A stretch of DNA of 64,000 nt. Source: Octopus sinensis. Taxonomy: Eukaryota. This document shows positions 1 to 64,000 of the stretch, piece by piece; within the stretch, counting starts at the first letter, position 1, and the number at the start of each line of letters is the position of its first letter. The notes beneath the pieces were generated by a model, which saw nothing but the letters and a program-made list of their open reading frames with translations, was not told the DNA's origin and did not search any database. The translations under genes and the position numbers were made by a program. The stretch spans positions 55,056,001 to 55,120,000 of the forward strand of contig NC_043007.1 in assembly GCF_006345805.1 (NCBI RefSeq). The letters are read 5' to 3'.

Positions 1-200
1 TCATTTACAGACAAGTATATACATACATACATACATACATACATACATACATACATACATACACACACTCACACACACATATATATATATGCATATGTAT
101 TCGCACACCCCACACACATACACACGCACATACATGTACACATATACGAGCTATGTGCATAAATTTATAAGTATAGATTACACACACACACATACACACA
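1..200. repeat. (ATAC)n/(AC)n microsatellite
   Basis: Visible tandem ATAC and AC units. Confidence 0.9.
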
Positions 201-216
201 CATTCACATAGTCATT

Positions 217-612
217 CACAGACATGGAGGAGGTAAATAGACACCTTTAATTTTCAAAATCTTTTTATTTAATACGCAAAGCGAACAATTGAAATGTAAT
301 CGATAGGTAGGACTACATACAGTATTTAGTTGACATTCCATTTGCAGTTTTTAATTCAGAAACTCTTTTTAGCATTCAACTGATGAGCTTTGTGAATGTC
401 TGCCCACTTTTCATGCAACAATCGAAACAATTCATCTTTAGTTTTAGGTTTCTGTCGAGTTTTTCGTATAGCTCTATCTAGTATGCTCCAAAGATTTTCA
501 ATTCGGTTCATGTCAGGAAGCTTTTTGATCCCATTTTCAGTCAGCCATTGTTGGTTCCTTTTCGCTGTGTGGCATGGATACCCATCTTCCATGAATAAAA
601 ACTCATTTTTCG
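217..612 (-). mobile_element. Tc1/mariner 3' half (DDE C-terminus plus TIR), degenerate
   Basis: ORF 356-634 has FMEDGYPCH...PDMNRIENLW; terminal CACAGACATG..GTAAATAGACA matches the TIR at 1396. Confidence 0.8.
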
Positions 613-1385
<773 letters not shown>

Positions 1386-1395
1386 TGGGGATGTA

Positions 1396-2100
1396 CACAG
1401 ACATGCAAAAAGTAAATAGACAACTCTAATTTTCAAAATTTCTAATCTACGCGTCTTAATGTTTTCAGCAGTGGAGAATTTACAATGTAATTATTCTTTT
1501 TCATTCCAGGTGCCATCATATTAAACATTTGTGAAGAGTAACCATTCCACGTACAAAAATTTCAGCAGAACTGTCAGATTTTCAAAGAGGTCATATTGTT
1601 GGCCAATCTGAGGCTGGTTTTAGCCAGCAAAATATTGCCGAAAATCTTCAAATTCCTCTTGCTACTGTTAATAGAATCATAGTGCAATTCAAAAGCCAAA
1701 AGCCAAAGAAAAGAATCAACAGTTTCTCGTCCCGGCCAATCTGGGCCCTCGGAAAGGAAGCTTCACTGTTTGAAGAGAATTGTGGGAAATGAACCCCGTT
1801 CGAAGGCTTCTTGCATTGCAAAACAGCTAGAAGTTAGTCCAAGAACGTGTGTTGCATATCTGCATAAGCTTGGGTATTAAGGACGAGCAGCTAGACGAAA
1901 ACCTCTCTTTCAACCAATTAATATCATGAAAAGAAAGAAATGGGCTAAGGAGATGTCAGAAAATCCAGTTCATTTTGGGATAGAGTGATTTTCTCAGATT
2001 AATCCAGATTTGTATTATTTTCAGACAGTGGACGTGTTTGGGTTTGGAGGCTTCCCAATCAAGAATTTGATTTGAAACAACCCCAACCAACTGTGAAACA
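1396..2100 (+). mobile_element. Tc1/mariner 5' half (TIR, HTH, first catalytic Asp), degenerate
   Basis: TA then TIR CACAGACATGCAAAAAGTAAATAGACA; translates to [27 protein letters not shown]...WDRVIFSD...PTVKH with frameshifts and stops. Confidence 0.8.
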
Positions 2101-2470
2101 TAACGTTTTTTTAAACAATATTAATAGCGTTCTGTCTATCGCTATACGAATCCATCATTCTTTGCTAAAATGTCGTATTGACGAGTTTCGTTTTTTCACT
2201 TTCCCGAAGAGAAGATTGCATTGTTTATACCTTTTATTCATTTGAATAGTATCAGTGGAATTTTCGAAACATATGTAGAAAGTAAAAATACTTGTTTAAA
2301 CCTGCGTTAACTCCATTTTTTATTCATATTATTCAAATATTCAACGTAAACACGAAGTTTCAACCTTTATAAACAAGGAGTTACAACATCTTTACTTGTG
2401 AGATTTTTGCTGCCCTGGTAACTATTTATTTATTTTTCTGTGTTAATTGTTAACAAGGTAAAATACACTC

Positions 2471-2480
<10 letters not shown>
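2098..2480 (+). mobile_element. Second copy of the PLE pseudo-LTR (2098-2328 duplicates 1007-1237) continuing into the PLE 3' tail
   Basis: Near-identical 231-bp direct repeat; tail resembles 5401-5599 and 41860-42070. Confidence 0.8.
2198..2283 (+). ncRNA. Hammerhead motif, identical copy of 1107-1192
   Basis: Same stems, core and palindrome. Confidence 0.75.
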
Positions 2481-2516
<36 letters not shown>

Positions 2517-2558
2517 ACGAAAGAAGGTTTGAAAATGCAATTTTAAAGGATGTTTATT

Positions 2559-2601
2559 TACTTTACCGGTTTCACTCTTTGGAAAAAGATTGTCAAAAGT
2601 A
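2559..2601 (-). ncRNA. Candidate hammerhead, U3-A8 variant (left arm)
   Basis: Reverse complement of 4411-4453. Confidence 0.45.
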
Positions 2602-3399
2602 ACATGTAGAAGTTTGGTTGCGTTAATTATTGGTTGTTGCAGATTGCTACATTACATATATACAGTCTTTGGTAACAAGGATAAGTTAAGGACATAAAAT
2701 AGTTTAACAAGTTCCTTAAAATATTGGGCACAAAAGATTACATAAATAATCATTCTCAAGAACATGTTTAAGATAGTTTTCAGAATGAATTATTAAAAAG
2801 TACAGTGGGATATTGGTATTGGTATTGTATCTGTATATTCAAACACGCACAGAATATTGGTTGACACAGAGTACTATAATATATATATATATACATTCTT
2901 TGGTGACAAGAGCATGTTGAGAACATAAAAAAGTTTAACAAGTTCATTGAAATATTGGGCACAAAAGATTACAACAAATATATTATACATTTCAAAGATA
3001 ATTTTCAGAAGGAATTATTAATAAGTTCAGTGGAATATTGGCATGCACGCACAGAATATTATGAGTTCAAAAAGGTTTACATTATAATAGTAGGGAAGCT
3101 AGAACTGACCTGTCCACCATGTTAACGTAAAAGAATATTATCTATTTCAAGGGACACTGTAAGTGTATTTGGGTGGGGGAGAGGAGGAGTAATGTGGAAC
3201 TGAAAAGAATTTATCCTTTTTGTCTCTCCTTCAAGCATCAATGATTTGGGGGATTGGCTATAGAGGTCAGGATGGGGTGAGTGTGTGTGTGTGTATATAC
3301 ATATGTGGTGTGAATAGACGTGTCTGTGTGTTTGTAAAGCCTGGTAGAATGGTGTGTGTATATCCTCAGAGAAAGGATGACAATTCACCGCCAACAACT

Positions 3400-3650
3400 G
3401 AGGGACCCCTCCACAAGAAAGATACCTATTTCTTTACTACCCACAAGGGGCTAAACACAGAGAGGACAAAGACAGACAAACGGATTAAGTCGATTACATC
3501 GACCCCAGTGCGTAACTGGTACTTAATTTATCGACCCCGAAAGGATGAAAGGCAAAGTTGACCTCGGCGGAATTTGAACTCAGAACGTAACGGCAGATGA
3601 AATACCGCTAAGCATTTTGCCCGGAGTGCTAACGATTCTGCCAACTCGCC
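3400..3650 (-). mobile_element. tRNA-derived SINE (short family)
   Basis: Sense head GGCGAGTTGGCAG, B-box-like GAGTTCAAATTCC, conserved body GCCTTTCATCCTTTCGGGGTCGATAAA; paralogs at 38924 and 58310. Confidence 0.85.
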
Positions 3651-4410
3651 ACAAGACAGATACCACTAAGTGGACACTTAGACCTCTGTGCACACAATAA
3701 GTCCCCCAAATTCTTAGTTTCCCCACTATACCAATGCCCGGACAACACCTCTATAGCCAATCCCCCAAATCATTTATGCTTGAAGGAGAGACAAAAAGGA
3801 TAAATTCTTTTCAGTTCCACATTACTCCTCCTCTCCTCCACCCAAACACACTTACAGTGTCCCTTGAAATAGATAATATTATTTTATGTTAACATGGTGG
3901 ACAGGTCAGTTCTAGCTTCCCTACTATTATAATGTAAACCTTTTTGAACTCATAATATTCTGTGCGTGTATACCAATATTCCACTGAACTTTTTAATAAT
4001 TCCTTCTGGAAATTATCTTGAGAATGTATAATATATTTGTTGTAATCTTTTGTGCCCAATATTTCAATGAACTTGTTAAACTTTTTTATGTTCTCAACAT
4101 GCTCTTGTCACCAAAGAATGTATATATATGTATTATAGTACTCTGTGTCAACCAATATTCTGTGCGTGTTTGAATATACAGATACAATACCAATACCAAT
4201 ATCCCACTGAACTTTTTAATAATTCATTCTGGAAACTATCTTAAACATGTTCTTGAGAATGATTATTTATGTAATCTTTTGTGCTCAATATTTTAAGGAA
4301 CTTGTTAAACTTTTTTATGTCCTTTACTTATCCTTGTTACCAAAGACTGTATATATGTAATGTAGCAATCTGCAACAACCAATAATTAACGCAACCAAAC
4401 TTCTACATGT

Positions 4411-4453
4411 TACTTTTGACAATCTTTTTCCAAAGAGTGAAACCGGTAAAGTA
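4411..4453 (+). ncRNA. Candidate hammerhead, U3-A8 variant (right arm)
   Basis: Stem I TACTT/AAGTA; core TTGACAA...GAAA; stem II CTTTT/AAGAG; palindrome ACCGGT; GUA site. Confidence 0.45.
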
Positions 4454-4755
4454 AATAAACATCCTTTAAAATTGCATTTTCAAGCCTTCTTTCGTATATA
4501 ATTCCACTCCTGCGGTACCCTACAACTCCACTTTGTTATATATATATATATATATATATATAGAGCGAGAACGAGAGACATGTATATATATAAATTTTAG
4601 ATATAAGGATATATATGCATATAAGCATATAAAATGTGTGTATATATATATATATACACTCAAATACGCGCACGCGCGCATTCACGTATTTATATGTATA
4701 TACTCGCATGTATTTCTCTATATAGACGTGTATATATAGGTATATGTAAATATTT

Positions 4756-4819
<64 letters not shown>

Positions 4820-5057
4820 TATTCCTTTATTATTTTATTTGTTTCACTCATTTGACTGCGACCATGCTGGAGCACCACCTTTATTCGAGAAAATCGACCC
4901 AGGAATTATTCTTGTAAGCCTATTACTTATTCTATCAGTCTTTTGCCGAACCGCTACGTTACAGGACGTAAACACATCAACATCGGTTGTCAAACTATGT
5001 TTAGGTGGGGGGACAAACACAGACACACAAACATATATACACGCACACACACACGCA

Positions 5058-5108
<51 letters not shown>

Positions 5109-5270
5109 GTATATACGACGTGCTTCTTTCCGTTTCCGTCTACCAAATCCACTCACAAGGCTTTGGTCGGCCCGAGGCTATAGTAGAAGACACTTGCCCA
5201 AGGTTCCACGCAGTGGGACTGAAGCCTGAAACATGTGGTTGGTCAGGAAGTTACTTACCGCACAGCCACT
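4820..5270 (-). mobile_element. tRNA-derived SINE (long family with internal CA microsatellite)
   Basis: Homologous to 58735-59115 and 59785-60207; sense head GTGGCTGTGCGGTAAG...GGTTCAGTCCC-like. Confidence 0.85.
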
Positions 5271-5301
5271 TCTATATATAAGTAAGCGTATATAAAAAAT
5301 A

Positions 5302-5356
<55 letters not shown>

Positions 5357-5361
<5 letters not shown>

Positions 5362-5597
5362 GAATAAATGAAAAGAATGGAGTTGAACGAAGATTTTAAC
5401 AAAGTAAAGGAATTTTGTTAAAATCTTCGTTCAACTCCATTCTTTTCATTTATTCATATAAAAAACACACAAATTTCCACACACGAACACGGGGTTCGGC
5501 CCTTGGCATGTAACTTCAACCGTGTTTTACTGACGTGAATTTGCTACCCAGGTATCGATTAACCGAATTATCCATACTAGGATAATTCATTCATCTA

Positions 5598-5599
<2 letters not shown>
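5357..5599 (+). mobile_element. PLE 3'-tail fragment preceded by a 47-bp inverted copy (fold-back)
   Basis: 5357-5403 pairs with 5414-5460; 5401-5599 is homologous to 41856-42070. Confidence 0.75.
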
Positions 5600-5672
<73 letters not shown>

Positions 5673-7254
5673 AGAATGTGTGTGTGTGTGAGTCTGTCTG
5701 TATGTTTCCCTAAAACTTGAGAACTACACAATCAATTTCATTCAAATTTTACACATGCCTTACTTAGGGTCCGGGGAGTGTCATCGGCAATAAATTTTAA
5801 CTTTTTGCCTTGGGCGAGCCCACAGCAATATCATATCTTCTCTAGTATTACGTGTTAAAAGTGAAACAAAAACATTTCTCTATTTTATGTCAGATACTTT
5901 CACTTTAACAATAAAAATTAGAGATAATAATAACAATTAAATTATGTGTAGTAATTTATAATTAAAATCAAACTAAAGTATAATATAATAATTAAATCGT
6001 AACATAAACAATTAAAAGTAAAAATAGCAATCGGTATAAAATTGCATCAATGACTTGAACTTGAATAAGTGGTTTCACATGAATGGGAATAAATAAAAGA
6101 TAAAATTTAAGTGCAGAAATGGAATAGTCCAGATGGAGCTGTGCACATACCGTTTACCACGGCTTTCACATTAGATTATCTGCTAATTAGCTAGCATTAA
6201 GTATCTATATGAAGTTTGGCTGTATGTAATGACTGTTTTCTCGAACAGACGCTTCTACTGAGTACTACTGTTGGTTTATTTCTTATACATAAAGGACTAT
6301 AGCGTCAACTGCGTACTGCTTTTTGATTCACCGTAAGGTTTGTTATTATTATTACTGTTTAACTATTGTTATCACGTTTGTTGGTTCCTCGTTAGGAAAA
6401 CATTGTTGCGTTGCATTTGTTAAATAATTGTAAACTGTAACCCTTCCCCTTTGGGAGAAGGAGCTTTGGTTATTGTTTACAAATTGAATTGTGTCCCTGT
6501 TTGGGGAAATTAACAATATTTTCACCGTTTATACGGAAGCATTTTTGTTAGAATGCCTTCGATAGAAGAAAGTCCAAAAATGAATTTCGCTGCAGCCGTC
6601 GGCGGGCGCGAATTCATTAAAATTAAAATGGAAGAAATACAAACCTATTTCGGATTGATCACCGACAAAGACGGTGAATCTAGGATTACACCACCAAACG
6701 AAATAAAAAATTAAATTAAAGAAAATACTGTTGTCTATAAAGTATACAATGTAGAGAAAAAAAGATTTGAACACCTGGAGGAAAGCACCATCGAAAAGTG
6801 TCTTGGTGCGACTATGAAAGATATCTAAACAGAGGCGGTAAATTCGCCACAATAGAAGCAAGGTTCGAGTCAACGGAGCGTGCAAAGGAGTACTCGACTC
6901 GAACCTTGCAAAGTGGAAATATTTTATTTTTACCTTTATATCTAGGACGTAGGACATCCCGGATAAAAATTTAAAATGTCCCCCCAGAAGTAGTGGTAGG
7001 CTGGATTGTAGTCACACTTCTATACAAAAAAGAGGACAAGATACAATTGATCGAAATTGCAAGAGACGGGCCTACAATTCCAGTCTGTTATATATTTTGA
7101 GTATTGTTATCACTAGCGATATAAAGATATAACTTTGTATTTTGTATTTTATGTGTAGATGTATATATATAGATGTACATGTAATATATACACATATATA
7201 CACATATATACATGCACTAGCACTATGACCCGGCAACGACGGGTTATAATGCTA

Positions 7255-7255
<1 letters not shown>
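5594..7255 (+). mobile_element. Non-autonomous Helitron
   Basis: 3' hairpin ACCCG-GCAACGA-CGGGT (7228-7244), then CTAG at 7252-7255 followed by T; 5' end TC...(TA)n AAAATGAGAATG (position uncertain). Confidence 0.65.
6630..7075 (+). pseudogene. Tx1-type ORF1 fragment inside the Helitron
   Basis: DGESRITPPNEI..TIEKCLG..KFATIEARFES..LFLPLYLGRRTSRIKI.NVP aligns by eye to ORF1 at 15971 (DGIVKINIPQEI..KIEKCLK..KFAHIQVVFHT..TLIPSYRGQKVTKITLNNVP). Confidence 0.65.
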
Positions 7256-7298
<43 letters not shown>

Positions 7299-7416
7299 GT
7301 AGAGTTTATTCATAGAAATAACATACACGTCTGCATAATGATCTTACAATACGTTTATATACATATATACTTGCATACGTACATATACATATATATTTCA
7401 TCAATATGTGTTGTTG

Positions 7417-7501
<85 letters not shown>

Positions 7502-8559
7502 ATGTATGTATTTATATGCGCATGTTTAACTTATATGTGTATACAAAGTCATTTTATATTGAATACCTCCCAATAGGTTTTCATTAGATCTGATACTGTT
7601 TCGCTCGTTTTATTCCATTTATTTGTATCTTTCTTCCCTCCTCCTCTTTGCAATGCTTTATCGCGCTTTTGTTGTCTTATCACTCTCTCCCACAGAAAAA
7701 TATACATAGATATGCACTCATACATATTCACTAAGCCCCCACGCACTATCTTTCTACCCCCCTCCATATACACGCACATATATACGTAATACTCACACTA
7801 ACATGCTTTCTCTCTCTCTCTCTCTCTCAGTTTTCCTTTTATCTTTCATTAGTTTCAGTAAAACTATAGAATAAAAACAAATCTCACGTCAGCTTGAACA
7901 GAAGACAGACTCAAGTATTCGCTGACATTTTGATGGAGTTCATGCCAAAGAAAATTTTATAATTTCACCAAGAACTATAGCAAAAACAAAAGTACCATCA
8001 ATGTCATCGTCATCATCATCGTTGTGGTGGTAATGGTGGTGATGGTCGTCGTCGTCCGCGTCCTGCTGCTGCTCCTCCCCTCCTCCTCCTCCTCGCCATC
8101 GATAATAAGAGTAAAATAATCTCAATAATGATATTACCAAGGGTTTATATTTTTCATGTTTATTTTCTGCTCTGTCATGTATTTCACCGAATACAGCGTA
8201 TCTCCTGTTATAAACTGAATAACTCAATACGAATGTATAATAATTCTTACAAAATCTAATTGTACGCAATGAAACCAGTAGAATGTTGACGAAATAATTA
8301 AAAAACGAAACAAAAAATAACATCATTTTCGAATAAATGGAATCCCGCTGTCATACGATTGTTTTCTAATCAATGTCATATAAACATTTGATACGCCATT
8401 TTTATTTCCCTGTCCTGTTTTCCTTCCCTTTTATTTTTTTTCCATAGGTGCTCAATGTTTAATGTATAGAATTAAGACGATGGATGGTCGAGAAATAATA
8501 CTAAACAAAAACATAATAAATATATAGAATGACAACAAAAACAAAAAGAAATAATTTCG

Positions 8560-9250
8560 TAAATAAGCAAACAATAAATCAATTGATTAGATTAAGGGTT
8601 AAGTTAACTGTTTCACCTGGAATGGTAACCATGTTTTCCAAAAAGATAAAAAGAGGGAATGGAAAATGACGTTTCTAACCGTTGTCCGTGAAATCAGTTC
8701 GAAGCTTAGGAATGAGTTCAAGAAAATTGGAAAGTGACTATGGCTCCCACCAAGGAGTCAGTTTATAGTGGTGACACACGTGGAGGTCCTTCCTAAACAT
8801 CTCTTAGTATATAGTGTCCACATCAGCAACTTGGCCTCTTTGTCTTTTGAGAGTAAATTTAGTATCTGTAGTTTAGTCGAAGGTTTCTAGATCATGTAGA
8901 CTTATGATCCAGTCATGACTATTCCATCTTATTTCTGGGCACAGTGTGATTTTGATTATTTTATCAAATGTATCCTTTCTTTTTAAAGACAGTTGAATGT
9001 GATTTGAGGGAGATTTGTTGTTTTGTATTGTATCACAAATCTTGTTATACAAGATTATTGTTTAACCTTATTCGTTATAAGTTCCCGACAGCCCAATGAG
9101 TTCCCTGTTCTTAGTATGATGAATGAGTCACTACGCAGTAGAAGCGGAATAAATACTTCAAGGAATTCTTTGAACGCAACGGTATATCGACTTAACCGTC
9201 AATATATACCAGTCAGTCTCCCTCACGCTTTAGGTTAAGGAAGGGAGTTT
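8560..9250 (-). mobile_element. Possible highly degenerate Penelope-type RT remnant
   Basis: Faint LDV..G..ST.VHYK(P)TDS thumb-like motif near 8750-8830. Confidence 0.3.
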
Positions 9251-9699
9251 ATTACGTATTCTTTTATAAGTTGTGAAGAAACCAGATTGTCTAGACAAAC
9301 TACAACTTTGCTAGCCTAATTTATGAATGCTTTATATATATATATATAAGCATATGAATGTTCTATGCTATTAATTAGAGAAAAGGCTGGATAGACCTTT
9401 GAGGCGCAGTCAACAAACTGTGAAATTATCCGTCAGGAGACTCCACTACTCTTTTCTCCGCACACTTAGCTCATGAAAAGATTATGTTTATATTATCATT
9501 TTACGCACAGCGAGGTTCTGTAATATTTTAATATATTTTATTTTCAACCTGTATCGTGTCCAGAACCGCAAAAGTAAGTACAAAAATATAAACTAGACTG
9601 TTCATTACTAGCCTATTTTATGGGTTCTTTATAGAACTTCCTATAAAATCTAAATGTCCTATGCTACTGATTGACAATGTCCTGGTTAAGACTGTAAAC

Positions 9700-12101
9700 T
9701 GCATCCAGTAGAGAGGACCTTGGTACGAGAGTTCCAGGGTTTTGAGGAATGTAGAACAATCCCTTAGTCATTATTGTCATAGCATGTATACTTTTGAGTA
9801 AATGGAGCTCGTCAGCCTGGAAAGCAGTCCGTCCAGGAGAAGGAAACTCCGGTATAAAAACCACCGTTACCTTGCGATATCCATTACCAAGACGGATATA
9901 GATTATATTTGAGACACCCGACAGCCCGCTGCAACTACCCTAACCAGATCCAGCATGTCACCAATCCCGATGGTGCCGCTGGTGAAGGCGAGTGGCCAAC
10001 TACATGGGCCTTATCATCGAAACACATGGTCCACTCTAAACAAAACCACGCGAAAGATATCTGCGGCTTAAACAACAAGCCTTCCACTCCCTCCCCTAAT
10101 TCCAGTAGCAATGGTCAACAGGCAACGGGGGAAGGCTTGGTCAGGTGGAAACCCCTTGTCCGGAGTCATATGCTGGCGGCTCTTACGTGAAGGTCATCCT
10201 ATCCACAAGATGTAATGCCGTGGCTGTTTGACAGATGTAGGATGTGACTGGGCTGGTTTATTCAGGATGACCGCAACCCACCCTGCACGGAGAAGTCCCT
10301 AGAAAGGGTGGTGTAAACATTGTACACTGCCCTTTTTCCCTGATTGGCTTACCGCGGCCGTTGGTGAACTACTAAAGCAGTAGCAAGGACAAGAAAAAGA
10401 AAACTTTCCGCATTGTGGAGACTTGGAATGTGTGCACATTCCTGGACCAGGATGACACGGACAGATCCCACTGGAACACTGCTCTAGTGAGCAGGGTGTT
10501 GAATCGCTACAATGTGAACTTCGCAGCTCAATCCGTAACAAGACACTCTGGTGAGAGCAGTCTTTGTGAAGAAGGAACGAATTACCCCTTTTTCTGGAAA
10601 GGCAAAGATCTTATAGAGCAGCGAATCCACGGTGTTGGTTTCGTGGTGAAGACTTCCATTGTAAACAGATACAATATAGCTCTAATTTCTATCACTGAAC
10701 GCCTCGTGTCCCTCCACCTTCCCCTTTCCAATAACAATCGTCTTACGTTGATCTCAGCTTACGCGCCTACCCTTAATTCTGGCGATGAGATCAATGATTC
10801 TTTCTACTATTTCTACTCCGATCTCAACAAAATCATACAGATCATGCCAAGAAGAGACAAACTCCTCGTGTTGGGGCATTTCCACGCTATGATCGGACGA
10901 GCTAATGATCTCTGGACGAGAATTCTGGGAAAGCAAGGTGTGGGAAACTACAACTTGAACGTACAGGCTTCTCCTTGACTTACGTGCTAAAATGAGCTGG
11001 TGATTATTAACACCCTCTTCCGTCTTCCCAACTGGCACTAGACCCCATGGAGGCATCCAGTATCAAAGCACTGGTACATCCTGAACTAGGTCCTCACCAG
11101 ATCCTATGACAGGAGCGACCTACTCGTGACCCGAAGTCTCTCCAGCGCAGATGACTGTTGGACGGATCATCGACTAATCATTTCCTGACTCAGGCTCCAG
11201 CTGCGAAACCTCCCCTACCACATTAAATCTGCAAAGAGATCACAGCGTTTTGATGTTTCTAAATTAAAGACCTACACAGTCGAGCGGGATTACTCGTTTT
11301 GCCTCACGAAACTTCTACAGGCGGTACCCCCATCACTGCAGATGGACAGTGAGGAAGCATATTGGTCCATCTTACGCAAAACGATCTCTTAAGCTGCTGA
11401 GGAAATAATTGGCTATTACAAACACGCCCAAGACTGGTTTGACCAAAATGATGAGCAGATTACCAAACTGATCAACGAAAGAGAAAATCTCGTCTGGTGT
11501 AGGAGAATTTCCCAACGCACACCCACTTATGACACTTCTGGGAAGCCAAGTAACAATGCCAGCGTAGGCTCCGTGAACTCTAGAATATCTAGTGGCAAGA
11601 AAAAACAAGGGATATACTGTTGTTCGCAGATTGTGAGATAGGAAATCTTCGGTAACAAATCCGCCGACGGCTTAACCTCACTTACAGATGATCAAGATAT
11701 TCTTAAACGATGGAAAGAACACTTTCAAATACTCCTCAACCGGCCATCTACCGCAGTGGTTGACCTGCTCTGAAATGTCCCCTAATATCCGATCTGACAT
11801 TGGATGTCACTCCTAACAAACTACTCTGAGTTTGAAAAAGCCCTAAAAGGCATTGACGCATGGAAAGCATCTGACCTTGACAACATATCTCATTGGGCTC
11901 CTGTCTTATCCAATGCATGTGGGAGGCAGAAATTGTTCCTGCGGGCCATAAGGACACGACTACATTACAGTCTTTAAGGGGGACAATTTGCGGTAACTAT
12001 CGCAGCATCTCCCTTCTCACCATCGCTGAAAAGATCTTCGCTAGGATTCTGGTAGATAGATTAGTAGTCGTCACTGAGGAAGTTCTTCAAGAGTCGCAGT
12101 G
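9700..12101 (+). mobile_element. RTE-clade LINE, 3'-truncated and degenerate
   Basis: APE TWNVCT...FFWKG...HGVGF...ISAYAPT (10415-10978); RT start GNYRSISLLTIAEKIFARIL (11893-12102). Confidence 0.85.
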
Positions 12102-12109
12102 ATTACCGC

Positions 12110-13630
12110 TGGAGAGGTCCAGTTCCTATGCAAAGGAAATAGAGGTATAATTGGTATCAGTATTGGATTGGGAGGGGCATCACCGCTAGTATATGTGGTC
12201 GTATGAGTAGTATGGTGGGAAGATGTCTAGAGTTTGATATTGTTGAGTCGAGAATGATCACTAAGGCTTGTATTATTTCCACTAGGTGGGTTAAGGTGGG
12301 CTCAGTGGGACAGATTGTAGGTTGTAAGGACTAGTATTATAGTTTGCGTCTGTTAGAGGAGGCAATTATGGATCCCAAATTAGGTGCAGTAGAACAGGAG
12401 ATTTTAGCAGACGATTTATTGAAGACGGTTATATTTATGCTATGGTGGGAAGTTTAGGATTTAAAAAATGTTTGGGTAGAGATTTAACTTTGAGGGAGAA
12501 AGGTGATGCGAGTTATATGCTCTCCCGCTTCCTGTCTTTAGAATGTTTAGAGCATGTTGTTATAGTGGGTGGGTCTAGATAGGGAGGCTTGTAGTTATAA
12601 ATTCGAGGTGGCCAGTGGGGCTGCTGAGTGCAATGCGTAGCAGGCTTTTTTTTTAGGGTTGCTGAATTGTTTTTGAATAGAAGAAACTTAAGTAGATTCG
12701 AGGTTAGTATTAGGAAAGAGATAGGCAATTTTTGTTTTAAGCTTAGTGTTGGGGATATACGAGATCTTTTCGCGGAAACCACTTATCTGGAGAGCCTGAT
12801 TATAATATGGCACATAACTGTTAAAAAATAGCAGATAAGTTGGAGATTAGGATAGAAATACCTGTGACTATACTATTAAGGGTAAAACTAGGGTAATTTG
12901 AGAGGACGTTGATTTACTTTAATGATCGATTGGGTGATATAGATTTATATTTAAGTCCAGAGTAACGTCTAAGAAATTGACCATTTTAGTATCGTTTTCG
13001 AATAAGATACTTTGGTAATAATTAAAAAAAAATTATGTAGGGCTTTCTTGGTGCGTTCAAAAGAAGGTCGAAATAATCCAGTTGCTGTAAGGTGTGCATC
13101 ATCCCTATAGAGCCCTCCGGAGAGGTTAGGGGAAGGCTTGTTTAATTTGGGAAAGAAGAAACAGGGCATCTAGGTCAGTAACCTGGGCTGAGTTAAAGGA
13201 GCTCATGGTTATATCAAAAACATCTGTAGATAAGTTGCAGGTCCGGTAATCATCTTTAAATTGAATTAGTGTAATCCTAGCAGCCAGAAGATGTCAATAT
13301 CAGATTGAGAGATAGGTGCGTACTCTCACGTGAAAATTAAGGCTTTATTTAAGAGAATTGGCGATATGGAAGAACAGTAATTAGAAATGTCAAACTGAAA
13401 TAAATGGGTGTACTGCTTATCAGGAAGAGAGTAGAACCAGGTGATGACGTCACCAGTACAATTCCAAAGCGGAAGATTAACCTTAGTCCTAACTAGGGGT
13501 AGAATTCGATCGATAATGCATTTGCTAATTCGACCCAAGTCTGATTCAGTGGCTGGCGTAGATCAGTCTAATAGAAAGATTAGTGGAGAAGTTGGTTTTG
13601 TGGGCTTTCAGAGTGAAGTGTGCTTGTGAA
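12110..13630 (-). mobile_element. Penelope-like element RT plus endonuclease region, degenerate
   Basis: GRISKCIIDRI..W..TGDVITWF..FQFDISNY (13326-13538); GGLYRDD (12969-13169). Confidence 0.75.
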
Positions 13631-14032
13631 TGTGTGTGTGTGCGCGCGCGCATGTATGCATATAATTATAGACTTTTGCTGAACCCTAATTATAATTATG
13701 CTTATAATTATAGGATTTTTGTATTATAGTAAGTTATATATATAGATATTTTTATTTTCATTCTTATTTTTAATGAAGATATCTTAGAATTTGTATGATT
13801 AAGTAGGATACGTTAAAGAAAGGACGCACTGGTGGATTTACGTATTAGGTATAGCCTGGTAAAACAAACCACCAGCGCAGAAACATTAGTTCTCCACAGA
13901 CTAATAACAGGTATATATTCATGCAGCTGGCTCTCGTAACAAAATAACAGAAAACTATTATCATCCTCACACATTTTCTCCATCCCTCTCAATATTCATA
14001 GACATATATTCGTTCATACATATATTCGTACG

Positions 14033-14066
<34 letters not shown>

Positions 14067-14072
14067 CATACA

Positions 14073-14104
<32 letters not shown>

Positions 14105-14119
14105 CATACATACATACAT

Positions 14120-14560
14120 ACATACATACACACAGTCTGGAACTGGATAATAAAAAGGAAAATATCTACAAACCAAGTTGAGATCGATAGGTCAAAAGAA
14201 TATTGATGGAACTTAAAAATTTCAACAGCCACCATGTTAAAACACTACCGGCTAGATATCGTTGTGTGGATCCACAAAGAAAAGATATGTTCTGTTGTGG
14301 AAATCATCTGCCATCTGGGCACAAATGTGGCTTGTAAAATACAAAAGAAAGAGGACATCTATGGACCGTTGATAAGGAGTTTGCAAATCCAGTCCCCAAG
14401 ATACACTTTCAACTTCATACCTATTATTGAAGCAACAGGATACGTACCGATTTGTCTGGAGCAAAGTATGGTTGAACTTGGAATCTTGGGGAGAAAAGGC
14501 AAATCCTTAATTCATATGGTATTAAAGGTCGCGAATATCTGGGACTATAAAAATCTGTAA
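14120..14560 (+). mobile_element. 3' fragment of a restriction-like-endonuclease LINE
   Basis: RLDIVVW..K.C.VVEI.C..NV..K..K...Y..L..IPII.ATGYVP, PD-(D/E)xK-type. Confidence 0.65.
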
Positions 14561-15296
14561 GACCTCCATAAGATTTAAAGAATGATGGTAAAAAGAAATA
14601 TTTCCTTCAAAACCTTGCTATCAAACAGATGGCCGGTCAAAATTTGTTGTAAATTAAGAAGAGAAAGAGAACAACGTACATATATACATGCATGCATGCA
14701 TAAATACATACACACATACATACATACATACACAAACGGTGTTCACACATTAAATGATACTCCTTATTAATGAACTTCAAGCCACCGACAGCTTACAACT
14801 CGGATATAATCACCCTAGGACTCAGTGTCCCTCACACAAAGACAGGGAATGTAATCCCTACCGCCTATGTTACACTAAATCCCAAAGATATTCGTCATGC
14901 AACCTCAATTGTAACCCAACATCATCAAAGTTAATTACTCCTACGTAAAGGCTGCCGTCATTTATATGTTCATACTCCAGTGAACAACTGAGCTACTGAC
15001 TCGCGCCAAATCTCACCCCACCATATACGGTGCCCAGTACAAAGAACTGATGACGTTGCAACCTGTCGCCAAATTGGCACCAGTCCCCTGCCAACATCCT
15101 GCCCAAACACATGGGACCGAAAATAAATAAAGTTGTTGGTGTTGCTTTGATAGCATTAATAACACGTGACATATCAGGCTAGTAGCGAAAATGAGAAGCC
15201 ATCTTGTATTTCTCAAAACCTCCACTCTGCTTCTTACGTCTGATGAGATGGAAGTATTCTACGCGCTCACAAACGTTAAGTCATGCATTTTGTTCA

Positions 15297-15329
<33 letters not shown>

Positions 15330-15338
15330 GTCTGTCTG

Positions 15339-15404
<66 letters not shown>

Positions 15405-15532
15405 CTCTTTCTTTCCATTTACGATCCCTTTTGATCGAAAACCAAACCCCCTTCTTTTACCGCCAAAAGAAAAGCTCTACCTTGTAATTTTGTCCTGTCT
15501 GTGTGCAGCCCTGTGTGGCTAATAAAGAAACA
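15405..15532 (+). mobile_element. 5'-truncated 3'-UTR stub of a Tx1-family LINE within (TATC)n
   Basis: Shares CCCTTTTGATCG, AAAAGAAAAGCTCTAC and CAGCCCTGTGTGGCTAATAAA with 21725-21840. Confidence 0.8.
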
Positions 15533-15650
<118 letters not shown>

Positions 15651-15970
15651 CGGACGTGCTGTCACTTCGGCTCCGAAGGTAATCGTTTATTTTGACTATT
15701 TATAGCCCATATTTTGTGTACATTTTTGTAAATAAGGTGTGTAAGGCACCCAACTTTCGTTTGAGTGCTTTTCCAATGGAGGAATTCGCCCATAGGGGCA
15801 GTTTCAACCCTATTTAATTTGTGTAATTTTCTTCTCGACATTTTCAAAATGTCGAGAAATTGTATTGTAGAACGCTGGTCGCGTTCCTTTATCGACCAAC
15901 ATTTTCCTAGTCTGGAAACGCTAGGAGAAGAAAAAAGAACTCATGCACGCAAAGTGCAAACCTGAATGAC

Positions 15971-18089
15971 GTGGTAGTGAACGCTGCAACCACTGTCACC
16001 ACCACCACTAACGCTGCCAGCACTGTCACTACCACCACTAACAACAACAACAACGAGACTACTACTGCTACCACCACCGCCTCCACCACCACCGCCACCG
16101 CCACCTCATCCACTACCTCAACTACCACCACCAACAACAACAATAACAATGACAACAAGAATAACAACAATTGCGCCACCATTTCGACATCTGCTGCCAC
16201 GGCTGTCTCTTCTGCCACTGACACCACCGCCAACACCAACAACAAAAACAACAATAACAACAACAACAATTCCGTTCAGACCTTGTTTCCTCCAACAACA
16301 AGAACTGAAGGGAATAAACAAAAGACTGTGACCACCAAACAAATTGACAAAAGCTGCTCGAACACAGGGACAAACTATGCAAGTAATTTTCCACCCCTTC
16401 CTACTTGCACAATCAAACCAAATACAACGATTTTACCAACTGCAGCCAACAACAACATCACCACCAGCAACAACAATAACAAAACAACAACAAATTTCGC
16501 CGAGGCGATAAAAGAAAAAAAGACAACAGTATATTTTACTGCACAGCAGATAAAAGATACGAAAATTTTAATAACGGAAGTAGATGGTATAGTAAAAATA
16601 AACATACCACAAGAAATATTAGAAAATGAAAAAAAAAGAACTATTATATATAAAATAATTAATAAGAAAACAAAAAGTCCAGAGAAGGTTAACACAAGCA
16701 AAATCGAAAAATGCTTGAAACCCATCTGGAACTACAAAGAGTATGTGACCTGGTGGAACAAGTTCGCACACATACAAGTGGTCTTCCACACTGAAGAGTT
16801 AGCAAAACGTTTCTCAACGCTAACTCTTCATTCAGATGAACTAACATTAATACCAAGCTATCGTGGACAGAAAGTGACTAAGATCACTTTAAACAATGTC
16901 CCAAAAATAGCAGACAATCTATGGCTAGTAAAGGCCTTATGTGTGAAAATGGAAGATTTCACAATTTTAGAAACTACGGTCACGGAACACAAAAACTGGG
17001 TGGGAAAAAGAGTAGAATTTCTACTACACATAAACCAAGATGACATAAAGAAAATACCCACCCAGATATGTGTATCAGAAGACCACAAGTTGTATGTGGT
17101 CGTCGATGGCAGAAGACCACGTTGCTACATATGCGGCAGTGAGCAACACCTAAAAAAGATTGCAAATATGCTGCAAGAAAACAACAGCAACAACAACAGC
17201 AGCCGGAAAAAACAAAAAAGCCAGCTTTACTACCCACACCACAATTTGTACAAACAGGACTAATCACAGAAAATCAAAAAAAAAAAAACAAACTTCACCA
17301 ACCAAACAACACCACCAACTGCACCAAGAACAGAAGCAACACCAACAACAACAACCAAGAATAAACCAACTCCCAAACCAAGGACATCTGCCAAAAAGAC
17401 ACTCATCGAAAATGAAGAAACAATTACTACTCCAAATCCCCACAAAATTGACACCCCAAACAACACAACAATACCTACAATCACTCAAACACAAAATACC
17501 CACACCCCACCTCCAAAACCGCATACACCACAACCTAACGCTCACCAACCAACACCAACAACAAAATCAACACAGTCTACAATAGACCCCAATATTTTCC
17601 CCCTCCCAAGCTCTGATTCCTCTGATTTGTCATTAGACGAAGAAGACACAGAAGATTGGCAAATAGCCACAGGGGGGAGAAGAAAAAAGGAAAAAAAAGA
17701 AAAGAAAAGATAACAAACAAAGCAGGAAGATTCACCACTCCCGAAACAAAAACATCCACAGAAAACAAACACATCAACACAAACACACCATCATCAAACC
17801 CCCAACAATGTTGACAGCCATAAACACAAACAACCACGACCTAATGGAACACATTAGGTCAAACACCAACATAACTGAAAACGACATAAAAACAAATAAC
17901 CACCCACGCACAACACCACCACAACACATTAAAATAATACACGTAACACAGAACACATACAGCACCCTGAAATCTCTTTACCCTGATGCAGTAGGGAGAT
18001 TTCAAAAATATTCATCAAAGAAACTATATAAAAACCTCATGGAAGAAGACTGTGAGGTGAAAAACAAAGGACTTTCGGACAACAAGTAA
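15971..18089 (+). CDS. Tx1 ORF1 (T/N-rich N-terminus, CCHC knuckle), frameshifted in A-runs
   Basis: RPRCYICGSEQHLKK(DC) is split by a one-base loss in the A-run at about 17152; ORF end inferred. Confidence 0.7.
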
Positions 18090-18157
18090 CCTTTTCTCTC
18101 TCTCTTTCCTTTTTTGCACTTTCTCTTCGTGTGTAAAACACAATTTTTTATCGGAAC

Positions 18158-21100
18158 ATGCTCAGAATAGGCAGTATAAATGTACGTGGCTTGGGGTCGC
18201 CTTGGAAACAAGGCTACCTGTTAAATGATATCAAGTCACTAAATCTGAATATCATAGCCATCAGTGAGACCAGACTCCACAGCTCGCGGGCACTCCAGCA
18301 CATGTTCGGTACACATTTCAACATTTATTTTTCTCCGTGTCTACCGAGAATGGGCGGAGGTGGCACCGCGGTGCTTCTCCGGAAGAGTCTGGATCTCAAA
18401 GTAAGAGCAATTTTCCTAGACCCGGAGGGTAGGCTGGTCGTTTTGGATGTCGATGGCAGCAATGAGTGTGCTTTTCGACTGATAACAGTTTATGCTCCGT
18501 CCTTAACAGGCCGACCAGATTTCTTTCGACGTCTAGAGTCTTTCATGGGAACGTCTCGTCCTTTACTTTTAGTGGGGGATTGGAATGCCACCCTGGACAC
18601 GCATCTAGACTACGTGGGCAGAGATAGCAACAGAAGGGGATGCAAATGCCCCAAAGACCTGCTCAGACGTTTCCAACTGTCTGACAGGTACCGACTGGAC
18701 CACCCGAATGTGCCAATGTGGACATGGAGTAACCGCATCGGGTCGTCCAGATCATACTTAGATAGAGTATTCTGTAGGACAATAGATAAAAATAGTATAG
18801 GTTGTCCACAATTTCATATAGTCAGTTACACAGATCACAAGTTTGTGACTTGTACACTTGACTTAGATAAGACACATAGGCAGGGTCCTGGTTACTGGAA
18901 ACTGAACGCGTCTTTTACAGCACGACAGGTTTACAGGGACCGGATCAGCACATTAGTTAAGAGAGCTTTGACGGGTACCATCATCAACAACAGATGGTGG
19001 TATGCCCTAAAAAAAGCAATTAAAGCAGAATCAGTCAGATACAGTAAAGCCCTAGCATTAGACCGAAATAGTATAGAGGGAGAATTAGTTAAGGTTTTAG
19101 AAGAGGCACTTAGAACTGGCATCGCGTCCAACGTGCTGGCGGCGAGATTGGCCCTCGACCAACACCTCAACGCCAAACACGAGGGATGCGTTGTCAGAGC
19201 TAGGATGCGTGCTCTGAGGAACGAAGGAGTTGGAGCCGCCCAAGAGGCCCGAGTGGTGGAGACGCAACGAGGCAACAGAGCCACCATCAAGTCTCTTATA
19301 GATGAACAGGGGCGCGAATTGCTCGAGCCTAAAAGGATGTGTGGGGCTTTTCAACAACACTTCACCCAACTGTTTGGGACAAGTGGTGGGTCAGAACGCA
19401 GAGTGGACTTTAGTGCCTACCTGCATGCCTTGCCACGACTCTCAGCAAGAGAGGTGGAGTCTTGTGAAAGGTCTATCACAGCTGCGGACGTACAGGATGC
19501 GATGGAGGGCTGCGCGAGAGAAAGTCACCAGGCTTGGATGGTCTGCCCTACGAACTTTATTGTCATATGCCAGACTTGTTTGGAGGCGTCTTGGCAGCTG
19601 TCTACTGCAACTGGCAGCAAAACGGGAGTATTCCTGCTTTTGTAAAGCGAGGAGCAGAGGCACTGATTAAGAAAGACCCAAACAAGGGGGACGTCATAGA
19701 TAATTTCAGGCCCATCACTCTGCTCAACGCAGATTTGAAAATTTTGGCCAAGGTATTAGCCGAGAGGTTGGCGCTTGTCATCAAGAAACTAATCGACAAG
19801 GCGCAAACATGTGCCGTGCCGGGTAGAAGTATTCATGACAACCTCCATCTGATGCGCTACATCATAGACAGGGTAGTTAAGAATCCTGGCATAGGTGGGG
19901 TGCTGATCAATTTGGATCAATCAAAAGTAGACCATCACTACTTGGAGGCTGTCCTTAAAGCGGCTGGTTTCGGTCCAGTTTTCCGCGGTTGGATCGCTGC
20001 CTTATACAGCGGCATCCGCTCAGTAGTTCGCGTAAATGGTCATCTATCCAGACCTTTTAACATCATGCTTTCGGTTCGTCAGGGATGCCCCCTCTCATCG
20101 CTGGTGTATGTATTGACTCTTGAGCCACTACTGCGGAAACTGGCGACGCTGAGGGGTGTCCCACGAGAGCTGGGATGCGGGAGGAGCGTGTCTGCATACG
20201 CGGATGACGTCACCGTCATAGTGTCGAGCTACGAGCACATCGAGCTGGTCGGCGAGACACTAAAAGAATACGAAGCGGTAACGGGAGCAAAAATTAACCG
20301 GGAAAAGTCAGTGGGCTTGCGGCTCGGCACCTGGAGAAGCAGGCCCATGCTGTCCAACAGCGTCTCCATCGTGGGACGCTGGACGGACGGACCGGTTAAA
20401 TTGCTCGGGGTCTGGTTCGGTCCGGACCTCCAAATGGAGAAGAACTGGGGCGAGATAACGACTAGGGTGGCTACTCTCACCCAGAAATGGGCTGAGAGAA
20501 AGCTATCCCTAAAAGGTCGGGCGGAGGTGGCGAACGCGTACATCGCATCCGTCATCGAGTATCGTCTGACCGTCGTGCCTTGTCCCGACCCTACCATCAC
20601 CAAACTGGAACGTATACTCTTCCGCTTCCTGTGGAAGGGAAACGTTCCGATGGTTAGGCGATCCATTTGCTGTCAACACCCGCTAAATGGAGGGCTGGGC
20701 ATGCCGTGGCTGATGATGCGCAGACATGCGCTGAGACTGCGACATCTCTGGTGCTTCATAGACGACGGTGAACAGGTGTGGTCGCTTTTTGTGCGGCGCG
20801 CTTTCCCGCAGCTCGTCTCCTTGGACGAACTACAGTCATGGATCAAGCAGAGACCGAGGCTAGGCGAATGGCACCGCGAGTGTCGCGTTGCTCTCAAGCA
20901 ACTCTGCCGTCCGGGATCAAACTTGTGCGACTCCATCACAACAAAGGCATTCTATAGAGGATTAGTGGAGGGGAGGTGCGACGACGAACTCGGGCAGAGT
21001 CTGGGCGTCGACGAGGAACACCTGACCCGCCTGTTCAGGACAACTTTCGGGCCGGGACCTATGAACAATCACCAAAGATCCCTGGCCTGGCTGTGCTATC

Positions 21101-21582
21101 GAGAAGCATTACCTGTTCGGGATAAGCTCTACAGACACGGTTCCAGACACACTGGACCGACTTGCCCGAGATGCGGTCAGAGCGACGAAACCGTTCTGCA
21201 CGCACTCGTGCAATGTCCAACCATTTCAGACCTATGGGCTTATGCCGAACGGCTGCTGTCACGTGTGGGACGAATCCGCCTATCGGCCGAGTCTATCATG
21301 AGAATTGCTCCGCCCCCTTCCCTCAACCGGGAAAGCAAGGCAGTTTTCATCGTACTGGTGGCCATGGTGAAAGAATGTGTGTGGTGGACCCGAGCGAAAG
21401 GATTAGAGACAAACACTTACCTCTCTGGCCAATCGCTCATCAACTTTTTCAAGTACCATTTGAAAAGGAAGGTGAGAATGGAGAGGGAAGTTTTGTCTCG
21501 CGAAAGATTCAAAAAAAGATGGGTGAATGTTGCAAAGATGGTGCGTGCGAGTGACGAAACCATTTTGAGCATGACCCTGTAA
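18158..21582 (+). CDS. Tx1 ORF2: APE endonuclease, RT and C-terminal zinc finger; one frameshift near 19530
   Basis: GSINVRGL, ISETRL, GDWNA, YLDRVF, TDHK; FRPITLLN, RQGCPLS, YADD; CPRCGQSDETVLHALVQC. Confidence 0.9.
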
Positions 21583-21866
21583 ATCGTAAAAAAGTAAGAG
21601 GCTTTTTGTAGGCTTTTCTTCTGTAGGCTCTTCTTCCCACGGATGAACCCAATCTTGTTTTATCAATGTTTTTATCAATGTTTCTGTGATACACGATTTC
21701 TTTCCTCTTTTTTTTTTTTCTCTCGTTCCCTTTTGATCGCAATCTGACATTTATTTCCTTTTTTCCACCCTCGAAAAGAAAAGCTCTACATTTGTATTTG
21801 TCCCCCCTGTATTCAGCCCTGTGTGGCTAATAAAAGAAAGTTATCTATCTTGTACATAATAGAAGT

Positions 21867-22236
21867 GGAAGCACTCCGTCGGTTACGACGATGAGGGTTC
21901 CGGTTGATCCGAATCAACGGAACGGCCTGCTCGTGAAATTAACGTGTAAGTGGCTGAGCACTCCACAGGCACGTGTACCCTTAACGTAGTTCTCGGGGAT
22001 ATTCAGCGTGACACAGAGAGTGACAAGGCCGGCCCTTTGAAATACAAGGTACAACAGAAACAGGAAGTAAGAGTGAGAGAAAGAGTACAGCAGGGATCAC
22101 CACCATCCCCTGCCGGAGCCTCGTGGAGCTTTAGGTGTTTTCGCTCAATAAACACTCACAACGCCCGGTCTGGGAATCGAAACCGCGATCCTATGACCGC
22201 GAGTCCGCTGCCCTAACCACTGGGCCATTGCGCCTC
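21867..22236 (-). mobile_element. tRNA(Arg)-like SINE with 13-bp TSD
   Basis: TSD ACATAATAGAAGT at 21854-21866 and 22237-22249; head GCGCAATGGCCCAGTGGTTAGGGCAGCGGACTCG..GGTTTCGATTCC. Confidence 0.9.
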
Positions 22237-22886
22237 ACATAATAGAAGTAAGATGGCGAAGAATGAATATAGCAGGACTTGATTATTACTCACAATTGTT
22301 TCAGTACCCCTCCGTTTCTAACCCCACTATACCTAATTGGTTCCACATGAAAAGTTAGGCAATATGTGTGGCTGATTATATCAGAGTATATCATTATATT
22401 AACATCAAGTCGTGCGTATTTTCACTCTCTCGCGCGCGCACACGCTCACACAAATACAACAACACAAATAAAATCTAACGAAGTAAGCTTGGCTTACACA
22501 GCTGCCAGTTTATGTCACACACACGAAATCCCCATCTCTTATGATCTTTATCCTTTCTTTGTCTACTTACATTTTCTTGGTAGAATTCTTTCATTTTGTT
22601 CATGCCAAAAACTTTGCATCGCAAATTAGCGACATGCTCAGCTTATGTACGTAGATATTTGATAAATACATCGATAGGCTAATAAGATATATTAGCATGC
22701 ATACATAGATACATATACGCATACATATATGCACAATGTGCACGCTGTTTGTACTGTATATATATATATATATATATATGCAGTGATATAATATATGCAT
22801 ATGTACATACATACTCAGATACATAAAAACAAACATATATGCACAATGTCCTCACATATACGCTTATATGCGTATATATATGTATA

Positions 22887-23189
22887 TCACGTGATCACGT
22901 GACCGACCAGACCATCAGATGTTGTTACACATCGCTGGTCACAATGCGTTTGCATTGTTTTAGCCTTCGAATGACGCCACCCCGCTGGCTAAGCTAGCAG
23001 GCCAACAGACGAAAGAGTGAGAGAAAGAGTGGTGAAAGGGTACAGCAGGGATCACCCCCCCCTGCCGGAGCGTCGTGGAGCTTTTAGGTGTTTTCGCTCA
23101 ATAAACACACACAACGCCCGGTCTGGGAATCGAAACCGCGATCCTACGACCGCGAGTCCGCTGCCCTAACCACTGGGCCATTGCGCCTC
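22887..23189 (-). mobile_element. tRNA(Arg)-like SINE with the same head as 21867 but a different 3' body
   Basis: About 150-190 bp shared 5' part, unrelated tail. Confidence 0.85.
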
Positions 23190-23400
<211 letters not shown>

Positions 23401-23557
23401 TATCTATCTAGCTATATGTGTATATATCTACATGGATATACATACATACATATATATATATATAGAGAGAGAGTTCACGAAAAAAAACAAAAGACGAAGA
23501 CAGGTGGTGTACAAAACAAACAGATGTATTAGTATAACGCTCAGGAATAGAAAAAGT

Positions 23558-23593
23558 CTTTTACGTTTCGAGCCTACGCTCTTCTACAGAAAG
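23558..23593 (-). ncRNA. Candidate minimal hammerhead, A6U variant with extra A
   Basis: CTTT-CTGTAGA-A-GAGC-GTAG-GCTC-GAAA-CG-TA-AAAG. Confidence 0.5.
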
Positions 23594-23929
23594 GGACACA
23601 GAGAAAACAAGGAGAGAAACAAAGAAAGAAAAAAAATGTGTGTAGTGGCTAACGATCTATCATATACATATATACATACACACATACATATGAGTGAACA
23701 CACGCATTTATATGTATATAATCATGTAGAAATTAAGTGAGGTCACACACCCATATATGTGTATACATGTACGTACGCACACGCATACACACATGCAGGA
23801 GTAGATATGTCAATAAACAACAACTGGAACCGGACTGTTGTAGTTATGAGTAAATGGAAGGACCTACAAGAATATTGAAAAAAACGGAAATAAAAAGGAA
23901 TAAGAGGTGAGAAAATGAAGATTAAATAG

Positions 23930-24400
23930 AAGCAAAAGAAGATGACGAAGAAGAAGAAGATATTGATGATGATGATGTTGGTGGTGGTTGTAGTGATAGT
24001 GGTGATGATGACGATGATGAAGAAGCAGAATAAGAAAAAGAGGAGGGAGAACATGAAGTAAAAGAAGCATAAGAAAGACAAGATGATGATGATGATGATA
24101 CCGATGAAAAAAAGAAGTAGAAGTGGGGTTGGAAAAGATGAGAAGAATAAGAAGCAGAAGGAGAAAAAGAAAGAGAGAAATAGTAGGAGAGGAATGATAA
24201 AGAATGTGAAGAATAAGGAAGAGAAGGAGAAGAGAAAAATATAAAGTAAAAGAAAGAAAAGCGGAAAAAGAAAATGAGATAGGAGAAAAAAAGATGACTA
24301 GAAAGAAGATGGAGAAGAAAAAATAAGAAGAGAAGCAGGAAAAATAGAAGAATAGTTGTAATAAGAAAACAATGAAGGATGAGAAGAAAAACTACGTTCG
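23930..24400. repeat. Purine-rich low-complexity tract (GAA/GAT/GGA)
   Basis: Composition. Confidence 0.8.
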
Positions 24401-24809
24401 AAGGTGGCAATGTTCAGATTTATATTATGGAAGAATGTAGAGGATGACGGCAACATTGAGCGCTTGTTACTTCTCTCGTCAAATAGAAACAGAATATTTT
24501 CCTTTATCAGTGAATAATACGAAAGCAGATATTGTCAACCAGGAATTACATTGCTGGCATCATGTATGTATGTATGTATGTATATATGTATGTAAGTCAA
24601 GATATCAATATAGATATCTATATGTATATATCTGTGTAGGTGAATCTGTGTATGTAAATTTTTTATCTTTTACTTTTTACTGGTTTCTGTCAGAAGTTGA
24701 GGACATGCTGGAGCAACTGCCTTTCAGTGTGTTTGGGTTTCTTTTCTGCGCTGTTACTGGTAATAACGAGGTGGATGGAGCTCCTCTTCTATGTGCTTCC
24801 TAAAGCGAT

Positions 24810-25345
24810 GTGTATTCATTTGGTACCTTAAATAAAAATACGTTCATACGCTCTTTGAAGAATTCGCAAATCTTTGAGGATGGCTGGCAGAATGTTGAAC
24901 AGTTGTGGACCCCTGAAACTCAAGCTGTTATAGTACTGGCTCTTTATTCTAGATGAAAACGGGATCTTTAGTAAGTTGCAGTGCCGTCCAGTTCCCTTCT
25001 CGGTCGCTCATCTGTTTCACCAAGTCTTTGTGTATTGGCGCTGGATTTTTGTGTATTGGCTAGAGGTCATTGTGCATTGGCCACTAGTTCCACTATCAAC
25101 TTGACGCTCTGCGGTGATCAGTAATCCAGACAATTGAAAACGAGAGTTCTCCATAGGTGTAGCATGGAGTCCATCCAGCTACGCAGCTGCACAGCGGTAC
25201 CATCTTGGTAACATGCACATGGAATGTTGCCTTATTACTAACGTGGATTCCCAGATCCCACATCGACACTGACTCTGAGATTGTACTACCTCTTGGTCCT
25301 GTGTATTCCGACTGCAAACTTTTTATAGGCTGACATTTAAATGTC
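24810..25345 (-). mobile_element. CR1/L2-type RT C-terminal remnant
   Basis: ISESVSMWDLGIHVSNKATFHVHV, resembling the DLGV..DDLSWSAHI motif at 32970. Confidence 0.55.
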
Positions 25346-25439
25346 CATATGTAATTTACATCATCATCATTACCATCACCATCACCATCATCATCATCAT
25401 CATTATCACCACCACCACCTCCACCACTATCATCATCAT

Positions 25440-25760
25440 CATCATCGTCAATTAATGTCCGTCTTCCATGCTGGCATAGATTGGATTGTATGACAGGAGC
25501 CGGCCAAGTAGAAGACTACACCAGGATACTGTGTTTTGGTTTGATTTTTACGGCTTGATGCCCTTCTTAATACTGACCACCCTGTAGAGTGGACTGAGTG
25601 TTTTTTATGCGTCACCAGCACAGGTGAGGTTAATCTTGGGATGGTTTTTACAGCTGGATGCTCTTCCAAATGCCAATCACTTTACAGCGTGGACCGGATG
25701 CTTTTTAAGTGGCACCAGCACCGACAGAGTCACCAAGTAACTTGCAATACAAGGAATTTT
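25440..25760 (-). mobile_element. RTE-related modular repeat with (GAT)n tail
   Basis: Repeated TTTTACRGCTKGATG modules; paralog at 62360-62700. Confidence 0.55.
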
Positions 25761-25839
25761 GAGAGGGGAGGGGGAATTAAATGTGTTGATCTCTGTGATG
25801 AAAGATTAGCGTGATAGAGGAGGGACAGAAAGGCAGAAG

Positions 25840-25891
<52 letters not shown>

Positions 25892-26297
25892 TACACATAT
25901 ATATATATTTCATAAATAGGGAGGGCTCTTATGAGCTAACCCTGAAATCGGTCCGATATGGTAATAATGGAATTTTTTAGAAATTTCTGTCGATTTTTTT
26001 TCGAGTAGCGTGCATATTGTGAAAAAATTATATGGTTAATGGACAATATGTCCAATTTTTCGGCATATTTTGCATTAGAAATTTTTTCGTTTGCCCTTAT
26101 TTATGAATTATATAAATTTAACCTTTAAAGGTATTTTTTAATATGCTGGCCATTGATAAAATTTTTTTCGAAAAAGAAAAAATGTTATCCTACATTAGAT
26201 ACATATATATATGTATATATTTCTCCCTTTATATATACATACATTATATATATATGTATATAATATATGTATATATGTATATATGTATATATATATG

Positions 26298-26959
26298 TAT
26301 ATAATGTAATAATTTGAATTCGCCTTAAATGGTCCCTTTGCATACTGAATACTTGGTGAAATTGATTAATTAATTAATTTTACCCTCAATTGTTGAAATT
26401 ATAATTCATCTCTCTCTATATAATGCCTCGGATTTTACCGAAAAAAGCATAGTGTTTACTGATTTTAACCCACGCTGGTGGAAAGGGGAGAGCAGAAATT
26501 CTTCGCTTGCATTTTTGAATTTGCTGGCACTGTTAGTTTCGAGCAGATCTTCAGAAGCGATAAGAAGCCGAAAGGGTATGCTCCCACTTACAGTGTTTTC
26601 AAATCCAAACCAGGGAGTTCTGAGCTGATGATAGAAATGTCGAGTTTGACTAATCTTGAAACGTACGTTCTCAAATAACCTTTGCATTTGATTTTTTAAT
26701 GTCTCTACCCCCATACTTTCGTGAGTTGAATTGAGCAAACACTATATGAGAGAGGTTTTCTTTAAGTATTAGAAATAGTTTTAAAAAAGTTTTTTTAGCT
26801 GCTATTTCTAATGAGTTCAGTATGCGGCAAAGTAATTTATTTTACTAAGCCCTTTTATATAATGTAATAATTTGAATTCGCCTTAAATGGTCCCTTTGCA
26901 TACTGAATACTTGGTGAAATTGATTAATTAATTAATTTTACCCTCAATTGTTGAAATTA

Positions 26960-26961
<2 letters not shown>
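26298..26961 (+). mobile_element. 558-bp HHR-bearing unit with 106-bp terminal direct repeat (PLE pseudo-LTR or retrozyme-like)
   Basis: 26298-26403 repeats at 26856-26961; a related inverted piece lies at 49834-50088. Confidence 0.75.
26621..26673 (+). ncRNA. Type I hammerhead motif
   Basis: TGAG-CTGATGA-(AGA..GTC/GAC..TCT)-GAAA; palindrome ACGTACGT; GUU site; CTCA. Confidence 0.7.
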
Positions 26962-27025
<64 letters not shown>

Positions 27026-27399
27026 GATATACGTATATATATTATATATATATATATAATGTATGTATATATAAAGAGAGAGAGAGAGGAAGAGAGGAGA
27101 GAGACGTGGATGGAGAGAAGTATAAAGAGAAGAAAGATGTAGATGATACTTATTTTCTTTAACATATCTTAAGTACCCCTTTTTGAAAATATGTATTATA
27201 GTACTGAATAAAAAAGGCAAAACCAATGTTAGTTTTAATTATTCTATTCAGAATGTCAAGCATAAATAATTAACCATGGAATTTTATTTTTTCTTAGCAT
27301 TGTTGTAAACCTCACAATTTTTATTTATTTATTTTGGTCATTGAATCTGAAGATAAGAGGCGTCTGTTCTCTACAATTAACACCAAACAACACATAATT

Positions 27400-27680
27400 A
27401 TTATGCAGTTTTTCCACATAGCTTATTGCTGCTTTCTCAGAATCGGTAGAGTGTTTGAGGAATGCTTTGTGGAACATTGTTATATCACTTTATATTGACC
27501 ATTCCAATTACCTCTCCGACAAGCGGCTTCAAATATCTGAAAAATAAGATAAAAACTATATCGAACCTTATGTATATAGAAAACATATCGATCAAGAGAT
27601 CACACAAAATCGAATATAATAAGTATTTATTGTACATTTCAGAATTCTTGAAAGTCAGTTTATTACTTATCAATGCCACG
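27400..27680 (+). mobile_element. hAT transposase dimerization-domain remnant
   Basis: LTIPITSPTS..F..LK..IK..M..SI..I.Y pattern. Confidence 0.45.
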
Positions 27681-27864
27681 AATCAAACAATGTAAGGCTT
27701 CGTGAATGCTCACGATTTCGTGAATGTTGCAAGCAAGCACCGAATGTTTGGTCGTTTTGTATATATGGAGAAACTCAGTTCTATATTTAAGAGATGAGGA
27801 ATTATGTACATTATTTACATTACTTGCATTCGACGGATATTTGTCCTTATCTTGTTTGTTGTTA

Positions 27865-27908
27865 ACACAACATTTCGGTTGATATATCCTCCAGCCTTCT
27901 TCAGGTGT
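27865..27908 (-). ncRNA. Minimal hammerhead motif in an (AAT/AAC)n-associated repeat (27800-27960)
   Basis: ACAC-CTGAAGA-A-GGCTG..CAACC-GAAA-TG-TT-GTGT. Confidence 0.6.
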
Positions 27909-28019
27909 CTTGAGGGAAATTTCGAACCTGGTTTCTCATTCCTAAGGTATTTTTCAATGTTGTTGTTGTTGTTGTTGTTGTTGTTATTATTATTATTATT
28001 GTTTTTGTTGTTGTTACTG

Positions 28020-28107
28020 TTATTGTTCAGGTCACTGCTTGGAATCGAACTCGGAATCATGGGGTAAGTAGCCCGCGCTCTTAACCACTATGCCATGTGC
28101 CCGTGGT
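28020..28107 (-). mobile_element. tRNA-derived SINE head
   Basis: A box TGGCATAGTGG, B box GAGTTCGATTCC; no 3' acceptor stem. Confidence 0.75.
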
Positions 28108-28495
28108 TATATCAATAAACAAGATGTGGATGAATCCGGCGAATGTAAATAATGTAAATAATATGGAGAAACTTGTCGGCAAATAAATATTAATTATGAC
28201 GATTTGTACAAAGACTGGAATGCGTGGTAATTTTTCTATAAATAGTTGAATTAAATGAAATTGAAATATAATTGGACACGAATGCAAAAAAGGAAAATAT
28301 ACAAAAGGAAAAGGAAACAGAAAATATCTATTGTGAGATGTATTTAGTAATGAAGATTAAAATCATATTAAGTGATAGATATGTGCAACATACTTCGTCA
28401 GCAGAAGTTCCACAAGAGCAATGGAAAACGATTACATACAGACAGAAAAATATACACGAAAATACATAAAATACTTATAAACAACATGTAATTAT

Positions 28496-28678
<183 letters not shown>

Positions 28679-29521
28679 TGATATGTGAGTTGCTTTGAGT
28701 CTTATTTCTAGCAATACTGGTGCTGACTTTCTCCCTTAGTCACTTTAGTGACGATTTTACTTATGCCTTTTGGTTTTAAATTGCGACCAGCCATCTATAT
28801 ATATATATATATTAATAAATGAAATAAAACATATGCATATATATAAACATATATGTACGTACCTACCTCTACATATAAGTCAGGCATTCGTCGTGACAAG
28901 ACGTACTTTTCATAGCTCCGGTCAGTAGCCAAAGAAGCATATTTCAACTCAAGCCAGCAGAAACTCTCCTTGTTTTTAGTCTCAGAACTTTTGAATTCTA
29001 CAATTCTACTATTCTACTCTTTTACTACCATCGGAGGATAAATTTATACAAATCTATATACAACCTGGAGAAAGAAATATAAACCAAAACTAAACCCAAG
29101 ACTAGTTCTAAAACTAGTCCCGTGAGTACAATTCTTCTTTCTTTTTTTCTTGATCTGTATTAAACACACCGCTCATCCTGATTGTACTAAATACACTGAA
29201 CTCTCCAGTACACAAGCCACGCATTTCCGAGTATATCGACACAAACTTTTCAACGGTGTATTCACTATTTTACATCAAGCCATCAATAACTGGTGTACAT
29301 ATACATATACACGCATACACATACATATATATTACACAATACTGTCCCACTGAATATGGCCAATAATATTCAAAAATGCCACTGGGTTGAAAATGAAATT
29401 ACTGCAATGATAAACGCTTGGTTCATTCATCACAACGAAGCTAATGTTTACCGTAAAATAGCTGAAAAACTTAATAATAAAATAAGAGATTAAAAGAATA
29501 TTTCCTATTTTCCACGCGCAC

Positions 29522-30651
29522 ATGGCAACACTAGAAGCCATTCTTGCCAATGAATGCAGTGCACCAAATGACCCAACTCCAACAGGTCAGGGGTCACTTC
29601 AACAACAACAAACAACTGACCTAATTCCATTGGAACCAGCACCTGACGACCCAAATCAAGTTTCACTGCTGCTACAGCAACAACAACAACAACAACAACA
29701 TTCTGCTACTGCTACAAGTCAAGTTTCACTGCTGCTACAGCAACAACAACAACAACAACAATACTCTGCTACTGCTACTACAGCCTGAATAGAAAAACCA
29801 CTACTACACCCACATAAAACACCCTGCCATTACTATTCTCAAGGCAGCTGTAGATTTGGCCCCATTCTGGCAAGCCAGAACCCACTATCACAAAAACAAC
29901 AACCTGCTTCTGCCACTACATTGAAACAACAACACTCTGCTACTGCTACTACAGCCAGAATAGAAAAACCACTACTACACCCACATAAAACACCCTGCCG
30001 TTACTATTCTCAAGGCAGCTGTAGATTTGGCCCCAGCGGCACCAACAACAATGGACGCTGTGCTTTTTCCCATCCTACCTTATGTTGTAGACTTGTTAAG
30101 GGCACCTGTCCATATGGTATAACGGGAAAAAACTGCCCTCACCTCCACCCCAAATACAGAGTCCATGGTCCTGATCCCAAATATGGATGCACAAAAGGCA
30201 ATGGATGCACCTTATTCCATCCTAAACTGTGCCAAAATTCTGTGTCACAAAGGATGTGCCTGAACCCAGAATGCAACCACCACCATCTGAAGGGCACAAT
30301 ACGATCACAGAATAAATATAAACAGCAACAGAGGAATCTAAGACAACAACAAGAACAAAATACAACCACGTTTCCCCTCCTACAATCAAACAACGTAGAC
30401 AGAACCATGAAAAAACCATAACACCAAATAACACCAACATGAAATATATATCCTCTGACCAAGTGGCAAACCAAAGAGGTAACTCTTTTTTACTGACTTA
30501 CCTAGAAAATATGAAGGCCGACCTAAGCCAGGAGATCCAACGAGCTATCAGCAACCACCTATGCAAATCACAAGGACCACACACCCATTACCAACAAGAA
30601 AATCATACACACACAGCTCCATACAAGAACTACCCACATTGTTACAACTGA
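29522..30651 (+). pseudogene. CR1 ORF1 with tandem CCCH-type zinc fingers and internal duplications
   Basis: CRYYSQGSCRFG..CAFSHP, CPYG..CPHLHP, CTKGNGCTLFHP, CLNPECNHHH. Confidence 0.7.
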
Positions 30652-30699
30652 ACAACATAAAACATAACTTAGAACAATGCAAACATCAAACTTCCCTTA

Positions 30700-33062
30700 C
30701 CTCGACATTCCTGTTAAATGTACGTGGCATCAACCCAATTATTGCCCCAAAATGGAAGATCCCATATATAGAGAGTTGGCTTGCCGAAACGGCACATTGC
30801 TTCCCTTTCTTTATCCTTACCGAGACTCACCTGAACAACACCCATATGGACGCCGAGGTGAAAATAAAAGATTTCACCATTGTTCGTGCGGATCGCACAG
30901 ACCGAAATAAGGGAGGGACAGCCATCTTTATCCATGACTCCTTTTCACTTGATGCCAAGGACATATTTTCCAATGGCTACTATGAATCGGTATCACTATT
31001 CAGCAAGGCCAAGGACATAATCATTGTTGGTCTTTACAGGCCTCCCCAAGCACCTCAAAAGTGCTTTGAAGAGTGCCTTAGCAAAGTCAAGTCCTTCCTT
31101 CGGAAGTACCACTCCGGAAACATACTAGTGATGGGTGATTTTAACCTCCCTCAAGTGAACTGGCCCACAAATACTCTGAAGTTAGGCAAGTGCTCTACAT
31201 CAGATAGAGCAGCAGCAGAACTGCTCTTTAATCTGATGGATGAATACTTCCTGACTCAGCTAGTGCTCGAACTAACGAGGCAGAATAAAACGATCTTGGA
31301 TCTGGTATTGACCAATCACTCTAGCTTTGTTCACAGTATTTCAGTTGAAAAAACTCTCCTCTCAGACCACGACATGGTACTCTGCAATTTTAATTCACGA
31401 CATATAAAAACCAAACCAGCCAATCCCACTCCATGGCACCCATTTGACAACATAAACTTCTACAAAGCGGACTGGGGAGCAATCAGAAAGGATCTGTCTT
31501 TCATCGACTGGTCTTTTACTCTCAATTCCACCCATATTGAGATCGCATGGCAGCACTTTGAAAACATTGTCACCTATACATGCTCTAAACACGCTCCCAC
31601 GAAATCTACTAACACAAACAGAAACCGGCTCCCTAAAAAGAAAAAAACAGTCACCAGGCGCATCAAAAGACTCAACAAAAAAATCAACCAATTAAAATAT
31701 TCCCACACACAACATCCACATTCAACCACAATGAAAAGGCTAGAGCTGGAAAAACTTCATCTGCAGACCGACATGAAAACCTCCATTGAAAATCAAAGAG
31801 CTGTGGAGGAACAATGGGTAATCAAAAACATCAAACAGAACCCAAAAGTGTTCTATTCTTATGCAAATAAGCATAGAACCACTGTCTCACCCATTGGGCC
31901 ATTGATTGATGATAACGGCATTCCCCAACACGATGCTAAAGAAATGGCAGAAATACTGCAGAAACAATACTGCTCTGTCTTTAGTGTTCCCACTGATATT
32001 GACGTAAGAGAAGCGAACGAAGTTGACTCCCAACATAAAATCTCAGACATAACCTTCACTGCCACTGACACCGTAGCAGCAATAAATGAGGTCAAATACT
32101 ACTCTGCTGTAGGCCCTGATAGATTCCCCGCTAGTCTCCTGAAGGCATGTAGACACCAACTTGCAGTCCCTCTGACCAAGCTCTGGAGAAATTCGTTAGA
32201 CGCAGGTTATATACCGAAACAGTTTCTATCCCAGTCAGTCATCCCGGTTTTCAAACAGGGAAACAGATCCCTCGCAGTCAACTATCGCCCAATCTCACTC
32301 ACCTCCCACATCATTAAAGTGTTTGAAGCGATCAAGGATAGCTGACTTCCTGGAGACCCACAAACTCCTAAATGCAAATCAGCATGGCTTTCGCTGTGGC
32401 AGGGACTGTCTAACACAGCTCTTACACCACATTGAAGATGTACTCAAAGCCTTGGGAACAGGTTCGAACTCTGACGTCATATATCTTGACTTCAGTAAAG
32501 CGTTCGACAGGGTAGACCATAATATCCTACTCTCAAAATTGGCAAATGTTGGAATCCGTGGAAAAGTTCTACACTGGATTAAGTATTTCCTGGCGAATAG
32601 AACACAACATGTTGTAGTTGATGGAGTCCATTCAAGCCCAGCAAAAGTCACCAGCGGTGTTCCCCAGGGAACTGTTTTGGGTTCGCTACTCTTCATAATT
32701 TACGTAAACGACCTTTCCAGTGTCGTACATTACTGCAAAGTGAAAATATTCGCTGATGACACTAAGCTCCAGCAAATCGTCAATGAAGAAGCAGACCGAA
32801 CTCAACTCCAGTCTGATCTATATGCTGTGAGTCAATGGGCAGACAGAAACAAAATGCAACTGAATGAGGGAAAATTTGAGCTGATGCATTTTGGAAGAAA
32901 TTCCTCACTAAAACAACCATACTCTCTTCCTTCAGGGGAACCGCTCACAGCCTCTAACAATATCAAAGACCTGGGTGTAATTGTTGAGGACGATCTCAGT
33001 TGGAGTGCACACATCAACAAGAAGGTCGATATAGCTCGTAGGATGAGTTCCTGGATCTTAAA
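30700..33062 (+). pseudogene. CR1 ORF2 (APE-RT), frameshift near 32330, truncated
   Basis: ORFs 30561-32345 and 32323-33141. Confidence 0.85.
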
Positions 33063-34480
33063 GATGTACAAAGATGCATGTTTTGAATGTGCGTGTGATT
33101 GCACCCGTCTGCGTGTACACACTCATATATACATATATTAATATTTATTTACTTTTTTGAAAGAGTGTATTTTATAAATATGTGTATGGGATGATATGTG
33201 TGAATGTATATATTTATATATATTTTATATATATATATATATTTATGTTTGTATATGTATTTATTTAATCATTTATTGAGAGTCGGATTGAATATATTGG
33301 TGTATATATCGAGTTTTGTACGTATGTATATGTATGTGTGAGTGTGTATATGGTTATGTTTGTGGGTGTGTGTATATATGTGTGTATTTGTGTGTATTGT
33401 GGATTTGGTAAGGGGTTTTTATCTTTATATTTGTATGTATGGATTTCATTTATCATGATTATTTTATTAAGAATTTTTTAGTATTTTAGTCCCCATGCAT
33501 TATAGCTTGGTATGTTGTTCATGGTAGTTTTATATTGGGTATTGTTTTGTAGCCATTTATACATATATTTAGATGTCTAGGAGAGTGTCCGTGAATATGC
33601 ATATTACGTATGTGTATTTTTGTGTGTGAATGTATTATGGGGATTGCTATATAGGTATTATTGTGTATGGTAAAGGGTGTTTTATCATTATATGTATATA
33701 TGGGTTTCATTATCATGATTGGTTTATTAATGATTTTGGAGTAAATTCTGTATATTTACGTTGATTAAATATTATTCCATTCTTTCCATTCATAATTTTA
33801 AAAAAAACGTTCGATCACCACGCGCAAAGAATTGTTTATTTTTCTTTTAAGTGTTTATGTATGTGTGAATGTGTGTGTGTGTGTGATTGTTTGCGTAATT
33901 TATTTATCTGTATGGGTGTGGGTGTGAATATATTGGTGTATATATCGAGTTCTGTATGTATGTATATGTATGTGTGAGCCGGTATATGTATATTGTTTAT
34001 GTCTGTGGGTTGTATGTGTGTGTGAGGGAGTATGAATAAGTAATGTGTTGAAGTATTTGGCTATTTTATTAATTTATTAATTTATCGTTTTTATGTGTAT
34101 GTATAGAGATATATATATTGGTGTGTGAGTTAGTGTATGTATTTAGATATGGTTATATATACTTAGTTATATGTGTATGAGCATGTGTGTATATATAGTT
34201 TATTTTTATTTTGTTTTTGTTTTTGTTTGTTGTTTTGTTTTTTGTTTTTTTTTGTTTTTTGTTTTTTGTTTTTGTTTTTTTTTTGCTTTTTGTTTTTTGT
34301 TTTTTGTACATCTTTAAATATGAGAACTTTAATAATAGGTTTCTTTATATTCAATTGTTTATAGGGTTTATTTTAGATTATATATTGATTATATATAGAT
34401 TATATATATTTATATTTTTCATTGATAATTTTATTATTTTAAACTTATATTTTAATATATTGATATTTTAGATCGAAAAT

Positions 34481-34523
34481 CCACCTGACGAATGTCATTG
34501 AAGACATGAAACGATTGTAGTGG
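34481..34523 (+). ncRNA. Canonical minimal type I hammerhead
   Basis: CCAC-CTGACGA-ATGTC-ATTGAA-GACAT-GAAA-C-GATT-G-TA-GTGG. Confidence 0.8.
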
Positions 34524-34777
34524 CGGTTTATTTCTTTATATTAAAATTTTTATGTATTGATTAAGTCTTTCCTTGTTTGTTTTGCAAAATAGTGGTTTTG
34601 TCTCGAATTAATATTATATAATATTTTACTATAAAATTGGATTTAATCCTAAATCTGATTTTTTCCCTGTAAATTTGGATTTATTCCCTAATATTTATAT
34701 ATATATATGTATGTATACAGATATATATGTATATATATATACATGTATATATATATGTATGTATATAGATATATATG

Positions 34778-34825
<48 letters not shown>

Positions 34826-34956
34826 GATACATACATATGTATATATTCCTGATAAATCTCTGAAACTAGATAAAAGCGCTAAATAAATAATTATCCAAAA
34901 TTCTAACTTCTTTTTCTTAATATATACAATCTTTACACTACTTCAATATATATATA

Positions 34957-36373
34957 CAATTGCGGCCAAAATGTTCAGAACGGCATTGTTTTCGTCAGAA
35001 AAGTAGGTATAAGTTTTTATCAAAAGTTGTTTTATATTCTATAATTTTCACAGACAATAAATACGATATTATTTGTTATTGTCTGAGATTTTGGTGTAAT
35101 TTGAGAGGATAATACAAAAGTTATGGATGATTTAGTGATTTGCTGCAAAACCCATGGCGGCCAAAATGAAAAACTAACAAAATAATAAAAAATTACAGAG
35201 AATACTGGAATTATTTAATATTTAGTGTGAAGCCCTTTAGCTTCAATCACACTTTGACATCTTCGACTGCATGAGGAAATTAAAATTTCAATTTCTTGCT
35301 GGGTGATCTTATTCAAATCTTCCTGAAGGGCATTCCATAATTGCTCGGTTGTTTTAGGATTTCTGGCTTTCGAACGTTCTCCTAGAATATTCCACACATT
35401 TTCAATAGGATTGAAATCTGGGCTTTGAGCAGGCCAATCCATAATAATAACCTTTTCAGCCTTGAGGAAGTTCATGACCACCTTAGCCTTGTGACATGGG
35501 GCATTGTCCTGCATGAATATGGGTGGTCGCTTAGTTGAATTTCTCAGCATAGGCAAGACATGATCTTTTACAAGTTGTTTATAAACTCCTGCATTTACAT
35601 TTCCATGCAATCGCACCAAAAGGCCCACACCATCTCCAGATATCATCCCCCAAACCATGACACTTCCTCCACCGAATTTAACACTAGTCTTAAGGCATTT
35701 AGGCGACAATTTTTCACCTTCTTTTCGACGAACGTACCTTCTCCCATCTGAGCTAAATAACATAAACTTAGATTCATCACTGAAATGCACCGTTTGCCAT
35801 TTTTCTTGAGACCACAACACATGTTTAGTTGCAAAGGTAAGACGACACTTTTTATTCTTGGAGCTGATCAGTGGCTTCACTGCAGGTGCTCTTGCTTGTA
35901 GGTCATGTTCAACTAAACGACGAGACACAGTTTTTCGAGATAAAGTTTTCTTCAGTACAATGCTCATTTTCCGAGAAACAACAGCAGCAGTTTTAAATCT
36001 GTCCTTTTTAACCAACTTTACCATAGCACGATCTTCTCTCTTGGTCGCTTTTCTTGGCCTACCTGTAGACTTTATTGCTTCACACGAACCATAATCATCG
36101 TAGACCTTAAGAATACCGTGAACATCACTTTTTGACTTGTTAACAATCTTTGCAATAAAGCCAATACTTAAATTATCCTTCTTTCGAAGCTTAATAATCT
36201 GCTGATGAATTGGTGACGGAGTAAGTGGCATTATATTAATAAAGTACACTGAAAGCATTCTATAATTAGTAAACGAACCGTCACGTAAACAAATTCAAAA
36301 CATTAGAGTTCGCCGGTTAAATATACTAAAACACGGAGTAATAGCAACCGTTCTGATCATTTTGGCTGCGATG
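34957..36373 (-). mobile_element. Tc1 DD34E transposon
   Basis: TA then CAATTGCGGCCAAAATGTTCAGAACGG; imperfect inverted partner at 36348-36373. Confidence 0.9.
35215..36258 (-). CDS. Intact Tc1 transposase (347 aa from the first ATG)
   Basis: HTH, GRPR hook, FSDESKF, VKFGGGSVMVWG, QDNAPCH, SPDFNPIENVW; 34 residues between D and E. Confidence 0.92.
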   Translation of the reverse strand: MLSVYFINIMPLTPSPIHQQIIKLRKKDNLSIGFIAKIVNKSKSDVHGILKVYDDYGSCEAIKSTGRPRKATKREDRAMVKLVKKDRFKTAAVVSRKMSIVLKKTLSRKTVSRRLVEHDLQARAPAVKPLISSKNKKCRLTFATKHVLWSQEKWQTVHFSDESKFMLFSSDGRRYVRRKEGEKLSPKCLKTSVKFGGGSVMVWGMISGDGVGLLVRLHGNVNAGVYKQLVKDHVLPMLRNSTKRPPIFMQDNAPCHKAKVVMNFLKAEKVIIMDWPAQSPDFNPIENVWNILGERSKARNPKTTEQLWNALQEDLNKITQQEIEILISSCSRRCQSVIEAKGLHTKY

Positions 36374-36374
36374 T

Positions 36375-36690
36375 TGCCCGGTTTTGGGCGTCCTCCCTTC
36401 TCAAGCCAACCCTCCCAATCTCCACCTTCACCCGTTCGCTCCACGTTTTCCTCGATCTACCTCGGTTTCGCGGTCCATTTACCTCAAACTCAAGCACCCT
36501 CTTCGGCACATGCTCCTCATCCCTCCTCAACACAGGCCCATACCACTGCATCCGCCCTTGCCAGCCGTTCCACCGATTCCTTCAACCCCAGCATCCTCAT
36601 CAAGTCCTCATTCCTCCTCTTATCAAAAAGCTTCACTCCACACATTTCTCTCACCATTGCTCTCTCGGTCCTTCACAAAATTTACACACA
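36375..36690 (-). mobile_element. RTE 3' fragment
   Basis: QWYGPVLRRDEEHVPKRVLEFEVNGPRNRGRSRKTW. Confidence 0.75.
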
Positions 36691-36786
36691 CACACACATG
36701 CACACATACACACGCACACACACACAGGGTATATATATATATTCGATTAATGAGAGGGAGAGATGGAAGATACGAGAATGTTTATT

Positions 36787-36894
36787 GATCACTACAATTG
36801 TTTCGACCAATCTAGCATCGATCCCGCACGGGTGGGATACTGAACAAGTGCTTTAGGAGTATCCGCCGGTGTGGATATGTCTCCTCAGTTGATT
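36787..36894 (-). ncRNA. Hammerhead motif with about 70-nt stem II insert
   Basis: CTGAGGA-GAC...GTC-GAAA; palindrome ACAATTGT; GUA site; stem I ATCA/TGAT with the closing pair mismatched. Confidence 0.55.
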
Positions 36895-37555
36895 AAAAAA
36901 TGTATCTAGTTAAAATAACTTTTGTTACGCTAGTTTTCTTCTCGGTATGCGTATACAAAAGTAACAAATGAAGGGATACAGTTCAGTAATAATTATCAGG
37001 TGCAAAAATAAACAAATACACAATACAACAAAAAAAGTATTAAATATAACCGAGGAATCCCTGTGTATTTTGTGGATCAATGAGAAGATCATTAATAGTA
37101 TTAGTGAAAAACTGTCAAGATGCATACATGTTTATAAATGCACTTCCGCACAATGCAGTAGGAATTAATATGAGTAATCATTAACCAAATTAATAACCGT
37201 AATTTACTTTAAGGTATAGATAAATTAACTGTAACCTCATTCTTATAAACGCAAAGTATCTATTTACTTTGCTGTGTGAGCGTATGTGCGCCAAGCTACG
37301 CGTATGCGTATCCTTTTATCTTCGTGTAAGTTTGTACGAGCGAGTGTACGTGCGTCATATAACCTATACATCCATATCTGTTAACGGTTATATTTAATAC
37401 TTTTTTCGCTGTATTGTGTATTTGTTTCTTTTTGCATTTGATTTTTATTGATCTTCTATTATAATGAAGCTGTATCCATTAATTTGTTGCTTTTGTATAC
37501 ACATAGCGAGAAGAGAACTAGCGAAACAGACATTTTATAACGAGATACATCTTGC

Positions 37556-37663
37556 AATGAACTGAAGAGACACATCTACACAGGCGGATACTCCTAAAGC
37601 AGCTGTTCAGTAACCCACCCATGAGGGATCGATGTTGGATGGGTCGAAGCAGTTGTAGTGATC
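37556..37663 (+). ncRNA. Degenerate paralog of the 36787 hammerhead
   Basis: CTGAAGA-GAC...GTC-GAAG-CAGTTG-TA-GTGATC. Confidence 0.45.
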
Positions 37664-37829
37664 AGTAAATATTCTCGTATCACCCATCTTCCGTCACTCT
37701 CATTAATCAAATACACAACGAACATTGTGAAAGTGAACATACTTTGCCAGTAAGCTACCAGGTGTATACCATACGATTTATAATCTAATATATATATGCA
37801 TAAACATGTATACACACACATGTATGTAT

Positions 37830-38178
<349 letters not shown>

Positions 38179-38259
38179 ATTTTAAGAGCATGCACACTTA
38201 CAGTGTAGCCCAGTATCGTTTTTAAAGATTGGAAAGGGCTCGATACTTCCATTACTTAC

Positions 38260-38321
38260 CTTTAATCACGCTTCTTCATATTAATAAAGATCACGACAGA
38301 CAGTCTCTACCGGGGGCAGAT
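38260..38321 (-). CDS. Candidate host gene exon 4 (D-LPPVETVCRDLY-stop plus 3' UTR)
   Basis: Acceptor ttttactgtttctttag, donor GTAAGT; phase matches exon 3. Confidence 0.5.
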
Positions 38322-38365
38322 CTAAAGAAACAGTAAAAGAAATCTTACACGAATGTACATGTATA

Positions 38366-40141
38366 TAGTATCTCTCAGAAGTATGTGCACTCCTAAAAAA
38401 AATTCAGTAAAGTTGCCATTACTCTGATAATATCGAAGAAAATCAAAAGAAATTTATACTGAATAAAATATATTATACATGCAATCATTATACAAGTTTG
38501 GATCACAAAGCAATAAACATTTTCAAAGATATGAACGAAATATTACTTTTCAAACGTTACAAAAATATGTACACCCTAAAAGAAATTTGCTATATTCAGT
38601 ATTTGGTGTGACCACACTTGCTTTCAATGACTGCTTTAAGTCTTCTGGACTAAATTTCCGCATATAACCGTTGAAATCAACCTCCATTCATCCTGAATGA
38701 TGTCTTTCATTGCGGGTTTTTTTCTCCTCAACCTTCCTTTTCAAAACACCCCACAGATGTTCTATCGGGTTTTAATCAGGTGACATGTCAATACCTTTGT
38801 ATCTGATAAAAAAAATCTTAGACGTCATCTTTGAAGTGTGTTCGAACATGGAATGTCTTCCTAGTTCCTTGATGCTTTTCAACATTGTTTTCTGCAATAT
38901 GTTACAATAAAGCCTTGAGTCCTGGCGGCAAGCTGGCAGAAACGTTAGCACACCGGGCGAAATATTTAGCGGTATTTCGTCTGTCTTTACGTTCTGAGTT
39001 CAAATTCCACCGGGGTCGACTTTGCCTTTCATCCTTTCGGGGATAAATTAAGTACCAGTTGCGTACTGGGATACATCTAATCAACTGGCCCCCACCCCCC
39101 AAAATTTCGGGCCTTGTGCCTAGAGTAGAAAAAATGTGAGTTCTCCCACACCAGCCACACTCAAGCATCCCCGATGCATAACACTTCCGCTGTGTTTCAC
39201 GGTATGTACGGTACATTTCTTGCTATTATCTTCGCTTGGTCGTCGCCATACTCGTTTAATACCATCTGACCTAAGCGAGTTGATTTTAGTCTCGACAGAA
39301 AAAAGAATTTTATTCCAAAACTCCTTCCATTCACTCACATAGGTTTCGGCAGAAGAAAGACGACTTGATTTATGCCTGGTAGTGAGGAGAGGCTTCCTAC
39401 GGGGAATGCGTCCATGAAGACCACACTGGTTCAAACTTCGATGAACTGTTTGGGCGGATACACTCTTTTCACTAACAGAAGATACTTCTTGGGCCAAAGA
39501 TGAAGCGGTACGACGCCTGTCGTCCATCACGCAACGTTGGATGTGACGAATATCAAGCGCAGTTAAAACAGAAGGACGACCTGGACGATGTTTATTGCAT
39601 AGCCGTCCAGTAGCTTTGTACTTCTAAATTATTTTAGCAACAGTGTTTACGTTAATATGTATTCGTTTGCTAATATACTTGTATCCTAAACCACTCTTGT
39701 GCAAATTAAAAATAATTTTCTTCAAATCTTCAGACAATTCTTTTCCTTTTGGTGCCATTTTAATCACAATGAAGATTTTCACCACGGTACACAAATCAGA
39801 ATTCTTGCAGATACAATAACAATGACCGGTGCAATATTCCAGGAGAAATAATTTATTAGAATTGAAATTATCAGCAATATCTGAATTAGAAAAAAACGTG
39901 GATAAAATATTGAATATAGCAATTTCCTTTAGGGTGTACATACTTTTGTAACGTTTGAAAATTAATACTTCGTTCATATCTTTGAAAGCGTTTATTGTTT
40001 TATGTTTCAAATTTGTGTAATGTTTGCATGTATAATATATTTTATTCAGTATAAATTTCGTTTGATTTCCTTCGATATTATCAGAGGAATGGCACTTTTA
40101 CTGAAAATTTTAAGGGGTACACATACTTCTGAGAGACACTG
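38366..40141 (-). mobile_element. Tc1 with long IR/DR-type TIRs (~233 bp), degenerate
   Basis: 38366-38598 is the reverse complement of 39910-40141; TA flanks; MAPKGKELSEDLKKII and RRKPLLTTRHK...VKHSGSVM. Confidence 0.9.
38924..39133 (+). mobile_element. tRNA-derived SINE nested in the Tc1
   Basis: Same family as 3400-3650. Confidence 0.85.
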
Positions 40142-40356
40142 TATAATGCATACACACATGCATACATACAAACATGCATACATACATACATATATACACA
40201 TATATATATAAATATATATATACATATATATATGCATATATGGGTACAGGACGTCACCAACTGTAAACAACATGAAGTACGAAAACAAGCGAGTTAAATA
40301 CGCAAACAGCGAGAGTAAAAATGGAAAACAGGACAGGTAACAGGGAACGACCTTTC

Positions 40357-40440
40357 TTTTCGACATATGTTTCGAAGTCTGCAAAATCCCTAATTCCAAA
40401 TGAATAAGGAGTCCATTATGCAGCTTTCTCTTCAGGAAAA
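40357..40440 (-). ncRNA. Hammerhead with canonical core, long stem II
   Basis: TTTTC-CTGAAGA-GAAAGCTGCA...TGCAGACTTC-GAAA-CATATG-TC-GAAAA. Confidence 0.8.
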
Positions 40441-40521
40441 TTCAGGAACTGTTTACTCTTATCACGGAACGTGGAAAAATGATTTGATATCCTTGTGGCT
40501 AATTTAGAGGAGGTTGCGCTA

Positions 40522-41218
40522 AAATAGCACAGATATTAGCAGCCTTCATACCAGCATTGGCGTTAGTAATAGTAATAAGGATAAGAGCATTGGCCTGGTC
40601 ATTAACGGAGGGGGTCTCAACAATAATAGTAGCAGCGGTTTCAACAACAGTAGTTTTACGGACAATAACCATCACAGCATTCCCAGAAACAGGGAATGTG
40701 CAGTTGATATTGCCTTAAATAGTAATGAAAATAGGTTGAATAGTATAGAATACAGCAGTAATTTTTACAACAATCATAGAAATAAGAACGCTGTATTAGT
40801 ATCGGAAACTAATCCCAATAGATTAAGGTTCTTATCAAATAACTCCAAAATTAGAAACACCACTTACCAGTGCAAAATTTCTGCTGGATCCGATGTCTAC
40901 CTCTATATTGGCGCAACCTCCTCTAAATTAGCCACAAGGATATCAAATCATTTTTCCACGTTTCGTGATAAGAGTAAACAGCATGCCACGGGGCTAAGCA
41001 AATTAGCCTGGCGTTTGAAGAACGCAAATTCAACTTTTAAGCTATGGTCAATATTATCGGTGTTCTTACCGTTTGATAAGGCAAGAAAAATCTGTGCCCT
41101 CTGTAATTCCGAATTCTTTCATATTCTGTTTGCCCGAGGCCAACTAATAAACTCGATTGTCGAGAGATCTTTCAGATGCCTACACTGGAAAAAGCATACC
41201 TTTCACTCATACCAATGA
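40522..41218 (+). CDS. PLE N/S-rich linker plus GIY-YIG endonuclease (open frame, 5'-truncated)
   Basis: TYQCKI..YLYIGAT..L.TRISNH..F..ATGLSKLAW.LK..WSI..C.LC. Confidence 0.8.
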
Positions 41219-41774
41219 AGTCTAATATAGATAACCCCTGGATTTCCTACAAAATTAAAATGTGATATCTCATCCCTTTAGTTTATAAGACTTTCTCATA
41301 ATTGCTAAGAACTACTACCAATTCCAGCTGTAACCTTGTCTCTTGTCATTACTATTGTGGCCTCCATCTGCCCTCTCCCTCTTAAGTTGACACATTCGAA
41401 CACACAGACACAGTCTTTTCACCTCCTGACCGTTAATTCTTTCTCTCTGCCTTCCACACACACATTCACGCATTCACAGACACACACATTAAGGCAATTT
41501 TTTACACTCATACATACGAGCACTCATTCATAAAATAAATCAAATATAAACACCAGTCATACAGAATACATTCCCTCACATTAATTTTCCTTTACCTTCC
41601 TTCTCCAACCTTGATTGAACCCTTGAACTATTTTAACTGACATTTTCTCCTACTTTCAACCAATCTGGCGTCACCCCCTATAAATAGACATTATTTATCA
41701 TTATCTCTATGGGCTCCTCGTGAGCAGTCATCGAAAAACTTGTTGTGCATTTTGTTGGATAATTAAGTTCCTGG

Positions 41775-41860
41775 ATTTTCCCGAAGAGAAAGCTGCATAA
41801 TGGACTCCTTATTCATTCGGAATTAGGGATTTTGCAGACTTCGAAACATATGTCGAAAAT
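41775..41860 (+). ncRNA. Hammerhead, U4C variant, long stem II
   Basis: ATTTTC-CCGAAGA...GAAA-CATATG-TC-GAAAAT. Confidence 0.75.
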
Positions 41861-42372
41861 AAAATAAAGGAATTTTGTTAAATCTTCGTTCAGCTCCATT
41901 CTTTCCTATACTTAATATATTAAATTAAACTTCAAATTTCCGCACTAAGGCACGGAGTTTATGCCCTATGGTCGTAACTTCAACCGTGCTTTTTCTGTTG
42001 TGAGTTTGCTACCCAGGTATCGGTTATCTTTCGAATTATCCGTAATAAGATAATTCATTTGTCTACTTAAATAATTATATATATATATAAGTGTGTGTAT
42101 GTATACACACATATAGATATATATGTGAGTGTTTGTATATATGTTTCTCTGTAATCATGTAGCGAGTCACAGGAATTTGGCAATTTATAATTTTGAGACG
42201 TCAGTCCATAAAGATGACTTAACTATGGATGTTGGACACAATATCCTTCATGATATACATCAATACACACATGTGTATATATGCATGTATATATATAATT
42301 TCTAAAGAGATAAGTTAAAGGATCATTATAACCATAATCATATAGTAAAGGGCTGTGCCTATTGAAACCTAC

Positions 42373-42420
42373 CCTGTTCAGGTCTGTCTACATCCATTAC
42401 TGAGCAGGAGCGAACTGTAG
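42373..42420 (-). CDS. Candidate host gene exon 3, 48-nt microexon (A-TVRSCSVMDVDRPEQ)
   Basis: Acceptor aatatatttgcag, donor GTAGGT; phase 1-1; open. Confidence 0.55.
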
Positions 42421-42515
42421 CTGCAAATATATTTCAAAATGTTAAATTACACGAATTTGTGTGTGCCCGCGTGTGACAGGGGGAGAGAGAAAGAAAGAGA
42501 GAGAGATAGAAGGAA

Positions 42516-42583
<68 letters not shown>

Positions 42584-42832
42584 CCAAGGAGCATACGTGT
42601 ATACATATTTGTCTGTGTTGTGTTGTGTGTGGGTTCACTTACGCGGTTTGGATTTCTCAGTGACATATAGCTACATCATAATCACCTAGAATAATTGGAG
42701 AAAGAATAGAACATACCACCAGGTCATACGTGTTTACAATTGAAGCATACCTTTATTGATGTATGTATGTTATAGAAGATTAAAAGATAAGGGAACAAGT
42801 CTACATTAGAAATGACGTTTATTATTCCTCAC

Positions 42833-42880
42833 CGTCAAGAAGGATGAGGTCAGGAATTGGCGATTTCTTGGGAGAAGTAT
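42833..42880 (-). CDS. Candidate host gene exon 2, 48-nt microexon (D-TSPKKSPIPDLILLD)
   Basis: Acceptor ttatttctgtcttcttttcgattccag, donor GTGAGG; phase 1-1; open. Confidence 0.6.
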
Positions 42881-43016
42881 CTGGAATCGAAAAGAAGACA
42901 GAAATAACATCAATCCTTCGTCTACGCATGCATACTTATATACTTGTATATATTCATTCATACATACACACACACACACACACACAAACTTTTATTCATA
43001 CATGCATTCATACATA

Positions 43017-43170
43017 CTAGCTGGACCGGTGAAAAATTCCCGGAAAATATAGGAAAAACGTAAATTGTGTAAATTGTGTGCTGGTGCCATGAGAAATGTT
43101 TCTATATTGCGACAGTTACAGAATATAGAAAGAAGTGTAAAACCGGTAAATTTAATGAAAAATATCTCGG
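43017..43170 (-). mobile_element. Possible Helitron 3' end
   Basis: Minus strand CCGG-GAATTTTTCA-CCGG then TCCAGCTAG. Confidence 0.4.
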
Positions 43171-44589
43171 TTACGCAAACGTAACTGGACTTGTAAACCT
43201 AGTGCTTATTCTATCAGTCTCTTCTACCGAACAGCTAAGTCCCTTCTGCTGAACGCAAACACACCACCATCGGTTGTCAAGCAATGGTGGTGGGGGGACA
43301 AACAAACACAAACACACACGGCCACGAATGATCTGTCCTGGTTTTTCCTGTTTGTCTTTCTGTCCGTATGTTTTTATCATCGTCCGTTACGTTCATATTC
43401 CGTTTTTTAAAAAAATCTATATATACATATAGCGGTGTACGTAAACCTTTGCTCACTTTGTAAGTAAGTATGTATCTAAATTCTGTACGACTTTTTTCTC
43501 CTTATTTTAGTCACCTTTATACTTTCTCCTTTCTTTCCTCCTTTCTTTTTCTTGCTTCTCTTCTCTCACATTTCTTGGCATTCTCTTTCTTTAATCTCTC
43601 TGCTTTCCTTCGTTATCTCCCTTGCACCTTTCCCTCTGTCCTTTCATCTCTCCCTCCCCCCTCGCTTTCTTTATTTCCTTCCCTAATTCTTCAATTCCTC
43701 TGCCCCCTACCTCTCTCTGTTCCTTCCACGTGACCGGTGGTCGGCCAAGCATGATCTTTCCTTCTCTGTCTGACCGCCACCCGTACAACACTTTATTTTC
43801 CTGTCTCCTGACTTTTATCTATATTTGTGCCTCAAGGCTTTCACTCCACACACCAGCTCAATTTAACTTGTTCTTATTAGTCGAAAGACACATGTTGCTA
43901 TTCTCTTGTTTGCATTTGTAATCGTGTAACGTTTTCTCCGTTTTCTCGTTTTCTTTTTTGTCTGTGTTGTCGTACTCCTTCGCTTGCTTTCTTCCAAAAC
44001 TTTAATGCCCTTAGCTTAGATTTTGTGGGGCCTACCAATTTTGAACAGTTTCAAGTGCAACAAGCCGAAATTGTAATGATAATTGGAAGCTTAACTGATG
44101 AAATGAGGGCCACGAATGATCAAGTCCTGGTGATTCCTGTCTGTCTTTGTATCGTCTATCTGTCCGTATGATTTTAATGTCGTCTGTTACGTTCTTATTC
44201 CGTGTTTTGGATTTATATATATATATATATATATATATGACGGGCTTCTGTCAGTTTCTGTCTTCCAAATTCACTCTTGAGGTTTGGTTGGCTTGAAGCT
44301 ATAGTAGAAGACACTCTTTAAAGTATGAAGTTGAATTGCGTGTAGCCACATGCTGGCAACTTTTCTCTCCCACCCATTTTTTAGGGGGTATTGTCCATTT
44401 TTCTGGGCTCTTTTCACAGCTATACCCCGTTCGAAATTTGCATTGTTTGTAGTTTGTAGAGAAAACGTTAAAAGTGCCTGAAAAAAAACATGGTCTTTCC
44501 CGCCAACTAAAAGACATGAAAAGCTATGAAAGAAGGCGAATAAGTACCTGGGGTGGCGGCAAAGAAGAACGAACTAAAGGTCGATCGTT

Positions 44590-47500
44590 CTAGAACTCCC
44601 AGAATGAAAACGTTAACACCTGAAAGAAGGGAGCACACATGTCTTGTACACCTTTATCATTGTCTTTCTGCATATGTCTCGCCGACTCCAGAGGCGCTTT
44701 TCTAGCCTTCCGAAAGCAACACTTGCTTTCCTAATTCTATATGGAATTTCATCATCCTAATTGCTATATGTATTAATAGTGCTTCCCAGGTAGACAAACT
44801 GATCAACTACATCAAATCGTTTACCATACACATAAGATATTTGGTACACTATTCTGCTTACCAGTTTTCTTGAGATTGACTGTCAATCCTAAGGCAGTGC
44901 AAGCATCAGGGAATGCATTCAAAATGTGTTGCATATCAATCTCTGTGTGTGCTACTAGCTCACAATCATCTGCATACAAAAGGTCTCTTATGATAGAGGT
45001 AAATACCTTTGTTTTTGCAGCAAAGCGCCTGATATTAAATATGCTACCAGAGGGTCGATAATGGATGTAAACACCGTATCTGCAGTTTCTGAATACAATA
45101 CAGAACACCATCGCAAAATATATGGCAAATAGGGTCGGTGCCAGAATATCTCCCTGTTTCACCCCATTTTGTATTGAAATGGTCTCCGACATTTTCCCTC
45201 TAACATTCACCCTACTCTTCATGTCTTCATGAAAAGACCTAACCAAAGCAAGGAACTTTTCAGGACACCCAAGTTTCTGGAGGACTTTCCACAATGCTTT
45301 TCTATTGACGGTATCAAAGGCTTTTGTCAGATCGACAAAAACCTGATACAAATCCAGACCCTGTTCCACACACTTCTCCTGAAGCTGTCTAGCTGAAAAG
45401 ATCATATCAGCAGTGCCATGTCCCACACGAAAGCCAGATTGACTTTCTGGAAAAACACAATCTGCAACGTATTTCAGCAGACGATCTAGAAGTACCCTGC
45501 ATAAAACCTTTCCTACGACAGACAGCAATGATACTCCCCTGTAATTACCACAATCATTCCTGTTGCCCTTTCCCTTGTACAAGACCACCATTACTGTATC
45601 TCTCCAGTCCTCAGGTACAGATTCACTAGTCCATATCTTACCAAACAAAGAGTGAAGTTTCTGCAGAAGTTTCTCACCACCATGCTGTAACAACTCCGCA
45701 TGTATGCCATCCATACCCGGAGACTTCCCATTATTCAACCTTGAGACAGCTATTGCAATTTCTTCCAACTTTGGTGGTTCCGCGAGTGCTGCCTTCACAG
45801 GTAATCCAGGGATGAGATTGAGAACATCTTTACTAACTAAAGTTCATCAAAGTGTTCTTGCCACCTTCGCAGAATTCCTTGTAAATCACGAAGTTCTTTA
45901 ACATCCCTGCTTTGAAGTGGTGTCATCAGGGAAGACGTCGGTCCATAAATTTCTCGCAAGAGACCATATTGGAATCTGATGCCGCCTGTATCTCATCAGC
46001 CTTCTTTCTCCACCACGTATCCCTCATCTGAGAGAGCCTTTACCTCACACGTGATTTTACGTCCTTGAGTTCCCTATGCAACACTCCCCTTTCCTGTGGC
46101 TTTGCTGATAAATAGCGTAACAAAGTACGTCTTTTATAAGCTAAAAAACATTTATATGTTCATCATTTTCTTTAAACCAATGTTGGTGCTTTCTTTGTAC
46201 CAATCCCAGAACTTTCTTGCCTATATCATAAACTGACTTTTTAAGGGTCGGCCAATCCTCCCCAATATCTGCAGCATTCATTTCCTCTCATAAAGTTCTC
46301 TTAACACTATTACACCTAAACGATCAACATTCAGTCCCTTAGGCAGGGTAATCCCTGCAGCTCGGATTTTATGTTTTGTGACTAATTTCACTTTTGCACG
46401 TACTAGGTGGTGTCAGTCCAACACTCAGCTCCACGAAGAACACGAACACACTGCACATCCTGTCTGTCACGCACCATAACAAGGATGTAATTCAGAATAT
46501 ACCATTCTTTAGATGCAGGGTGCATCCATGTAGTCTTAAACTTATTCTTTTGTTGAAACATGGTATTGGTAACACACAGACGCAGCTCTTCACACATCTG
46601 CAGCAAAAGCATACCATTACTATTACACTTCCCCACCCCATGCTTTCCAATTACAGTCCATGTGTTAAAATCCCTACCCACTCTAGCATTAAAGTCACCC
46701 AGTAGAATGACTTTGCCCGAGGGATATTTCTTATAATGCCCTTCAAAGCATGGTAGAAAGAATTTTTTTCGTCATCGTCATAGCACATAGTTGGAGCATA
46801 CACAATCACCAAGGTCACATAATTTCCTTTAACCAAAGGAATTCTCATGGACATAAGACGCTCGTTAATTCCGACTGGGAATTCTTCCAACTTGTCCACA
46901 AGAGTAGTCTTAACAGCAAATGCCACTCCAGCTTCTCCTTTGAACCCTTCATTCCTCCCTTTCCAAAAGAATGTATATCTTCCACAAGATTCTGTAAGAT
47001 GACCATCTCCAGGTAATCTCGTCTCAGATAAAGCAACGATGTCAAGATTATAGCGTTGGAGCTCCTTCGCAACAAACGCAGTCCTTCTTTCTTTGGTTCT
47101 ATCACAGTAGCGTGATGACGGCCGGGTTCACACTGTGATGCTCTGGAGCCCCTGCCGGGCCAGACTCTTTCAACTGATGTGGTTCCAGAGTCCTTACTGT
47201 CATTTATTTTTATACTGTTTTAGTACATCATTGATGTTTTGTTTTTTAAGGCAACAGCCAGCCATTCAGTTGAGACACAGCGCCATCAACAATCATAAAT
47301 TAGTTAATCAATTTAATCAATCAATCAATGTTGTTATCGTGCAATGCCTGTGCAAGATTTTTTTTAAAGTGAGGAAAGGCTGTGCACTGAGTCAATTCCA
47401 CTCACTAAGCAACAGCAGCCATAATCCGAAAGGAAGAACAAGTCAACAACATCGATAACCACTGAGCCGCAGGTTTTATGTCGGAGTTATCCCAGTTACC

Positions 47501-47800
47501 TGAGTTACCTTCTCCTAGAAGGATACCCTAACAAAGGCTAGGAGTCCTTCACTCCCAATGGTTTAATCGCGCAATCGGGTATTCAGTCCGATTATTTCTA
47601 TGATACAGCCTTAAGACATTTATTGGATGGCCGCTGACTCTCAAGAGTTCCTCCGCTCTTTGACGGGTTTTATTTTTCATCCCGCAGGGTGTCCAATAAA
47701 CACCCTCCTCACCAAGCAAGCTTGGTGGGGTTGCCGGTTTAGTCGCCGACGACCCGAGCATGCAACAGGTTGTATTGAGTTACATGTTACCAGTAGCACT
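44590..47800 (-). mobile_element. RTE-clade LINE, degenerate, with 5' leader
   Basis: APE pieces 46403-47105; RT 44821-45798 (GNYRGVSLL, QSGFR, FVDLTKAFD, QGDILAP, YADD); RKASVAFGRL at about 44720. Confidence 0.9.
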
Positions 47801-48162
47801 CAAAAGTGACCTGACATACGACATACATACATACATACATACATACATACATACATACATACATACATACATACATACATACATACATACATACATACAT
47901 AAACTTATGGAGGCGAAGGTGCCGATCATTTGTTGGACCATCATTTTATCTAAATAGTATAAATGAGTATTGGGTGATTTGCTGGTGATTTTTGCTTCTA
48001 CGTCTTCTTTGTCTCGCTAAAACAGTTTGGGCGTATACATGCTTATTGTACCATAAAGTATCTAACTCCAACTCCATTATTTAACAAATACACGTTTACA
48101 TTCACCCCCACCCCCTACACGCACAGATATTTAGACGCTTTTATGTTTGTGTGCGAACACAA

Positions 48163-48214
<52 letters not shown>

Positions 48215-48222
48215 AGAGAGAG

Positions 48223-48292
<70 letters not shown>

Positions 48293-48353
48293 AAGTTATC
48301 TAAATTGTTAATACATTTCAGAAATATTACTAACGGCATTCATCAAAACTCAC

Positions 48354-48468
48354 CCATGTCCTCTGGCGTGACTGTCGATGACGAATCTGCTACCGTTGAA
48401 CTAAGTTCTACGGCATCTATAGAAGTGTCATCATCAAATGTTTTCGGGCGGCAAATACACGGATTCAT
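48354..48468 (-). CDS. Candidate host gene first coding exon (MNPCICRPKTFDDDTSIDAVELSSTVADSSSTVTPEDM)
   Basis: Unique, relatively GC-rich island; ATG with an in-frame TAA 6 nt upstream; donor G/GTGAGT, phase 1. Confidence 0.5.
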
Positions 48469-49257
48469 ACGTTATAGAATTCTTTGGATCCTTGCGCCAA
48501 ACTGGGCGGGGAAACCTGAACAGTCGATACGTTCGGACATTTAGGAAAAAATTAGATAAAACCAAAGATTAGTAAATATGTTAACGCAAACAATGTATTT
48601 AATAACAAATTACAAGAAGTTACCTTCTAAACAGTAGCAAATATCGCAAGTGAATAGTTTCACAAGCTGGTAGCATAAATTTCAATTTGCAATTATAACA
48701 TCATAATTTTATGAAACAGTCTCGGTTAACGTTTTAACTTTAAATATCGTTTTATCATCTGCCTAACAAAGTGCACTTGTAATAGCCAAAATCACATGTA
48801 ATAGTCAAAATGGCATTTTGTAGTTTTATTTTTGTATTATTTTTTCTCTACATCCATAATTCCTCTCTTCTCCCGAGATAAGCACAAAACACAAAGCTTG
48901 ACAGATGCACAATGTAAGAGAGCACCTCTGATGCAAGCCTGACGAAATGCCACTCTAATCTCTATAGCCACAAATATTTCGTACCTTTTCACACGGAACT
49001 TTTGTGTATATTGATGTTAAAAGAGAATTGATAATACATATATAAATACATAATACATACATACACAGATTCTCACACAACACACACACAAGTATATACA
49101 TATGTTTGCATGTGTGTATATGCATGTATGTATAGCTTATATTGTTATATAAGTTATATTGTTATATAATTATATGTATAATATATAATATATAATATAT
49201 ATACATATATACATATATGTATACACACACACACATATATATATATATACATATATG

Positions 49258-49366
<109 letters not shown>

Positions 49367-49760
49367 AAAAAATGAAGTTCGAAAATGCTGCTATATTATA
49401 CAATTTTTAATTTTTATATATACATTATAACATGTTTCAGTTCCTGAAATGAACCTTATCAAAAAAAGTTATATATAAAAAAAGACAGCTCATGCCGTCA
49501 AACACAAGAAATTCATTTACAATATACAACGGAGTCAGACATCTTAAAGTTCAAATATAGTTTGAAGTGAGTTCATTCATGCTATATGTTCAAAGTGTTC
49601 GATGCAGTGGCCCACGGTGGCGATACGTATTCAATACAAAAAAACAGATCAAAGTGGTGGAGAGCAGTCAATACAGAAGATTGTTGTTCCCGAAAGAGCG
49701 AGGAATTCATTTTTACCTTGTGCAATTGTGATGAACCATAATGGGCGTTCGCTGGGTGAT

Positions 49761-49833
<73 letters not shown>

Positions 49834-49839
<6 letters not shown>

Positions 49840-50084
49840 AAAGGGCTTAGTAAAATAAATTACTTTGCCGCATACTGAACTCATTAGAAATAGCAGCTAA
49901 AAAACTTTTTTAAAGCTATTTCTAATACTTAACGAAAATCTCTCTCAGTATGCGGCAAAGTAATTTATTTTACTAAGCCCTTTTATATAATGTAATAATT
50001 TGAATTCGCCTTGAATGGTCCCTTTGCATACTGAACACTTGGTGAAATTGATTAATAATTAATTAATTTTGCCCTCAATTGTTG

Positions 50085-50088
<4 letters not shown>
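49834..50088. mobile_element. Fragment of the 26298 family with 45-bp inverted arms (49834-49878 and 49945-49989)
   Basis: Sequence shared with 26750-26961. Confidence 0.75.
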
Positions 50089-50146
<58 letters not shown>

Positions 50147-50304
50147 GTAAAGAATCTTGCAAACCAAATCCAAAAACGAAATATATATACATATATAAAA
50201 GAAATAATTGAGATTCAGTTGAATTAGGTACTTAAGTTGAAGTCTGGTATTATCCGCACAGCTCGGAGTAAGGTGAATCAAATCAAAATTAGCAACAAGA
50301 AGTG

Positions 50305-50392
50305 ATGCAGTATGACCGTTTCAAGCGGCTCCATATAATTAAACAATGAAATCATTACATCAATTTAAATGCAATGCCATCTTCAGCTGCAC
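50305..50392 (-). ncRNA. Hammerhead motif, left arm
   Basis: GTGCAG-CTGAAGA-long stem II-GAAA-CGGTCA-TA-CTGCAT; one stem III mismatch. Confidence 0.55.
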
Positions 50393-50471
50393 AAATAAAC
50401 AAATAGAATTTTAACCAGTCGTACAAATTACATTAATGTGTCCGACTGGTTAAAATTCTATGTATTTATTT

Positions 50472-50559
50472 GTGTAGCTGAAAATGGCATTGCATTTAAA
50501 TTGATGTAATGATTGCATTGATCAATTAAATGGAGCCGCTTGAAACGGTTGTACTGCAT
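50472..50559 (+). ncRNA. Hammerhead motif, right arm (G8A)
   Basis: GTGTAG-CTGAAAA...GAAA-CGGTTG-TA-CTGCAT. Confidence 0.5.
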
Positions 50560-50645
50560 CGCTACTTGATATCCTGTTGCTTATTTTGATTATATATATA
50601 TATATATATATACTTTATTTAAAGCAGCAGAAAATTCAACAAAAT

Positions 50646-50683
50646 CTGTTACTCTGAGTTTCTCGTTGCCGTTCATCAGACAG
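50646..50683 (-). ncRNA. Minimal hammerhead motif
   Basis: CTGT-CTGATGA-ACG-GCAA-CGA-GAAA-CTCAGAG-TA-ACAG; A-A mismatch at the base of stem II. Confidence 0.65.
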
Positions 50684-51803
50684 TTTTTGCTAGAATGGAA
50701 CCGATATATCAATTCAATCTAGACTCTTACAAACGCTACACCTTTAAAAAAATGGACTTGTTTGATTGGCCCTTTAGAAATAACGGTCAATCTTCGAGCG
50801 ATAAACAAAAAGCTCAAAAATATATGTATATATATATAAAAAATTATAAAAATTATAAAATTCGAGGAAAAAACCTTACATTGAATAAAAAACATATTGA
50901 CGTTAATGAAGAAAATATAATTAATGCATAGAAATTAAAACTTATTATAAATATTACACTGCAATACATATTTATATTAAAGTGTACATATATATATATC
51001 AACATACACAGAAGGATGCGTGCAAACGCCATACATATACAGACGTATAAATATAAATCTAAAATATACACACAAATGCATGCATACATATATGCACGCA
51101 ATCTATTTCGCACGCAAGTTAAAATCATCGATGTAGCGTTTCTCATTTACTGAGTAAAGCTTAAGTAAGGGGGACGTAAAGTTGTATCAGTATCAGTTAG
51201 AGAAAAAAACGAAAGAAAACGAAAGAGAGAGAAAAAGGAACGAAGAAGGGGGAAGGAAAAAAGAAAAAGGAGGGGTGGGAAAAAAAACGAAATAAGAAAA
51301 ATTATGTAACAAGCTGCGTAACCGCGTTATTGACATATATGGAGACAAGTATACAAATACACAAGTTCGAATGGATACATACACATACAGTCGTGTATGT
51401 GTGTGCTTAAGCGCAAACATACGCTCACTTACACATACACAGATACGCATGCTTACAAATACATATCCATGGCTATACACATACTTATATCAAAATTCTA
51501 ATTTTTGACAACATTGCTTTTTAAAAAAGGTGAGTGCAATAATGAAAATATATACGAAAGACATATAAAATATAACACCCTATTTTGGATCATCTATAAA
51601 TTAAAAATCAAGGTAATCCTATACAATACAATAACATGAAATAAACAAAGCCGAAGGTTTTTCCTAATGTATATGTAGAAATATAAGACTTTGCTATACG
51701 GAATGAAATCTGCATAGCGCGAAACAAATCCATCGTCGCGTTTACATACTAGTTCAAGAGTCAAAATCAAAATTTCAAAAATCAAAAATACAAAATATAT
51801 ACT

Positions 51804-52210
51804 CTATCCATATGATATATTTATATTTGACATTTTAAATTTGGTTGCGTGTCTACATAAGTTCATTAGCTCACTTCTTTGATTCAAAGAATTATTGTCT
51901 TTGAATAAAATGTACATTTTTTCTAATAGGCAAAGCTTGCATTTAAAATTATTTCTATGTGCTCCATGCCTGTATGGTGCCGCTCTGTCCAGAATGCTCC
52001 ATGTCACGTTGAAAGGTGGGGTTTCCTTTTCTTTTAGTTCCCAGACATATTTTGCTAGGCTGGTCCTCTTCCTATTCTCTGGGTATTTAAATGAATTTTT
52101 ATGTGAATAAAATCGTGTTTTAAATGAATTTTCTGAAGCCCCTGTGTATGTCTTGTATTCCGATGAGCCTTCTACTTGCACATTGGCTCTATAAACTACT
52201 CTATATGATA
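51804..52210 (-). mobile_element. PLE GIY-YIG endonuclease fragment, open frame
   Basis: VVYRANV..TYTGASENSFKTRFYSH..TSLAKYVWELK..WSIL..CKLCLLEK..LNQRSEL..CRH. Confidence 0.9.
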
Positions 52211-52248
52211 TATATATGATAATAATAGTAATAATAATAATAATAATA

Positions 52249-52291
<43 letters not shown>

Positions 52292-52315
52292 TTAATAATA
52301 ATAATAATAATAATA

Positions 52316-54273
52316 CTCTGCGAAACTTTTTGTCTGTAAGTATGAGATCATGGAGAACCACACTAACTTTGAACAGTGACAATGAATCTCTAAATGCTGG
52401 TGATGTAAAAATTTCATGTGGCATTTTCCAGGGTGACTCTCTATCACCACTCCTCTTTTGTTTAGCCTCTCAAAATTGCTCAATGACGCGCAGTACGGAT
52501 ATAAAATGTTTGATAACAATACAAATCATCTCATTTACATGGATGATTTAAAGCTCTTTGCAAAAAATGACCAACAACTCAAGGGCTTACTAGCGATTGC
52601 TAAACAATTCAGTGATGACATCAGAATGCAATTTGGCCTCGATAAATGTGCAAAAGCTACCTTTATCAAAGGAAAAATGACAGAAACATCTAACGTTAAC
52701 CTTGACCAGCAGAATGTCATAAAAGAATTAGACCCAGCGGAGAGCTACAAGTACCTAGGGATAATTGAAGGGGACGGTATAAGGCATTCAGTGATGAAGG
52801 AAAGGATCAGGAGAGAATGTTATCGCAGAGTAAGAGCAATACTCAAGACAGAGCTGAATGCGAGAAACAGGATCGAAGCGATCAATGCTTTAGCCATACC
52901 AATCGTAACTTACAGTTTCAATATCGTTAACTAGTCAATTACTGAAATATGTAATCTTGACAGAAAAATACGAAAACTGTCGACAATGCATAGAATGCAC
53001 CACCCTAAGGCAGATACAGAACGACTTTATCTGCCAAGAAAAGAGGGAGGCCGTGGACTTTTACAAATGGCAATAACGATGAAGATTGCTACAATTGGCC
53101 TAGACACCTACCTGAAAAACTCTGAGGACTGGATGTTAAAACTTGTCTCAAAACATGAAAACAAGAAAGCATCATACTCAGTAACAAAACAGGCAAAGGA
53201 ATATCTGAGTGAATTCCGAATACAACAAATTTCGGAATTAGACATACAAGAAACAAGCACAGAAAAAGCTAAAACCCGTGCTAAAACTGGGCCTTAGATA
53301 TTTTGAATGATAAATGGCAAGAAAAACCTCTCTATGGCAAATACCCAAAGAGAGCGAATAATGCAGATGTTGACAAAGCCCTGACCCATCAATGGCTAAT
53401 GGCCTCTGGCTTAAAATCTGAAACAGAAGGGTTTATCATAGCAGCTCAAGATCAATGCCTACCAACAAAAAACTACCAGGCCAACATATTAAAGAACGGC
53501 ATTAGCCCAACATGTCGTGTATGTCAACAACAAATTGAAACCATTGATCATGTTGTTTCCAAGTGCAGTCTTCTAGCGCCTACAGAGTATATCTACAGGC
53601 ATGATAGAGCTGCACAGTATATTCACTGGGTAATCTGCAAAAACCTGGATTTGCCCCATGAAAAAAAAGACTGGTGGAAACACAAACCACCTCCATTGCT
53701 TGAAAATGAATACATCTCACTCCTCTGGAACTTCACCATTCAAACTGACAGAAAGATAGATGCAACTAGGCCAGACATCATATTGAAAGACTTCAGACAA
53801 AGAACATGCCTCCTTATTGATATGACTGTCCCAATCGATATAAACGTATCTGTCAAGACCTACCAAAAACTGAGCAAATATAAAGATCTTGAAATAGAAA
53901 TCAGCAAAATGTGGAACCTGAAGACTAAAACAATACCTGTTGTCATAGGTGCCCTGGGAATGATAGCAAAAGGGGCTGATTGTTACCTAACTCAGATACC
54001 AGGAAACCCCAAAATGGCAGAAATTCAAAAGATAGTGCTCATGGGAACTGCTCATATCCTACGCAAAATACTTTCTATGTAATCTCATGGTTTAAAACAA
54101 ACATAATTTGCGTTTTGTTTTTTAGACATTCACTAGTACAACCCCCCCAAACCCCCCAAATATATGGCACACTAGGAATAACAACAACATGAACTTCCAA
54201 CCTATTGTCTCCTGAGGTCTCTGGGTGAGACTTGGAGCCAACTTGTACAAATATAAAGCAAAAGTCAAACATA

Positions 54274-54274
<1 letters not shown>
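52316..54274 (+). mobile_element. 5'-truncated R4/Dong-clade LINE in (AAT)n
   Basis: GIFQGDSLSP, YMDDLKL, CRVCQQQIETIDHVVSKC, RPDII..LIDMTVP; (AAT)n on both sides. Confidence 0.9.
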
Positions 54275-54352
<78 letters not shown>

Positions 54353-54356
<4 letters not shown>

Positions 54357-57300
54357 GGGAGAGACACCGGGGACGTTTAAGATGTAAGAAGGAAAATACA
54401 GAGCTCCGAAATCTATCCACAAACATCGAAAACAAGGACACCCTATGGAGCCAAAGATTTACTAACAAAGAATTGGACTATATCCGAGTAAGTAATACTA
54501 ATTGAAATTTATTACTATTTCCGAAACGAAATGATGTATTTTGACTCGATATTATCTCCACCTCTAACACAACACATGTAAACATGCGTGGAACAACACA
54601 ATCATCCCCGACCTCAAACACCATGTACAAAGGAACTACGAAGAAATTAAATGCCACCGATACTATTCAACCCAAGAATAACAATCGAGCGGTACGTACA
54701 TTAAACCTACAACAAAAAATGTACAAAAAACTACACGTGCGAAATAATGTGACAACAGAAATAAACGGACCGGTACCCTACGAAAATGACGACCGTCAAA
54801 ATAATGGGCCGGACGTTGTACCTCATGTCCCGCAATTAAAACCCAAAAGACGTAAATGGACACGCGAGGAATACATTTCTATCTTACACGCATACTTCAC
54901 AGCAATGTTCTACCCACAAAATGAAAATACAACAACACATACATATAAAATATGGAAGGAAAATAATAGAGATATAGACTTGGATACAGCAATGAACCCT
55001 AATAAATTAGCTAACGTACGAAGATACATTCTCAAAGCCAAAAAAATATCAGAAATAGAACATTTAAAAGAAAAAATACACCAGGAAAATGTAGATAGAA
55101 GCCACACAACAATGCCCAATAATATAAACACTGAAACTGTAAAACACGAAGACAAACGCAACATTCCCAACAAACACGATGTAAACAACGAAGGGGAGCA
55201 TAATGATTATGATAATATAAAAAATAAAATAATCAAAGAACTGAAAACCACAGAGCCCAAAATGGACCACCGACCATACCTCCAAAGAATAAAAATAAAC
55301 GCAATAACAACACCAATTATAAACAACATAAACCTAGCCGTCACTGAACTAGCCACTGAAACAAAAAAAAGTGATATCACTGAACTAAATGACTTGATAT
55401 ACGCAGCAGCCACTGCAGCCACAAAAGAAGCTGGATACTCACCCAAACCCGCCCAAACAGGAGTACCACCACCCAAACAAACCCTGTGGATAAATAACAT
55501 CCAAACCAAAATAAAAAAAATTAGAAAAGACCTGTCGATTCTTAATGAAATCAGCAAACAAGCAATGCTACTAAGCAACAAAAAGAGAACAAAAAAGATT
55601 TGCCGGAGATAAAAGAAAAGCTGAAGCAAGATATCCTTGCCAAAGCTCAAAGGATCCGCCGGTACGAGAAACGCCAACGTTTCTTTGAACAGAACAAAAA
55701 GTTCAACTCCGACCCCAAAAAGTTCTACCAAGAACTGGGCAAAAATAAAATAGAAGTCACTGCAGCACCAACGGCAGAAGAATTGGAAGAATTCTGGAGA
55801 GAAATATGGTCGGCGAACGAACAGCCAAAAAAAAAGGAGTATGAAAATAACAAACTCGGCATCTGAACAACTTTGGACCCCCATAACAACTGAAGAGGTC
55901 ACCCAGGCACTGCAAAAACTAAGCAACTGGAAGGCACCTGGGCATGACAAGATCCCCAACTTCTGGTTGAAATATCTAACAGGAATGCACAAAAAGCTGG
56001 CTGAAAACTTTAACAGCATACTAGCAGAGCCAGAGACAATGCCTAAATGGCTCACGAAGGGGAAAACCATCTTAATTCCCAAATCAAATGAAACAACAAA
56101 ACCAGAAAACTACAGACCAATAACCTGCCTCCCTACTATGTTCAAGGCATTTACTGCAGTGATATCGCAAAGGCTGAACAAGCACCTGGACGAAAACAAA
56201 CTGTTCCCAGAAGAGCAGAAAAGATGCCGCAAGGGCTCATATGGCTGTAAAGATCAACTAATGATTAATAAAGCCGTAACCGAAGACAGCCACAGAAAGA
56301 AGAAAGGCCTCAGTATGGCCTGGATTGACTACAAAAAGGCGTTTGATAGCATCCCCCACACATGGATCCTCGAAACACTAGCCATTAACAAAGTAGCACC
56401 AACAATCATAAAATTCATAGAGCACTCTATGAATAAATGGCAAACAGTCCTACACCTCCAAACAAAAGAGGGACTCATGAAAACCAAAGACATCCCCATT
56501 AGAAGAGGAATATTCCAGGGAGACACGCTCTCTCCACTCCTTTTCTGCTTGGCACTGTCACCTCTATCTGATATGCTAAATAGAACTGGATATAAATGTT
56601 ACGGCAAAACGATCAGCCACCTTTTATATATGGATGACCTAAAACTATACGCTGCAAATGACAAACAGCTGGAAACACTATTAAAGACAGTTCATGGATT
56701 TACCAAAGAAATAGATATGAAATTTGGATTAGAAAAATGCGCCAAAGTAACCATGAAAAGAGGAAAACTAGTTAAGAGTAACAACATCACACTAGATAAA
56801 ACCAATGAAATAAAAGAAATAGACCAAAGCCAAACTTACAAATACTTAGGAATCCATGAACTAGATAAGACACAACACACACAAATGAAAGAGAAAATAA
56901 AAAAAGAATATTATAGACGAGTTAGATCAATACTAAAAACAGAGCTCAATGCTAAAAACAAGATAATAGGTATCAACACTTTAGCTGTCCCAGTTATAAG
57001 TTACAGCTACAATATCCTTAACTGGACACGAAATGAACTGTCCAAAATAGATAGGAAAACAAGAAAAATACTGACAGGATCTAGGATGCATCACCCAAAA
57101 TCTGACATAGAAAGACTATATATACAACGTATAGAAGGTGGTAGAGGCCTTATACAGCTGGAAAACTACTATAAAATAACCACCATAGGACTGCAAAAAT
57201 ACCTACTTCAGAAGGAAGGAAAACTGATCCAGATAGCAGCAAAACACGAGCAAAACAAAAAACTGTTCTCAGTATTTAAGGAAGCTGACAAATACAGACA

Positions 57301-58282
57301 AGAAATCATACCACCTAATAAACACAAAGAAGAAGAAGAAGATGATGAAGAAACAACAAAAGCTATAAAACAAATGAAATCCAAACTAAAAATAGAGCAG
57401 CAACGAACCATGATAAAACGATGGCAAGAAAAGCCCCTTCATGGTAAATACTGCACTAAACTAAACGCAAAAGAAATAGACAAAGAAAAATCCCAGCAAT
57501 GGTTGAGAAGCTCAGGACTCAAAGCAGAAACAGAGGGATTTTTAATTGCAGCACAAGACCAAAGCCTCCCCACCAGAAATTACCAAAAACATGTAATGAA
57601 AAGAAATATTACAAGTAACTGCAGAATATGTGGAGATGGACAAGAAACAATAAATCATATTATCTCTAGCTGCCCAGTCCTGGCTAAGAAGGAATATATT
57701 CACAGACATGACAGAGTTGGAACCTACATACATTGGAAGCTATGCCAACATTATGGAATAACAACAGAAAAAAGATGGTATAGGCACACACCAGAAAAGG
57801 TCACAGAAAACGAGAAAGCATGGGATATGCCGATACACACAGATAGAGAAATTAAGGCCAACAGGCCAGATATAGTTGTCAGAGATCATGAAGAAAAAAA
57901 ATGCTTTCTAATTGATGTATCAATACCGGCAGATAACAACGTGTCTCTAAAAGAAATGGAGAAACTCTCAAAATACAAAGACCTGGAAATAGAGATAACT
58001 AGAATGTGGAACCTGAAAACAGAAACAATTCCTATCATAGTAGGTGCATTAGGCATGATAAAAAAATATTCAGACAAATACATAACAAAAACACCAGGAC
58101 TTACAAACACATATAACATACAGAAAATTGCACTACAAGGCACTGCACACATCCTACGCAGAACACTTTCCATACAATAACCATCAGAGCATCACAACAA
58201 ATCACAGCACGTACCCAAGGCACACAGAGCTGCGCTCGGTAGTGAAGTGAAAGCACGCTATAAAAATAAAATAAAACTACTG
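54353..58282 (+). mobile_element. Near full-length R4/Dong-clade LINE in (AAT)n; ORF 54584-58180 with two frameshifts
   Basis: RRKWTREE N-terminus, RT YRPITCL/IDYKKAFDS/YMDD, CCHC, RPDIVV..LIDVSIP; (AAT)n on both sides. Confidence 0.92.
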
Positions 58283-58309
58283 AATAATAATAATAATAAT
58301 AATAATAAT

Positions 58310-58540
58310 TTTTTATTTCTTTATTGCCCACAGGGGGCTAAACATAGAGGCGACAAACAAGGACAGACAAGGGGATTAAGTCGATTATATCGACCCCAGT
58401 GCGTCACTGGTACTTATTTAATCGACCCCGAAAGGATGAAAGGCCAAGACGACCTCGGCGGAATTTGAACCCAGAACGTAACGGCAGACGAAGTACCGCA
58501 AAGCATTTCGCCCGACGTGTTAACGTTTCTGCCAATCTTA
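58310..58540 (-). mobile_element. tRNA-derived SINE (short family)
   Basis: Homologous to 3400-3650. Confidence 0.85.
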
Positions 58541-58734
58541 CAGGGAAAAATTCAATTGAGTAATACTAAATCAAATTTCACAATATATAATACATGTATA
58601 AAAATTAGAAAAGAAGCGCCATGTAGCAATTCAACAATGATATACTTAAATCATGCCATATAGTAAAAATTTAAGATACGATAAAACATTTACCTAGAAC
58701 TAAATAAATTACGAAATGATAAATAATTGCTCTT

Positions 58735-59115
58735 TTACTCTTTTACTTATTCAGTCATTTGACTGCGGCCATGCTGGAGCACCGCCTTTAGTCGAGCAAA
58801 TCGACCCCAGGACTTATTCTTTGTAAGCCTAGTACATATTCTATCGGTCTCTTTTTACCGAACCGCTAAGTTACGGGGACGTAAACACACCAGCATCGGT
58901 TGTGAGGCGATGTTGGGGGACAATCACAGACACAAACACACACATATATATACACATACATATATACGACGGGCTTCTTTCAGTTTCCGTCTACCAAATC
59001 CACTCACAAGGCTTTGGTCGGCCCGAGGCTATAGTAGAAGACACTTGCCCAAGGTGCCACGCAGTGGGACTGAACCCGGAGCCATGTGGTTGGGAAGCAA
59101 GTTTCTTATCACACA
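58735..59115 (-). mobile_element. tRNA-derived SINE (long family)
   Basis: Homologous to 4820-5270. Confidence 0.9.
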
Positions 59116-59159
59116 GTCACAAATAAATTTATTTTTAGATGGAATATAAAAAAAAAACA

Positions 59160-59790
59160 GTACTACTGCCTCCATTGCTAGCAACGTGACCAGATATAAC
59201 AACAGTGACACCCTCTGTCAGCCCAACACCGCTTTTAACACCTCTGGCCCTTCTTTGGCAATAACAGGCCATATGAATCGGATCGCAACAGGGATCAGTA
59301 CTAAGCCCCCTACAATTCCGGGTACCCCAACTCTGTCCGCTCGATTGTTTCTGTTTACCCTATAACGTACTACATAAATGCCGGGTAATAATAACACCAC
59401 GTTCCCACCAGGTTAGGATCTACATGAACGGCACTGTTAATTTGAAGCGACGCTACCGGGCTACATCAGTTCATTTTCAATTTGAGCCTCTAAACTCTCT
59501 ACATTCCTGGCAACATACCTACAAAACATCAAGTCCCAAAATATTCCCTACACTCTGTCCTGGTCCATAGTCTGTGAAGCCCCTCACTACAATACTAACC
59601 TCCATATTTGTAAGTGCGTTCAAGGGAATAGCTCGCTATCCTCCGATACCATACCCACTAATTACTCGATAGGTTCTCTGACGTAAGGTTTTCATGAAAG
59701 CGCTCATTTTATTCCTCATCTGCTCATAACGTATAATCTCTATAATTACTCCTAATTTCGATTCAGCCTTCACTTACCACTTAGCTATGC
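59160..59790 (+). mobile_element. Degenerate PLE linker and GIY-YIG remnant
   Basis: KSQNIPYTLSWSIVCEAPHY..ICK. Confidence 0.55.
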
Positions 59791-60207
59791 TAGAAGTATA
59801 TTACTCTCTTTTACTCTTTTACTCTTTTACTTGTTTCAGTCATTTGACTGCGGCCATGCTGGAGCACCGCCTTTAGTCGAGCAAATCGACCTCGGGACTT
59901 ATTCTTTGTAAGCCCAGTACTTATTCTATCGGTCTCTTTTGCCGAACCGCTAAGTGACGGGGACGTAAACACACCAGCATCGGTTGTCAAGCAATGCTAG
60001 GGACAAACACAGACACAAACACACACACACATACATATATATATACATATATACGACAGGCTTCTTTCAGTTTCCGTCTACCAAATCCACTCACAAGGCA
60101 TTGGTCGGCCCGGGGCTATAGCAGAAGACACTTGCCCAAGATGCCACGCAGTGGGACTGAACCCGGAACCATGTGGTTGGTTAGCACGCTACTTACCACA
60201 CAGCCAC
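59785..60207 (-). mobile_element. tRNA-derived SINE (long family)
   Basis: Homologous to 58735-59115. Confidence 0.9.
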
Positions 60208-61052
60208 TCCCGCGCCTTTTTCCTTCTCTATTTCCTTCTCTTTTTCCTTCTCTATCTCTCTCTCTCCCCCTGTCTCCCCCATCTCCCCCTCTTACTCTCT
60301 CTCTCTCTTTGTCGAGTCACTTTCTGTTTCTCTGTCTCTGTCTCTGTCTGTCTGTCTGTCTCTCTATACTCTTTGTACCTTTCTTTATAACTCAGTATAT
60401 CTTACTCTGTCGCTATCCCACCCTCATTCCTCGAATTCCCTTGTTGCCTCTTACTGGCTTCATCTATAACCATTACCATTCAGCCCTAACTTACCCCTTG
60501 ACTCTGTTAGCAACATAACACTTCTCTCCCTGTCTTTCTGTTTATCTCTCTATCTACTCTCCTTATAATTTTCTCCTTGCCACAGCATATCTTCCCTCTT
60601 AATTCTCTTCGTACCTCTCTCCATATCTCAACAGCCCTTCTCCGCTAACCAACTTCCATTCTCTATTTCATTCATCACATCTCCCTCTAGTTTCCTACAG
60701 ATTCAGCCATCCCTGATTGATTAAAGATCTGTTTACCGCTATGTCTCACCAACAGCGGCATTCTTTCACAATACTGAACTATCTCACCTCTCTCTCCCTT
60801 CTTCCGTCTCACCACTTCTACTTTTTCTCCATCCCCGACTACACTCCTCATCTTGTATTTCTTATTCCTTGTTGCTGTTCCTCTACTTCTCCCCTACCCT
60901 CCCTAAGACACCTCCTCTCCCTGGCTTTTACTCCTCTCCCATTCAGTTGAATTAGGTATTTCAGTTGAAGTACCAAGTCAGTCCGGTATTAATCTGCACA
61001 GCTCGTAGTAAGGTGAATAAAATCAAAATAGGTAATAGGATATCAAGAAGTG

Positions 61053-61141
61053 ATGCAATACAACCGTTCCAAGCGGCTCCATTTAATTGAACAATGCAAT
61101 CATTACATCAATTTTAAATGCAGGTCTATCATCAGCTGCAT
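61053..61141 (-). ncRNA. Hammerhead motif (A13G), paralog of the 50305 and 50472 motifs
   Basis: ATGCAG-CTGATGA...GGAA-CGGTTG-TA-TTGCAT. Confidence 0.45.
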
Positions 61142-61259
61142 AAATAAATAGAATTTTAATCAGTTGGACACATTAATATACTTTTTCTCAAATACTTTAA
61201 CAGCAAGAAGATGGAAGAAATCCATGTTGTCGCTATTGTAGCTAAGAATAGACTACACT

Positions 61260-61800
61260 TCCAAGAAAGGCATGAAGCCCACTGGGATCATAGCTTGTAA
61301 AGGATTGAGGTTCATTTCTAATTTATTTGTATTTTTATCAACTACTAAATCTAATATTAGAGGACTGTGTCTGTTTGGAATGAAGGGCAAGAATGAGTTG
61401 ACAGCTCATGGCTAGGTATGGTCATAAATATTTTCCAGGATAATCCTGCTGTTTGACTGATTTGCCCGACTAAGTCCGATATAGGTCGACTTAGTAAATC
61501 TATTCTGGATTCTATACTACCCCTAATGATTCCTAATCTATCGCTCAAATTATGGGTTGATACGGATGAAAGGATATATTGGTTCAAATCCATTGAAAAT
61601 ATACATAATTATTCGTTTATTCAATTTGATATTAACAGTTATTATTATAGTATATCTCCTATTCTTCTTAACAAATCCCTAATTTTCGCAAAAAACCCCT
61701 CTCTCTCATAACTAGGGATAAAAATGGCATTATTCTTTTAGCCACGACGACTATTATAGAATTTGAGGGTAAGCTATGGACGAGGTCCAATACCCCTGAT
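61260..61800 (+). mobile_element. Penelope-type RT fragment
   Basis: PTKSDIGRLSKSILD..LW..WFKSI..FIQFDINSYY.SIS..LLNKSL.FA. Confidence 0.8.
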
Positions 61801-61804
61801 AATC

Positions 61805-61965
61805 ACATCCGCCAAGCAAGGAGGTTATGTTTTCACTGGCGTTGTTTGTCCGCCTGTTCATCTTTGTGCAAAATAACTCAAAATGTTGTGAACGGTATTT
61901 GATGAAACTTGCAGGAAAAGTTGGTAATGACACAAGGAACAGATGATTTTGGTAGTGATCCGAGA
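61805..61965 (+). mobile_element. Helentron/HINE-like non-autonomous repeat fragment
   Basis: CCGCCAAG..GGAGGTTATGTTTTCAC..ATAACTCAAAA..GACACAAGGAACAGATGA..GATCCG pattern, recognised from memory only. Confidence 0.45.
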
Positions 61966-62298
61966 ATTTTTATGGATTCTTGAAGGATGTTTCATTTGTT
62001 ATATTTACTTTACATGAAGTATTACAATATTACGTTCTTTGATTATCTCCCTTGAAAACACATCGTTGGGACACATATAAATCTATATTGGCTCTTCTCA
62101 TTGTTGATGCCGTCCCCTATATAGGTACAAATGTAATTCTTTCCTAAGTAAATTGCACTTCTTATTCGAGGCTCTGATGAAGCTATAAGGTGTTATTCAG
62201 ACGCTTAACTATGAGCCCACTACATCTGATAGCAAAAGCTGCTGTAAGCAAATGAAGTTCATAAGATAATATTTTATTTCTTTGTTATCTGTCTTTCT

Positions 62299-62343
<45 letters not shown>

Positions 62344-62359
62344 ACAAACATACACTCAT

Positions 62360-62700
62360 ATCATCATCATCATCATTATCACTTAACGTCCATCTTCCAT
62401 GCATGCATTGGTAGGACTGTTGACAAGAGCCGGCCATGTAGAAAATCTACTCAAGGCTACTCTGTCTGTTTTGGCAGGGCTTTTATAGGAGGATGTTCTT
62501 CCTTACTCCAACTTAGTGCTTTTTACGTGGCACTAGCACGGACGAAGTTAGTTTTGGCAAGATTTTTACAGCTGGATGCCCTTCCAGATGTAAACCACGT
62601 TACAATGTGAACTGGAAGCTTTTAAGGTGGCACCAGCACTGGCAGAGTAACCAAATAGCTCACAAGACAAGGCCTTATGAGAGCGGCAGAGCATTTGTGC
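62360..62700 (-). mobile_element. RTE-related modular repeat
   Basis: Paralog of 25440-25760. Confidence 0.55.
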
Positions 62701-62851
62701 CAGAGGATGAAAGTGTGACAAAAAGACAGAGAGACAGAAGCAGATGTCTTGTCACAACAGAGGGAGCATTAGACTGGGTGATCTAGTATCAAGTGATGAA
62801 AAGTTAGGGTGTAACAAGAGAGGCATAGAGAAGGTACATAGTTACCCAGTG

Positions 62852-62882
<31 letters not shown>

Positions 62883-63040
62883 GATAGAGAGAGAGAGAGA
62901 GAAAGAAGAGAGAGAGAGAAAGAGAGAAAGAGAAAGAGAGAGAGAAGATAGAGAGTGAGAGAGGTTCAGAAAAAGGCCAAAAACAAGTGTACTGATGTAA
63001 AGGTGATACTTGGTTACCTAATCACAGGAAAACCTAGAGG

Positions 63041-63138
<98 letters not shown>

Positions 63139-63379
63139 GGAAACAGCAAAAGTATAAGAGAGAGCAGAAGAGAGATGGTGTAGTGCTAGTGCAAGTAACA
63201 AGAATATGAGCGTAGAACCTGGTTAGAAAAATAGGGAGTGGGTGTGTGGAGCAGTGATACAGTGAGCACGACATTGAAGGCAAGAGAAGGATTGGAAAAC
63301 AATCATAATGTATGAGGAGAAAATGTGAGGAAGAGAAAGATGCAGTTAGGAGTTGTAGTTTGATTTCTTAGGTTACAAT

Positions 63380-63870
63380 GGGTGAAAAATGTGTTGTTAC
63401 ATTTGGGTGGGACACAACTCTTCTACCACTCAGTTTTGTGGACGGGTCTTCCCTAGGACCTCATATCACCAAACATCTTGGTCTATTGTCATTTCCTCTG
63501 TGAGCCCCAACATCCGAAGATCAGCCTTCACCACTTAATCTCATGTCTTCCCGAGTCTCCCTCTTCCACAGGTACCATCCACTTTCAGCGACAAGCACTT
63601 CCGTATACAGCTGTCTTTACTCATACGCATCACATGTCCCAACCAACGCAGTTTCCTCTCCTGCATGCCACATTGAATCCTTCTTATGCCTAACTTTTTT
63701 CTCAACACAGTTGTGCTTTGTCGGTCATGCACACTGATGTTGAAAATCTAATGGAGCATTCTACCTTCATTCCTCTCCAGCCTACGCATTTCCTCCGCGG
63801 TCAGAGCCTATGTCTCACTATCATGTAACATAGCTGTTCTCACACAAGCATCATATAACCGGCCTTTCAC
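63380..63870 (-). mobile_element. RTE 3' fragment
   Basis: LRWLGHVMRM..CIRKCLSLKVDGTCGRGR.GKTW. Confidence 0.8.
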
Positions 63871-63871
63871 C

Positions 63872-63956
<85 letters not shown>

Positions 63957-64000
63957 CTTTTGCTGCCAATAGAAGTAGTAGTTCTCTGAACTTCCTCCAC

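What the first reader, a model, noticed from the sequence alone, without database searches (positions are those of the whole stretch)
38260..48468. Hidden microexon gene encoding an 83-aa acidic protein
Seen: four unique-sequence islands on the minus strand have consensus donors, and exons 2-4 also have consensus acceptors. They splice phase 1-1-1 into MNPCICRPKTFDDDTSIDAVELSSTVADSSSTVTPEDMDTSPKKSPIPDLILLDATVRSCSVMDVDRPEQDLPPVETVCRDLY. Both internal exons are exactly 48 nt. The stop lies about 21 nt before a further donor, which would escape the 50-nt NMD rule. Inference: a real small, probably disordered protein with SP phosphosites, perhaps lineage-restricted. The N-terminus could be longer if an internal acceptor at about 48421 is used.
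Basis: partly seen in the sequence, partly recalled or inferred. Interest (0 to 1): 0.72.

Follow-up and report, generated by a model that had tools for sequence, protein, structure and literature searches.

The report
Octopus orphan gene, already catalogued
The four small exons are real sequence features and splice into an 83-residue acidic protein, but the same model is already listed as an uncharacterised predicted protein of Octopus bimaculoides, has no other relatives or known domain, and has no evidence here that it is made.

Summary
Four minus-strand exons (48468-48354, 42880-42833, 42420-42373, 38321-38260) have the stated donors, acceptors, lengths and phases. They splice to exactly the quoted 83 aa.

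The exon chain alone is not beyond chance. Hundreds of comparable chains exist in this repeat-rich region, and 5 of 40 shuffles also give one.

The decisive evidence is one database hit: UniRef A0A0L8ICI9, an 'Uncharacterized protein' of Octopus bimaculoides. It is also 83 aa, with the same start and end, and 79/83 residues are identical. All four differences are conservative and lie in exon 1. So the window carries the ortholog of an already catalogued gene model, in another Octopus species.

No other relative was found among 1.84 billion representative proteins. There is no Pfam or PDB match. The AlphaFold2 model has pLDDT 50, and the calculated pI is 4.05.

Transcription and translation could not be tested. 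The very strong donor 21 nt after the stop suggests at least one further exon, which I did not find.

Best reading: an Octopus-restricted small gene encoding a disordered acidic protein (confidence about 0.5). Rivals are a non-coding or leader transcript, a prediction artefact, or a fragment of a larger gene. Interest is low.

The parts
48354..48468 (-). Exon 1, coding part (115 nt). ATG at 48468-48466, encodes residues 1-38 plus the first base of codon 39. Donor GTGAGT at 48353-48348.
   Evidence: donor 9.3 bits. All four differences from the O. bimaculoides protein lie here.
48469..48517 (-). Possible 5' leader of exon 1. In-frame TAA at 48474-48472, CCCCGCCC (GC-box-like) at 48511-48504, and an acceptor-like CTGTTCAG ending at 48516 (5.9 bits). 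The true 5' end is unknown.
   Evidence: This is inference only.
42881..48353 (-). Intron 1 (5,473 nt). It holds a same-strand LINE remnant (endonuclease-like ORF 46678-47064, reverse transcriptase ORF 44821-45798) and microsatellites (AGAG-type at 48163-48289, ACAT at 47821-47901).
   Evidence: (RVT_1, E=1.4e-29).
42833..42880 (-). Exon 2 (48 nt, phase 1-1), residues 39-54 (D)TSPKKSPIPDLILLD.
   Evidence: acceptor 8.8, donor 10.4 bits. Identical at protein level in O. bimaculoides.
42421..42832 (-). Intron 2 (412 nt), containing a (GA)48 microsatellite at 42483-42578.
42373..42420 (-). Exon 3 (48 nt, phase 1-1), residues 55-70 (A)TVRSCSVMDVDRPEQ.
   Evidence: acceptor only 1.2 bits, donor 8.4 bits. 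Identical at protein level in O. bimaculoides.
38322..42372 (-). Intron 3 (4,051 nt). It holds Tc1/mariner transposase fragments (39120-40010, minus strand) and a GIY-YIG-like ORF (40736-41218, plus strand).
38260..38321 (-). Exon 4 (62 nt), residues 71-83 (D)LPPVETVCRDLY. Stop TAA at 38283-38281. An ATTAAA hexamer at 38266-38261 is followed by a consensus donor AAG|GTAAGT (38259-38254). All three frames carry stops, so as delimited it cannot be an internal coding exon.
   Evidence: (donor 11.8 bits).

Best explanation
This locus is the ortholog, in another Octopus species, of the Octopus bimaculoides gene model for uncharacterised protein A0A0L8ICI9. It is an Octopus-restricted gene on the minus strand with four small single-copy exons, probably followed by at least one more non-coding exon. 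The exons are separated by introns full of transposon remnants.

The conserved 83-codon reading frame encodes a 9.1-kDa, aspartate-, serine-, threonine- and proline-rich acidic protein without a stable fold.

The most likely mode of action (inferred, not shown) is that of a disordered carrier of short linear motifs. It has a cluster of proline-directed phosphorylation sites (TSPKKSP). These are followed by two hydrophobic-acidic motifs (DLILLD and VMDVD) in the invariant C-terminal half, which would bind a partner protein in a phosphorylation-dependent way. It is not an enzyme or a structural domain.

Shown: the exon anatomy, the orthologous annotated protein, the absence of other relatives or domains, and the low-confidence structure prediction. 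Inferred: transcription, translation and the motif-based function.
For: - The spliced product is 83 aa, and its only database relative is UniRef100_A0A0L8ICI9. That protein is also 83 aa, with E=3e-43, 95% identity and 100% coverage, and the same first and last residue.
- The three codons split by introns (D39, A55, D71) are the same in both species, so the exon boundaries are shared.
- All 4 substitutions (A19S, V26A, A27T, D37E) are conservative single-base changes in exon 1. The 45 residues from exons 2-4 are invariant. The chance that all 4 fall in the first 38 of 83 positions is about 0.04 (my arithmetic).
- The reading frame is open over 83 codons, while the other two frames of the spliced sequence carry 8 and 9 stops in 90 codons.
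- The donors are strong (8.4-11.8 bits; 41 sites of >=8.3 bits on the 64-kb minus strand).
- The exons are single-copy and richer in G+C (0.46) than the introns (0.36-0.41).
- pI is 4.05, with 17 acidic against 7 basic residues.
- AlphaFold2 mean pLDDT is 50. There is no Pfam or PDB match.
- No Rfam family or tRNA lies in the introns, so nothing points to a small-RNA host gene.
Against: - No transcript, junction-read, ribosome-profiling or peptide evidence could be reached.
- I could not read how the O. bimaculoides model was made.
- The window's species is unknown. I therefore cannot tell whether 95% identity exceeds neutral expectation. [quoted passage not shown]
- The exact protein is not in the 15-billion-sequence collection, and no assembled transcript product matched it.
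- The start codon context is weak, and the acceptor of exon 3 scores only 1.2 bits.
- The strong donor after the stop shows the transcript model is incomplete.
- Splice-compatible chains of this quality arise by chance in this region.
- The motif readings are regular-expression matches recalled from general knowledge and were not tested.
Confidence: 0.5

Rival explanations
1. The transcript is real, but the 83-codon frame is not its function. The four small exons would be part of a long non-coding RNA. Alternatively they are the multi-exon 5' leader of a longer mRNA, with the frame acting as an upstream ORF and the main coding exons lying further downstream, possibly outside the window.
For: - Exon 4 has stops in all three frames and ends in a near-perfect donor AAG|GTAAGT. 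This is one of 4 sites of >=11.8 bits in the window and lies 21 nt after the stop, so the RNA very probably continues.
- The start context is poor.
- The exons are tiny and the introns are large and full of transposons.
- There is no domain and no relative outside Octopus.
- Given the exon boundaries, keeping the frame open needs only about a 2/3 x 1/3 coincidence of phases for exons 2 and 3.
Against: - The frame, its length and its termini are the same in a second species, and the only changes are conservative replacements.
- No further exon, and no coding exon other than transposon remnants, was found in the rest of the window.
- No snoRNA or miRNA lies in the introns.
Confidence: 0.25
2. 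It is a prediction artefact. No such mRNA exists, and both the first reader and the 2015 annotation pipeline picked the same chance chain of splice-like sites in orthologous, slowly diverging DNA.
For: - Comparable chains are common. There are 451 in the real region, and 5 of 40 shuffles give at least one.
- The acceptor of exon 3 is weak (1.2 bits).
- No transcript-derived protein from public read assemblies matches.
- The model seems absent from other annotated proteomes in the databases searched.
Against: - Four substitutions in 38 codons of exon 1 show the two species are not near-identical. Yet there is no indel, stop or boundary change in 249 nt spread over 10 kb, and no replacement in exons 2-4.
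- Four of the 41 strongest minus-strand donors flank exactly these single-copy islands.
- The strong donor right after the stop is unlikely by chance, at about 0.001-0.012.
Confidence: 0.15
3. It is a fragment of a larger protein-coding gene. Exons 2 and 3, and a 63-nt version of exon 1 entered through the acceptor at 48417, would be symmetric phase 1-1 cassette exons of a long disordered region. Exon 4 would be an alternative stop-carrying exon.
For: - The lengths 63, 48 and 48 nt are all multiples of three in phase 1-1.
- Exon 4 looks like an internal exon.
- Early octopus gene models are often fragmentary (general knowledge).
Against: - The internal acceptor is weak (3.9 bits).
- No other protein in the databases shares any part of the sequence.
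- No convincing further coding exon on the minus strand was found in the window.
Confidence: 0.1

Closest known systems
UniProt/UniRef A0A0L8ICI9_OCTBM, 'Uncharacterized protein', Octopus bimaculoides (predicted, 83 aa)
   Same: Same length, same initiator Met and same C-terminal Tyr. 79/83 residues are identical, the intron-split codons are the same, and residues 39-83 are identical.
   Different: Four conservative replacements in exon 1 (A19S, V26A, A27T, D37E), so it comes from a different species. Its DNA, exon coordinates and supporting evidence could not be retrieved.
Taxonomically restricted small-ORF genes (microproteins under 100 aa) of animals
   Same: It is under 100 aa, has no homologs outside a narrow lineage, has no domain, is predicted disordered, and is multi-exonic with tiny exons.
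   Different: Membership of the class of proven microproteins needs evidence of translation, and there is none here.
Micro-exon genes (MEGs) of schistosomes
   Same: The internal exons are short, symmetric and multiples of three (48 and 48 nt, phase 1-1).
   Different: There are only two such exons, and they are longer than the 6-36 nt typical of MEGs. 46% of the coding sequence lies in a conventional first exon. There is no N-terminal signal peptide (MNPCICRPKTFDDD is polar). The phylum is unrelated. It is not a member of this family.
Small-RNA host genes and other spliced lncRNAs with short exons
   Same: Short exons, long repeat-filled introns, and a stop followed by another donor.
   Different: No snoRNA, miRNA or other Rfam family lies in the introns. 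The reading frame is preserved in a second species.

Membership tests
Ortholog group of O. bimaculoides A0A0L8ICI9 | Full-length significant sequence similarity | tested here: met
   E=3.4e-43, 95% identity, 100% coverage. E=1.1e-43 in the exhaustive search.
Ortholog group of O. bimaculoides A0A0L8ICI9 | Same length, termini and intron-split codons | tested here: met
   83 aa against 83 aa with no gaps. D39, A55 and D71 are identical.
Ortholog group of O. bimaculoides A0A0L8ICI9 | Conserved genomic position and exon coordinates (synteny) | not testable with these tools
   No gene with this product is on record, so no DNA was retrieved. Metagenome scans found nothing.
Translated microprotein / small-ORF-encoded peptide | ORF under 100 codons on a spliced transcript | tested here: inconclusive
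   The ORF is 83 codons. Splicing is inferred only from site quality and the orthologous model.
Translated microprotein / small-ORF-encoded peptide | Direct evidence of translation (Ribo-seq or peptides) | not testable with these tools
   No such data were reachable. The accession appears in no searchable paper.
Taxonomically restricted (orphan) gene | No detectable homolog outside the lineage | tested here: met
   There is one hit only, from Octopus, among 1.84 billion representatives. No Pfam family reaches its cut-off and there is no PDB match. Caveat: how well these libraries cover other cephalopod proteomes is unknown.
Schistosome-type micro-exon gene (MEG) | Most of the coding sequence built from many symmetric exons of about 6-36 nt | tested here: not met
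   There are two internal exons of 48 nt, and exon 1 carries 115 of 249 coding nt.
Schistosome-type micro-exon gene (MEG) | N-terminal signal peptide (secreted product) | tested here: not met
   The N-terminus MNPCICRPKTFDDDTS has no hydrophobic core (by inspection). No signal-peptide predictor was available.
snoRNA/miRNA host gene | A small RNA gene inside an intron | tested here: not met
   No Rfam hit reaches its gathering score in the whole window. Sub-threshold hits all sit on microsatellites.
Short linear motifs (clathrin box L-phi-x-phi-[DE]; SUMO-interaction-type hydrophobic-acidic core; CDK site [ST]Px[KR]) | Pattern match in a disordered, conserved segment | tested here: inconclusive
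   LILLD (50-54), VMDVD (62-66) and SPKK (41-44) fit the patterns and lie in the invariant part. The patterns are recalled from general knowledge and have low specificity.

The most novel reading that the evidence does not exclude
A genuinely translated, Octopus-specific (possibly de novo) 9-kDa acidic microprotein. Its invariant C-terminal half (TSPKKSP-IPDLILLD...VMDVD) would be a phosphorylation-gated docking module for a conserved cellular machine such as SUMO or clathrin. This would be a lineage-restricted regulator in a clade known for gene novelty.
Probability: 0.35. Interest if true: 0.35.

Novelty: already known. Interest (0 to 1): 0.18.

Why it matters
It matters little by itself. 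The gene model has been public since the O. bimaculoides genome annotation, and nothing here shows a function.

This window adds a second species' copy. That copy shows that the frame, its length, its termini and the exon boundaries are kept, and that the C-terminal 45 residues are invariant while the N-terminal part changes. This makes the model a slightly better candidate for a real octopus-restricted microprotein.

It also gives two junction-spanning tryptic peptides to look for. On method, it shows that the first-stage reader recovered an annotated multi-exon model from raw sequence in a transposon-rich genome.

Tried and rejected
- Family searches: Pfam gave only DUF1179 at E=0.12, below its cut-off. 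PDB sequences gave nothing. The exhaustive 1.84-billion-protein search gave only the O. bimaculoides protein.
With the full 83-aa protein, the scan of metagenome contigs gave 360 pattern matches, none confirmed. A 25-nt exon-3 pattern gave none.
- Species identification through transposon ORFs: the 779-aa LINE ORF has best hits of only 55% identity and none carries an octopus name. The Tc1 transposase has unnamed hits at 81% (ENA ERZ21867824) and at 94% over 59% of its length (Logan SRR9969997). That run accession appears in no searchable paper. The species remains unidentified.
- How the O. bimaculoides model was built: the 2015 genome paper is not held, and the accession is in no paper.
- Small-RNA host gene idea: no Rfam family or tRNA in the window. 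Rejected.
- Micro-exon-gene (MEG) label: rejected on exon size, exon number and the lack of a signal peptide.
- Further exons: I listed every acceptor/donor-bounded open segment outside the recognised transposons on both strands. Only transposon remnants and low-complexity frames turned up. No acceptor of >=6 bits lies within 2 kb downstream of exon 4.
- Duplication of exons 2 and 3: about 42% identity by eye, which is not meaningful.
- A resemblance of IPDLILLDA...PEQD to APC13 came to mind. Pfam gave no Apc13 match, so I dropped it.
- My splice-site matrices are rough and written from general knowledge of metazoan consensus. They are not trained on octopus, so the bit scores are only relative.
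Full report
**1. What is in the sequence**

The window is animal DNA, poor in G+C (0.29-0.42 over most of its length). It is crowded with LINE and Tc1/mariner remnants and long microsatellites.

- Exon 1 is 48468-48354 (115 nt), with the ATG at 48468, an in-frame TAA two codons upstream, and donor TGG|GTGAGT.
- Exon 2 is 42880-42833 (48 nt), bounded by TTCCAG| and |GTGAGG.
- Exon 3 is 42420-42373 (48 nt), bounded by TTGCAG| and |GTAGGT.
- Exon 4 is 38321-38260 (62 nt), bounded by CTTTAG| and AAG|GTAAGT, with the stop TAA at 38283-38281, 21 nt before the exon end.

The phases are 1-1-1 and the spliced product is exactly the quoted 83 residues. The other two frames of the spliced sequence carry 8 and 9 stops. 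The exons are single-copy in the window and have G+C 0.46, against 0.36-0.41 in the introns.

**2. Is the pattern beyond chance?**

I scored splice sites with a rough metazoan matrix written from general knowledge, so the scores are only relative.
- The donors are strong (9.3, 10.4, 8.4 and 11.8 bits). Only 41 sites of >=8.3 bits exist on the 64-kb minus strand.
- The acceptors are uneven (8.8, 1.2 and 6.3 bits).

I then enumerated four-exon chains from ATG to stop of >=80 codons, with thresholds set at the weakest sites the model uses.
- The real 10.7-kb region gives 451 chains.
- 5 of 40 dinucleotide shuffles give at least one.
- The whole minus strand gives 8,216 (a looser version is).

So the chain by itself proves nothing, because this kind of pattern can be found by searching.

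One local feature is unlikely by chance. The donor after the stop is one of only four sites of >=11.8 bits on both strands, so the chance of such a site within 25 nt is about 0.001. Exon 4 therefore looks like an internal exon, and the transcript probably has at least one more exon. I found none: no acceptor of >=6 bits lies within 2 kb downstream. An ATTAAA hexamer at 38266-38261 offers an alternative 3' end.

**3. The decisive evidence**

A search of 5.8 billion clustered proteins returned one hit, UniRef100_A0A0L8ICI9, 'Uncharacterized protein' of Octopus bimaculoides. It is 83 aa, with E=3.4e-43, 95% identity and 100% coverage. An exhaustive HMMER pass over 1.84 billion representatives returned the same single protein.

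The alignment has no gaps. The start, the end and the three intron-split codons are the same. The four differences (A19S, V26A, A27T, D37E) are conservative single-base replacements, all in exon 1. Residues 39-83, encoded by exons 2-4, are invariant.

So the window holds the ortholog of an already catalogued gene model in a different, related Octopus species. The exact window protein is not in the collection.

If exon 1's replacements are taken as a floor for neutral divergence (about 0.045 per non-synonymous site), then about 4-5 replacements would be expected in exons 2-4. None is seen, which gives P about 0.01-0.04. This is my arithmetic on small numbers. It is modest evidence that the C-terminal half is constrained.

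**4. What could not be shown**

I could not retrieve O. bimaculoides DNA or any other octopus DNA. Therefore dN/dS and the exon-versus-intron comparison are missing.

I could not identify the window's species. The transposon ORFs gave only unnamed or distant hits. If it is O. sinensis or O. vulgaris, the split from O. bimaculoides is about 34 My (PMC10700109), and the conservation would be clearly non-neutral. A closer species would weaken that argument.

I could not read how the 2015 model was derived. From memory, that annotation combined transcript evidence, homology and ab initio prediction. A four-exon, 83-aa model without homologs is more likely to rest on transcripts, but this is not verified.

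No transcript-derived protein from public read assemblies matched.

**5. The protein**

It is 9.1 kDa with pI 4.05. It has 13 Asp, 10 Ser, 9 Pro and 8 Thr, with 17 acidic against 7 basic residues.

There is no Pfam family above its cut-off (DUF1179 at E=0.12 only) and no PDB relative. AlphaFold2 on the two-sequence alignment gives mean pLDDT 50 and pTM 0.26, with no confident element. This fits disorder, although a two-row alignment is a weak basis.

Pattern-level features, recalled from general knowledge and not tested:
- Proline-directed sites at T34-P, S41-P-K-K (a full CDK-type consensus) and S45-P.
- Several acidophilic S/T-x-x-D/E sites.
- In the invariant half, LILLD (fits the clathrin-box pattern and a SUMO-interaction-type hydrophobic core with acidic flanks) and VMDVD.

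My committed guess is a disordered motif carrier whose partner binding is gated by phosphorylation. That is inference only.

**6. Rivals**

- (a) A real transcript whose frame is incidental, either an lncRNA or a multi-exon leader with an upstream ORF. The strong donor after the stop, the poor start context (C at -3, A at +4) and the tiny exons favour this. The preserved frame and the conservative changes speak against it. No intronic snoRNA, miRNA or tRNA was found, so the host-gene variant has no support.
The chance statistics allow it. However, the absence of any indel, stop or boundary change over four exons spread across 10 kb in a species that differs at 4 of 38 exon-1 codons argues against it.
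- (c) A fragment of a larger gene. The symmetric 63/48/48-nt exons would fit, but the internal acceptor is weak (3.9 bits). Nothing else in the databases shares the sequence, and no further coding exon was found.

**7. Comparison with known kinds**

It is a member, by sequence, of the A0A0L8ICI9 ortholog group. It resembles taxonomically restricted small-ORF genes. It is not a schistosome-type micro-exon gene: it has two 48-nt internal exons, a conventional first exon carrying 46% of the coding sequence, and no signal peptide.

**8. Verdict**

The gene model is already known, and its function and even its translation are unknown. Interest is low.

Noticed in passing
window 35215-36258 (-): An apparently intact Tc1/mariner transposase ORF of 347 aa (HTH_Tnp_Tc3_2 + DDE_3). 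Its closest database proteins are unnamed: 81% identity on a 344-kb ENA contig (ERZ21867824), and 94% over 59% of the length in Logan run SRR9969997. Truncated copies of the same kind lie in intron 3 (39120-40010, minus strand).
   Followed up: partly
window 54584-58180 (+): A LINE with an ORF1 (342 aa) and an open 779-aa reverse-transcriptase ORF. The best relatives among 5.8 billion proteins are only 55% identical and none carries a cephalopod name, so this family seems poorly represented in public protein sets.
   Followed up: partly
window 15971-21582 (+): A near full-length LINE (430-aa ORF1, 495-aa endonuclease ORF, 682-aa RT ORF). It stands out by G+C of 0.48-0.52 against 0.30-0.38 around it. 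A second LINE lies at 29921-33141 (+), with a Cys/His-rich ORF1.
   Followed up: no
window 676-864 (+), 40736-41218 (+), 51804-52424 (-): Three diverged copies (27-39% identity) of an ORF family with a weak GIY-YIG match and a shared W-S-I-L...P...C-x-L-C...E...I-x-F motif. This is probably the nuclease module of a repeated mobile element.
   Followed up: partly
window 36761-37689: A roughly 930-bp palindrome with arms of about 300 nt that are 83-89% complementary and lie about 330 nt apart. It sits about 570 bp downstream of exon 4, between it and the Tc1 element. It may be a foldback-type element or an inverted duplication.
   Followed up: partly
window 37820-38177, 42483-42578, 48163-48289, 49163-49362: Long microsatellites hug the exons: (TATC)62 and (ATGT)n starting about 80 nt after exon 4, (GA)48 inside intron 2, an AGAG-type tract about 65 nt after the exon-1 donor, and (TA)100 upstream of exon 1. 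They give all the sub-threshold 'miRNA' matches in Rfam (mir-297, mir-466 and others).
   Followed up: yes
window 1-64000: No Rfam family reaches its gathering score and there is no tRNA gene anywhere in the 64 kb. Apart from the 83-aa model, every sizeable ORF is a transposon remnant or a microsatellite frame.
   Followed up: yes
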